The notes: generated from the sequence alone by a model not told the origin. DNA of 64,000 nucleotides from Massalongia carnosa (GCA_965645245.1 OZ287071.1:2728001-2792000), one strand, 5' to 3'. Positions 1-64,000 are shown, counted from the stretch's first letter. Translations and numbers: made by a program.

Positions 1-1416
1 GAAGATCCATAGGGTATCGCATCTTCGCTTCGTCAAAGGGTATCATGTAATTTTGTCGCTCGTTGATTAGAAGTAGGTTGATGCCATCTACAACTGTTTT
101 CAAATCCCCTACAGCTCAGTCAGTATTGAATGTTTCTTAGGGTTGTACTCATTACCTGTTGATACTCCGAGATGACGTTTAAGAGCTGCGTGCCCCCCCT
201 CACCTCTAGAAGTAGTTGTGGTTCCGAAATGTAACACCTGATCGGTTTGAAATTTCACGAAGCGACGATGAAAGGACATGATGTACGTTTCTCGCAGATA
301 ATCCAAACATTCTCCATGCGTTAGATAGTAGGTGTCATTCATTCCCTGCCACGCCGACTCGTAATCAACTCTGGAAGCGGCTTATACAACAGAAGTCCAG
401 GCGGATATGAAGTCATCCCATTCTTCTTTGGTATTGAAGTCCTTCTTGCAATTTGCCGTCACATTCTTGTTGATATGCCAAAGACAGAGCAGATGATTCG
501 TATTGGGAAAGATCAATCGCACGGCATTCATCAACCCACGTTCCATGTCGGTCACAACAACCACCGGATCTGGAAGTTGCAACTGCGCATACAACGACTT
601 CAATTGCCCCAATGTCCACTCGTAATCCACCTGCTTCTCCTTTGCCATGAAGCAAAACGCGACATAGAAATTAGTATGTAGGGCCGTTTGCCCGCTGATG
701 ATCAGCAACGGAAGTTTATATCTGTTGGTTTTGTAGGTGCAATCCATGACCAGAACTTCATGATTGACCTTCAGTGGAGTTTGGGATGTTCCTCTCACGA
801 AGAATAAGTGGGTGATCTGATTGCGAATGTCTTTCTGATAGTTGTACGTCCAGTCGTTTTGATCAAGTTCCTGCATCAATGCCTGAACCGGGGTTAAAGG
901 ACCTAGAGTATCTCGTCTCAGCTGTGCCTTGATGTTGTAGATATCTCGAGGCTTGAATAACGGATTGTTGTCATCGGCGTCAATACGAAGAGTGGAGAGA
1001 ATCTTAGGAGCTGTTTGCACAGTCAATTGTCTAGAGATATCGTTCTTAATCTCTTCAGTCATAGCCATTTTGCGTAACGTTGGATGCGATCCAGCAATTG
1101 TAGCTTCATGATTATGGAATGGGTTGATTACTTCCAATAACCAGGTTCCATCCACTCTGTTTCGCACCGCCATGACCTTGAACTGACAATCGATGATTCG
1201 AGTATTGGTATGACGTCTATCTCTGCCTCGAGGTATTCGATTGCTACCTCCCCTGTCGCAGCGCAACCAGACTTTTCTCTTGATGCCAAGATCTGATTTC
1301 TTTGATCTAGCTGTGACTACCGCGTATCCTTCTGAGCCGGCGTGAGTATTGACGCTGAGAATGAGTTCTTCCAAGGTGGAAAAAACCTGGTCATCGTGAG
1401 GAGGAGCCAGAGGCAT
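1..1416 (-). pseudogene. Mutator-like (MULE) transposase, FAR1 + MULE DDE domain; one in-frame stop; runs off window start
   Basis: ORF 382..1416 has a FAR1-like N-terminus (GYAVVT..CDRGG..CQF..HNH), VMDCTYKTNRYKLPL, VVTDMERGLMNA and LLCLWHINKNV. The frame continues past TAA at 382-384 (VV*AASRVDY) into the 109..342 ORF. A GT-AG intron at 109..155 restores STG|DLKTVVD. Confidence 0.9.
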
Positions 1417-1559
1417 GATTTGAGAATGATTGAGAAAGATGATGCATCAATTGAAAATTTCAAGATCTCATTTGATTTTTCATCTGCTAACCAAGAAAGG
1501 TAAAGTGGTGCGAAATGTGCCGGCCCTTTACCTTTTTGGGAAGAGGGTGTATATGTATC

Positions 1560-1625
1560 AAGTGCCCGGTGTACTTGTACATGCATCAAGTGCCCGGTGT
1601 AAATGCATCCTACCCGGTGTCCCCG
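1560..1625. repeat. Subterminal repeats (agtgcccggtgta x2 plus variant) of the MULE upstream end
   Basis: Short direct repeats upstream of the MULE transposase start; the partner end lies outside the window. Confidence 0.45.
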
Positions 1626-1838
1626 TATCGTTAGTTCTTTCCAAACGGTAAGGCTGTTAGTTAGTCATTCACAAGGCTAGTTATAATGCTTGAGAGTTAT
1701 CCCAAGTGCGCTTAGCCACTTTGGGGGGATGCGGCTGTTGATTCGTGCGCTGGTGCAGAGCGATACGAGGGCACGGATATACAAATAGAGATAGCTACCT
1801 AAAACAAATTTGATCTTTTGATATTTTAGGTCGCTACA

Positions 1839-4800
1839 ATGATGTGCAGCAGAGACACAGTAAAGGCCTCAGGTCTTAATATTTGGGTCAGTGGCGAGCA
1901 AGACTGTAACGGACCCGAAGTAGAGTAAGACAAACGATTCTTCATGGAGTCGCAGCATCACTGACAAGCGTTTAAGCGTTATTGCAGTTCAAGGTCTCGG
2001 TGCTGATCCATATTACACATGGGTCTCAAGGCAAAATTCTGCGAAGCAACCGAATTCTAGAAAAGCTCATCGATTCAAGTTCTTAAATAGCCGTGCTCAG
2101 ACTGACAAACTTTCGGATGCCGCTCAAACGACATCCGACACTGCTGAAGTCATGTGGCTTCGAGACTTGCTGCCGAACTTCGCTTCAAATGCTCGAGTTG
2201 CGACATACAGTTACGAGTCAGACTGGCGAAGAGCAGACATCAAAACAAGTCTCCGCAAATGTGGGGAGCAGTTTCTTAATGTTCTTTATCAGAATCGGTC
2301 AAGTGAAACAGTTAGTAAAGCGATCGCGGGAATTCCTCATTTGTCCTTCCTAATAGTCTATATAGCAACGTCGTCGACCCTTGATTTTTATTGGGCATAG
2401 CCTTGGAGGTTTAGTTATTAAACAGGTCGGTCTAGCTTGACACTAAATTTTTTAATTACTAAGGTCCTCTTCATAGGCTCTAGTATTAGCCAATCATGGT
2501 GAAGATTTTAGAGACATCAAACTGTCCACGACTGGGATCATCTTTCTTGGAACGCCACATCAAGGAAGTGACGCTGCAGTATATGGTACATGGCTTGCTC
2601 AAGCAGTAGGACATGATAAGACGTTATTGGAGTCTTTGAAAAAAAACAGCTCTACTCTTCATGATGTAGCGCGAGACTTCGAAACAAGTTACGTCAATGT
2701 TGATATCGTTTGCTTTTATGAAGACAAGAAAGGGTCATATGGACCTTGGCAAACTCAGGTCTTATAATATCTGTCTTCATGCTCAACTAGGATGAAAGCT
2801 TATAACTCATAGTTCGTTGATTATCAGTCAGCTTCTTTGCTTAGCAAAAGGACCATATACCTCACCACCGATCACTCGGGGTTGAACAAATTTAATGACC
2901 CTGAAGATGAAAATTTTCTCTTGATAAAGCCAGAGGTTCAGAGAATGATTCAGAATGCGTCTCAAAGAGTCGAGGAACAGTATCACTGTAGGATTCATCT
3001 TTCTTACTTTAGACTTCACGTTTTTCAAGGCTTCTCTGACTTTTTATCAGCACGTGGTGAAATCAGCGAAAAAAAACCGTTTCATGTTGAATTCAGTCTT
3101 CAGGGCATTCCTGTGATGAATCATTTTGTAGCCCGAGACGCAGAGATGACTCGATTGACTCAGATTTTACTTCCCACTACCATAGATTCAATGCGTCGCA
3201 AAGTATTCATTCTTCACGGACTTGGCGGGATTGGAAAGACTCAGCTCTCCGTTGAATTCGCTCGACAACATCACAAGAACTACACCGCAGTCTTTTGGGT
3301 CGACGGCTCGACTAAGGAGAGACTGAAGCGAAGCATAGCTGACCTTGCCGGTCGACTACCACAGCATCAGATATCTGAAAATAGCAGAAATTATTCACAG
3401 GAGAAAAGCACGAAGAAGAACACGGATGTGGATGAAATCGTTAAGGATGTGCTCAATTGGTTATCACAGTCATCAAATGATCAATGGCTGCTAATTTTTG
3501 ACAACGTAGATCGAGAGTTTTTTGTATCAATTGAAGATCCGGAAGCCTTCAATGTTCAAGACTTTTTCCCAACGGCAGATCAAGGATCTATCCTTATCAC
3601 ATCTCGACTAGCCAGTTTATTGCATTTGGGTACGGATATGAAATTGAAACCGGTCGATCAATTGCAAGGAGAAAGTATTCTCAAGAACTGTCTTGGGCAA
3701 TCCATGCAAGGTCAGTGCAATGAGAAGCATACTTGCTCAGGCGTTATCTGAAATCTAAAACTTATTAGGTTTGTTCGAGATTGTCAATCTACTTCAAGGC
3801 CTCCCTCTGGCGATTAACCAAGCCGGCTCATACATGCGGAAAACAGGCACAAACGTGTCTGAGTACATCGAATCATATAACCACACATGGCAAAAATTAA
3901 TGAAAAAGCAGCATAACCTCACAATTCAAGCAGGTACAGATCGCAGTGTTTTGACAACATGGATGTTATCTTTCAATCATCTTCAGGCGCAAAGTGAGGA
4001 CGCAGCGAATATTTTAATGCTGTGGGCGTTTCTTGACAATCAAGATCTCTGGTATGAGCTCTTTGTATCTGCGCGAGATCTTGATATTGTCAACGAGATG
4101 CCTGATTGGTATATCAGATGTGCAGGCGATGAACTTGAATTTAAAGAATGCATAGGATTACTTTTGGAATATTCCTTCATCGATGCAAAAACTGAATCAT
4201 CTTCCTTCTTTATGCATCCTGTGCTTCATCAATGGTCACTTCACGCATTTGAAAAAGAGAAGACTGATATGAGCTGGCTTGCCATGATTATTGTCGCATC
4301 CGCTGTGCCGTTAAATACTGTACCTAATTATTCCTTCACATCGAGACGTCTTCTGCCACATTGCGATCGTGTTTTCCCATTACTGAAGCATCGCATACAA
4401 GAAAGCTTTGACAACAAGATAGATTCTTTATCTCTTTGCTACGCATGTCATGAATTAGGTCGTCTGTACACCAATCAAGGCAAAATGAAAGAAGCCGAAG
4501 AAATGTATCTGCGGGCACTGACAGGCAAGGAAAAGGCCTGGGGCGTCGAGCACACGTCGACGCTCGACACCGTCAACAATTTAGGAAATCTGTACAAGGA
4601 TCAAGGCAAGATGAAAGAAGCCGAAGAAATGTATCTACGGGCACTGACAGGCTACGAAAAGGCCTGGGGCGTCGAGCACACGTCGACGCTCGACACCGTC
4701 AACAATTTAGGACTTATGTACTTCGATCAAGGCAAGATGAAAGAAGCCGAAGAAATGTATCTGCGGGCACTGACAGGCTACGAAAAGGCCTGGGGCGTCG

Positions 4801-6098
4801 AGCACACGTCGACGCTCAACACCGTCAACAATTTAGGAATTCTGTACAGGAATCAAGGCAAAATGAAAGAAGCCGAAGAAATGTATCTGCGGGCACTGAC
4901 AGGCAAGGAAAAGGCCTGGGGCGTCGAGCACACGTCGACGCTCAACACCGTCAACAATTTAGGAATTCTGTACAGGAATCAAGGCAAAATGAAAGAAGCC
5001 GAAGAAATGTATCTGCGGGCACTGACAGGCAAGGAAAAGGCCTGGGGCGTCGAGCACACGTCGACGCTCGACACCGTCAACAATTTAGGACTTATGTACT
5101 TCGATCAAGGCAAGATGAAAGAAGCCGAAGAAATGTATCTGCGGGCACTGACAGGCAAGGAAAAGGCCTGGGGCGTCGAGCACACGTCGACGCTCGACAC
5201 CGTCAACAATTTAGGACTTATGTACTCCAATCAAGGCAAGATGAAAGAAGCCGAAGAAATGTATCTGCGGGCACTGACAGGCTACGAAAAGGCCTGGGGC
5301 GTCGAGCACACGTCGACGCTCAACACCGTCAACAATTTAGGAATTCTGTACAGGAATCAAGGCAAAATGAAAGAAGCCGAAGAAATGTATCTGCGGGCAC
5401 TGACAGGCTACGAAAAGGCCTGGGGCATCGAGCACACGTCGACGCTCAACACCGTCAACAATTTAGGAGTTCTGTACAGGAATCAAGGCAAAATGAAAGA
5501 AGCCGAAGAAATGTATCTGCGGGCACTGACAGGCTACGAAAAGGCCTGGGGCGTCGAGCACACGTCGACGCTCGACACCGTCAACAATTTAGGAAATCTG
5601 TACAAGGATCAAGGCAAGATGAAAGAAGCCGAAGAAATGTATCTGCGGGCACTGACAGGCAAGGAAAAGGCCTGGGGCGTCGAGCACACGTCGACGCTCA
5701 ACACCGTCAACAATTTAGGAATTCTGTACAGGAATCAAGGCAAAATGAAAGAAGCCGAAGAAATGTATCTGCGGGCACTGACAGGCTACGAAAAGGCCTG
5801 GGGACCTGAGCATAAATCGTCGTTAGACACAAGATATAATTTAGGAATCTTGTACAAGGAAAGATCTATGGTTAAGGATGCGACACATCACTTCAAGCTT
5901 GTCGTACAAGGTTATACAAGTACACTAGGATCCAAACACTGGGAGACAGCTGAGGCCCTAAATCAACTGAAAAGCTGCGACTCTGAACAGTTAAATAGAT
6001 TCACTGATGCATCTGACACGAATCATGCCTCAAAGTATACCGCAGAAAACAATCGACTAACTCGACTAATTCGAACTGTGCGACGAAAATTACATTGA
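1839..6098 (+). CDS. Fungal NLR: SesB-like alpha/beta hydrolase + NB-ARC + TPR (~1308 aa, 7 exons)
   Basis: Introns at 1925-1976, 2311-2365, 2426-2476, 2759-2812, 2988-3050 and 3711-3768 join into one open frame. Motifs: DVIAVQGLG, WLRDLLP, PLIFIGHSLGGLVIKQ, FLGTPHQGS, DHSGLNKF; P-loop GLGGIGKT; Walker B WLLIFDNVD; GLPLAI; MHPVLH; 42-aa TPR repeats. Confidence 0.92.
4464..5803 (+). repeat. Tandem 126-bp TPR-coding array, 11 near-identical units
   Basis: QGKMKEAEEMYLRALTG[K/Y]EKAWG occurs 11 times with near-identical DNA. Confidence 0.97.
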
Positions 6099-6480
6099 CG
6101 ATACAGAGAAGCTGATCGAGACGACTGCGGTGTTTGGGCGTTTCATTTAAAACTGGTTTCTTGTCATGAGTATCTATACATTAAAGTGATTCAGCCGGGG
6201 TGGAAGTTAATACTGGAACATGAGAAGAGAACTATATATGGTACTATTTCCCCTATCGTCTATACATTGATCTTGGTTTCAACATCAAAAAATTTTTTAT
6301 CTATCTGTCACTACTGATGTACGACCTTTCATCTAATTGTCATCTAGTCATCATTATCTATTGTTTTGCAGAAAACCAACGCTTAGCCTGCCTGCTCCCC
6401 TTAGCCAAGGCCTGGTGACGCAACATGCCTCCCGCCCTAGGCCTCTCCACGCCTCGCCCTATCTATATCTGTGGCTAGGA

Positions 6481-7240
6481 TGTAGCGAATCACACCCCAG
6501 CGATAAGCAGTTCCCTCTATCTTAGCGACAAAGTCTCAGATTGAACGAGTGATCATCAAGCTCCTGCTGATGCCCCGAAGAATCGACATCCGACGAGATG
6601 AAAAAGCAAGTAGAAAAGGTATCTGTACGTGCTCTGACTCTCTACCACACTCCCCCGCCTATTTACTATCCCGCTGTGTTCCCCGCGCCGATCACACACA
6701 AGCCCTCCATGAATCTGAGATATTTAAAGTCGTTCTGTCCCCGTCTTGCGGCAAATATATGTGACAGCCCCTCCCGATCTCTCCCAAAACGCAGATCCCC
6801 AATCCTTTCCAAACCAAACTGTCACGACCTCCCGTCGCTTTTCAAAGAGGCCCGGTGACGTGACTGTAGAGACAAAAAGTTAGTTACAGTATGACAGTTA
6901 TGCAATGTAGTTAGTTAGTTCGGGTAGCTAGGTATAGAGATATGGGTGTCGAGAAGGCTTATCGGAAGGGGGAGGAAAGTTCTTCTCTATTACAGCAGTT
7001 AGTTATTACTCGTATAAAACGAATACATCGTCAATAAATGAAAGTCTGTACGAATGTTTCACATAATGTTTCACCGAATCAGTACATCAATCAGAGAGTG
7101 AATAATGATCACACGGGATGAAGAGAAATTGACAGACACCACCGAAATCACGCATCTAGTGGAACGCAGTCATCTTGTAAGAGTATTTTTAAAGCTAGGT
7201 GCCTGTCTACGTTGCTACACTCCCCCGAAAGATCCCCCGA
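6481..7240 (-). mobile_element. Cluster of LTR-like remnants
   Basis: TGTAGC at 6481 and GCTACA at 7219; minus-strand purine tracts (GGGGGAG) directly precede TG at 6649 and 7219. No TSD or paired LTR found. Confidence 0.35.
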
Positions 7241-9470
7241 GATTATGAATTGGGTGAGACGAACCGCGAAAAGTCCACAAAGCTACGGTCCTGAGACCCG
7301 CTCAATTGCCACAACTGAGTTCCTCGAGAATGATCTGCTATAGGCAACACAAGCGCTGAAAAGGGCGACATTCGGCCTGCAACATACAGCTCTCAAGAGG
7401 AGGGTGCTAGTGATCTATCACACTCCACCATGGCTATAGACTTCAGTTGACCCCCAAATATCTTGTTGATTGTGATAGCTTTCAGTCAATCATCCACACT
7501 CACTTTGAACCTATGGGTAACACTCTTGGGCCTTCGGGCGCCAGTGACCTCCAACATCGACACGCTTTCAGGTCTGGGTCAACTAGTCCTCAAAGTATCC
7601 ACTGTCTTGGGCACTCACTCTGAAGAAAGCGGTCATAATTATGAGACGCGAAACCCACCTCCGAACGCGCAACTATAGGTGATAGGGACGCATCGGGGGG
7701 GCTTCCGATATAACAGGGAGGCCACCAAGAATGTGCCGGAATAGGCTTTGGCTTGCGCTTTGCGCTCCAAGAGATCCCTCTATCAGTGGTTATGGCCAGA
7801 ATTACCTGGCAGTGATTACCCGGCAGTCGGACTTGGCCATCGATCATCAAGCTTGCTCAGCGCCAGGGAGTTATCATGTTAGTTACCCGGCGGTCGACCG
7901 CAAAAATCAAATCAAGAAATTTTCAAAAAAACCCCCCAAAATTTTAAGTTTAATACCAAATTCTTACCGCTATTTGGCGTTCGTCTTTATACCAGCATCT
8001 GGGCGCCCATAGGGCGCCCAAACTCCCTAATTGAGCACCCGTCCCTTTCGGGAGGAGGTTCCCCCAGAGACTAGCCACGGAGAGGCCATCGTGCCGGGCC
8101 CATCATACTCGTAGGCAGGAAGAGTCTTTTACCTACGCCTCCGCGATCAATGAGGCGCGGGTACCTATATTGTTATTAGCAAGAGTGAAAAATGGTAATC
8201 CGTAGCTGGGTTAGATCACCCAGCCTTCCTAAAAGAGAGTCGTCCCCGAGCGGTCCCATCAGCCTAAGTGTGCTCCCGAAGAAGCTTACTCAGGCCAATC
8301 AGCCCCGGTTCTCCACTCCCTCCCGGTGCAAATCCACTGTTGAAATCTAGCGTGTGTCTCCACCATCTCCTCATAGGATTGGTGGTATCATTATAGCCGG
8401 CCTTCACAGGGTCGAGTTCAATCGCCCGAAACTCTCCGGCACAAGTCCAGGGACACGTTCTCGAGGGTAGCTGATGCGTTACGTATGCGTTTGTGTATAC
8501 GGTGGGGGCATTTGAGCGGGGGCGTTGACTGAATGGGGAGGGGACTACGAATTGAGAGGAAACGAGCAATGGGGGTGAGAGCGAGAGAGAGGCGCAAGGG
8601 GGCGGAGGCGATGAAGTCCCCTAATAAGGTGCTGTTCTATGGGGTTGACCCCGCTGGGTACAGCTCCCTTTCATTATAGGACTTTTCTGGCAAACTCGGG
8701 GGGAGATCAGGGTCATGGGCTGCCCCCGCTGGGTGCGGGATCCCTTATAAAAGGTCATTTTCGACGGAGTCGGAAGGCGCAACGGGTCGGAATGGAGGAC
8801 GAGGAAGTCTCCCGATGCGAGAGCCGTTCCACGAGGTTACCCTCGCTGGGTACGGCCCCCCCGCGCCCCCCAAAGGGAATGGAGTATTGAGGAATCGGCT
8901 TCGGGAGCTCCCGGTGAAGACAGGTTCGGATGACCCCGGGGGGGCGGGGGCGAGGGCGGGGGCGATGATGTCCCGGGGAGGTGAATCCAGGCGGTCCTAG
9001 ACTCTCGAGCTCCCCTCCCCTCCGAGCGCCTGCGGACGCGTTCGCGCGGTAGGGATAGAGAGCACTCTCGCCCTAAAAATACTTAGCCGGATGTGGCTGA
9101 AGCTCAGTAAATCGTAGTAACAAGGTTACTCTACCTACCACTTACACCAACCCGTCCGGGCGATTAAGTTGTATGTAAGAGATTCATCCCCGCTGCGCAG
9201 GGTGAATTGCAATTCACCGACTAGGACTTGAGATGTTCCCTTAGCGGCACTGCCCGATCGTGTGACATGAACAGTTGATGGATGGCATAACGTTGAATTT
9301 ACTATGGTGACTGCTTGCAGGGCTGAGCTAGAAGCAATGAGGCTAAGCGAGTATTCCAACAAATAGAACAGCCGCAAAAACCAACTAGTTCATGTGACCT
9401 CGTGTTGCTTCTATTTCTAGGTTACACAGCGATCTGCACCTCGCTGGCGCCGTCACTCTCGCCGGCGCCT

Positions 9471-10545
9471 CTACCTAGCGCCCCCTTTCGGGCCTTGGTG
9501 CAGATCGCGGTGGATACTCCCAAGCCCAAGATGGAAACGGCTCGCGCGGCGATGCTGTTTAGGAGGCTGAGGAGGGTGTTGAAAACGGCGTGAGTTGGCT
9601 AAGATGTGGGATTGATGCGTTTGGATATAAAGCTTGTAGGAGTCTGACTTCCACCGGCCTAGTAATTGAATGTCGTTCTCGCTAAGACCGGCTTCCTTGG
9701 CCGACGTCGCTGCACCTCTTCGGAAAGAGTGACCTGAATAATTACCTGTTATGCCTAAGCTCTTAAGCCCTGATCGCATCGCAGTGGTCAAATATTCGCG
9801 TGTGAAAGCCTTTTGTTTATAGAATAAAGGGGAGGTTGCAGGTAGTGGAAACCGGGTGATCAAATTACGAAGGAATTTTACCGCGCAGGCCTCGTCCCCT
9901 GATGCGGCTATCGTTAGCGTAATGCCTCGACGAAACGGGTCAGTTTTGGACGCCGGCAAAGAGAGGAACAGCTTATCTGCTTCTAAGTGGACGGATTTCC
10001 TAGTTAAATGCCATGATTCGAAGCTTGGGTCTGTTAGGTCTCTGATAGTGTACGTAAATTCGCCTGCGCGAAGAAATCCTGCGAATGCCAGACAGTATGC
10101 TGCGTGTAGAGTGGCCTGCGCGTTGTCGGCTAAGTCCAATCGTTTCACTAAACGAAGGAGTATGTTTTTCATAATGGGCATTCGCTCTTTCTTGTCGGCT
10201 TCGCCATTCTTTCGCTTTATGCCGGCAATGATTCTATTTAGTACGGGATGGTGAAACGTTTCTAGATCCTCAAAGCCCGTGTCGATTTGGCTGGACCGAA
10301 CTCCGGCTAGATAGGCCTTGATGGTTTTGGGCTGTATTTGTGTTCTCCTAGCATCGCTATCCATGATGACATGGTCTGTATGGTTGCCGGAAATGGAGTC
10401 GCGTTCATTGATATTCTGCAGTGTGTTACATAGCTTCTTCTCCCTGTGTCATACAGACTGCGGGTTTTGACTGCCAAGCCCCACCACAGGTATCTAGCTG
10501 CTGGTCAGGATAGAATTATTTCGCTATACCAGCTTTCGGGAGGGT
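9471..10545 (-). pseudogene. Tyrosine recombinase of the YR retroelement (5' frameshift)
   Basis: AFAGFLRAGE, SKTDPFR, HSFRRGAAT, LGRWKSDSYKLY. The upstream frame reads ARYLWWGLAVKTRSLY. Confidence 0.9.
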
Positions 10546-10551
10546 CGCGTG

Positions 10552-12130
10552 CTAGGATTTGAGTAGAAGTTCCTGTAAATTGGGCCACTTGTTAGCGATT
10601 TTCTCCAATTTGCCCCGCGATAAGAGGTCAGCGAGCTCATTTGACTTTTTTGGGATCCAACGTATTTCAATCCGAATATCATGAATAGCGGTCAGCATTG
10701 CGATTGCCCGAAGAGGCCGCATAGCATTTCCACTAATAGATGATTTCCTTATTCCTGACGTGACAGCAAAGTTGTCACAGTGGAAAATCACATGGCTCCC
10801 TGCACAAAGGGGGAGCCATTTACGTAAAGCGTGTAATATCGCTGTCATTTCTTTGACATTGATGTGAATTGGCCTAAGCCGAGACGTGAAACGTTCGGAA
10901 AGTGCATGCTCAGCGGGCATGGTGAAACTGGTATGATCCTCCACTAGGATGTAGGCCCCAATGCCGTACCCTGATGCGTCGGTCCAAAGACGAAATGTCT
11001 CGCGAGGACGGTCTAACATGCGAATGCCATCCCATTTAGGTAAAAAAAGATGCCACCACTGCAGGTCGGCTTTGATATTCTCGTTAATATAAATATGACG
11101 CCCACGAGACATGGCTTTTGCGTTAAAAAGACGTCGGAGGAAAGCTCTCCCTGGCACTACCACTTTAGCTGCGAATGGCAAATATCCCACCAAGGAGTCT
11201 AATTCCTCCCTTCTAATCGATGATTTTTGCAAGGCCTGTTTGACGAGGTCTTTGGCTTTCTGCAGTTTGTCTGGTGGTAGCCGTGCTTCCATGAGCATAT
11301 TGTCCAATTCAATGCCTAAGAAATCGATCACACGACCAGTTTTTTTTTCTTTTCGTTGACTGCGATTCCAAGGTCTTTGCAAAGATCGAAGAAGTACCGA
11401 GTGAAAGCTTCCGCTTCGGGATTAGTGCGGCAAACTGCCAAGAAATCATCTAGATAATGAAGCGCATGTTGCTTTTTAAACACATCCAATTTATAAACAA
11501 ATCGAATAGAAAAGGGGACGTGCGCAAGCCGAAAGGTAGAAAGCGCTCCATCCAGTAAACATTATCCCATTGAAATCCCATCAACCACCAGTCGCTTTTA
11601 GTCACGGGTATATGGCGAAAGGCATCGGAGAAATCCCTTTTTACTAATATGCACCCTTTTCCTTGTTTTCTTATTTTGGCGACAGCGTCATCGAATGTGG
11701 GGTATTCCAAGGCTCATTCCTGAGGGATGAAGTCATTTACCGACGATCCTTCAGGATGAGATAAATGATGGATACGGCGCCATGTACCATTTTATTTGGG
11801 TACGAGACCTAATGGGGATGATATGAACTTGGAGGGAAGAATATCTAGTCGCGTCAATCGTCCCTTATCCCTCTGCTCCTCGACATCTTTAGTGAGTATA
11901 TCAGGAGCTTCTTTTGCTGATAGCAGATTGGGGCTGAGGATGAATTGTTCTGGGCCGGTATACCCAATCTTGGCCCCTTACCGAATAATATCAAAAATAG
12001 CCTGCTTGTACACGTTATCGGGATGAGTTTCTAGGTGCTTCTTCCAGCCGGCGAGGATGAGTGGTCCTTGCTGAAGAGCCTTGAGTTTGTCCATCAGTCT
12101 GTACGGAAAACCTTCCGTGATATGGTCATA
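10552..12130 (-). pseudogene. RT + RNase H of the YR retroelement (frameshifts and stops)
   Basis: SPLGLVPK, WRRIHHLS, KRDFSDAFRHIPV, LPFGLRTSPFLF, YLDDF, FLGIELD, WTDASGYG, HINVKEM, HCDNFAV, NELADLLSR. Confidence 0.9.
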
Positions 12131-12138
12131 TGGGCCGG

Positions 12139-13343
12139 CTAGTCAATCCTTCCTATTGACCGGTGTCCAATTCGGATTGTTACGAGATTGGCTACTTGGG
12201 TTGCTATTGTTGGGGGTGTTGCCCCTGCAACTAAGTGCTGGGTGCTGTCTCCCGCAGTTGCTGCAGACGTGTTGGTTCTGCACTCTCGGCAGTCCTTGCC
12301 TGTGTTATACTGATGGCAAGGGTAGGGCCTTGGAGTATTGCTGTTTGAATTGGTTGTGTATCCCCCAAATCCGGTCCGGGTTTGAAGGTTGTTGAGGGGC
12401 CTGTCGCGTTTAACCAGGTATGTATTTTCCAAGTCTGGGTAGCTTTGCCTCCATTTTACGGGGTCGTCCAATCCTTGATACCACAGCGTTCTATGAAATA
12501 GCATATGAACTTGCAGCAACGACTCCCATGTGTAGGTATTGTGAAGCAAAATCAGCCAGTCCTCGTATTTCATGAAGGCCCTTGCTAGATCTTTGAACAG
12601 ACTTGGTTGTGCAAAGTGCAATACCGCTTGCCAGTATACCAAAAGACAACGAATTAGGTGGGTGATACCCTTGATCTCGCTCAACGATGCGTCATCCTCG
12701 CCAGTAATGACCTCCAGACCTTTGCTGATATTGATAGATTTCTTCGTAGACTTGCTCAGAGTCAGAGTAACGTCGCTGCACATCTTGGCGATATTGATGG
12801 GGTCAAACTTATTTCCAAAATTTGCTTGAAATACAGCTGGTTTATGGCCGGAAAGTCACTTGTCAGAGGGAGGATTCTTGGGTCATCCGTACCTTCGCTC
12901 TGAAAGGCCTGATTTGTCTGTTGGGATCCCCCATGCTGAAATCCAGTAGGGGCCTCCTCCACCTCCAACGCGGCCTGTTTGTCGACAATTTCCTACCTAA
13001 GCTTTCTCATTTCGGCCTGGCGCCCCTCTCGTACCAAAATGTCGCGTTGTACTTGTACGCGAAGTTCAAGTAGCTCATCAGGGGTACCGGGGCGTGTAGG
13101 CCCTTCTTCCGCTGGCTGGCCGGCCTGCATTGTTGCTGAGGTCGGCTGAGAGTCAGGCACAAGGGGGGTGAGGGGGCCAGTGGGGCCGCTATCGTCGGCG
13201 GTGGACGCAATGCGGCGGGTAGTAGGCATTCTGTTTATAGAAGGGAGTAGAGCGGAGCTAGGTTTATACATGTTTATCGAAGATGAAGAAGGGAAGAAGG
13301 ATGGATTGTTCGTTAGGTTGGAGGATTGTTGGATCGGACTCAA
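12139..13343 (-). pseudogene. gag-like ORF of the YR retroelement (stop and frameshifts)
   Basis: Consecutive ORF pieces 12993..13343, 12762..12968 and 12139..12783 end in a Cys/His finger-like region (PCHQYNTGKDCREC) immediately upstream of RT. Confidence 0.7.
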
Positions 13344-13642
13344 AAACTACTATGCAGTGCTACCTCCGAATCCGAGATGATGAGGAGATGTAGGACTGCT
13401 TTGGCCCTCTATATAGCCTCCATCTTCCCCCCTGTCATCCATCCTTCCCTATCCGATCCCCCGTCGTTATCCGAACCAGCTCCTGGCGAATAACCGTGCA
13501 AAACGGAAGAGGTCCGGATTTTGCATCACCTGTTATCCACGGCATGCATGGAGAACCGCTGGTAGTCGATCCGCTGGTAGCCGAATCCGCTAGTAGCCGA
13601 ATAGCATCGGTCCCGCACTAGCTCTCGCCATAGACGAACTAG

Positions 13643-14051
13643 TATGTCGCTAGACAAACAGCTATGGACGAGTTGTTTGAGCTAGATGATGAAGATAGAG
13701 CAGAGTTATTCGAGCCAGAAAATGGCTTGATGATGTGTGATGAAGCTGAGAAGAGGATAGCGAACGGATGGATGGTGCTTGTGCCTGATGTGCCGGTCGA
13801 TGCATCGGTTGGGGAACTTGATGCTTGGGCTCAACTGAAGGTCAAAGGGTACAAGCTGCGAGTCCTTTGCCCAGATAGCAGACTTATGAGACAGGTGGTG
13901 TCATTCATCAGTGCTGATAACGAGCCCCACGGAAACGAAAGCTTTGGCGCGAACTAGATGGTCAACAAGTCCAGTTCACGAGTAATCATCGTCCCCGAGC
14001 TCGGTATCTCTATTGGCAATTCGCGATTTCACTTTTGCGCCAAGCCTGACT
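13643..14051 (+). pseudogene. Fungal HNH-endonuclease-like gene, middle part (5' end missing)
   Basis: QTAMDELF..ELFEPENGLMM..YKLRVL..WRELDGQQVQFTSNHRPRARYLYWQF resembles fungal HNH_2 proteins; cut by the Copia insertion. Confidence 0.7.
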
Positions 14052-15406
14052 TATGAAATATAAATTCACTTTGTAGGTATAGTAGCATGATTGTCATTGA
14101 AGGTAATTATCTATGTGGGCTATTTGTCTGCTTTATATAGCAGTTACAAAACAGTCACATCTAGGAGGTCAGACCTTGTCCCCCTGACGGTCAGACCTTG
14201 TCTCCCATCTCTGCTTGTTTAGGCACTTTGCAAGGCACCTCCCGAGGCTCATGATGGATGCCCATGATGATGGTGGCCTCATCATCTAACATCCAACACT
14301 CCCATTCAGCCATCTTGAGGCTCTCCGGATATTTTTGCCTCTTTGGGTTTAGCCCATGCCAAGCATTGACTTAAAGTCCTCAAAGGGTTTAGCGGCCAGT
14401 GGCTTTGTAAGCCCATCTGCCACCATCTCTGTGGTAGGGACAAACTTGATGCTTACCCTTCCCAATTCAACCACCTCCCTGATCCAATGCCATTTGATTT
14501 CGATGTGCTTGGTTCGACGGTGGAATTCAGGGTTTTCAGCCAATGCAATTGACCCGTGATTGTCCCCTCGAAGTAGGACAGGGGTGTCCTTCCGATATCC
14601 TAACTCGGCCAGAAATCGCGCGCACCAAATGGCCTCTTTAGCTGCTTCCGTCAGGGCCATATATTCGGCCTCGCAGGTGGATAGGGCGACGGTAGGTTGT
14701 AGCTTGGAACAGTGGGAAATTGGGGCGCCTGCTAACAAAAACGTATAGGCCCCGGTCGATTTTCTCCCATCTTTCGTTCCAGCATAATCGGAGTCCGAGT
14801 ATCCCACAATGTCATCGTCGGTGTCTTTTCTAAACACGAGGCCTGTATTTAGGGTACTGGATATATAGCGCATAATGCGCTGAAGATATTTGCAGTGTAA
14901 TGGGCCTGGGTTCGAACAATATCGACTCAGTACTCCCACTGCATAAGCGATGTCGGGGCGTGTATGCATGGCTGGCCACATCAGCGAGCCCACCACCGAC
15001 TGGTACCAGGCAATTGTTTCCTTGTCGGCCTGGTCTTCCGACGGCATGAGTGTGTTTCCGGCACCGGGGTCCATGGGGGTGGAAATGGGCCTGCAGTCGA
15101 CCATATTAAATCGCTGCAGCACCTTCTTCAGGTAAGTTGTTTGTCGAAGAGTTATAACCGATTTTTCGATGTTGACATCGACTTCGATTCCTAGATAATG
15201 GGAGACTTCTCCCAAGTCCGTCATGCGGAAACGGGACTTCAATTCGTGTTGCAATTGCTGCAATTTTGAAGTGTCTTTTCCGAAGATGAGAAGGTCGTCA
15301 ACGTAAATCGCTATAAAGATATCGTCCGATACAAAGACTCCATGATCCGAATCTGTTCGTTTAAACCCCATCTTTTGCAGAAAATCCTGCAGGGTCTGAT
15401 ACCATA

Positions 15407-17271
15407 CGGAGGCGAATCTCAAAAGTAATGATAATACGCTAAAGACTAGCGCCGTAATTTAGATTTTCCATACCGAGCCTGAAATTCTACCAACTATCTA
15501 CAAATACCATTACCAACCATCTAATCAACGTCTTTTTGGTCTGAAACTGGCTGCAGTACGAATAACCTTCTGAATGCGTGGGGGAAGGTGATTTTTCGGA
15601 GATAAAACGGCTCTTTTTCTCAATAAGGGGGGTGTCAATGGCTTCTGTGTAGGGGGCTCAGGGGTAACTGCCCTGACATTCAACGGGCTGGGTGTATCAT
15701 CATTTGATTGTCTGGATGATGGTCTCGTTGACGCCACAGAAGAAGAAGAAGAAGAAGAAGCTGGTTTTGCTGTATTACTGAGCAATTCTTCCCTCAGCTG
15801 TTGAAGTCGCATTTTTCCTTCTTTGGTCCGTCCATCAACGTCCAAACGTCCTTCGCAATACTCATTTCCACCTTCCAATTCAATGACTTTTGCAATGTGA
15901 CGTGGAATTCTTTCAATCCATGCCTGAATATTCTCCTGAGGTAGATCGTCCCAAGTGCGATGCCACATAGATTCAGCAATTAACCGAGAACTAGGAGGAC
16001 CTTTGGCAGTTGTACGTCGCTTCATCCAGGGCCAGCAGGGTTCAATCATGTTGAGATCAGGAGAATTTCCGGGCCATAAAAGACGCTCGATGCCATGACG
16101 AGAGAAGATGGGAATCTGATGCTTGGAAGCATGAGACGGAGCCTTATCTTCCTGTACGATCATTTCAGACAATCCGGCTTCTCTTCTTTTTGCATTGCAT
16201 TGCTGAGCAAAAGGAATCAGTTTTGGCAGAAGTATGACGTTTTGATACCGCCACCAATCAATGCCTCCTTTACCTTCTTTTCTGATCATCTTTCCATGTT
16301 CCTCATCCCATTTCCATTGCGGCTTTTTTCCTGGTAAATTGCGAGTTGAAAGACGTCTCATTCCATTGGTCAGCTCCCAATTTAATCTCTCACTGGCTTC
16401 CAATGCAGCATTCATCTCGTCACGCTTGGTTTTGGCTTCCGCTTTTTCCGCTTTTGTCTCCGGTTTCCAGCAATGACATGGCCCCTTCCAATCGTAGGAA
16501 AAGCATCCCCAAAACATGAATTCATGAGCCCCATGCCACCTGGCACGTACGGTGGATTTGACTGGTCTTCTTCCTTCCTTGGTTGTACGCCAAATTTTGA
16601 CAGCTCCGCGACGGTGACCAAGCACTATTGCTGTTTCATCTGACCAAATAACCCGCTTCCAATCCTCCACGGTCCAGTCTTTATACAGGAGACAAAAAGC
16701 CAGTCTAGCCGCTTTCATTTCAGGAGTAAGCCCTGGTCTATACGACGGTTTGACTTTTTTATAGCCTCTTTGTTTCAGGATTCTCCACACGGTGCATCTG
16801 GACAGTCCAACTTCTCTTGCCAACTGGGCACTGGTTTTTTCACGGGCGTATCTGTCTTTTATGACTAGATCAATGACTTTATCTTCTTTCTCAGTAGTAG
16901 CCTTTCTCGGTTGACCAGATTTTTCTTCATGACGGGCGTATTTATTAAGCACCTGCAAAGAAATGGCGGGATCAAATCCTCGATCCCTGGCAATGCGACG
17001 AATACGATAAATGTTGGGGACAGAATAACCTGTAGTAGCTGCAATAAATTCAATTGAGGCCGGGGTGCAATAAGACAACGTCAAGACCTGAGCCCGCAAA
17101 GAAATATCAGCTGATTTATTGACCATGATGATGATTTGATCAAATGTTGGTTCGTAAATGATTTGGGATGAGAAAAGGGGAAAGAAAAGGGGAAAATTTG
17201 CTCGGTACGGAAAATTTAAATTACGGCACTAGCTTTTAGCGTATTATCATTACTTTTGAGATTCGCCTCTG
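15407..17271 (-). mobile_element. Tc1/mariner DNA transposon with ~70-bp TIRs and TA TSD
   Basis: TIR c(g/a)gaggcgaatctcaaaagtaatgataatacgcta... at both ends; TA at 15405-06 and 17272-73. Removing it restores the Copia RT sequence. Confidence 0.96.
15525..17126 (-). CDS. Tc1-family DD34E transposase, intact 533-aa ORF
   Basis: VIWSDET, FMFWGCF, QEDKAPSH-(34 aa)-E in NSPDLNMIE; Ser/Pro-rich C-terminal tail. Confidence 0.93.
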   Translation of the reverse strand: MVNKSADISLRAQVLTLSYCTPASIEFIAATTGYSVPNIYRIRRIARDRGFDPAISLQVLNKYARHEEKSGQPRKATTEKEDKVIDLVIKDRYAREKTSAQLAREVGLSRCTVWRILKQRGYKKVKPSYRPGLTPEMKAARLAFCLLYKDWTVEDWKRVIWSDETAIVLGHRRGAVKIWRTTKEGRRPVKSTVRARWHGAHEFMFWGCFSYDWKGPCHCWKPETKAEKAEAKTKRDEMNAALEASERLNWELTNGMRRLSTRNLPGKKPQWKWDEEHGKMIRKEGKGGIDWWRYQNVILLPKLIPFAQQCNAKRREAGLSEMIVQEDKAPSHASKHQIPIFSRHGIERLLWPGNSPDLNMIEPCWPWMKRRTTAKGPPSSRLIAESMWHRTWDDLPQENIQAWIERIPRHIAKVIELEGGNEYCEGRLDVDGRTKEGKMRLQQLREELLSNTAKPASSSSSSSVASTRPSSRQSNDDTPSPLNVRAVTPEPPTQKPLTPPLLRKRAVLSPKNHLPPRIQKVIRTAASFRPKRR

Positions 17272-20200
17272 TACACGAGGGGATTATTTTAGGCCATATA
17301 GGGCCTTTCGTAGTAAGCAGACCTTATTCTTCCCTTTTTCGAACAAGGTGGGTTGTATGACATATATGGCTTCATCTAGGAAGCCATACAGGAAAGCAGT
17401 CACCACATCCATGTGATGAATGGACAGTCCCTTCTTTACACTGATTCCCATCAATGCCTTATAAGAGACTGGTTTTACCACTGTGGCAAAGGTGTCGAGG
17501 TAGTCCAGGCCTTCCTTTTGTTTATAGCCATGAACTACCCATCTCGCTTTGTACTTCAGTACTTTCCCATCTCTGTCTTTCTTTATTTTGAACACCCAGC
17601 GACCGGTGATCACCTTTCGATCAGTCGGTGCCTTTTCTAGTGTCCAAGTTTCATTCTCCACTAGCGATTGATACTCGGTCTCCATGGCCTTTCTCCATTG
17701 ATCCCAGTGGGGTGAGGACATAGCCTCTTTCAGTGTCAAAGGATCATCGAGGCCCTCATTGTCCTCGCCTCCTGCCAGGGTTGCTAGCACCCGCACCATG
17801 TGCTCATGGGATTTCGGGACCTGGTTTGAACTGAATACGGTGTTGATGCTGGGACGAATGTTCTCCAGTGCTCTTTGACTGGGGACCCTTATTCGTCCAG
17901 ATCTTCGAGGTTCGATGGGCTGGCGAGGAATGTCCTCCACTTCATCGGAGTCACTCTCCCCCCCATTCTCCTCTTCTCGGCCTCCCCCCGAAGCATTTAC
18001 TCCCATTGGATGTAGCACTATCCGTGGTGCTGGTGGGGCCGTTTCATTTTGAACTTCCGAACTTCTCGATATTTCAGAGCTCGGAGTTTTCGGAGACAAC
18101 GAAGATGGCGGATTATGACTTTTGTTTTCATCAACAAAATCATCTAGGTCATCAAACAAAGCATCATCGTCTCCCTCCCATGGAATTTCGGCTAGGTCCC
18201 AGGCCTTTTTGTCCTTGGAATCATATATATTGCCTTCGTCGACGGTGATATCGCGACAAACATGGACTTTTCCAGTGAGAGGATCGTAAATTCGATACTG
18301 ATTGTTTCCTTCATGCCCAAAAAATATCCCCTGCCAGGACCTATCGTCCAGCTTCTTGCGCTTCTCTTTTGGGATATGTACCCACGTCCTAGCCCCGACC
18401 GTTCTCATGTGGCCGAGGAAGGGTTTCGCATTATTCATGCGTTCATATGGAGTGACCTCGTCAACCCCGGGACTTCTATTCTTGATGTACCCGGCCGTCT
18501 TCAGGACCTCCCCCCAAAGGGACTTTGGGAGCTTTTTAGCCTTCATCATGGACCGAGTGGGGACCATGAGGGTATAATTTTGCCTTTCGGCCTTCCCATT
18601 CTGTTCTGGCACATTTGGTGCCCGGGCCTCCCACTGGATGCCTTCACTCTTTAGGAATTCCTGGAAGTCACCACTGGTGTACTCCCCTCCTCCATCAGCT
18701 CGGAGTCTCTTTATTTTCTTTCCCGATTGATTTTCTATCCATGTCTTGAACTGCTTAAAACATTCGAAGGTTTGACCCTTTGTTTTCAGCAGGTAGATCC
18801 ACAGTACCCCGGAGAAGTCGTCTTTCATCGTAGCATAAAAACGTTCACCGAACCTTGTCAGTGGAAATGGTCCCCCTAAGTCGCTATGCACTATTCCGAG
18901 AAATTCTGTTGCTCGGGTTCGTGGAGTGCGATTTATTTTCCGCTGTTGTCTTCCCATCATGCATGAGCCGCATACTTCTTCTGGTATGGGTCCTTCGATG
19001 GTGACTCCATTGGCTAAATGATTTAATTTTAGGAGGTTTGGGTAGCTGAGATGGCCGAGTCGTTCGTGCCATGTTTGGATAGGGGCCTTTGTACCGTTTG
19101 TGGTGGTGAGGGCCCGTGCTTCGGTAGGGCTAATAGTGGTTGTCTGCAAAACATACTGATTATTTATTGTTTTGGCCAGTCCAACCACCTTTCCTTTATG
19201 CACCAGTTGAGCGGGCTTGTCATCCGCCATCAGGTACGTAGATATGCCCTTTTTGCCGAGTTGTATTGTGCTGATGAGGTTAAATTTTAGGTCGGGGGCG
19301 AAAAGAACGTTGGTCAAAATGAGGTCCGTTACACCTCCATTTCCATTGTCCAGTGATACGAGTAGAGAGCCTTTCCCCTCTGTCGATAACACCTCTCCGG
19401 AACCTGTTTCTAAACAGCTATTTTCGCTCCGAAAGGTCCCTTCTTGAAAGAGATCTTTATTGCATATAATGTGCGCGGTGGCACCGGAGTCGATCAATAG
19501 ATCGTGGGCATTCTTGGGACCTCGGTACAGATTTGCCATACAAATAAGCGGTGTTTCCTGGGTTCTTTTCCCGGAACATTCCCTTATTGTACAAACTATT
19601 TGGGGGTTTGAGGTTTCATTACCTTCTTTGCTTTCACAAACGCGTTCCAGATGGCCAATCTTACTACACTTCCTACATGTAGCGTTGCTATGCCTGCATT
19701 TTCCGGAGTGATTATAACCACAGCATTTGCATTTGGTCTTACCCCGTTCGGTGGGGTTCTTCTTCCCCTTTGCCTTCAGCATGTTAGCTACGGCGACAGG
19801 GTCCTGGCGCATACGAGCCTCCTCGTCCTCCAGGTTTTTTAGTAAGTCATCCAACGCCGGGAATTTGTCCTCCCGCCGAGCTTGTTCGTTCAGGATGGTC
19901 AGGTAGGTGTTGAATGAACTGCCGAGTCCATTGAGGAGTTTGAGCACTACAATGTGCTCAACGGTCAGGGCCATGTCGGTGATTTCGGCCTTGATATCCC
20001 TGACTAGGCTACCATACTCCTCGATGGTCTTGCATTTTTCATAGTTTATCTCCTCCAGCCGGTTGAATGTGCTCCATTTCGCACTCCAATTTCTGAGGGT
20101 GTATCGGATTTTCAGGTGTTCCCAAAGGTCCTTCGGGTCCCAGATGCCCCCACTGGCTAGGTCTCTCATCGATAAGAATTCCTGTTGCACGTCATCTGTG

Positions 20201-20934
20201 CACATCTTGCCTATTTTACCAACTACTCTCCTTTGTTTCTCCGAGAACTCTAGGCGTTCAAGGTCCCGTTTGTCCCGCTTTTCTAGCTGTTCCTCTGTTT
20301 CCTCCGGGGGTGTCTCATCAGCTTTTTGAGGTGGAGGGGGAATTTCTCGAGGCATTTCCGAGCACCAGTCACGTAGTTCCAAAGTTCCGCCTCCTGCAGG
20401 GCGAAGGCCATGTCTCTGGACCATTTCTTATAGTTTCCACTCCCCATTAGCTTTGGGAATGTGTATAGACTCTCCCCTTTGGCCATCGTGCTTAGGAGTA
20501 GGGGTTACTGAGCGGGGAAAAAAAGAGGGTCCCTTTGGTTGCTTGGATTTTTGAAGTGGGATATGAAAAGGAATATATATATAATATAAAATGAGGTAGG
20601 TGGAAGAGGTGGAGGTGAGTTTTTTTGACAATCAATGTAGGGGCTTATTCAAACGTAGTAGAAGTGAGCCGGGCTCATAACCTATGAAGTATAAATTCAC
20701 TTTGTAGGTATAGTAGCATGATTGTCATTGAAGGTAATTATCTATGTGGGCTATTTGTCTGCTTTATATAGCAGTTACAAAACAGTCACATCTAGGAGGT
20801 CAGACCTTGTCCCCCTGACGGTCAGACCTTGTCTCCTATCTCTGCTTGTTTAGGCACTTTGCAAGGCACCTTCCGAGGCTCATGATGGATGCCCATGATG
20901 ATGGTGGCCTCATCATCTAACATCCAACATGACT

Positions 20935-21239
20935 AACTGACCACAGAAAGAGTAATCCAGTTGCTGCAGAATTTGACAAGCGTTTCTAGGGCACGAGAGG
21001 CCGTTGGATCAAGCGGAAGTACTTGCTTAGGTTTGCAGAATATCTTGATCACGCTGTCGAATGGAAAAACTTAGTGGAAGCTGCCATCCGACCCTGAAGG
21101 ATTGGTGTTAGCATCGGAGCAGCTGCGTGTAACGAGAAAGAACTTAGCTAAGGGCTGGGTAAAGAAGGATGAGGATGAGGATGAGGATGAGGATGAGGAT
21201 GAGGATGAAAACGATAGCGAGCACAAGGAGCTAGAGTGA
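20935..21239 (+). pseudogene. 3' part of the HNH-like pseudogene with (GATGAG)n acidic tail
   Basis: Continues in frame across the Copia TSD: LRQA*LTDHRK..RF*GTRGRWIKRKYLLRFAEYLDH; ends (DE)n..ELE* after a frameshift. Confidence 0.7.
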
Positions 21240-21634
21240 TGGCTGCATATATGAGCTGAAGGTTTAGAGCTTGCATACAACGGAATCCAAAGGATTTAGG
21301 TTGAAATATCAAAGTTATCATGTCTTAACTACCTGACTGAGTTCTTACAACGCACAATGTTCTAACACGTATTATTCGTAATAAGCTCACCTAGTTCTAT
21401 TCCCAACCCATGAAACGAGTACTCTGTATAGATTTGCTTCGAGTCGTAATGTTCATTTGTGTTGGCGGTGACCGACGTTTGCGACCAATATCACCATGCC
21501 AACGGTTCGTGAATACAAAATATTCTGCCAACTTCACAATAAGTTCCCCCCACTTGTCTATTAAATGCCGATGCTTCCATCTTAATATTTATCACGTTCA
21601 TTCTCACTCCATTCACAGCGATATTCCACTCAAA

Positions 21635-24136
21635 ATGGAGTCTCTCACCGTCGCCGAGCTAAGAGAGCTTCTTCGGCGATCAGAGCAAAATCTCGAAAAT
21701 GAGCGAGTTTCTCGGGAGCAAGCTGAGAGACAACTTCGCAGCACAACTCTGCAAGCTGAGAGACAACTTCGCAGCACAACTCTTCTCGAGTTCTTAGATG
21801 CAGCACATGTTAACTTCTCCATGAATATGAAGGTGCAGATGAATAAAACATTGGCAACTAAAGGCGATCCCTCTAATGCCGACGGGAAACTTTGTCCAAG
21901 GCTCATTAAACCATGGATAGAATTCAACACCCAACAGAAGGCTACGTGGCAACAACTTGAGGAGTTGAGCAACACTATCAAGTCTTCGCGAGTTTTCAGC
22001 ACACTGGCTTACTTGGAGGGGTCCGAGTTTCAGTTTGAGAGGATGATCGCATCCGAGAAGGATCTAGAATTTTTCGAGCGATACGCTGTCGAAAGCCAAG
22101 TCTCTCAGATTATTAAACACTTTAGCACCGACCCTGTAATCAAGGAGAAACTGCATCTGAACGGTGGAGTGGTTTTTGAAAATCACCAGAACACTTTAAG
22201 CTTCGACGACCCTGAAGTTGCCAGCCGCATGCATCAGTTAAGTCTACAAACACCTCGAAAGGATTCTACGAAACACAATCCGGTCATGGCAAGAGCTCCC
22301 GAACTCGTACTAAAGCATACGGATCAGATGTGTGTATATAACGTGGCAGAGGGCCAGAACATTGTGTGTTTTATTATCGAGTACAAGGCCCCCCATAAGT
22401 TAACTCTGGCACACTTGAAGGAGGGACTTCGGCCCATGAATCCGATGAAGGACCTGATGCAATGCCCAAATATTCCGAGCAAAGACCAGGCCGAAGCTCG
22501 AGTTGCATATCACTCTGGCCTTCTCGTGGCTGCAGTCATCACGCAAGCTTTTTCATATATGGTGGAGAGCGGGTTACAGTTTGGTTACGTTTGTACGGGA
22601 GAAGGCTTTGTGTTCTTAAATGTGCGACCCGAGGACCCAACAACGGTATACTATCATCTGTCTATTCCCAACATCGATGTTGGTTCCAGCACCGGGTGGT
22701 CCCCTGACTCTACAGCACCGAACCGTTTACATTTGACAGCGCTTGGGCAAGTCCTCGCATTCACTCTCCAGACTTTGCAACAGCGGGCTCTAGGAGCTGA
22801 GTGGATTGGCAAGGCGAAAGGAGTGCTCGACAGATGGGTGGTTGACCCTCAGTCAATACTGGCACAAATCCCCGAATCGGTGCGCTTAGAGATCGCACAT
22901 TCCGAGTTCAAGCCTACGACACGGCGACAAGAACTTCTCGCCTTTCACTCTCCCCGTTTTCTTCGTTCTAAAGCTGAAAGCCTCCGCCAATTCGATTTAG
23001 ATGGAGTAAATGTGGATGACCAAATGAGCTCGGGCGATGATGAGGATGATGATAAACACGGCGATGGAGATGAGGACAAAGATGATGATGTTGATACTCC
23101 AAGTAGGCAATCAGGCCGGCCCCGAGACTTCAAAAAATCTATGGCCCCTCGCAAGCGCTACGACACCAGAAACTCGGGACTACGTGTAGCGTATTGTACA
23201 CAGCGCTGCCTTCGTGGCTTGTTGATGGGGGGCATCCTTGATAGAAATTGTCCTAACCATCGGCGTCATCATAAACACGGCGACTATCACTCCATCACTT
23301 CGGAGACCTTTCTTCTTCTCGTCCGACAGCAGCTCTTCAAGAACCTTGACGCTGGCTGCTACCCTCTCTATGTGCAGGGTTCTCGGGGGGCTTTGTTCAA
23401 GGTGCAACTGCTCTCACATGGATACACCGTTGCGGCTAAGTGCACTATATACGCGTACGTCGAGGACCTCATTCACGAGGGGGAGGTGTACAAGCAACTC
23501 GAAAAAATCCAAGGTATTCACATTCCGGTATGCCTTGGAAATATTAACCTGGAGAGAATATACACCTTCAATTGCGGCGTACAGATTGTTCACATGATGC
23601 TCATGGCCTGGGGCGGATCACGTATTGACAGTCCATCGAGTTTACCAAAGCTGCAGCTGGTGACGAAGCAAGCGATTCACGCGATTCACGCGATCCACGA
23701 ACTTGGTATCCTGCACATGGACGTGTCGCCGCGCAACATTCTGTGGAGCGACGAACTCCAACGGGTCATGTTCATCGATTTCGAAAGAGCGGTAATCAAG
23801 ATGCCTATGCCTCCGCTCACCGCCAACAGCGCTCTAATGCTCAATTCCCCCAACCCCAAGCGAAAATGGGGGTGCGAGGCCGAGAAGAACATGCTGCGTA
23901 TGACTTGCGAAGAACCGGTTTCGGGCAGGACGGAGTTTCGGATTTTCACCGAGAGGACTAAGGTGGAGGCCAAGGATATGTTACTTGTAAATTACACGGA
24001 GCAGGATCCAGACATGATAGAATTTCGGGTTTTAGCTGAGGAAGAGGACACGGGGAATGAGGTTCATTGGAGCCAACCCTTTTCATCGGAGATAAAGTAT
24101 CTGAAGCGGGAACTGAGAAGTCTTCAAAAAGCTTAA
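21635..24136 (+). CDS. Spok-family (spore killer-like) nuclease-kinase protein, ~833 aa, intronless
   Basis: N-terminal coiled coil; TTLLEFLDAAH, TKGDPSNAD, SEKDL..F, FENHQNTL; nuclease TDQMCVY..IIEYKAPHKL; ITQAFSYM..FGYVCTGEGFVFL; acidic linker; C-x3-C-x13-C-x5-H-x6-H cluster; kinase GSRGALFKV, AAK, HMDVSPRNIL, IDFER. Start ATG placed at MESLTVAEL; the ORF is open from 21410. Confidence 0.85.
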   Translation: MESLTVAELRELLRRSEQNLENERVSREQAERQLRSTTLQAERQLRSTTLLEFLDAAHVNFSMNMKVQMNKTLATKGDPSNADGKLCPRLIKPWIEFNTQQKATWQQLEELSNTIKSSRVFSTLAYLEGSEFQFERMIASEKDLEFFERYAVESQVSQIIKHFSTDPVIKEKLHLNGGVVFENHQNTLSFDDPEVASRMHQLSLQTPRKDSTKHNPVMARAPELVLKHTDQMCVYNVAEGQNIVCFIIEYKAPHKLTLAHLKEGLRPMNPMKDLMQCPNIPSKDQAEARVAYHSGLLVAAVITQAFSYMVESGLQFGYVCTGEGFVFLNVRPEDPTTVYYHLSIPNIDVGSSTGWSPDSTAPNRLHLTALGQVLAFTLQTLQQRALGAEWIGKAKGVLDRWVVDPQSILAQIPESVRLEIAHSEFKPTTRRQELLAFHSPRFLRSKAESLRQFDLDGVNVDDQMSSGDDEDDDKHGDGDEDKDDDVDTPSRQSGRPRDFKKSMAPRKRYDTRNSGLRVAYCTQRCLRGLLMGGILDRNCPNHRRHHKHGDYHSITSETFLLLVRQQLFKNLDAGCYPLYVQGSRGALFKVQLLSHGYTVAAKCTIYAYVEDLIHEGEVYKQLEKIQGIHIPVCLGNINLERIYTFNCGVQIVHMMLMAWGGSRIDSPSSLPKLQLVTKQAIHAIHAIHELGILHMDVSPRNILWSDELQRVMFIDFERAVIKMPMPPLTANSALMLNSPNPKRKWGCEAEKNMLRMTCEEPVSGRTEFRIFTERTKVEAKDMLLVNYTEQDPDMIEFRVLAEEEDTGNEVHWSQPFSSEIKYLKRELRSLQKA

Positions 24137-24711
24137 GGGTTGGTTTGAGAGTGAGTGCGTTTGCTGCTGCGGTTGTTTGTCTGAATCATTTGGTATTCAA
24201 GTGTATTCATGGAGTTTAGTAGATACCTCAAAGGCGTTGTTAGTTTTATTGAAGATAGTGCAAGTTTTCAAGAGCCGTGATCTTGGCTTTTATGTAGGAT
24301 ATAGGCACACATAAAAGTAATTCTGCTAGGGCGAAAGGTAATGCGGGGACCGAGTGGAGGCAGGCCGTAGACAGCCGACGGAGGCCAAAGTTCGAAGGAG
24401 GATGATGCCCAAAATAGTTGGACAAGCAAGGGAGAGAAAAGGTCATAAATAGGTGGCCTTTTGGCACTCTTCTCCTCATCATCACCATTGATTCGGAGTT
24501 CAGCACCAAAAGGTCTTTTGCCCACCCACCCACTCCCTGAATCATCCGCATAGGTAGATGGAGTTTTTCCCTCACTGCTGCCAAAACAAAGCCATTATAG
24601 GAGGGGCCGTCAGCAAAACTGAGCGCCAGCAGGGCAGCGAGGGGAGAGTTGACCCAACATAAATAGAAATTATGTATATGTTCAGCTGACACGATAGAGC
24701 CCGCGAATTAC

Positions 24712-24733
24712 CACACACACACACACACACACA
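24712..24733. repeat. (CA)n microsatellite
   Basis: About 11 CA units. Confidence 0.9.
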
Positions 24734-25661
24734 GATGTAAAACCGAAAAACTCACCAGAAGGCGATTAAGGAGACGGAACTCCCTCTGTAGAAAGCTGAA
24801 AGACAAGTCAGAAGCGAAGAAACCGAGAACCAAATTCAGAAAGCTACATGAAAGCCCTGATGCTGCGTGCACGCCCGGAGCTTGCTATGTATGTACATGT
24901 AAATACACCCGTTTGCAAAATGGTGTGCCGAACTTTGAACCCCGAAACTGCGCGGTGAAAAAAAAATAAGAGACAGAAGTGGACCACACACCAGAATTTG
25001 GTACACTACCTAATAGCCCTTCTCCCCTTCATATCGCCCTTTGCAGTCTATAGAATAGTACGGTTAATGATATCCTTTTGATTGTCGTTTGTATGAACTT
25101 TCAACGTATTTATTTTAATCATCATGCCTCGAAAACAGCCTCCTAAACAGCCTCCAAAACAGCCTCTCATACAGCCCTTCAAACAATCCAGAAAACGGGC
25201 ATCTACTACTAAATTGCCTAGAAACTTAGCATCTTCATTCAAACAAAGACTTAGAATGAATTCTTTTAAATCATCATCATCAGTTTTAAATTCCTGTATT
25301 CCTGATCTTTTATCACGTTCATCTTCATCACCTCCTTCAGCTTCTTCTTCGACTTCTTCTTTATCTTCTCGTCTCGTCTTCTTCGAATCAAGAAATGTTC
25401 GACTCGCAATAATGCGCCTTCTTCTTGTCTTTCATTATCTAATGCTTCTGAATCTGAATCTGAAACTGAGCCCGAGTTTGTTTTGTTTATTCTAATGACA
25501 AAGACAATGTTTGAAGCGGAAAGATGAATAACGAAGTTAAAACGACTGTTACAGCGGTACTCAGTACTGCTAGCCAGCGGGCGCAATGCATAAGCGTCTA
25601 AGTAGATACGGTGACGTACTCGTACCAGGCGCGGGGCACCTATATATAGCGTAATAAGCGG

Positions 25662-25707
25662 TAGTGTCTACATAGGAGAACTACCATAGTAGCCCTTTGG
25701 CTCAGTG
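25662..25707. repeat. 46-bp dispersed repeat, copy 1 (copy 2 at 47645..47690)
   Basis: tagtgtct(a/c)cataggagaactaccatagtagcc(c/t)tttggctcagtg; 2 mismatches between copies. Confidence 0.85.
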
Positions 25708-25765
25708 TTATGGCTATGGTATTATGATATCCATATAATGCTGAAAACGTCAAGCCCAGGCTTAA

Positions 25766-25872
25766 CGAGATGCTTAGGGACGTACAAGCTAGTAATGCAA
25801 CTGCCAACAGCACATTAAACTCTTTTCGGTTTAAATCGTATGACGTGTTTATTGCTACTAATAATTACCCTA
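25766..25872 (+). mobile_element. Isolated terminal fragment of the MULE family at 27275..32429
   Basis: cgagatgcttagggac + caagctagtaatgcaactgccaacagcacattaaactc...ttattgctactaataattaccct matches the reverse complement of 32306-32429 joined to 30538-30554. Confidence 0.8.
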
Positions 25873-26339
25873 ATCGTGCTAAACCACTTTCGGAATGGAA
25901 GAGCATCCCTTATCGACGATGATGGAAAGAAGTATGAGGTGCGTCCACGACTTCAGCGAGATACATCTTTTCGTCTCCTTTCGCACGCGCTGTTGTCTCG
26001 CGGTATCGATGTTCGGCCAGGCTGGTGCTGTAAGCGGATTCAGTCTTGTCGGCGTAGATTCGGATCGCGACACAAGTCTCCCGGAATACTTCATAGATGG
26101 GATTTGACGCCTTAGCTGCTTCAAGAGCACTGTTGACTTTTCTGATCAAGACATCCGTAGGCTGGTTGGCGAAGAAAAGAACCGACTTGGAAAAAGCGAG
26201 TGAAAAGGAAAGGCAATCAGTAATTAAAGAGGCGTGGAGTACAATTAAATTAATCTAGATTTTTGCTTTAATTTTGGTGTGTATTTTAAGAATTTCATTC
26301 TACGAGTTTGATCCCACGAGTTATGTCTCCTTACGACTT

Positions 26340-26760
26340 TTATTCCCCCAGGGCTTTTGTCCCCTCAGGGACTTTATTTCCCCAGGGCTTTTATTCTCGC
26401 AGGGCTTTCATTCCCTCGGGAAACGAAAGCTCTGAGAGAATAAAAGCTCTGGGGAAATAAAATCGCTAGCCAAGAAAAACGCCCAAGGCTTTGAAATGAC
26501 TGAGGCTTTTTAGTCCATATTTATTTCAATCACTACTCCCTTTCAGTCCCTACTCTCGTCTAATTCCTACCCACTTCCAGTCCCTACTCCCTTTCAGTCA
26601 CTACTCTCTTCCAGTTCCTATGCTTTTTGAATTCCTACTCCCTTCCAGTCTCTACTCTCTTTCAGTCTTCACTCTCTTTCAACGTCTACAATCTTTCAGT
26701 CCCTTCTCTCTTTCAATCCCTACCCTCTTTCAGTCCCTACGCTTTTAAAGCCCTACTAGT
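26340..26760. repeat. Degenerate ~17-bp repeats forming a foldback (26373..26462), then a ~17-bp pyrimidine-rich minisatellite
   Basis: ccccagggctttta-type units followed by their inverted copies; then ~13 units resembling cagtccctactc(c/t)ctt. Confidence 0.75.
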
Positions 26761-27411
26761 CCTCACCCCCTTTAGCGATAATATTTAACTTTAACTTTTA
26801 TGAAAAGCTTCATTCGCGAGACACTTGTCTCCGTTATATTAAGTGTAAAATATATCGTAAAACACGGATGAGTCTATGAAATGTTTCATTTACGACGTTC
26901 AGGATTTTAAATAATGAGGGGTTTATAAAAGGATCTCATGAAAGAGGATTGGGAAAGAACTTTTGGGTCACCGGAGGATTAAATGATGACGTCTATTAAT
27001 AACAAGTGCCGGTGCTAAATGAAGAAGAAAGATGAATCAAATCCTTGAATACTCCGCTGGATTCGAGCTAAACCGTAATAGAAAACAGATATTTCACGCC
27101 GCTGACACGAACAATTATCAACAGTTAACAAAAAGATAAGAATTCTCTGTTGACTGCACACACTGAAATGCAAAGACACTAACTAACCCCGTAAGAGCCT
27201 TGCACTACTAGAAGAGAGCTTTACCATAGCAATGCCTCTAGTGATAATCTTTCGTGCTTTCTATAGCTTTGTCTCGAGATGCTTAGGGACAGTCCCCCTG
27301 TGTAAATCTTTACTAGTAAACAGCCTTTTTACTACTCATCCAGGGTGCGTACAAGCTAGCATACACTACGTATTAATAATGTTGCTGTTACTGACTAAGT
27401 GTATTCCACAC

Positions 27412-30384
27412 CTACAAATCTACCGATTGCGATGACTTCAACTCCAAAAACTCGTCAGCCAATTGCGATACATCATCTTTTCTAGGCTTCATGGTTTTAG
27501 CCACCTTTCTCATCGCCGTTTCCTTTCTCGCTTGAGCCCTAGCCTGTTTGACTGATTTCTCGACTCTTTGCTGAGATTCCAACTCCAACTGAGCCTTTGA
27601 TTTCTTCGCCACACCCCGAGACCTTCGCGTTGTTGCAGAGGAAGTAGGGAGAATTTGACTGGCGCGCACGTTTTGGCTAAGACTATAAAGAGATGGAGCC
27701 GGCGCTGCCTGAGGTAGGGCTTTTTGACTATGCTTGGCAAGCACATCGTCATATCTTCGAGCGAATCCGACGAGGCTTCTGATGTAAGAATAATATCATT
27801 TTCGTCATCCGAAGGAAGCATAGGATCCATAGAACGACCGAGAATGGGCTGAGTGCTTATATACTGCACCTCGTCATCGTCGTCGCAGACGATAGACGCG
27901 TTTTCGATTCTCTCCATAACTAAGTTTTCTCCTAAACCTATTGTACCCAATATTAGCCGACCCGAGCGCAATAACTTTGCAACATCGTGAGTTTTACCTT
28001 CTGTTTCACCTTCAACCTCATCGTCGCCCCCAGCATGCAATCTATTATATCTAAGCCTCCTCCCTTGTTCAATAGAGTCCCTTCGCCTAGTACGTCGCTG
28101 TTCAGTTTCTCTAGCCTCAGCTGCCTCGCGACCAGTATAGGCACGTCGACGACTCCCTCCTTTCTTATACATGAGGTTTTCTTTGGGCCGAATTTCGTCG
28201 GGGAATGTGGTGGGGATGAGAGGTCTTACCAGCTCCTTCTTTGCCATTTCTTATGAACTTTTCAACGATGTGAGCATGCTCGCGAGCGTACTCCTCCCTT
28301 CGATGAGAATCTTCTATTGATTGCTGCAGGTCAATAGGTTGATATGCCACAGAATGTAGCAAATCAAGGCCCCCGCGGCGAAATCTATCCTCACTCAACA
28401 CGCCTTCTTCGAGCTCGACCTCATCCTTATCCGCCTCAATCTCTCCCGTCCCTTCGACCTCATCGACGATCTTTTCGACCTCGGGCTCCGAGCCGCGAGC
28501 GAAATCAAAGGTCATTTGCCAAGAGACCGCATAAGGTGGGCCATCAAAAAACCAGCAGGGGTGGATGAGGGAAACGGGAATAGGGACCTAGTCGATGATG
28601 CATTTATACAACCAGCATTTGCATGGGAGACCCAACTCACAATCATAAACACAGCTTCCACCATCAGGGACAATAGAAAGGATTCGTTCAGCTAATGATT
28701 TGGCGGCATCTAGTTCTCTTGAAACGAGGCCAATGGCATGTTGCGTAATTTTCCCATTGAGTAACGTAAAATCATTTCTATCGATCAATCTAGGATTGCG
28801 TATTCGCTGTTGATTGCACAAAATCCTGATCTAATTGTTTTTTCCGCACCTCATCACATATTTTCTGCACCGATTGTCTTATAGGAGTATTTCTATTGGT
28901 CACATTTTTAACCAATGAATGTAGACCTTCTGAACGCTGTGTGCTGTGTGCGCCTAAAGTAGGGAGTTTAGTAGTATATGCATACACGAATTGAATTTCT
29001 TGACGTTGATAGAAATTCATGAGATAATCCTGCGAAAGAGGTAGCGTTAGCAGTAGCCCTAACTCGCTTGAAATTTAATTTGATATATCACTACTAACCT
29101 TTTCTGCGGGATGAAGTTCATTCAGCAAATTTCTTCGTCTCTCACCCAACTCATCAATAGTGAGGGTTTTAATATAATCCCAAATCAGAGTCTTCAGCTT
29201 TTTGCGCACTTCTTGGGGATATTTTCCTTCCTTGATCAGTCGTTTTTTTATTGCCTCGGCCGCATGCCACGTGCACAGCTGCAAAACGCATCTCTCCTCG
29301 TCCGCTTTCATCGTTGATTGGTTTAGATTTTCGGCGACCTCTCTTGCAATGGTCAATGCAGCATCGAGATCAATTGCCGGAGCTTTAGCTTTTCTTTGCA
29401 TGGCTACAGTCAACCCAGCTGCAAAATCCCCGAGAATCACCCTAGGCCCGGGGCAATCATCATGAAAAATCAACTCTTTCCATACATTTGAAAATAAAAG
29501 TGAAACATTCGGCCGATTCAGAAGTTATATAGCAATAAGCGACGGGAAACGAAAGGTCGGTGTTAGTGATTCCAACCAAAACGGATAAAGGCAAGTTCAA
29601 TTTATTAGTATTGAACGTTGCATCCGTTTCTAATAAAAACCCACCCACGAAACGTCGAGCCAGCCTAATTTGCTCTGCATTGTAAAAAAAAAAAAATTTT
29701 CTATCACCCGTCTCTCACGCACATTATTCTTATCAATATATTTTTCCTTACACCGTACATGAAAGCCCCTTCTTTCAACGAGCCCAAGGCAAAAAGAAGC
29801 TCTTCTTCAGGCGTGTGAGCTCCCTCCGAATGAGCGAGATTATAATAATCGCTCCTCGACAGACGGAGTCCTTGGATTCCTAATATTCTCGCTGCTTGGC
29901 CATATTGGGTTGACGATGCACGGAGACTCTTCCCTTGATCTAGGGCATCTGTTCGATCAGGGTCCCTACTATGATATTCTCTGAATGCAAAGGGATCAGT
30001 GGCCATCTCATGATTGTGCTCGCAGTTAGTGACTATTAGTCTCCATGCATTGTCTTTGTGTTTTTTGAGACGGAGGCGATAAGGGCACTCATTGAACGAA
30101 ACTTTGGTATTGGCTCGCACCCGGTCTTCCTCTTCTACTTTTCTAGTGTTTCTAACTCTTTTGTGGTGGCGTGTGCAGTCTAATACGATTAAATGGTTTT
30201 TCTTATCGTGAGTTTCTGTGACCAACGCGAAGCCTTCGGTGAAGGCATAGTCTTGAAGACGAGTCTTTTCCTCCTCCCAAGACGAAAATAACTCATTCTC
30301 TTGCGGAGGGAGGAGGTGAGGTGGGGGTAGAAGGGCAATGGCATGTTGTTTCCGTGCATCCAAAGAAGTGGGATCGAACTCCAT
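27412..30384 (-). pseudogene. MULE transposase (FAR1 + MULE), multiple frameshifts
   Basis: GFALV..CTRH..CPYRL..HNHEM; ETDATFNTNKLNLPL; VILGDFAAGL; LQLCTWH; STQRSEGLH; GLPCKCW. Probable intron near 29030-29097. Confidence 0.85.
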
Positions 30385-30554
30385 CGCGATGAGGAGTAGT
30401 AAAATATATAATATGAGGTATAGCATAAGTGGAAGGGGAGATTTAGGGAGGGCAAAGGGTTAGGACAAGGGCAAGGGCAAATGGTAAGTGAAGGTGAGGG
30501 TGAGGGTGAGGGTGAGGGTATGCTTTATCAGACTGAGTAGGGTAATTATTAGTA

Positions 30555-32305
30555 CAGTCAGATCGGGTTATAAGAAACTGCTGATTAAGAAACCTCGGCT
30601 AGTAAGAAACCCGGACGAAAAGACCGGTTTTTTTCTGGTGAGGGATAAGAAACCTCGCTCTATTAGAAAGTTTCTTAACTTTCTCTAAAAATTTTGCGGT
30701 GGTTTCTTATAGTAAATATGACTTCTCCTTCGACTTCATTGAGATATAATAGTCAAAATCCGGAGACTCCATCTCGAAATCCTTGAAAACGTCCTACATC
30801 CCCGCTTTCTTCCAGAGAGAGAAGCAGAAAAAAGCGTGACGCCTTTACCGACGACCAACGACGAGCATTACGGCAGCGTTACCAAGATCCTGCTGTATCT
30901 AGAGAGGACAAGAAATACGAAAAACTAGCCGTTTGGTTTGACAATCTTTACCGTCATAAAATTGACAAAGGACAAGTTTCCAAAATCCTCTCACATAAAT
31001 GGGCTCATCTGGATACATCTCACGCATTGCTACGCCCGAATCTGAAGAAAACTCGAACTGCGCATTGGCCTGAATTAGAAACGGCCTAATTTGAGTGGCA
31101 ACAGCGCATGCAACGCAAAAGAGCGCCTTTGTCGGGCGATTTGTTAAGAGAAATGGCCTTGAAATTTTGGAAACGATTACCTCTATATCGTAATCAACCA
31201 GCTCCCAGGTTCTCTATTGGATGGCTGGATTCTTTCAAAAGAAGATACAAGATTACAAAACATAAACAACACGGCGAGCTCTGTTCCGTCAAGCGTGTGG
31301 AGGTTGAAGAAGAGCTAGAAGTAATACGGGTACAGCTATTATCATACGATCAGGAAGATATCTACAACATGGATGAAACTGCGTTATTTTGGAAGGCTAC
31401 ACTCAGTACTACATTGGCTACGGAACAGCTCTCAGGCGGCAAGGTGGAAAAAGCAAGAATTACTGCAAATTTCTGTTGCAATGCTACTGGAACTCACAAG
31501 CTTCTCATATGGTTCATTGGGACGGCCAAAAATCCGCGTGCTTTTGGTTCACATGGTGTTCACGCTTGTAACCTGCATATGGTATGACGCAATAACAACA
31601 GAGCTTGGATGTCGGACGATATATTTCGGGAGTATTTACGCTGGTTTAATGGCAACGTAAGTCGTAAGGTTGACTGAAATCTCGTGTAATCGGGGCAAAA
31701 TAAGGGCCAATGACTCGAGAAGAGGCAGAGAAATATGGCTATCTCAATGAGACTCGGGCACAAGAGCAAGAAACGGAGCAACGACTACAGATACAAGCTA
31801 CAATACGGCGTTTGGAAGACCATGGTCATATACAAAGCGCCATGCGTATTGGCGAATTTCTGAACCCTGTTGAAGAGGTGCTAGAGGATAACGAAGAGGA
31901 TAACGAAGAGGATAACGAAGAGGATAACGAAGAGGATTTGAAGGATCACATCGTTGCTATATATGGTGATCATGAAAGGGAATACGAGACGGAGGAGAAG
32001 GAGGTCATTGTATCACGTGTTCAAAACAAGGACGCTCTACGAGCTCTTGAAACGTTACGGTTATATGAGGAGCAACGAGAGGTCGGTGACGATGATTTGA
32101 TACGTCGTCTGAATCGTAAAGAGTGAGATATCAAGACCTCAATGGCGATTAGCTCTAGGCAAGCTGTAATGACGGATTTCTTTGTCATTAGGTAGTCGAT
32201 AGGTATAGTCTTGAAAATATGCCAAGAATTTTGATATTAGAAACCTTGCCTAATAAGAAACCTAGATGCTACGATTTTGGAGTTTCTTATAACCCGATCT
32301 GACTG
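30555..32305 (+). mobile_element. pogo/Tigger (CENP-B-like) DNA transposon, internally deleted
   Basis: Perfect 25-bp TIR cagtcagatcgggttataagaaact; TA at 30553-54 and 32306-07. Transposase remnant FSIGWLDSFKRRY, IYNMDETALFW, CCNATGTHK, with stops. Confidence 0.93.
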
Positions 32306-32836
32306 TAGCAATAACACGTCATACAATTTAAACCGAAAAGAGTTTAATGTGCTGTTGGCAGTTGCATTACTAGCTTGCACCCTTTACACAGGGGGGGACG
32401 GTCGGGGGGGACTGTCCCTAAGCACCTCGCGAATACTCCCAACCTTGTTGTCTCCAAGCGCTAGGATCGGTGTAAAGTGAAGAGAGAGGCGAAGGGATCA
32501 TCATCGAAGCGCTGATGTAGAGTCACTAAGGATCGTTCTAGTTACTCTGTACTCTTCTTTGATCGTTGTTTTTGGCAATAACGATATCATGCATTTCTTG
32601 AGATGGCATGTTTGGATGTTCGAGGACACTTGCCATGGTGCCAGGATCAACGAATCACGGCTTTGTGTTGTATGAATAATGTATTAGCGAAAGCGCCTCC
32701 ACGTCCTTTTCTGACCACGAAACACGCAACCCGGCGCGTGTGGGTGCGTGGGGGCTCAACTCGTCTCTCTTGTCTCTCTTTTCTGGTCGCAATCCGATCA
32801 GCGACGCAGGCCTCGACATTACACGATCTATCCTTA

Positions 32837-34665
32837 ACGTAATTTACTCTCATTCGGGTCAGCCCCCCATTCGGGTCACCCCATTAAAATCTAGCGACCG
32901 AAAAAAATTCTATCCTGTTTATCCACCACCACCATATATTTATCTATTAATTGTAGATAAAATGTCCGTTAATATGCCTACAATTGACTCTGCTACTAGA
33001 TTACAGTTGGCTATCGAAGAATTAGCCAAAAATCCGGGCATTTCGCAGCGGGAAATAGCGCGCCTTTACGGAGTTCCTCAGTCGACTTTACAGGCCCGGC
33101 TCAAAGGCAGGCGGGCCGCAAAACACTATCATCAAGCCGCCCAAAGGCTATCCGTCCACGAAGAACAGGCTCTGATTGATTGGATAGAGCGGATGACCTC
33201 ATGGGGTTGGCCGCCTCGTATCCAACATTTGGAAGGCATGGCCAGAAGTCTCCTGAACGCCAAAGGGGACAAAAATCCGTTGGGTCGTCATTGGTATCAA
33301 AAGTTCCTGAAAAGGCATCCCGATTTCAAAATCAAATACAATAGAAACCTCGATCAATCCAGAAAGGACGCTGGTAGTCCGAAATTTTGCGTGATTGGTT
33401 CGAATTGTACACGACCACCTTGGTCAAATATGGGATTTCAGATGAAGATACTTACAACATGGATGAAAAAGGCTTTGCTATGGGCATCGCAGACAGTTCG
33501 AAGGTCATAATCAAAGGAACAACAACAGCATTCAATGTGCATCCGGGAAATAGGGACTGGGTTTCTCTTATTGAGTGCATATCATCCCGCGGAACAGTTC
33601 TTCCGGCTTATATCATTTTTCAAGGTGCCCAAGTTCAACCTGCATGGTATGATGCCATGGAGACGAAGGCAGATACCGTTCGGGTCAGTCCCAATGGTTG
33701 GACGGATGCGGAGATAGGCCTTCATTGGTTGCAAACGGTGTTCAATAAGCATACAAAACCTGAACGAGGCATGTATATGATGCTAATTGTAGATGGCCAT
33801 GAGAGTCACGTCTCCATTCCTTTTATGGAGTTTTGTGCCCAAGAGAAAATCATACCCCTTTGTTTGCCACCACATTCAAGTCATTTATTGCAGCCCCTGG
33901 ATGTCGGTGTTTTTGGCCCTTTATCTAAGGCCTATAAACAACTCGTTTCCAGCCAATCACGTTACGGGGCTGTGACTATTTCTAAGCTAGATTTTTTGCG
34001 CCTTATTCAGGTGGCTAGGAAACAGGCCATTACTACTACTAACATCATGAGTGCATGGCGGGGGGCAGGCCTCATCCCATTTATTCCAGGGCATGTTCTA
34101 GGCAAGTTGCCTAGGCCTATCACACCTCCTACCTATCCAAACACCGTCACCGATGCCCCCCAAACGGAGCAGCGAATCCAGGAAGTCAGCGATGCCCTTA
34201 TATCCTGTATAACTCCATCTCTTCGCGCGCATGTTGAGTTGCTTAAAACAACTGCTTTGAATGCCGTCGCTGATAGGGTTATTCTAAGACACACCAATCA
34301 AGAACTGATTGATAAAAAGGCTCAGGGACGTCAAAAAGCATCCAGAAAGGGGGGTGTTAAAGCGAGGGTGCTGACTGTGGGTGAAGGGCAGGCGATTGCG
34401 GAGGAAAAACAGAGGAAGGAAGAAGTATTGGCCAAACAAAAGGAACGGTACCATGCTTTAAATGGTAAAGTAAAGTTCGCAAAGGCCGTATGGAAGGAAA
34501 TGCAGATGGATACTCCGTAGTGATGTTTTTAGTTAGTTTTGGGGATGGTGGAAGCAATGTAATATTTTTCTTTGGTGAAGGGCGAAGGGTTTTTTTTTTG
34601 GTGGGGTGACCCGATTGGGTGGCTGACCCGAATGGGGGGCTGACCCGACTGAAGGTAAATTACGT
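32837..34665 (+). mobile_element. Fot1/Pot2-like pogo DNA transposon
   Basis: TIRs acgtaattta..tcgggtcagcccccc at both ends; TA at 32835-36 and 34666-67. Confidence 0.92.
32962..34520 (+). pseudogene. Fot1-type DDE transposase, single frameshift near 33385
   Basis: HTH (ARLYGVPQSTLQARLKG), LSVHEEQAL, YNMDEKGF, NGWTD, IVDGHESH, HSSHLLQPLDVGVF. Confidence 0.9.
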
Positions 34666-34674
34666 TACTCTGTA

Positions 34675-34748
34675 CGCATGTATAAATGATCCGCATGTAT
34701 AAATGATCCGGAGGTATAAATGATCCGGAGGTATAAATGATCCGGAGG
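34675..34748. repeat. 17-bp tandem repeat, ~4 copies
   Basis: cg(cat/gag)gtataaatgatc repeated immediately right of the Fot1 element. Confidence 0.85.
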
Positions 34749-35073
34749 AACGTCGAGGCGGAAGGCTTGTCTCAAGTGGTGCAGAATTGATTCATATTCA
34801 TGCGAGGGGCGATGCAACCAACGGTCTATCAATTCGGTCCCATTGGCGGTTCAGCCGCCGAGTGTAGACGAACGCATTGCGTCCAGGATCGTCATCAGTA
34901 GCATTTCGTTCTGGCCCCCAATGCGATCAAAAAAAAAAGGAGACAGGTGGCAGGAGGTAGGAGAGACACTTAAAAGGTCGAGTCTTTCGTTTGGCGATGG
35001 CGATATCTCGCGAACCGTCACTCGAACTTCTCTCGCTAGTGTGCGGTCGAACTCCTACCAAGATTGATTCATC

Positions 35074-35828
35074 ATGCCTTTCTCCCTATCTGCGATACTT
35101 GCAACGCTCGTGCTGCTGCCGATGCATGCCTTGACCCAGAACACCGTTCCGGACCTTGGAATCCTTCAGTTGATGACACCAACGCTACATGCCAGCCAGT
35201 TTCCCCTAGACGCTGTACGTATAGATTCCCTTCCCTTTCCCTCAACCCACCTAAGAAATCCCCCTAATTCCTTCGCTAGATCGAAACCCTCTCCGTCGAC
35301 GCCATCGACTTCTTTAGCAGTTACCGAGATATCGACACCTTCAACCTCGTCTCGGCCCAAGATGTCGCCCTTGCCTCGGCAGGCCATAACGAAAATAATC
35401 TCCTCGCAGACTTAGATCCCCTAGACCACATCTACATCGTCGACGCCGAGACGTCCCTCCTGGAAGACCCCACGGCGTACTTAACCCGCCTTCACGCCTC
35501 GGCCTCGCCGTGGCCGTTCTCGTCTGCCCTGATGTCGCAGGCGAGCGGCATCCTCCTCGGCTACGAATCCCTGGTCAGCCGCGACCTTCTCAGCGCCACC
35601 AACGTCCCTACCGTGACACCGGGGATACGCATCAACGTGGGCCCGGGGGCGGTGGCCAAGGGAGTCACCGCCACCGCTACCGCCACCGCCACGGCTGGGA
35701 ATGCTGGTGGCACACCATCCACTTCGACCTCCAAGGGAATGGGCATCCCGGCGGCGACAGGGAATCCACAGCTTGTGATCGCCGCCGCGGCGGCGGTCGC
35801 GGGTGTGATGGGCATCATTGCGCTGTAG
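35074..35828 (+). CDS. Secreted, probably GPI-anchored cell-surface protein (~229 aa, intron 35215..35279)
   Basis: Signal peptide MPFSLSAILATLVLLPMHALTQ; a GTACGT..CTAAT..TAG intron joins it to the 35532..35828 frame; T/A-rich linker; STSKG then hydrophobic C-terminal tail. Confidence 0.8.
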
Positions 35829-36499
35829 TTTAATCGTTCTCGACCGTTCAAGTTATTATATCTGTAAATATACATTATTAATGCATTTCTTTGCCCAATT
35901 GCCGGCTCGACGGACGCTCGGATTCCCGTGACCGATCAATGTTGGAAATCCGTCATCCATACATCGAATCATTCGATCCTTTTCTCATCGCTCGAGCTGT
36001 TAACAATTCTACCCCCAGTCCTAAACCCCAACCTTTCCGTCTCATCTTGAACCCCGTCAACCTACTATACCAAAAACCTCATTCTGCTCAATCAATCCCT
36101 AAGCCTCCCCCACATACCTACACCAAACCATCCCATATGTATCTATGTATGGATACAATACACTGAATACACAATCACCCCACCAAACCCCAAATCCTCC
36201 CCCATATCTTCCCTCTTTCTCTCCTCTTATTCTTTCTTCCTTTCTTTATATACGTCTTCTTTGTCTACGTGTGTAGATACAGCAAACATCCAATCCACCA
36301 ACAAACATTTCCCTCAAAAAATCCACCACCGTAGTCACACATCCACACCAAACCATCAACATCAACATCACGAAGTGTCGCGGTTAGGGTTTTTGTTTTT
36401 TTACAATTTATACATAGCGTGAAAGAAGATTCCGGGCGAATGAGAAGGAAAGAGTGAAGATCGATTGTTTATTGATTTATTGATTTATTCATTCGGGTA

Positions 36500-36675
36500 A
36501 GGGAGAGAGAGAGCGAGCGAGCGAGCTGATAGGTCTGGTCTGGTCTGGTCTGGTCTGGTCTGGAAGTGTTTGATGATGATGATGATGATGATAATTAATG
36601 ATTAAAGAGCAAGAGGAGAGAGGGGGTTGGGGACCTTTGAGTTGTTTGAGTTGATTGATTGATTGATTGATTAGT
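36500..36675. repeat. Compound microsatellites (GA)n, (GCGA)n, (GGTCT)n, (GAT)n, (GATT)n
   Basis: Read directly, in the intergenic region between two convergent genes. Confidence 0.85.
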
Positions 36676-37071
36676 TGCATCTCGTTCGTTCATTCTTCTT
36701 TTCTGTAATAGTCAACATATATTGAGTTGTTTTTTTCGTAGTTAATTACCTAGGGGCTTACTCATTATACTACTCTGTTACTCCGCAATGGATTTTCGGG
36801 GGGAGTTTTGTTTTTCTCGCAACGCATAAAATTCTAGGTGAGGGGAGTTTTGTTGGATATGTGAAGACTAACGACGTAGTAATATAATATGCAGTAATAG
36901 TAATATGATGACACTTGGTTGAATGAGTATGAGAGAATTACAAGATCTCGACGGAAAAAAAACGCTTTTCTTTTCCTTTCGGAAACGGGGCTAAATCAAT
37001 TCCAAATCCTGTTCAGTGACATAACGGGGAGTTCTTCATTGCGGAGGTTTGTGTTTGTTGTCACAGCGGAC

Positions 37072-37896
37072 TTAACAGCTCCCGTCACGAACAATGACGT
37101 TGTAACCCTTCTGGTCGAAAAACTGGCCCTTGGTACGCTGGATTCCACGTCCAACACCGTACGTGCAGTCGTTGCCAATGAGCGCAGCGTAAGCTCCCAT
37201 GTCGTTGGTGGGTTGTTGTGCGTTGTTACTCTGCCGGAGGGGCAATACATATTAATAACATGTCCAGTATCTGTGGATCTCTATCTAGGAAGGACTCACC
37301 GTGCACCACCAGATTGCCGAGTTATAGGAGCAGCTAATCTGGCCACAGCTGCCTGGACTCATAGATAACCTGTCCGACCCAGGGAATCCGCGTAGATAGT
37401 TGGCTCCATCTCTGATAGCTCCGGCGTCCCCCGCTCCGAACTGCGGAGGCCAGGTGCAGTGATTATAGCCATCCTGCTAGGGTTAGCTTGCGTTGGGTCC
37501 AGGATTTATGAGGGGCTTACCCATCCGGATGTTGATCCTGCATCTCTCTTGACAATAGGAGCATCTTTCATCACGGAGTTGTAGTTGGGATTTATGGCTT
37601 GAATATGTGGGAGGACTTTCTGTTCATGGATTTTAGTCTCTCAATCATTGTTGGCAAAGGGATTATGCTTCTATACTTCCAGGGTTCCGGTAAAGTTTGT
37701 CGGCGTGCCGTCGGCGGCTGTCACGTGCCAGTTGACTTCTCCTACGGGATAGGGAAGCCCTGCAGTACCAGTGGCCGCTGCGGAGACCTGTTTGGGCCGC
37801 TCTGTTAGCAGGTGGCCTTCGGAGATAGAAAACACGCACAAGTTGGGCACTTAGAGCTAGAGTTGCAAGGACAACCGAGGTCTTGAAGGCCGACAT
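37072..37896 (-). CDS. Small secreted Cys-rich protein with Kex2 pro-domain (199 aa, 5 exons)
   Basis: Introns 37788-37839, 37620-37676, 37474-37520 and 37231-37299 give MSAFKTSVVLATLALSAQLVSA..PIVKR|DAGSTSGWDGYNHCTW..DGANYLRG..CGQISCSYNSAIWWCTS..DCTY..KGQFFDQKGYNVIVRDGSC*; 6 Cys in the mature part. Confidence 0.87.
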
Positions 37897-39027
37897 GGTT
37901 GTAGGGAAGTTTGCGAGTAACTAATTGAAATCAAAGCTTTGTGAGAGTGAATAGTTGAAATCAAGCTTTGTGAGAGTGAATGATTGATACCAAGCTGGGG
38001 AAAGTGGATGATTGAAGAATAAACTGTGGGAATTTCAACGGATTTTATAGATGGTGATCAAGGCACGAGGATAGAACGCGTCTCGCAGACCTACGAGCGG
38101 AATGTAAGAACAACTTGCAGCTGGCCAAACGTAGCAAGCTAGAGAAGTAAGCTTTATCGTTCAGCGCGTCGTATCGTTCTCAGACGGAGACATCTTTCTT
38201 CATGTATATGCCATACACCAATGAAGACTTGTTGACTACACTTCAGCCTCGACGTAGTTCGCGTCGTGCAGTCGTTCGAGAGACATTCTAGTTCAAGCCC
38301 ATGGACCATTTGCGGAATTCCTTGCGAACTAGAGCATGGGTCTTATGAGTCGTTTGATCATCCGCCCCGACTACGTAAGTCGCCTGTTGCTTGTTATTGG
38401 TCAGGCGCATGGCTGACATCTGTCGCGGGTAGGCCTGAGGGGAGCGTTTATAGTGTAGCTCCAGCTTTATATTTCGTGCAGTATAGAAGGCTGTGAGGTG
38501 CAGTCTTGCGAGGTAGAAAGGCTGGGCTGACGTTGGATGGCGGATGATCGCGCCCTTAGGCGCCCAGCGAGTAACTCTGTTCTGTACGTTTTGTCAGATT
38601 TGTTGACTGTCAAAGAGTTAGTTCCCTCTAAACAATCCTATAAACAATCACGAGAAGAATTTTTACTTGCCCCTACACACATCCTCTATCTGCGGTCATC
38701 ATGAAGCTTGCCCCTCTCGCTGCCTATCAGCTCCAAATCAAAAAACGTTGCGATCACTGAATGGATAGACAGAGTTGCGACCGAGGAAAGGTTCGTTAGT
38801 CTCATGGGTAGAAACGCTCACATGAAGTCTTCAGAACTGTTGCGAATATTTCGGACTACTACTCGTGTGGCCCAGAAGTCTGTCGTTTCCTTTTTGGGTT
38901 AGCGCGTCTTGGCAGACATAAACAAACCTCCCACGTGCCTCCGTGCCTCCCTAAACATCGCTTTTTTCCCTTATCGAATCTGAATATCCTCATCCATATA
39001 ATTTAAACTTCAATAATTATTCATAAT

Positions 39028-39960
39028 ATGAATGATAAAGCAGGTCATGAAGAGAAAACACCGGGAACTCGTAAACGAGAATGGGTAACAAAGATGACGA
39101 AAGACGCACCGAAAACAGTTAAACTGGATCAACCCTCTCCCCCTCCCTGGACAACGATCGACGAGGCACAGAAGAGACAACGCACAGCGCAAGTAACGAC
39201 GCAGAACCAACGAGACGGGATAATAAAGAAGCACTTTGAGAATCAGTGGATCAACAAGTGGAAAGCATATCAAGCAAAACACACGTTATATCCCACGATC
39301 GCACAACAGGCGCCTATACACAGGAAAAGGCTTAACGCACACAAGTTACTAGACAAAGCGCAAAGCTCACTAGCAACACAGATAAGAACGGAAAAAATCG
39401 GATTGGCCAACTTTCTATATCGGCGCAAGGTCCCAGGTGTGAACTCGGCGGCATGTCCCTGCGGAAGCCTCTTACAAACAGCCAAACATGTAATCATGTT
39501 CTGCAGACTGCACGAACACAGAACGCACATGCTACGAACGGCAGGCTCGTCAGACTACCGCAAGCTAATCACCGAACCCAAAGCTCTCAAAGTAGTAACC
39601 GCGTGGCTCATGCGCACAGGTATTTTAACACAGTATTCCATTGCCACGCAACTGCTTGAACAGCAGCCGGGCAGTCTCTCTTCAGTTTGAAAAACAGGTA
39701 TCGCAGATTTTCGAGATACAGGAATCAATCCGCGGGAGCGGCGAACCCCCGATGAAGCGGATACGCAGGAGTAGTTTTTCACCTTTGGGTTTTCTACTTA
39801 TTACATAGCTTATATAGCATCTCCCGCATGGGCCGGCCTTCGGCCGGTGACACAACGGCGTAAGAATAATCAAATCAAATCAAAGCAGGTCATGAAGTTG
39901 CTTATGAGCTTCGATGCGCTATAGTTACTTGTAGAATTATTTTCGGTTGCACCTACTTCG
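39028..39960 (+). pseudogene. 5' fragment of a probable Tc1-like transposase, split by the LINE and truncated by a Gypsy LTR
   Basis: Removing the LINE and one TSD gives MNDKAGHEVAYELRCAIVTCRIIFGCTYF, resembling a Tc1 N-terminal HTH start. Confidence 0.45.
39053..39881 (+). mobile_element. 5'-truncated Tad1-like LINE with 16-bp TSD
   Basis: aaagcaggtcatgaag at 39037-39052 and 39882-39897; ORF2 C-terminus QIRTEKIGLANFL..CPCG..QTAKHVIMFC; (ATCAA)n 3' tail. Confidence 0.92.
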
Positions 39961-42900
39961 TGTGAGGGATAAAACGAGTTCAATTTCAATAGCCTAGTTC
40001 TACACCAAAATCTTCAGACGAAGTCTAAAAGCTTTACTCGGGCGGAGTTCTATATAACCCCTGAAAAGTCGGTTCCTCGGCACATTACCTAATCGATGCT
40101 AGTCTGATGTCAGGTGACCTCAGGACCCTGACACTACCCCTCCTCTGAGACGGCGGCTCCGGACGTCGATGGTTGACTGTTATTCATGAATAGGACATCC
40201 TTTGGGGCGTTGGGTTTTCCTTTATTGTCTGTATGAAATTTTCTGATTTCTTCTTTGGCGCGAATGAAATCAGTCCATGGCTGCCAAGGTGGGTTTGCGT
40301 TCCAGTCATCCCATGAGCCGATATAGGTTGCTTTATACTGAGTGCCGTATTTCTTAGTTTCACGGCAGTCGACGATTTCGAGGACTTCATATTCTTCATG
40401 AGGACTGGATTCGGCGTCTTCTTGAATCAGTATCGGGGGACCCGGTTCAATAAGTTGACCGGGGAATGGGTTCGTAGGAGCCAGATGAAGTTTCCATGGA
40501 TGAAATATGGGTGTGAGCCCCACTCTTTTCAAGTGTTCGGGAATTTCCAATTCATAGGCCTTGTTATCTATGTTTCGGATGATTTTCCATGGCCCCGCGT
40601 TTTTGGAACTCAGGGAGCGACTCTGCTTGTCGACGGAGAAATCTTTGGTGTTGACATATACCATGTCTCCTATCTTGTAGTCTGGATGTGGGGCCCGCGA
40701 CTCATTGGCATATCTCATCTGATCTGCCTGTGCCCAGGTTAGGTGCTCGATAAGCCATTTGGTCATGGCTTCTTGTCGGGCGGTTATTTTGTCTGCCGAC
40801 ATCAGTTCCGCGCGTCCGGTGACATTTGAGTCAAAAGGCTGAGGCGGCTCCGAGCCACTACGAGGGTGATAACCGTGATCAGCGAAAAAGGGGGACATTC
40901 CGGTTGAAGCGTTCGTATGATTATTGACTGCAAATTCGGCATCTGGTAAGTAGTCCACCCAGTCGTCTTGAGCATGTCTGACGTATGCTCTCAGGTAGTT
41001 CTTCATAACCTTATTCGCATTTTCGGTTTGACCATCTGTTTCTGGATGATGCGCGGAGGACGGTTTCGATTTGACTCCTAATCGCTGACAAATTCGCTTC
41101 CACAGATGGGCTGTCAATTGCGTCCCGCGATCGTGGACGATGGAGTTTGGCAAGCCGTATGTTGAAAAGACCCGACGTTTGAGGACTTCTAGTACGTCCT
41201 TCGTGCCTATATCCACCATAGGTTCGTACAACCTACGTTTGGTCAATCTGTCCACGATAACCAAGATATTTTCGTACGTCCGGCCCCGTCTGTGACATTT
41301 GGGCAGTTTGACTACAAAGTCCAGAGATAAGTCTGTCCATTTTCTTTGAGGTATGGGTAGTGGGGCTAATAGTCCCTGTTTCTGATCGTTGTACGCCTTG
41401 GACCTTCGGCATGTAGAGCAGTTAGTAGCGTATCTTCGACAATCATCCTTCATGGACATCCAGAAATAGTTCTCCAGCATTTTGGCATACATGCCTCGAT
41501 ACCCGGGGTGTCCTTGCATCGGGGGATTATGATGATCCGATAAAAGACGCAGCTTCAGCTTGTCGAAATTCGGAATGAAGAGGCGTGTTTTGTAGTATAG
41601 TCTTTCGTGACGGACTTCCAAGTCACCCATCGCCAGTCTCAGCCCGTTGCTTAGAATTTTATCGGGCAATTTCTTCAGATTTTCCAACTTAGCCTTCATG
41701 ACTTCCTGAATCATTGCGTCTTCTTGATATGCCTCCGCTAAAAGATTTTCTAATAATTCATCAGGCTTTTCTGCATCCGAATCATCATTCGAATTGATTG
41801 TGAACTCCTCTACCGTCAAGTCCTCTACTTCCTCATCCCTGATTTGATCGGATGAGTCAGTAGTAATGTTGTCTTCAACCCGTTCTCGATTGGCCATGGA
41901 TCTGGTTGTCACGTACAGCTTCAGGTCCTGTTTCACTTCATCGTCCAGCTGATTTTCTTTTAGCAGCACCTGATATTGATATCTGGTGCGATCATCCTCC
42001 GCGTCCATCGGCAGATCTTGCTCTCTTCTGGTGAGGGCGTCCGGTTTGCCCCCTTGCTTGCCTGGTCTATACATAATGCGAAAATTATATTCCGCCAGCA
42101 TCTCAGCCCAACGCACTTGACGGCGATTTAGTTGTTTCAAAGTCATGAAGGTCTCCAGATTCTTATGATCTGAGTAGACCTTTGTTGATTGCTCCACTCC
42201 CGCTAGCTCCGGTCTCCAGATGACGAAACTTTCTACGATGGCTAGGAGTTCTTTATCGTAGATCTCATAATTGCATTCGGCGGGGCTCATCTTCTTCGAG
42301 AAATAAGCCACGGGTTTCAGAACGCCTTCATGCATCTGAGAGAGTATCCCCGATACTACGAAGTCAGATGCGTCTGTCTCCACCCAGGTCTCTAGCCTTG
42401 GGTCGTAATGAGCAAGAATCGGCGCAGAGGTAAAAGAAATCTTCATGTCTTCGAAAGCTTGCTGACATTCAGTGGTCCACACGAAGTCTTGATACTTGGT
42501 GCGTCTCTTTCCGCCTTTCGTGACATATTGCTCTCCGCGGGTTAGCTCGGTCAGACACTTCACCTTTTCGGAGAATCGCTCAATGAAGCGACGATAGAAG
42601 TTAGCGAATCCAAGAAAGGACTGCACCTCTTTTACTGACGCGGGCGTCTTCCATTCTAGTATGGCCGTCACCTTTTCTGGGTCCATTCTAACGCCATTCA
42701 CCCCCACGAACATTCCGAGGTACTTGACTTCGGAGACAGAGAATTCACACTTGTCTATGTCCAGTTGAAGTCCTCTTTCTTTCAGACGACGAAGTACCTT
42801 CAGTACCTGCTCGATGTGCTCCGTTTCTGTTTCACTGAACACCAGTACGTCGTCCAGATAGGCGGTGACGAAATAATCTAAGTATTCTCGCAGGGAGTTA

Positions 42901-45900
42901 TTGATATAGCTCTGAAATGTTGATGGAGCGTTGCATAGTCCGAAGGGCATCACAAGATATTCAAATTGACCGTATCGAGTATTGAACGCCGTGAGCCACT
43001 CTTTTCCCTCTTTAATCCTCATCCTATTGAATGCATGAATGACGTCCAATTTAGTAAACCACTTTGCTTTGGCGAGTTTCGCCAATGTCTCGCTGATCAA
43101 TGGAATGGGGTATCGACTTTTCTCCGTGATATTATTCAGATCTCGATAATCTACGCAAAAGCGAAGACCCCCGCCTGGTTTCCTGACCAATAGTACCGGC
43201 GCGGCCGCCTTTGACGAGCTCGGACGAATAAACCCTTTTGCTAAGTGCTCATCTAGATATTTTCTTACCGCGGTCAATTCCTGTTCGGACATGGGCCGAT
43301 AATTCTTGATGAACGGGGGCTCGATCCCGGGCATCAAATTGATTTCGTGATCCTCTTTTCGATGAGGTGCCAACTCGTCTGCCTTAGCCCTCATGAAGAC
43401 TTCAATCTCGCCATGATAGGCCTCGGGTACTCGTTTTTTCAATTCTTCCAGAGTATATTCGACTTTGTCTTTCATGAACTTCTCCATGATCGTCGCTGGT
43501 GACTGCGTTGATACTTGAAGCAGTCAGAAGCTTCTTCTCGTACCTATCTAACTTCTTGTTGAGCTTTTCCCTCGGATAGAAACAGTAAGTCTGATGACCC
43601 GATCTTCGAAGAAGTTTCATAAATCGCTTCGGGGTGAGGGACTGAATATCGAAATTTTCAAAGGCCTCGTTCTTTGCTGAGGCAGTCGTTTCCTTCTCCA
43701 AGATTGTGGATTCAAATTTTGAGACTGAATGAGATCGAGGTGCGCATCCCTTACTGACGCACCGATTGGAGAACGTCATGGTGCGTTCAACCCAATCAAT
43801 GTGAGGGTTATGCTCCTGCAGCCATCCATCACCGATGATCAAGGTATGATTACCTATGTCGGCCAGATAGCAGAATAACTTTTCCTCATGATCTCCGATT
43901 CTGACGGGAACGATAACGGCCTTATCAATGATTTGATGGACTTTTCCATCCCCAAGTTCCAGTCTGACCCTGTCTCTTTTTTTTAGTCTAATGGTCTCTA
44001 GTTTTCTTTTGCGCGCAAAGGATTCATGAAGAAATTGAGCTTCACTTCCGTTATCGATCATCAACTGATTTTCATTAGAGGCTATACTACATCTAAATAA
44101 AAGATGCTTGCCCGGAACGAGATGATCGACAGAAAGAACAGATGCTCTAACAACCCTTAATGAAACTTCTCGACATTCCTGATGGCGACTATCATCAGGA
44201 ATCATTCTTTTTCCGAGTCCTCGGACTCGGATGAGTCTTCTCGAATGGCGACTCTACTGAGATTCACTGCTTGCCTAATGCAACAGGGGTCTCAGCCCCT
44301 ATGCCCTGATCCTCTGCACGACCAACATCGGCCCTGTCGTGACAGAGTCTCTCGTTCCCCGTCCTCCAACTTGGGCGGGTGAAAGCGTCCCCTCGTACCA
44401 AGCTCCTACCCATCCTTCCGGTTTGGTCGAGACCTGTCCGAATTTCGAGTTCGGGTTGGCGGAGATGGCGGAGTTGGTCGTAGTCGCTTTTGGTTTGACT
44501 GTGATCGAGGTACTGGAGGTGGCGGTCGTGGTTTTGTTTAAACCACGACCGACGGAAGAAGAAGGAGAAGTCGTCGTTTTCGCGGGCTTCTGAGATTCCG
44601 ACTTCGCGTACTTCTGATTCATCTCCTTTCTTCCCTGTTCGATTTTCCTGGCTTCATGCAAGAGGGTTTCTAGACTGATGAAGTCCCGTCCCAATAGAGA
44701 CAGCGCGATGTTCGGCCGCAGGGTGTCCTTGAACGTCTCAGTTCTCTCATCCGCGGGGGTTTTTGCACGTTGCCAGAGTTTGAACATTCGATGATAGTAT
44801 TCAGTCACCGTTTCATCTTTGTTCATGCTTATTTCTTTCAATTCCTTCTTCGCGTCCTTTGTCAAATATGCTATCCCGAGATAGCTCTCAATTTCCTTGA
44901 AGAACGTATTCAAAGAGAGAGTGGGACCGGCATCAACTACCCAGGTGTGTATGGCGTCGAAAATGGGATCCTTCATCTGCGATAAGGCGTAGTCGATTTT
45001 CAACTCCTCACTAGTGTACATTGGGGAGTCGGTTCTGATTTTTCTTTCCACCGTAAACGCCCATGCACTATAGGCGTCTGAGTTGGAACCGTCGAGGGCC
45101 TCCTTCGGGTTGGTGCCTTTGGGTCGATAATTGCTTAAGGGGGCAGCGACGGCGGATTGATCTTCAGTTTGACCAGTCGATGAGGTCGACGTCTGAGTAG
45201 CTTCGCGAGCTAGACGTTTCATCTCTGATATTTCACGAATGAGGTCCGAGTTTTCCGCTTTGACCTTCTGAGTCTCCAATTTTTCAGCCGCGATATCCTC
45301 CTCAAATACTAGTCTCTCGTGATCCCAGCTCTTTATCATTCGGGTCCATTCTGCCTGTAGACCTTTTAGATCTTTGTTTCTTTTTTTCAAGTCCTGATAT
45401 TTCTCGATCAAGACCTCATGTTGTAGGAGCGTGCCGGCTAGAACAGTGTACCATATGTCGCCGTCTCCCTTTAGGACGAGGGCCCTTCTCAACTCTTCTC
45501 GATTGGCCACCTTGATGATCATAGCTGATTTCGACGGATTGCTTTCCGTCAGACTTCGATAAATGGCATAATTGCTTATGTCGATTTTCGGTTCTGAGGT
45601 CGGGGCCTCGATCTTCGGTTCCCTGCCTTTGTCTTTGTTTGTCGGCAAAACAGTGTCATTTCCCACCTCTTCGTCGGCGGGTTCATATTCGCCTGGTATG
45701 CTCTGTGTCGATTGTCGCGACATGGAGCGAGCTCTAGTGTTGAAGGCCGGCCCCGAGGGAGCGACATCTCTGCTGGATGATTCTAATGAGTTCATGTTTT
45801 CTGATTAGCCTAATGATTCTGATTGTAGGTCTGAAGATTGTGTGAGGGATAAAACGAGTTCAATTTCAATAGCCTAGTTCTACACCAAAATCTTCAGACG

Positions 45901-46013
45901 AAGTCTAAAAGCTTTACTCGGGCGGAGTTCTATATAACCCCTGAAAAGTCGGTTCCTCGGCACATTACCTAATCGATGCTAGTCTGATGTCAGGTGACCT
46001 CAGGACCCTGACA
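39961..46013 (-). mobile_element. Gypsy/chromovirus LTR retrotransposon 1; identical 173-bp LTRs, non-matching flanks
   Basis: LTRs 39961..40133 and 45841..46013. gag 45795..~44202; protease IDNGSE; pol YLDDVL, ETDASD, SLDFV, VHDRG, DGQTE, chromodomain-like end. Frameshifts near 44383 and 43487. Confidence 0.95.
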
Positions 46014-47601
46014 GGCTGTCTGCTGCACAAGAACTAGCCCTGAAGGAGTATATTGAATTTCTTGATGATATTGAATTATCAATGAGATTGCCATTAATTC
46101 GCGGTGCAGCTAATTATTTGTTGCAATTGCAACATCCTTCCTCGTCTTCATCTTCTCTCACCCGCGTAGGAAAATGCTGGACCGGACGATTCTTGAAAAG
46201 AAATCCCCAATTTTTCATGCAAAAAGGCAAGCCATTAGCAGCCGAAAGGAAAAACGCTCACAATGTTACGGATATTCAAACTTATTTCTCTTCATTTCAA
46301 TCGACTGTAGCCCTTCTTGGTATAACTCCAGATGATATATGGAATATGGATGAGACAGGCTTTCGAGTTGGCTGTGGGGTAACCCATTTGGTGGTGACAC
46401 TATCATCACATAAACGAATTATGATCGCTGATCCAGACAATCGAGACTATATAACTTCGGTCGAATGCATCAATGGAGTTGGCGGAAGCGTCCCATCCTT
46501 TTTGATTTTGAAAGGGGTCAACATACTTCACAAATGGGCCTTAGAGAATAATTTGAAAGATGATATCGTGTTGACTACAAGCGATAGCGGCTATTCGAAT
46601 GATTGTCTAACATTAAAGTGGCTAAAGCATTTTAATGCTCATTCAAAAAAGGTTCAAAAAGGAGCGTTTAGGCTTCTTTTGTTGGATGGATATGGATCTC
46701 ATCTAACGTATGAATTTTGGGAATATTCGAAAGAAAATAAGATCTGTTTATTCAGATTACCCCTCCATTCAACCCATTTGACGCAGCCATTAGACGTTGG
46801 TGTTTTTCAGCCAATGAAACATTATCATGCTGAAGCGGTTGACAACGCCATTCGGTTGGGTGACGTTGACTTCAATCGTCTGGATTTTCTGGCCGCATTC
46901 AATCAATTTCGTACAAAGGCATTCAAATCATCTACTATCAAATCAGCCTGGGAAAAAACTGGGTTGATACCTTACAATCCGGAGGTAGTCTTGACCAAAA
47001 TTCGTGCTTTAAATCAGGCATTACCACCACTACCAATATCATCTTCGGAGACAATAATCCTACCTCATACCCCCAAAAAGCCCAAAGCCGTTGCTAAGGA
47101 AGGGGAAAACATTATTCTGTGAATGAATAATAATGAAGAAATTACTCCAGAAAGAATGCGACGTTTTATCAAAGGGTCGGTTGCAAACGCTAATTTACTA
47201 GAATTGACGCAACGCGACTTGCAAGCCACACACACAGCTGCATTAGCTAAAAGGGCCCGAAAAAAGCTTGTTGGCACCGTTGTTCAGAAGGGAGGAATCG
47301 TTACCGTTCGAGATGTGAGGCAAAATCACCTACATCGTACCCAAGAAGAGGTGGAAAGGGAGGAGGGTCGTCAAAAGCGTGCTGAGACGGCTAGACAAAA
47401 AGAAAATATTTCTCTATGGAAAAGCGATAGCTAAACGGTTTGGCTTGGTTGGTAAAAAGGCCGAAAGCTGGATAGATGAACGTCAGCCTTTGATTTTGAA
47501 TAGCTTCATTTTGAAAGGGTCAATCAATGGATATAATGTAAATAGTTGAGAAATGCGTCATGGAGATGATAGCGTCATGGAGGTGAGCCGCACCTGGAGC
47601 G
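46014..47601 (+). mobile_element. Fot1/pogo transposon lacking its 5' end
   Basis: Begins abruptly at the LTR edge with LSAAQELALKEYI; WNMDETGF, SGYSND, LLDGYGSH, THLTQPLDVGVF; internal stop at 47120; right end near 47601 followed by TA. Confidence 0.88.
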
Positions 47602-47644
47602 TAGCTCCGGGTGCGGTCCATCGGATTTACCTCGGTCGCACGGT

Positions 47645-47690
47645 TAGTGTCTCCATAGGAGAACTACCATAGTAGCCTTTTGGCTCAGTG
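47645..47690. repeat. 46-bp dispersed repeat, copy 2
   Basis: Matches 25662..25707 with 2 mismatches. Confidence 0.85.
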
Positions 47691-48020
47691 GCTTAGGTGA
47701 CTTATTACCACCCCTGTTACACCTTTCAGCAAATATTCGGACAGCGATTCTTCAAAACCTCGATGTTAAACCTCAGCAAGCCGTTCTAAATAAAGAAAAC
47801 ATCACTGTTTCTGGCATGCCTTGAAATAAACGTTCAACACGTTCGATTATTGAACATGTTCGGCCTGCTAGGTCAGAAACTTCTACGTGGGGCAGGCTAT
47901 CAACACCTCCTCGGAAGTGGCCAATATCTGATCATCGCCAACGCTGAAGCCCACCTCGGTGGCCGTTTGAATGATCAACGTCTCTACTGATCATTCACCA
48001 CTTCGAAGGCATACAAAGCC

Positions 48021-48279
48021 CATTGATTCGGAATGGCCACACCCCTCAGGCGGAAGCCTTTCACCTCATCGAAAAAGCCCATTTAGCCGAAATGGCCACA
48101 CCCCCCAGCCGGAAGCCTTTCACCTCATCGAAAAAGTCCATTCAATCGGAATGGCCATACTCCCCAGGCGGAAGCCTTTCACCTCATCGGAAAAGCCCAT
48201 TCAGCCGGAATGGCCACACCCCCCAGGCGGAAGCCTCTCACCTCATCGAAAAAGCCTATTCATTCGGAATGGCCACATT
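48021..48279. repeat. 59-bp tandem minisatellite, ~4.4 copies
   Basis: Units catt..ggaatggccacacccc..gcggaagcctttcacctcatcgaaaaagcc start at 48021, 48080, 48139, 48198 and 48257. Confidence 0.93.
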
Positions 48280-48591
48280 TTCACATCTTCATTTATACGA
48301 CACCACGATCTCTCCTCGATCATAGCCAGTCTATCATCTATTGAGTCAAAACGGTTAAAGAGAGAGAATGTTCGTCGAACGTGTGGAGATACACTGTCTA
48401 GTTCATCGAGTCTATAGGATTCCTAACGCTTGAAGATCTGAGTGTATGCACCGCGTGGTAGAAGAACGATCTCGTTGCGTCCAATATGGAATAAAAGGGA
48501 GCGGTTTTACTCTGGGGGCCAGGTTTCCACTTCCTGACTGTTGTTTATGTACATAAATAGCAGTCACAGCGTCATATCCTAAGGATGCATA

Positions 48592-51500
48592 TGTCACGGT
48601 ACTGCCTCGCTAGCACCCGAATCGAGTCACGGCGCTAAGGCTTGAATGATAAGCGAGGGCTAGGCTCAGCATGGTTAGCGAGATCAACGGAAAGATTATA
48701 TCTTTGCTTTCGCTGTTGAGATTTTCTTTCTTCCTTGTCGAACGTCTTGTAAATATTCGATAGCCTACATATAGCAAAGACTTCGTACCACCTGATCTTA
48801 TCTCATTGAGTCCTTCTCGTCACACTACGTTCGACCTACCCTATCAGCTGGTACGCCTTTGCCATGGCCGAAGCATCGCCCCCGTCCCCATACATCGTTC
48901 CAACTCCTCCCGTTTCCGTGGGTTCTGCGGAAAATTTGTTGTCCGCAGTTCAATCTAATCCCATAACCTGGTATGAGTATATGCAGCGCCTGGATCTATT
49001 CGCCCACGATGCCAGTACGCATCTGGATACCAATGATCGCGATTTAGCAGAGGCGAATCACGCGATCCTAGATTTGAACAACAGACTGGCTGGCAGTAAC
49101 GCGATAGCTGCCGAGCTTCGTGAACAAATACGATCCGCCCCCACCGCAGTCGCACATTCATCTCCGCGTTCAGAGAAACATCCTGATCCGCCTATGTACG
49201 GCGGAGACAGAGCCGAATTACGCACATGGACTACTCAGCTGCGTCTGAAACTCTTGATGAACGCAGATCGATACCCCACCATGCCAGGAAAATTAGCGTA
49301 CGCGATAAGTCGTCTCAAGGATACGGCCTTGTATCAGATACGTCCTTATATCAAGGATGACGACACTATCGATCTGCGCGATGTTAGCGAGCTGATTACC
49401 AAGCTGGAGCTGGCCTGCGGTGATCCGGACAGAAAGGCCACCGCACAGCGAGAACTTCGTCGCCTCCAGCAAGCAAACCGAGAATTCCATGTATATCTGG
49501 CCGAGTATCAGCGGTTGATCCCCGATACTGGATACAACGAAGAGGCGAAACGATCGATCCTGCTAGAAGGCATTAGTAATGAGCTAAAAAGCGCCATCCT
49601 GACGCTTGATCTTCCGACCGACCTAGACGAGGTCATTCAGATTCTCCAGAAGATCGACAACCGCTACCGCGCCACCCAGGCCTCCATCCGCAAAGCTGGG
49701 ACTGTCTTTAGCAACACATCACGATCTAGCTCTGCACCCACTATCGCCGCTGTCAGCAAACCCACACCCGCTCCCGCTCCCACCGTCACCACCACCACCA
49801 AAATCTCCGCACCCCCCTCCTCTGACGCCATGGATCTATCAGTATCTCGTCATCGAGGCCCTCTTACCCCCGCCGAGAAATCACGAAGAATGAACGAAGG
49901 ATTGTGCATGTATTGCGGGGGATCTGGACATTTTGCGCAATCCTGCCCGCTATCCTCGTCCAAAACACGCCCGCGATTCCAAGTCTCTGAAATGGAACAG
50001 AAGACTGTTGATTTGGGGGGAAAAGTACAGTCTCCGAACTAAGTCGCGTTCGGAGACCAACACGGAACAAGTGTATTTCAATATCAGCATTTTCCTTGTC
50101 CACCAAACCTTTGCCAGAAGAAGAATTAGATGGCAAACATTTGGTGATATCAATGATTGTATCCATAGGTAATCGTCAAATAAAGACCTATGCACTAGTT
50201 GACTGTGGAGCATCTGGTTTTGCTTTTATTGACTCTTCGTTCGCGCGCCGTCATTCCCTGCCCCTATCCCCCTTGAAGCAATCTCGTATCCTCGAATTAG
50301 CCGATGGACAACCCATCTCCTCTGGTGAAATCACTCACCTAGCCAAGTTACGTCTTCAAATCGCCACGCATTCCGAGCCCGCCAACCTTCTCGTCACCAA
50401 TTTGGGCCACTACCCCATCGTTCTAGGGATCAAGTGGCTATAGATACACGACACCAGCATACGATGGGCTGGAAACACTCTCTCGTTCACGTCACCATAC
50501 TGTCTTCAGCACTGCCTCGAGAATCATGAACCCAACACTGTCGTCGGAATAAGCAACGTTCCAGAACTTCGTGCAGAGAAGGAGCACCCCGCCGCAGTCA
50601 TGAAAGTCACTAGTCCGGAACAACGAACATCCGCTTCAGACCAGCCCGGCCGGTCTGAAGGAAAGGGCGCTAAATTGAAGAGGTCTAGCGCTCCCTCCTT
50701 CGACCAATCAGATCCAGACCCAAGACCCAAGACCCCGCCCGAGACCGAGAAACCTGAGACCGAGAAACCTGAGACCGAGAAACCTGAGACCGAGAAACCC
50801 GAGATCAAGAAACCCCTGAATATCTGCATGATAGGAGCCGCCCCTTTTGTCCGTCTTGCGCGGAAAAAGGACTGCGAACTATTTACCGTGAACCTTAGAG
50901 ACATTGAACGAGCCCTGACCCCGAAACCGGAAGTTGATCCCGCTACAATATTGCCGCCGGAGTATCACGAATTTCTTGATGTATTTTCCAAGAATGAAGC
51001 TGATAAACTGCCCGAATGCCGTAGCTATGACCACACTATTCAGCTGATGGAAGGGAAAGAACCCACGTATGGACCCTTGTATGGCATGAGCCGAGATGAA
51101 TTGCTGGTACTGCAGAAGTATCTTACCGAGAATTTGGAGAAAGGATTTATTCGTTCAAGTTCTTACCCCGCCGCGTCCCCAGTACTGTTTGGCAAAAAGC
51201 CGGGCGGAGGCCTGCGCTTTTGCGTTGATTATAGAGCATTGAACGCTATGACTATCAAAAACAGATATCCCCTGCCCCTGATCAGAGAAACTCTAGACCG
51301 CCTGAGTAAAGCATGCATTTTTACTAAGCTAGATATAGTCGCCGCATTCAAGCGCCTTCGTATGGCCTATGGAGAGGAGTGGAAAACCGCCTTTCGGACA
51401 AGATACGGTTTGTTTGAATATCTCGTTATGCCCTTCGGTCTCGCCAATGCACCCAGTTCGTTTCAGCATTATATCAATGATGTTTTACGAGAATATCTCG

Positions 51501-54227
51501 ATATATTCTGTACCGCTTATATCGACGATATATTAATCTACAGTAGTTCCATGAAAGAACATAAGGGTTATGTCACCAAAGTTTTGAAGGCTCTGCAAAA
51601 AGCGGGGTTACAACTGGATATTTCGAAATGCGAATTCCATGTAACGGAGACAATATATCTTGGATTTATTATTTCGGATAAAGGCATAAAAATGGACCCT
51701 AAGAAAATAGAGACCATAAAGAACTGGAATACCCCGGAGAACCTCAAGGATGTGCAGGCGTTTATAGGATTTGCGAATTTCTACAGACGGTTTGTGAAAT
51801 CCTTTTCAAAGATCGCTGCCCCCCTCACCGCTATGTCCAAAAAGATTACGCCATTCGTGTGGACCGAAGAGTGTGCAAAGGCCTTTAAAATCTTAAAGGA
51901 TGTGTTCTCCAGTGACACCATACTAATTCATTTCGACCCCGATAAGGAAAGCATAGTGGAAACAGATTCTTCCGACTATGTAAGCGCAGGAGTACTATCG
52001 CAGTATGAGGTAGAGGGTGTACTTAAACCAGTAGCCTTCTTTTCCAAAAGACTATCGCCATCGGAGTGTAATTATGAAATCTATGATAAAGAACTTCTGG
52101 CCATTATCAGAGCTTTTGAAGAATGGAGACCCGAATTGCAAGGAGCAGCACATCCAGTAAAGGTAATAACAGACCATAAGAATCTCGAGTACTTCACTAC
52201 CACCAAGCAACTCAGCAGGCGCCAGGCAAGATGGGCCGAATTTTTATCACGATTCGACTTTAAGATAGGTTACAGACCAGGGAAACAAGGAGAAAAACCA
52301 GATTCTTTGACTAGAAGATCAGGAGATCTTCCTAAAGAGGGGGACCTGAGACTGGAACATCAGAATCAGGTGGTACTAAAACCCCATAATTTCGAACTTC
52401 TGGCTAATAATCTGCTTCGCCTGACCGATATTACCAACGATGACGCTGATACGGATAATGATCTAGAAACCGAACATGAAGACTCCGAGAAATCTATCGA
52501 GGAATTGATGAATCAAGGATACGAGCTGGACCCATTCCCCAATAGCATTTTGACTCTTCTTCGAAACGGTGCTAGCCATAGCAAGGATATAACTCTGGCC
52601 GAATGCGAAGACCGAGATGGGAGACTATATTACCGCGAACGCCTATACGTACCCGATTTCCATGATTTGAGACTCAGACTATGCAAAGGAACACCACGAT
52701 AGCCCTGTCGCCGGTCATCCCGGTAGAGCCAAAACTTTAGGTTTGCTATCTCGAACTTATTATTGGCCCCAGTACCATCATTTCGTAGCACGATACGTAC
52801 AGAACTGTCACGTATGTTCTCGTAGCAAAGCTTCCCGTCATCCAAAGTACGGTGTGTTAAGACCTCTGCCCATTCCTCAGCAACGCTGGAGAGATATTTC
52901 CATGGACTTTGTAAGCGGCATACCCGAATCCGGTAGTGACAAGAAAGACGCAATCCTGGTTGTAATTGATCGACTCACCAAGATGAAGCATTACATACCG
53001 TGCAAAGAGACTACCAACGCTCACGATTTAGCCAAGTTGTATCTGCAGAATGTATGGAAATTACACGGCCTGCCCGAATCAATAGTCTCGGATCGCGGAG
53101 GGCAGTTCATCTCGGAATTCTGGAAGGCTCTATGTGAAAGACTAGGAATTAAGTCGGCCCTATCCACATCCTTTCACCCGGAGACAGATGGCCAAACGGA
53201 ACGATTCAATGCAGTCATGGAATCATATTTAAGAGGCTACGTAAATTACATGCAAGATGACTGGGAAGAATGGCTACCAATGGCAGAGTTCACTAGCAAC
53301 AATGTTGATTCCGAGACCACTACGAAAAGTCCTTTTTTAGCGAATTATGGCTTCCACCCCCGTCTAGGTTTCGAACCTCTCTCTTGCACCAACAACTCCC
53401 CAGAGCTCACCAATGCTGATGAATTTGCTACCAAGATGGAAGAGATTAATGCCCACCTTCAAAATGAAATGCGATTGGCTCAAGCTCGGTATGAATCCAC
53501 TGCTAATTATCATAGAACCCCCGCACCGTCGTTTCGCGTAGGAGACGAAGTCTGGTTGAATGCTAAGAACATCAAAACCAAGCGACCTTCTAAAAAGCTG
53601 GATTGGAAGAAGTTAGGAAGATTTACCATCAAGCGAGTAGTAAGTAAGTATGCTTACGAACTTGATCTCCCTACCTCTATGAAAATACACCCTGTATTCC
53701 ACGTTTCTCTGCTAGAGCCGGTTGCTCAGAACCCACACGATGGCCAAATTCCTCCACCTGCCCCGCCGGTTGAAGTTGAAGGTGAAGAAGAGTGGGAGGT
53801 GGAGAGTATTCTTGATTCGAGATTTTTCCGAAGACGACTGCAATATCTTGTTAAGTGGGCCGGCCATGACGCACCTAGTTGGAATGAAGAAAAGGACATC
53901 ACTCACTGCGAAGATTTATTACGAGAATATCACCAACTGAGGCCTACCAAACCTAGAGGTTCTCGCGGAGCTCGAACCTAAAGAGGAGACCTGATGTCAC
54001 GGTACTGCCTCGCTAGCACCCGAATCGAGTCACGGCGCTAAGGCTTGAATGATAAGCGAGGGCTAGGCTCAGCATGGTTAGCGAGATCAACGGAAAGATT
54101 ATATCTTTGCTTTCGCTGTTGAGATTTTCTTTCTTCCTTGTCGAACGTCTTGTAAATATCCGATAGCCTACATATAGCAAAGACTTCGTACCACCTGATC
54201 TTATCTTATTGAGTCCTTCTCGTCACA
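48592..54227 (+). mobile_element. Gypsy/chromovirus LTR retrotransposon 2, TSD GCATA
   Basis: 233-bp LTRs 48592..48824 and 53995..54227 (2 differences). gag 48864..50042 with CMYCGGSGHFAQSC. pol ALVDCGAS, YIDDIL, ISMDFV and chromodomain WEVESILDSR; one stop (50441) and frameshifts near 50090 and 52688. Confidence 0.96.
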
Positions 54228-54536
54228 GCATACGCTTAATGAGTAAATAAAAAATAAAAATAATTGAACATGTTCAGCATCAGCATGAGCTTGTTGACGG
54301 AAAGACTATTGAGAAAATCGTGCGAATTGTTCAGCCTATCAAGCCTCTTCTTACCAATAAGAACGAAAATCACAGAAAAAGGCTTTGTAAATAGGCCTCG
54401 GATCGAATTGAAGATGATGATATCATTATATATAGTGACGAGGCCTGACATGAAATTGGGGGCTGGCCCTCAGGGAAAAAACGCAAGATTTCTATTGTAA
54501 AACGTGCGGATCCTCATGAGCTTGCGGCTCCCGAGC

Positions 54537-54705
54537 TGTGACGAAGCGAGATAGTGAATAGATTTCTACATTGCGCCACCTGTCCTCCCGACCAAAAGGC
54601 ACAATACTTAGTCCGCAGACCAAGCTCTATTCTACTATAACTGGGACTCCTGCTATGTTCGCTGTAGGTGCTGCCGTCCGTACCAAGCATGGTCGAACCG
54701 TCACA
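54537..54705. mobile_element. Solo LTR A (169 bp), TSD CGAGC
   Basis: TGTGACG...CGTCACA termini flanked by cgagc; removal restores the Tc1 frame (LAAPEPPVQF). Confidence 0.88.
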
Positions 54706-55678
54706 CGAGCCTCCTGTTCAGTTCACCATCATGCAATGAGGATCAGTGACTAGTGAAGATGTGATAAGGCCTTATTATCTCTGGAAGGCAGAGACCAAAG
54801 AGGAAAAAGACCTGAATAAATTGAAATTGAAAGAAGCAAATGAGCTTTAAGTGAAAAAGATAAAAGATCAAAGAAAGAATGCAATCATTTCCGGAACATT
54901 CGAATATCGACTTCTTCAAGTAAGAAATTTTCGCAAATTGACTGAGAATTGCTACCAAATTCAGGACAAGAATTTCGCAGTTGAATTACATAATGAAAAT
55001 TTACGAATAGGTGAGATCAAGAAAACAAAGGTCGACAAATGAAATTTACTCCCGAAAGACTGTTCAAACATGAAAGCCTCGAACGTCGGGGTTGTCACGG
55101 TGCGAGGTTAGGTAGGAATTCAGGTGGTGCAAACGTGTTACTTGATTGTCTAGCTAGGTGGACAAGACGTTCGACAAGGAGTGTAATAGCGCGGCAATAC
55201 AGGACTGCGCTAGCTCCTGGGATGACTCACCCAAGAAGACCGGGTGACTGATAATCCGGATGCTTAGTCATGATAAGGCGGATAGCAATACTAAGCCATC
55301 AGCAATCAGCCTTACCAGTTTGTTAGGCAGCAACTGAAGCTATTCAGATAAGCCTCGACCTCATGGGAGGCCTGGGACGCCTAGGAGACCTCAGCTGAAG
55401 GCAACAAGGCAGACAGGTAACCAGACAAGTAGTTAGTAAATAGGACCCCAAGGGGTATATAGAAAGCTCGATTCCCATCTTCAGGGAATCAGCTCTTAGC
55501 TTTAGCACCTACCAATCTATTAGCAGTCACACTGAGCATTATAACCCATAAGGACTAGTGTCTACTGTCCCTCTTATAATTCTAAAAGCTCCATATCTTA
55601 GGATAGCTTGGTCCGACTGTTGATAGTTCAATCCTATCACACCTACCGTCCAAACAATTCAAACTATTTATCGTCAAC

Positions 55679-56833
55679 ATGAACACACGAGGACGAAGCG
55701 GCCAGAATTCGGCCAATCCCACGTCCAATCAGGGTGATGACCTACTGGACTACGATACGCTGGAACAAACACCACCAAACCAGCTAATCGACGAGATTAG
55801 AGCCATGCAGGCCCATTTGACCGAACAGACAGCAGCCATGCAGGCCCAGGCCACCTTGTTGACTCAGCAAAGTACCCGTCTCGCTGCCAATGAAAGGGAA
55901 TTAGAACGACTGCACGAGGAAAGAGAGTCTCGTCGTCCTCGCTCCATGGATCGATCTGTCAGGTATAACCTCAAAGCTAAGTCGCCCGACCCGTATTATG
56001 GCAAGGACCATAAGACCTTGTTCGAATTCACCAGACAATGCGAGGCTGTCTTTAACACTAGTGGCATGCCTGAAACGGAACAAGATCGTCGTATAGCCTA
56101 TGCAGGCAGCTACCTTCGAGACACCCCTAGCGACAATTGGCATGAGATACTATCACGAGGGGGTCATCTGAATCTTACCTGGAAGGAGTTCAAAAAGAAC
56201 CTCATGAATCAACTAGGCTCTACAGAAGTTTTCAAAGATCGATCCTGGATGCAGTACCATCATGCACAACAACGTCCCAATGATACTGTTCAATCCTTTG
56301 CGGCCTACTTACAACGCCTACGAACAATATTAGCCGATGCAGATCCGGAACATCCTATTACCGAAGAACAGATGGTCCAGAAGCTTCGTACGGGAGTCAT
56401 ACCAATAATTCGGAATTCCTTAGCACTAGGTCATCGACATCCCGCTACCATAGCGGAATTCATCAGTGATGCACAACTAGCTGAGGGAGCGGCTGTTTTG
56501 CCATCATCAACAGGTAGAGGCTACTCCAAGCGGGAGCAAGGTGCCCCGGCTTCTAACGATCAGGGCCGCCGAGAACCATATCCAACTAATCATCGCGGAG
56601 GTCGAGGCGGAAGAGGTCATCGAGGTAGTCACCACGGAAGAGGCAATAGAGGCGGAAGAGGCCGAGGCGGCAGGAATGCGGCTCCGGCTGGTACTAGCGC
56701 GCCGTCGACCAATAGCAATGCCATTCCGCTAGGCACTGTGACCGAGATACAAGACAATAACAAAAATAGCTGCTATAATTGTGGATCCCTCGAACATTGG
56801 GTAAAAGACTGTCCCCATCCAAAAAAAGCATAG
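55679..56833 (+). CDS. gag: Gypsy 3 Gag
   Basis: Retrotrans_gag-like YAGSYLRD..W, RGG-rich region, CYNCGSLEHWVKDC. Confidence 0.93.
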   Translation: MNTRGRSGQNSANPTSNQGDDLLDYDTLEQTPPNQLIDEIRAMQAHLTEQTAAMQAQATLLTQQSTRLAANERELERLHEERESRRPRSMDRSVRYNLKAKSPDPYYGKDHKTLFEFTRQCEAVFNTSGMPETEQDRRIAYAGSYLRDTPSDNWHEILSRGGHLNLTWKEFKKNLMNQLGSTEVFKDRSWMQYHHAQQRPNDTVQSFAAYLQRLRTILADADPEHPITEEQMVQKLRTGVIPIIRNSLALGHRHPATIAEFISDAQLAEGAAVLPSSTGRGYSKREQGAPASNDQGRREPYPTNHRGGRGGRGHRGSHHGRGNRGGRGRGGRNAAPAGTSAPSTNSNAIPLGTVTEIQDNNKNSCYNCGSLEHWVKDCPHPKKA

Positions 56834-59800
56834 TCGCCGCTGCTGCCTCCCGACCGGCGACTACTATCAAAGAGGCATCGGCAAGTCCTAAGACATTGGA
56901 AGTCGCACCCTGCATAGAGTACGAAATAACACACGCTAAAGAAACAGCAAAAGCACTAATTGACAGCGGAAGTGAAGTTAACCTTATTTCTAGAGCTTAC
57001 GCAAATATATGCGCTCTGACAGTGTTACACTCCAGCGTCAGTTTGGAAGCTATTAATCACCAGCAAGTCATGACACATGGCATGGGTCTGTTGGTGTTCG
57101 GGGTAACTGATCAATTAGGTCAGCAACGTTTCTTTGAGGAAACATTCCTAATAGCAGATATACCTCATAATATCGTGTTGGGCATGCCATTCCTGCAGCT
57201 AGCCAATCCCGATATCGATTGGTCAGCAAGGACCCTGAATTGGCGAGAACTAAGCGTTCAATCGGCCCTGATGACTACTCATCGGATAGAGATTATAGAA
57301 CCAGAAGTCTTCATAGAAGAGGCGTTATCAGAAGATACACCGACCTACGTGGTCCATGCTAAGGCGCTAGGTGTAGATAACATCCATTCAAGCCGTCGAG
57401 CTAGAATAGCCTCAGTGAAGGTACAAGAAATCAAGGTCCCTGAGGCTTATAAGGATTTCGCAGATGTCTTTTCGGAAGATAGTGCAGCCAAGCTACCAGA
57501 GCACGGGCTACATGATCATGCGATCGACCTCGTGGATGGAAAGCAGCCTCCATATGGACCTATTTATAGCCTATCAGAAACAGAGCTCACAGTGCTAAGG
57601 GCCTACCTCGATGCTCACCTGGCTAATGGGTTTATCCGGCCATCTACCTCACCAGCTGGAGCTCCTATTCTCTTCGTGCCTAAGGCAAATGGTACCCTGA
57701 GGCTCTGCGTGGATTATAGGGGTCTGAACAATCTGACAGTTAAAAATCGCTACCCGCTACCATTAGTAGGCGAGTCTTTAGATCGACTAGGACGGGCCAA
57801 ACAGTACACCCAATTGGATTTGACTGCAGCCTATAATCGCATCAGAATTAAGAAAGGCGACGAATGGAAGACAGCCTTTCGCACCCGATATGGCCATTTC
57901 GAATACTGCGTCATGCCGTTCGGATTATCCAATGCTCCGGCCTCCTTCCAAGCCTATATCAATAAAGCGTTGGCACTAAAACTGGATGTCTTCTGCATCG
58001 TTTATTTGGATGATATACTGATCTATACCGAACAGAAGGGTAAGGCCCATGAAGATGCTGTGCGATGGGTGTTAGAACAACTCCGCAAGCATGGCTTATT
58101 TTGTAACTTACAAAAATGCCGATTCAGCACCGACGAAGTCGAATTCCTAGGCTATGTCATCAATCCTAAGGGTGTTTATATGCGAAAAGATCGCATCCAA
58201 GCAGTGCAAAATTGGCCACGGCCCACATGCGTACGCGATGTACAGGTGTTCATAGGCTTCGCGAATTTCTATAGACGATTCATTCGTGGGTTCAGTAAAA
58301 TAGCAGGGCCACTTACCGCTATGCTGAAAACAAAGCCCGCTAATCATAGACAGAAAGCACCTAAGGGTGTCGAATGCGAGTTCCTTACGGAGGAAGCTCT
58401 AGAGGCTTTTGAGAAGCTGAAAAAGTCGTTCATAGAGGCCCCGGTACTAAGGCATTACGATGCTAGTAAACCAGTACGCGTGGAAACCGATGCGTCAGGT
58501 TATGCTATTGGCGGCATATTGGCTCAGCAAGATGACGAGGGACAATGGCACCCTGTTGCCTATTACTCACGCAAGATGCTACCGGCTGAGCGTAATTACG
58601 AGACCCATGATGCTGAACTATTAGCGATAGTCGAGGCCTTCAAAATTTGGAGACATTACCTTGAGGGGTCGTCTCACGAAATTCTCGTGTTGACTGATCA
58701 CAATAACCTTACGAGGTTTATGGATACCAAGCGCCTAAGCGGCAGGCAAGTAAGGTGGGCTCAAGAGCTTTCCAGGTATAATTTCCGCATCGATTATCGT
58801 CAGGGTAAGAGGAACCCAGCCGATGGGCTGTCAAGACCTCCTACCGCTGGCGATGATGATGGCGAAGTGCTGGTTGAAAACCGCAAAACGCTCCACCTTT
58901 TGCAGACATCCCTAGCAGATAAGAACGCACGCGTTTGTCTAATGAGGGCAATGTCAGGGGAGTCGTTAGATGATGCTTCTGGCCCGACGGGGTCTCACCA
59001 CGGTGAAATACGGAAGATCATAACATGCGGAACATTGGTTGTTCCGAAGGTGAAGGCATACTGGAGTTCATTGCGAAACTCTCTCGCACAGCGCGAGTCA
59101 CCTTATACTCAACCCGCTTCTAGGGGAGTATTAGAGCGTCTTCCTGAGTTGCAACAGGTTGACGAGGTCGCTATCACTGTTCGGAAAAGGTTAGCTACCT
59201 TGAAAGACAGTGACGTGTCGGGGACACAGGAGGTGGCGCCCTCCAGCGAGCCATGGTCGGACTCGGACCACTGTCTATTCCATGAAGGAAAGGCCTACAT
59301 CCCAGCCTCCTTACGAGGAGAAATTCTTGAGTTAAATCATGATGATCCGCTGGCAGGGCACTTCGGGAAAGACAAGACGATTGAGCTAGTGAGTAGAAAG
59401 TACTACTGGCCATCGATGAAGTCAGACATAGCACGCTATGTAGAGGGTTGCGACGTCTGCATGAGTAGCAAAGCTACGAGGCATAAGCCTTATGGAAACT
59501 TGCAGTCGTTGCCTATACCAACTCATAAGTGGAAGGACATTACGATGGACTTCGTCACTGGCTTACCTAAGAGTAAGGACTGGAGGGGAGTTGATTATGA
59601 CTCCATCCTAGTCGTCGTTGATAGGCTCACCAAGATGGTGCACTATGAGGCAGTGAAGAAAACGCTGACTGCTGAACAGTTAGCTGAAGTGCTAAGGCAC
59701 TGCGTGTTCAAGTATCACGGCCTACCTGACTCCATAGTCACCGATCGGGGCTCGCTATTTACATCAAACTTCTGGTCATCCCTATGCTATTACATGAAGA

Positions 59801-60708
59801 TAAAGCGTAGGCTAAGCACAGCCTTCCATCCACAAACAGACGGTCAGACAGAACGTCAAAATAGTACCATGGAAGCTTACCTTAGGTCTTACTGCCGTTT
59901 CGAGCAAGATGACTGGGTGCAATGGCTCCCTACCGCTGAATTTGCATACAATAACACCCGTCATTCAAGCACCAAGCTCACCCCGTTCGAGGCTAATATA
60001 GGCTACCACCCAAGGATGAGTTATGAAGATAACCAAGACCCTCGATCGAAGTCGAAGACAGCTGAGGAACAGGCTAAAAATCTACGCGATTTGTTAGCAG
60101 AGTTGAAAAATAACCTGCAATTAGCCCAAGACAATCAAGCCAAATATCACAATAGAACGGTGAAAGAACGTTGCTACGCTCCCGATGATATGGTTTGGCT
60201 AAACAGCAAACATATTAAGACGAAAAGGAACAAGAAGCTTGAGCATAAGTTCTTGGGTCCCTTTAAGGTGTTGAGGCCTGTAGGCACTCAAGCTTACGAG
60301 CTAGAACTTCCGAAAAGTTGGAAAATACACCCAGTCTTTCATGTGTCTCTGCTGGAAAGAGACACCACCAGAAGGGAGGTAGTAGACGAACAAATGGCTG
60401 AACAGCTTGAATTCGAAGACGATGACATGCAAGAGTATGAAGTAGAGTGCATACGAGATAGTGCAGTCTATGCAAAAGAAGCAGAAGACGGACGACCGGC
60501 TGGATTATATTATCTAGTGCATTGGAAAGGTTATCCCGACGCGGAAGACACATGGGAGCCCGTCGCCGGCGTCAAACATCTACGAAAGCTATTGAGGGAA
60601 TTTCATGAGAAAAATCCTACCAAGCCAACAGCAAAGTCCACCCCTCAGGCCACTAGGACTCCCTCATTAGCGAAAGAAACAGGACGACGCACAAAGAGGA
60701 CTAAATAA
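56779..60708 (+). CDS. pol: Gypsy 3 Pol (PR-RT-RH-IN-chromodomain), entered by -1 frameshift
   Basis: ALIDSGS, YLDDIL, ETDASG, ITMDFV, VTDRG, DGQTE, YEVECI..YLVHWKGY..DTWEP; uninterrupted frame. Confidence 0.94.
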   Translation: MWIPRTLGKRLSPSKKSIVAAAASRPATTIKEASASPKTLEVAPCIEYEITHAKETAKALIDSGSEVNLISRAYANICALTVLHSSVSLEAINHQQVMTHGMGLLVFGVTDQLGQQRFFEETFLIADIPHNIVLGMPFLQLANPDIDWSARTLNWRELSVQSALMTTHRIEIIEPEVFIEEALSEDTPTYVVHAKALGVDNIHSSRRARIASVKVQEIKVPEAYKDFADVFSEDSAAKLPEHGLHDHAIDLVDGKQPPYGPIYSLSETELTVLRAYLDAHLANGFIRPSTSPAGAPILFVPKANGTLRLCVDYRGLNNLTVKNRYPLPLVGESLDRLGRAKQYTQLDLTAAYNRIRIKKGDEWKTAFRTRYGHFEYCVMPFGLSNAPASFQAYINKALALKLDVFCIVYLDDILIYTEQKGKAHEDAVRWVLEQLRKHGLFCNLQKCRFSTDEVEFLGYVINPKGVYMRKDRIQAVQNWPRPTCVRDVQVFIGFANFYRRFIRGFSKIAGPLTAMLKTKPANHRQKAPKGVECEFLTEEALEAFEKLKKSFIEAPVLRHYDASKPVRVETDASGYAIGGILAQQDDEGQWHPVAYYSRKMLPAERNYETHDAELLAIVEAFKIWRHYLEGSSHEILVLTDHNNLTRFMDTKRLSGRQVRWAQELSRYNFRIDYRQGKRNPADGLSRPPTAGDDDGEVLVENRKTLHLLQTSLADKNARVCLMRAMSGESLDDASGPTGSHHGEIRKIITCGTLVVPKVKAYWSSLRNSLAQRESPYTQPASRGVLERLPELQQVDEVAITVRKRLATLKDSDVSGTQEVAPSSEPWSDSDHCLFHEGKAYIPASLRGEILELNHDDPLAGHFGKDKTIELVSRKYYWPSMKSDIARYVEGCDVCMSSKATRHKPYGNLQSLPIPTHKWKDITMDFVTGLPKSKDWRGVDYDSILVVVDRLTKMVHYEAVKKTLTAEQLAEVLRHCVFKYHGLPDSIVTDRGSLFTSNFWSSLCYYMKIKRRLSTAFHPQTDGQTERQNSTMEAYLRSYCRFEQDDWVQWLPTAEFAYNNTRHSSTKLTPFEANIGYHPRMSYEDNQDPRSKSKTAEEQAKNLRDLLAELKNNLQLAQDNQAKYHNRTVKERCYAPDDMVWLNSKHIKTKRNKKLEHKFLGPFKVLRPVGTQAYELELPKSWKIHPVFHVSLLERDTTRREVVDEQMAEQLEFEDDDMQEYEVECIRDSAVYAKEAEDGRPAGLYYLVHWKGYPDAEDTWEPVAGVKHLRKLLREFHEKNPTKPTAKSTPQATRTPSLAKETGRRTKRTK

Positions 60709-62539
60709 GGCCAGCACTCTTTTCCTACCACCTGCCCACGAAAAAAGGTTGGAGGTTTTTAATGAGGCTGCGCTAGGAGCTCAGCAATGTGTTGCAGTAA
60801 CGTCATGCTCGATTCCATCCAGGCCAGTAGCTCTTTTCCTAGCACCTTCCCTAGAAGGGAGGTGGGAGGTTTTTAATGAGGCTGAGCCAGAGCATCAAGT
60901 TATGTTATCCTAATATCTTCCAAGCTCTTACAAATCCCAACTCTTGCTAGCCTGCATTCAAGCGGCCATCGACGTTAAAGCCATCGGCACGATTAACCGC
61001 TTGCAATTACCACGCGATGATGGGCTGAACGCACGAACTACCTGGGATGAATTTCGCAGGAGCTCATTACTAGAAGGGAGGTAATTGTAATAGCGCGGCA
61101 ATACAGGACTGCGCTAGCTCCTGGGATGACTCACCCAAGAAGACCGGGTGACTGATAATCCGGATGCTTAGTCATGATAAGGCGGATAGCAATACTAAGC
61201 CATCAGCAATCAGCCTTACCAGTTTGTTAGGCAGCAACTGAAGCTATTCAGATAAGCCTCGACCTCATGGGAGGCCTGGGACGCCTAGGAGACCTCAGCT
61301 GAAGGCAACAAGGCAGACAGGTAACCAGACAAGTAGTTAGTAAATAGGACCCCAAGGGGTATATAGAAAGCTCGATTCCCATCTTCAGGGAATCAGCTTT
61401 TAGCTTTAGCACCTACCAATCTATTAGCAGTCACACTGAGCATTATAACCCATAAGGACTAGTGTCTACTGTCCTTCTTATAAGGAGAAAAGAAACAGAA
61501 AATCCAAAGTGGGCGAGTATAAGACTCTGGCGAACGGAACTAGTCCCAATCCAGCCGTTGATCCAATTTCCCCAAGTCCCTAGCATGAAACTATCGCCAT
61601 GACACTATTGATAGTCGGAACACTTACCTTTGCCCTGACTGAACCGGATTAAGCTTAGTTCCTTTCGGATCGGCTAACCGGCTAGTGCTTCGTTCAAGCA
61701 CCTAAAGTTGATCCAATGAACTAACTGGCAGGTTCCCAGTCACTCCATGACAGGGGTAAGAAGGGCGGAATAGACGCATTTCTCTATCGAAACAAGGTAC
61801 TTTTGCCTCTGCTATACCTATTCTATGAAGAGGTTCAAAGGGCCCATCCTGACAAAAATGTATGATTGATTGAAGAAAACGCACTATCTCACATCAAGGC
61901 CGCTAAGCAATGCAAGGAGGATCGAGAGAAACGAGACATTTTCAAAGTGGATTGGCCGGCTAATTCTCCAGATTTAAACGTTATCGAGGGGTTGTGGGCC
62001 AGTGAAAAAAGACGATTGATGCCGGAATGGTTGAAAATTCGAGGGGCTGGAAAAGACGCTCAGAAGAAGGCACGAGAATTTCTGACAAATGCATGAAATT
62101 CTTCCGAGTTAAAAGACTCAACAGAGTACCTTTCTGCTGAATAGAAGATGAAATTGTGGCGCTGCATAGACGCAGAAGGCAGGAATAATTTTAGAGGATA
62201 GAAACAATTCCTCTTGAGCACATGCCTCCCCCTTTGTTTTGTTGGAACTGTGACTGCAACAGGCGGAATAGTAGCACTGGGTAATTGATATGACTAGTTC
62301 GACAAATGAGTTCTTGCACATGCAAAACAAACTGGGAGAAACGATTGACTTTCTACCACTACGTAGGGTAAAACTGCTCCTATTTATGCCCGTCTACCAG
62401 CGATTCCAGAAGCTTCCATTTCCATCTCATCGGTTCCTTCTTCCGATGCGCTTTCTGACTTCATACAAATTTGCCACCGCCCCAAGCCTTTCCTTGCAGA
62501 TTGCCTCAGTACCTCAGACGTGCGTGGCTCTATGAGCCG

Positions 62540-62613
62540 GCTAAGCCCCTCCGGGTTAGCCTATTTTCGCTAAGCCCCTTCGGGTTAGCGTCGCTAATTC
62601 CCTTCGGGTTAGC
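62540..62613. repeat. Three tandem self-complementary units gctaa..ccc-t(t/c)cg-ggttagc
   Basis: Read directly; each unit can fold as a hairpin. Confidence 0.8.
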
Positions 62614-63114
62614 GGCCCTTTAGCTGACTACGCATGCTACGGGCGGCACATCTGAGCGCAAAACTCTGTATTTTTGTCAGATCCGGCTTATTTTGGTGCG
62701 CGCTCATACAAATTTTTGGCTTAACCTCAAAAATCATCAAGAATCAAGTTGACGGCGGAATCAACTACGCGCAACGACATTTCATAAATTATGTAATAAT
62801 AGAAATGATGCTTTGATATACATTCTATCGATTAATCAATATTTTAATTACATATCGATGCAAAATTGAGTCGCAATATCGATCTCGCGACGAGGACTCG
62901 ACTTTGACTCGAAATTTCGACACCACCACAGCAGACTCAACGGGTCACTAGCTCCAGTTTTTCATTGTCGGCGCTTCTGATCATTAATCTGATCCTCCGA
63001 GCGTTGTTTTCGAAAGCCTAAAATCGTTGAATGTGATGAACTTGCTTGATATGCGTTTTGCGGGCTAAGAATCCAACTCGCGAATCGTCGAATATCGCTC
63101 GCGAACACATCGAA

Positions 63115-63290
63115 ATGGACGATCCTATAGCGTCGATAACTCGCGAGCAGGTGAGGACCGTGATTTTAAGTAAATTCGGCTTTTATCCAAAGAATGAGTA
63201 AGTTGACGCTATCATGACTTTAGCACAAGATCAAAAGGATCTGATATTTATCGCCAAGACTGGATTTGGAAAGAGTATTATCTTTCAAGC
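63115..63290 (+). pseudogene. N-terminus of a RecQ-like SF2 helicase, truncated by Gypsy 4
   Basis: MDDPIASITREQVRTVILSKFGFYPKNE*VDAIMTLAQDQKDLIFIAKTGFGKSIIFQA: Q-motif region (CAA>TAA) plus Walker A. Not in the ORF track. Confidence 0.75.
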
Positions 63291-64000
63291 TGTGACGAGG
63301 CGGCAACGGGGGGGCCTATTCAGGTGGTGAAGGTGGTGGCATTGCTAGCTATGACTATACTAGATAGACAAGACGAACACAAGGAAGAAAGCATCAATTG
63401 CTGCAGAGATTTTCCATGTAACTCCCGGAACCCATTTCCTTACCTGAATACGGTTAGCTCCCCACTAAGGCTAACGCGATACCTAAAACATTTAGCGTGT
63501 CGGGAGGTATCGCTTAGCAGAGCATCTCGCGCTCACACCATGACAGTAGCTCCCCCTTCAAGGCCTGCTTCCACGCAGGCTTTATAGCTTCAGGGTGTGA
63601 GCTATCGTGGCTTGGCTGGGTATCGTTGATGAAATTCTGCTACCCTTTCCTTGGCGTTAGTAACATACTCAGCATACTCCCAGGTGGGGTCGTTCCAGCC
63701 CGTCCATTGCACCAGGTACTTTAGGCGGTTTCGAAATTTCTTGGAGTCTAGAATTTCTTCAACCTCGTATTCTTCTTCGCCTTCGACTTCAATAGGTGGT
63801 GCGGGAGGGGGGATGTGATCGGGATGAGGGTGTTGCGGCACGGGCGAGAGAAGGGATACGTGGAACACAGGATGAATTTTCATGCCGGGGGGCAGCTCGA
63901 GTTGATACGCGTATTTGCTTACCACCTTAGATATCTTGAATGGACCCAGATTTTTCCAGTCAAGCTTTCGAGCAGGTCTTTGAGTACGGATGTTCTTAGT
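63291..64000 (-). mobile_element. 3' end of Gypsy/chromovirus 4 (continues beyond window)
   Basis: LTR 63291..63545 (TGTGAC/TGACA termini), PPT gaagggggag, IN C-terminus [11 protein letters not shown] and chromodomain YEVEEILDS. Confidence 0.9.

Follow-up and report, generated by a model that had tools for sequence, protein, structure and literature searches.

The Spok-family reading frame and its surroundings

The window, by which we mean the whole 64-kb stretch of DNA analysed, carries on its plus strand at 21635–24136 a gene whose homologues bear SPOK2_N (Pfam PF27653) and which very probably belongs to the Spok family. A sequence-only reading of this DNA had placed an uninterrupted frame of about 833 amino acids here, and the frame is borne out, with 833 codons running from ATG 21635 to a TAA and no intron. 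It is the one Spok copy within the 64-kb window. The features of the locus are as follows, with the strand in brackets:

20680–20929 (−), LTR of the copia element at 14049–20929, forming the left border of the Spok gene; it pairs with 14049–14298 at 98% identity
21003–21634 (+), promoter and 5' UTR, where the repeated Spok unit is non-coding; same depth class as the gene body, with frame-breaking indels in other copies
21635–24136 (+), coding sequence assigned to the Spok family, 833 codons plus TAA, intron-free, aligned over its full length to homologues
21650–21769 (+), long N-terminal helix, residues 6–45, coiled-coil region (AlphaFold2, pLDDT about 90)
21718–21783 (+), perfect 33-bp tandem duplication in the coiled coil (11 codons, QAERQLRSTTL twice; TRF period 33, 2.0 copies, 100% match)
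21770–22186 (+), domain 1, residues 46–184, packing against the nuclease domain (AlphaFold2, pLDDT mostly 84–96)
22319–22888 (+), PD-(D/E)XK nuclease domain, residues 229–418, with D230, E249-x-K251 and Q304xxxY308 (conserved columns, VIA-align)
22889–23179 (+), disordered acidic linker, residues 419–515 (pLDDT 27–36)
23192–23290 (+), Cys/His cluster, about residues 520–552, C521-x3-C525-x13-C539-x5-H545-x6-H552
23300–23824 (+), short kinase domain, residues 556–730, with K602, E615, HMD696, N701 and D715-F-E (Pfam, Foldseek, VIA-align)
24071–24130 (+), conserved C-terminal helix, residues 813–832 (AlphaFold2, pLDDT 87–95); the consensus retains F..E......EL
24134–24136 (+), stop codon TAA; other copies read AAA (Lys) at this point and run on for 4 or 6 codons
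24219–26400 (no strand; 24219–25223 and 25425–26400), high-copy repeats forming the right border, with no recognised protein domain

The open frame extends further upstream (21410–24136, plus strand) and would give 908 residues if counted from its first ATG in the standard code. Homologous sequences make ATG 21635 the likely true start. P0003, a distinct copy that like P0002 is listed from another assembly on a contig 3,767,895 bp long, begins at the corresponding Met; the starts of P0004, P0005 and P0008 fall no more than a few residues from the coiled coil; and the upstream Met is used solely by the gene model of P0002. In other copies 1 nt is inserted at 21562 and 38 nt are deleted at 21548–21587, and since these indels break the frame, the in-frame stretch upstream of 21635 is not coding. 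An (AGGATG)7 microsatellite lies at 21166–21208, inside this upstream part of the Spok unit. In the homologue alignment, residues 15–773 of P0004 form the full-length match region for the 833-residue protein. At the other end, T>A at 24134 is found in every covering contig of runs X1 and X4 and is absent from X5; the window protein ends in QKA-stop, P0003 in QKAKGLV-stop and P0002 in QKAKGLVWE-stop. The gene model of P0003 skips the Cys cluster, which, like the Fusarium study (PMC12693581), is consistent with the earlier statement that such genes are often mis-annotated.

The Spok gene is bordered by high-copy repeats on both sides. In run X1 the copia LTR is covered at a depth of 100–600k versus 2–7k for the Spok gene, and on the right the depth rises from about 3.7k to 157–400k at the border repeats, whose ORFs gave no Pfam match. 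The locus had been described as a transposon nest in which most neighbours are broken. The nest is real and part of the breakage is too, in that a Tc1/mariner insertion interrupts the copia element and fragments are all that is left of several DNA transposons, but four LTR pairs are 98–100% identical and a gypsy element at 55182–61385 retains long gag and pol frames, so the nest appears young rather than decayed. The RIP signature is absent from the gene (TA/AT 0.65, (CA+TG)/(AC+GT) 1.24), and none was found in the transposons of the window. An NLR gene lies 15 kb from the Spok gene.

We found no terminal inverted repeats flanking the Spok gene. A DUF3435 captain gave no match in 23 frames of at least 200 residues or in 19 shorter frames of the 64-kb window, an extent that Starships can exceed. 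The only recombinase-like frame lies at 9471–10448 (Phage_integrase, 5.7e-4), with an RNase H frame beside it, as in a DIRS-like retroelement. An apparent "empty site", seen in a single X1 contig joining 20916 to 25547, was rejected, as one side of the join has just 27 letters and both lie in high-copy repeats.

Predicted architecture of the protein

The AlphaFold2 model of the 833-residue protein (pLDDT 74, pTM 0.70) consists of three folded modules (residues 1–184, 229–418 and 516–730) connected by disordered linkers (185–228 and 419–515), with pLDDT below 50 at residues 201–228 and 419–515. When domain 1 and the nuclease domain were modelled together, pTM reached 0.86, and the structural matches cover both domains. 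Specifically, D230 of the nuclease lies within an HTDQ motif and is followed by E249-Y-K251. By VIA-align, the nuclease half matched BpuSI at Z 9.4, DrdV at 7.4 and HsdR (3h1t) at 6.8, a middling match given that the best background scores of the tool are 7–8; of the top 20 rows for the N-terminal half, 18 are proteins that we take, in part by row titles, to be restriction-endonuclease-like. Foldseek with the joint model of domain 1 and the nuclease domain gave no match at E≤0.001, and an ESM Atlas search with residues 46–420, SPOK2_N excluded, gave scores of 0.79 or less, which is chance level. The restriction-endonuclease-like fold, the D...ExK triad and QxxxY are shared with type I/IIG restriction enzymes (HsdR 3h1t and 2w00; BpuSI 3s1s), from which the window protein differs by its low identity (11–15%, Z 5.9–9.4), by the lack of a helicase or methylase partner and by its fusion to a kinase. 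HsdR 3h1t is also the best HHpred match of SPOK3, according to Vogan 2019.

The Cys/His cluster precedes the kinase domain, and its C-x3-C-x13-C-x5-H spacing is constant in all spacing classes listed (293 of 326 family proteins), while the last gap ranges from 3 to 10. The kinase motifs comprise VAAK with K602, HMD at 694–696, N701 and DFE at 715–717. Pfam Kdo scores 24.6 bits (cut-off 21.3), and Pkinase scores 25.2 bits, under its own cut-off. Foldseek with the kinase part found kinases only (MSK1 6.8e-7, Rio2 1.2e-6), and VIA-align placed Rio2 on top (Z 14.2, rmsd 3.5, 162 residues aligned), with many protein kinases scoring within 1. The domain resembles the small Rio/Kdo kinases in its short core (about 160–185 residues aligned) and reduced C-lobe, and differs from them in having the Cys/His cluster ahead of it. 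A PDB sequence search with the 833-residue protein gave weak kinase matches alone (best E 0.0015); thus the search turned up no closely related solved structure.

The protein has each of the 15 diagnostic residues, including five in the nuclease domain, those of the Cys/His cluster, and K602, E615, D696, N701 and D715 in the kinase. Across 326 family proteins the nuclease columns are kept in 309 (D), 313 (E), 316 (K), 323 (Q) and 305 (Y), and the kinase columns in 326 (K602), 324 (D696), 324 (N701) and 321 (D715). Since the same columns are conserved throughout the family, the motifs are not chance matches, and every motif named in the sequence-only reading (coiled coil, nuclease D..EYK, Cys/His cluster, kinase HMD..N and DFE) was found.

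Podospora SPOK1–4 are likewise single intron-free ORFs with transposons alongside, and their modules stand in the same order: a coiled coil with a variable repeat, domain 1, a PD-(D/E)XK nuclease, a Cys/His cluster and a short kinase. This correspondence had been proposed earlier and is supported by the SPOK2_N homologues, the SPOK3-like modules and the nuclease and kinase folds. As given in Vogan 2019, SPOK3 has an N-terminal coiled coil, domains at about 40–170, 210–400 and 490–700, and linkers at 170–210 and 400–490. The spacing from the nuclease Asp to the Lys is 21 in both proteins (219–240 in SPOK3); QxxxY lies 54 residues past the Lys in SPOK3 versus 53 in the window protein; and the SPOK Cys/His motif, C-x3-C-x13-C-x5-H-x7-H, has x6 as its last gap in the window protein (SPOK values from Vogan 2019).

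Relatives, copies and selective constraint

The homologue search returned 175 matches, and PF27653.1 (SPOK2_N) is present in all 120 of those listed. Among the matches listed, P0002 (93% identity, 100% coverage) and P0003 (95%) both carry PF27653. The link to Spok is made through the Pfam family name, the published numbering and the species counts of Grognet 2014. In the closest ESM Atlas clusters (of 52, 2593 and 422 members) SPOK2_N is carried by 95–99% of the members, and an exhaustive phmmer search found 723 cluster representatives at E≤1e-30, whose organisms (looked up for 14 representatives) include dermatophytes, Aspergillus, Seirophora and Icmadophila. The P0276 cluster, to which a protein from Microsporum canis CBS 113480 belongs, aligns over residues 11–730 with E 5.3e-92. 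Microsporum canis, for which Grognet 2014 counts 11 Spok-like genes, thus provides direct sequence relatives that are also patchy and multi-copy, but the P0276 cluster falls in a separate clade at 32% identity. The named members of the clade of the window protein are all Lecanoromycetes, and this lichen clade shares 35–45% identity with proteins of other classes.

No Podospora or Fusarium protein appeared among the 120 best homologues listed out of 175, nor among the 120 matches listed when a Metarhizium rileyi family member served as query. The phmmer search, the 14 name look-ups and a screen of the 326 family proteins for numbering like that of SPOK3 and for a D-E catalytic loop likewise yielded no verified SPOK. 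Identity to the Podospora SPOKs, which belong to another class, is therefore probably low. The Fusarium study names the Spok family "meiotic drive suppressor kinase", IPR052396 (Genetics 2025, PMC12693581). Spok-like genes adjoining transposons were described across Pezizomycotina in 2014 (Grognet 2014), and with hundreds of clusters found here, a Spok gene beside transposons is of a known kind. The window gene is a further member of this large known family, in a lichen-only clade, and its host is a lichen-associated ascomycete. Our literature search found no study of Spok genes in lichens or Lecanoromycetes, although homologue tables and alignments of published Spok work may already include lichen members.

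A further assembly and sequencing runs from lichens contain near-identical copies of the gene (95–97% amino-acid identity). Copies from two of three labelled organisms and from a lichen metagenome mostly share at least 95% DNA identity, and run X6 has a word share of 0.38 with the window. Runs X7–X12, with next to none of the window's words, were not counted as a presence/absence polymorphism, since species and coverage may differ between runs. In run X1, variants stand at partial depth and the gene contigs are covered about 2–3 times as deeply as flank contigs that appear unique, which points to several copies, depth not being a copy number. The copies differ in the number of coiled-coil repeats, in in-frame indels and in a shifted stop codon. 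An X4 contig skips exactly 33 nt (21718–21750), P0003 has one repeat unit and P0002 a shorter form, and another copy has an in-frame 3-nt deletion at 23045, in the acidic linker. Podospora Spok paralogues, too, differ in how many repeats they have, in central in-frame indels and in where the frame stops (Vogan 2019), but they show many replacements, whereas the variants of the window gene are mostly synonymous.

The listed variant sites in the coding sequence number 19, with 11 synonymous changes, 7 replacements and 1 stop change, in a sample that is small and pre-selected, with 127 further sites outside the listing. Synonymous changes make up 11 of the 18 substitutions (binomial p = 0.0012 against 25% synonymous), the variants pooling alleles, paralogues and possibly species. 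Both listed coding indels (3 and 33 nt) are in-frame, as against 1 of 11 listed in the flanks with a length that is a multiple of three. Compared with P0002, replacements affect 0–3.6% of positions in folded domains and 10–13% in disordered linkers; in the linker at residues 419–515, 10 of 96 sites differ, versus 2–4% in folded domains. The preponderance of synonymous differences points to selective constraint on the gene and agrees with the earlier claim that it is intact; the gene probably still encodes a working protein. The copies thus appear to be under purifying selection, and the gene is apparently multi-copy.

These patterns bear on the reading that the gene is a recently duplicated, unused passenger whose frame is open for lack of time to gain disabling mutations. 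Such a reading would fit the very young neighbouring elements, with LTRs 98–100% identical, and the frequency of pseudogenes among Spok-like genes noted in Grognet 2014. A drifting gene, however, would not show the bias to synonymous sites, in-frame indels and disordered linkers, nor does the 833-codon frame without a stop, with 15 of 15 diagnostic residues, favour it, and we regard this reading as very improbable.

One residue of the nuclease domain deserves mention. Residue 324 is Gly in the window protein and Ala in 98% of 64 relatives, as well as in P0002, P0003 and the X4 contig. The position lies in the T-G-E-A turn, and together with a stop 4–6 codons before those of P0003 and P0002 it could mark an attenuated or resistance-only allele, in which the kinase works, killing is weakened and the protein protects against sister copies. 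There is a parallel in Podospora strain A, where changes in the nuclease domain of Spok2 abolish killing with resistance kept, according to Vogan 2019. D230, E249, K251, Q304 and Y308 are nevertheless all intact, the replacement of Ala by Gly is mild, and the C-terminal helix at 813–832 is complete ahead of the stop. The Gly codon is the sole form seen in runs X1 and X5, which argues for a lineage variant and not a lone lesion. We consider the resistance-only reading improbable.

A candidate toxin–antidote gene in a lichen fungus

We give a probability of roughly 55% to the whole reading that the gene is a working toxin–antidote, by analogy with characterised Spok genes. The proposed poison would be the N-terminal module, comprising domain 1 and the PD-(D/E)XK nuclease (D230/E249/K251), which would damage DNA, by analogy with SPOK1–4 and FuSpok1/2. 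The antidote would be the Cys/His cluster with the short Rio/Kdo-like kinase (K602, D696, N701, D715), which may neutralise the toxicity both within its own molecule and in trans. Survival would then depend on keeping the gene, and cells or spores losing it would die. In heterozygous asci the outcome would be spore killing; in vegetative growth it would be an addiction-like retention of the region that carries the gene. Nuclease and kinase activity, toxicity, protection and transmission bias of the window protein are all inferred from these relatives.

The division of labour assumed here follows Podospora, and the sequence-only reading, which assigned killing to the nuclease and resistance to the kinase of the SPOKs, agrees with Vogan 2019. 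There, SPOK3 K240A loses killing, and D667A is toxic and is rescued by the wild type. SPOK1 is reported in a separate study to kill via DNA targeting. Killing, resistance and drive are proven in Podospora, whereas the window gene is known from sequence alone, and the 64-kb window shows no Starship or Spok block.

Fusarium FuSpok1 and FuSpok2, together with the F. oxysporum spok on a Starship, are similar in having many near-identical copies in transposon-rich, fast-evolving regions, and a vegetative as well as a meiotic toxin–antidote role has been proposed for them (PMC12693581; bioRxiv 10.64898/2026.10.04.756499). Their gene models often contain false introns (PMC12693581), with which the model of P0003 may be compared. 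They differ from the window gene in having been tested in yeast or in their own fungus and in their documented accessory-chromosome or Starship context. When the resistance domain was mutated, 2 of 6 Fusarium homologues were toxic in yeast, while 4 of 6, including NECHADRAFT_82228, had no effect (Genetics 2025, PMC12693581).

The four without toxicity also suit a different reading, in which the gene is a conserved, non-selfish nuclease–kinase with a host function, for instance in DNA metabolism, allorecognition or defence, and the copies arose by duplication in a transposon-rich region and not by drive. Purifying selection and intact catalytic sites would suit any functional enzyme, the family, with its 723 clusters at E≤1e-30, is very large, an NLR gene is found 15 kb off, and clade I homologues are probably not drivers, whole Spok clades perhaps not driving at all (Vogan 2019). 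On the other hand, Grognet 2014 gives a host function for no Spok gene and no phenotype for Spok2 deletion in Podospora, and the position between high-copy transposons matches its picture of Spok-like genes. Near-identical copies, a varying coiled-coil repeat and a shifted stop are moreover the pattern of likely drivers, which Vogan 2019 describes as having several nearly identical copies per genome. We therefore hold a non-selfish function to be rather unlikely.

Within the toxin–antidote reading, repeat number, central indel and stop position vary as in Podospora and clade II Spoks (Vogan 2019), which would be in keeping with driver-like dynamics. That the gene distorts meiotic segregation today is rather unlikely. 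A tentative extension, which we put no higher, is that it is one copy of an actively amplifying Spok lineage restricted to lichen-forming Lecanoromycetes, a single-gene poison–antidote that may kill ascospores or hyphal compartments losing the gene and that may have come to be shared by samples of three labelled organisms and a lichen metagenome via drive or transfer.

Spok genes are, to our knowledge, the sole meiotic drivers with poison and antidote in one protein, and we know of functional tests only in Podospora and for a few Fusarium Spok genes. In plant pathogens, recent work has linked Spok genes with how accessory chromosomes and giant transposons are maintained. The lichen symbiosis has, as far as we know, no classical genetics, and lichen fungi cannot be crossed in the laboratory. 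A well-preserved, apparently multi-copy gene under purifying selection in a lichen clade makes the Spok question testable in these uncrossable fungi: assays of the protein are possible in yeast or E. coli, and single spores can be genotyped from the asci of wild thalli, so that Spok action can be tested without crosses. An amplifying poison–antidote lineage, if indeed present, would give the lichen symbiosis its first described selfish killer system.

Reading frame, architecture and family of the Spok-like gene

The Spok-like gene lies in a frame that is open from 21410 to 24136 on the plus strand (standard code). As the sequence-only reading had claimed, it holds an uninterrupted ORF of about 833 aa; the ATG at 21635 opens 833 residues, closed by a TAA stop (24134-24136). 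This ATG is likely the true start because of where homologues start, the unmatched codons upstream, and upstream indels that coding DNA would not tolerate. Specifically, P0003, one of two near-identical homologues from another assembly, begins at the equivalent Met, the further homologues P0004, P0005 and P0008 begin at most a few residues from the coiled coil, and an upstream Met is used only in the gene model of the second near-identical homologue, P0002. The 75 in-frame codons upstream of 21635 have no counterpart in homologues of other species and recur only in this longer P0002 model; in contigs of other copies, the same stretch is disrupted by a 1-nt insertion at 21562 and by a 38-nt deletion at 21548-21587. 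All motifs quoted earlier are present (residues counted from this ATG), namely the nuclease residues D230 and E249-Y-K251, the Cys/His cluster at 520-552, and H-M-D696, N701 and D715-F-E of the kinase, together with Q304xxxY308 and a VAAK motif with K602. tblastn found no Spok copy inside the window besides this one.

Matches of the window protein in the Pfam copy used, which lacks the PF27653 model, are confined to the kinase core (649-724), where Kdo scores 24.6 bits, over its 21.3 cut-off, and Pkinase 25.2 bits, under its own. The homologue search returned 175 proteins, and PF27653.1, which is SPOK2_N in the ESM Atlas (Pfam 38.1), is found on all 120 of the 120 homologues listed; in the nearest Atlas clusters (52, 2593 and 422 members), 95-99% of members carry SPOK2_N. 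Searched exhaustively with phmmer, 1.84 billion representatives gave 723 matches at E<=1e-30, with totals of 1623 at a limit of 1e-10 and 2504 at 1e-3; one cluster at the strictest level includes a protein of Microsporum canis CBS 113480, a species for which Grognet 2014 describes 11 Spok-like genes. The invariant columns of a 66-sequence alignment include D230, E249, Q304, Y308, K602, E615, D696, N701 and D715, while K251, C521, C525, C539, H545 and H552 are conserved at >=90%, and all 15 diagnostic residues are kept in 274/326 family proteins. Full-length similarity to SPOK proteins, the check named by the sequence-only reading, is supported by this indirect route, and we regard Spok-family membership of the window gene as very probable.

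The full-length AlphaFold2 model (pLDDT 74, pTM 0.70) is folded at residues 1-184, 229-418 and 516-730, carries a C-terminal helix (813-832), and is disordered at 185-228, 419-515 and 731-809. We set SPOK3 of Podospora beside it by published description and residue numbering. According to Vogan 2019, SPOK3 has its coiled coil within the first 40 residues; the domains span about 40-170, 210-400 and 490-700 and are joined by two linkers (170-210, 400-490). The modelled layout and the motif spacing fit this scheme, which bears out the Podospora-type domain order proposed from the sequence. By the published numbering, 21 residues separate D219 from K240 in SPOK3 and likewise D230 from K251 here, and QxxxY follows the Lys by 54 residues in SPOK3 and 53 in the window protein. 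The Cys/His cluster keeps the published Spok spacing C-x3-C-x13-C-x5-H, but its last gap is 6 against the published 7, a gap that ranges over 3-10 among the family proteins compared. Foldseek matched the kinase part to kinases only (MSK1 6.8e-7, Rio2 1.2e-6), and VIA-align placed Rio2 (Z 14.2, rmsd 3.5, 162 aligned) in a tie with many protein kinases. Since only about 160-185 residues align, the kinase is a short core, a feature shared with the Spoks described in Vogan 2019.

The nuclease half was modelled separately (residues 46-420; pLDDT 84.3, pTM 0.86). Among its top 20 VIA-align rows, 18 are what we take to be restriction-endonuclease-like proteins. They include BpuSI (Z 9.4, rmsd 3.8, 156 aligned), DrdV (7.4) and HsdR of Vibrio vulnificus (3h1t, Z 6.8), besides SgrAI, BsaWI, NgoMIV, EcoR124I HsdR, NucC and Hjc; 3h1t is also named as the best HHpred match of SPOK3 (Vogan 2019). 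Because these Z values lie only slightly over the tool's stated background and Foldseek returned nothing at E<=0.001 for the 46-420 model, the fold evidence for a nuclease is moderate, with most of its strength coming from motif conservation. The VIA-align matches extend over domain 1 as well as the nuclease core, suggesting a domain 1 that is packed onto the nuclease module.

A young nest of mobile elements

The transposon-rich setting noted at first sight was recovered, the gene sitting inside a nest of mobile elements.

Annotated features around the Spok-like gene
382-1446, minus strand: MULE
2813-6098, plus strand: NLR-type gene (AAA_16/NB-ARC frame 2813-3751, then TPR_10/TPR_12 frame 3759-6098)
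9471-12855, minus strand: DIRS-like stretch of three consecutive frames
14049-20929, minus strand: copia, LTRs 98% identical
15525-17228: Tc1/mariner inside the copia, keeping a 567-aa frame
29704-30459, minus strand: MULE-like AFT/FAR1 fragment
31090-34520 and 45998-47122: pogo/Tc5 pieces
39960-46013: gypsy 1, LTR pair 100% identical
48591-54227: gypsy 2, LTR pair 99% identical
55182-61385: gypsy 3, LTR pair 100% identical, long gag (408 aa) and pol (1309 aa) frames kept

The Tc1/mariner insertion splits the copia pol into two parts (14349-15458 and 17284-20427), and the three gypsy elements were inserted very recently, as their LTR pairs are 99-100% identical. The view that neighbouring elements are mostly broken thus stood for the split copia and the fragments but not for the gypsy at 55182-61385, whose long gag and pol frames indicate a young nest rather than a graveyard. 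Judged by RIP indices over the gene and the elements, the whole window lacks a RIP signature.

The DIRS-like stretch carries RT_RNaseH in frame 10552-11421 and a weak Phage_integrase match (E 5.7e-4) in frame 9471-10448; this frame order suits a DIRS-like tyrosine-recombinase retroelement better than a Starship captain. The frames scanned in the window yielded no DUF3435 captain, and no inverted repeats flank the Spok-like gene. GC reaches 55% at 8001-10000. In the NLR-type gene, a 126-nt unit is repeated 11 times in tandem; most units are 92-96% identical to one another, and such homogeneity is typical for fungal NLRs that evolve fast. The frames immediately 5' of this gene (1924-2767) gave no Pfam match.

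When contigs of public runs were aligned to the window, 21003-24218 had its own, moderate depth between repeats of very high copy number, with the copia LTR to its left and the repeats from 24219 onward to its right. This separate depth class defines a repeated Spok unit of about 3.2 kb, comprising the gene with flanks of about 630 bp on its 5' side and about 80 bp on its 3' side. Directly 3' of the gene, 24219-26800 consists of very high-copy repeats with no recognised protein domain, among them a minisatellite of about 13 units of 17 nt (26524-26740) and a 49-nt near-palindrome (26367-26467). An (AGGATG)7 microsatellite (21166-21208), 430 bp 5' of the start codon, resembles the GAT/GAG-rich DNA of the acidic linker (23015-23098, repeat family D2).

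Related copies and constraint

In a maximum-likelihood tree (70 rows, quick search, LG+G4), the window protein, P0002 and P0003 form one group (support 100), followed outward by two proteins at 54% identity, a group with Sticta canariensis, and then Ptychographa and Lepraria. The named members of the surrounding 12-row clade (support 100) are without exception Lecanoromycetes, and lichen proteins of Umbilicaria, Psora and Thelocarpon fall outside it. The gene also occurs in a public run labelled 'lichen metagenome'.

P0002 and P0003 are two distinct copies from one assembly, each listed on a 3,767,895-bp contig, and differ from the window protein at 39/814 and 24/749 aligned residues, respectively. 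The window protein, P0003 and P0002 have, in this order, two units, one unit and a shorter form of the coiled-coil repeat, and their C-terminal ends read QKA*, QKAKGLV* and QKAKGLVWE*. The P0003 model lacks the Cys/His cluster, with a gap exactly between two KHGD strings (window aa 456-528), reflecting a falsely annotated intron, of a kind that the Fusarium paper (PMC12693581) cautions about for Spoks, or else a genuine deletion between short repeats, in which case this copy would miss a family hallmark. Among the public runs, a 1444-nt contig of X4 skips exactly one 33-nt repeat unit, and X5 has the stop at position 24134 (T), where X1 and X4 have A (Lys). Within X1, partial depth is seen at several variant sites, and X1 depths of about 1800-2300 for gene contigs against 800-1000 for apparently unique contigs fit a few gene copies per genome, although depth does not equal copy number. 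Differences of these same kinds are listed in Vogan 2019 for Podospora and 'clade II' Spoks, in which the 5' repeat varies, indels occur centrally and the stop is relocated.

The 19 listed CDS variant sites comprise 11 synonymous, 7 residue-changing and 1 stop-changing; synonymous changes thus make up 11/18 substitutions (p = 0.0012 versus one quarter by chance) in a small, pre-selected sample that mixes alleles and paralogues, with 127 sites, 5 indels and 1 joint beyond those listed. Two CDS indels are listed, one of 3 nt in the acidic linker and one of 33 nt in the repeat; both lengths are divisible by three, against only 1/11 of the indels listed in the flanks. Relative to P0002, domain 1 has 5/139 residues replaced, the nuclease 4/190, the Cys cluster 0/40 and the kinase 5/175, compared with 10/96 and 10/79 for the two long disordered stretches. 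Since synonymous bias, in-frame indels and replacement pattern agree, the copies behave as working genes, and the window gene probably encodes a working protein. These selection signals speak against a recently stranded passenger, a highly improbable reading. Codon 324 (22604-22606) is GGC (Gly), a site at which P0002, P0003 and 98% of 64 relatives carry Ala; the GGC codon is the sole form in X1 and X5, and X4 has Ala. This Gly324 and the earlier stop would favour a weakened or resistance-only allele, which we consider improbable.

Proposed function and distribution

The intact frame, architecture, residues, folds and constraint are shown for the window gene. The roles assigned from the start, nuclease for killing and kinase for resistance, agree with the SPOK3 mutants described in Vogan 2019: K240A loses killing and keeps resistance, whereas D667A and the 1-490 truncation confer a toxicity that the wild-type gene rescues. 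Published accounts also describe SPOK1 with a mutated resistance domain as toxic in E. coli and yeast, and its killing as acting via targeting DNA. By analogy with such tested relatives, the N-terminal nuclease module would be the poison and the kinase the antidote; the window protein may cleave DNA, phosphorylation may confer protection, and spores or cells lacking the gene would die. On this analogy, we give a toxin-antidote function a probability of about 0.55. Fusarium homologues with a mutated resistance domain are reported as toxic in yeast in two cases and not in four (Genetics 2025, PMC12693581). That the gene is instead a conserved, non-selfish Spok-family member seems rather unlikely, and present-day meiotic drive is likewise doubtful. 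A Fusarium spok on a Starship is described as curbing dispensable-chromosome loss by a killing that needs hyphal fusion (bioRxiv 10.64898/2026.10.04.756499).

Grognet 2014 describes Spok homologues as occurring patchily across all the major classes of Pezizomycotina, two basal ones excepted, with up to 11 copies per genome, many pseudogenes and adjoining transposons, a spread over Pezizomycotina restated in 2025 (PMC12693581). Our literature search for Spok in Lecanoromycetes met Spok titles only in reference lists, and that for Spok in lichens gave, among the matches sampled, 'Spokane' and 'spoke'. The novelty is therefore modest and consists of a lichen-only clade that shows signs of constraint and of copies having turned over recently.
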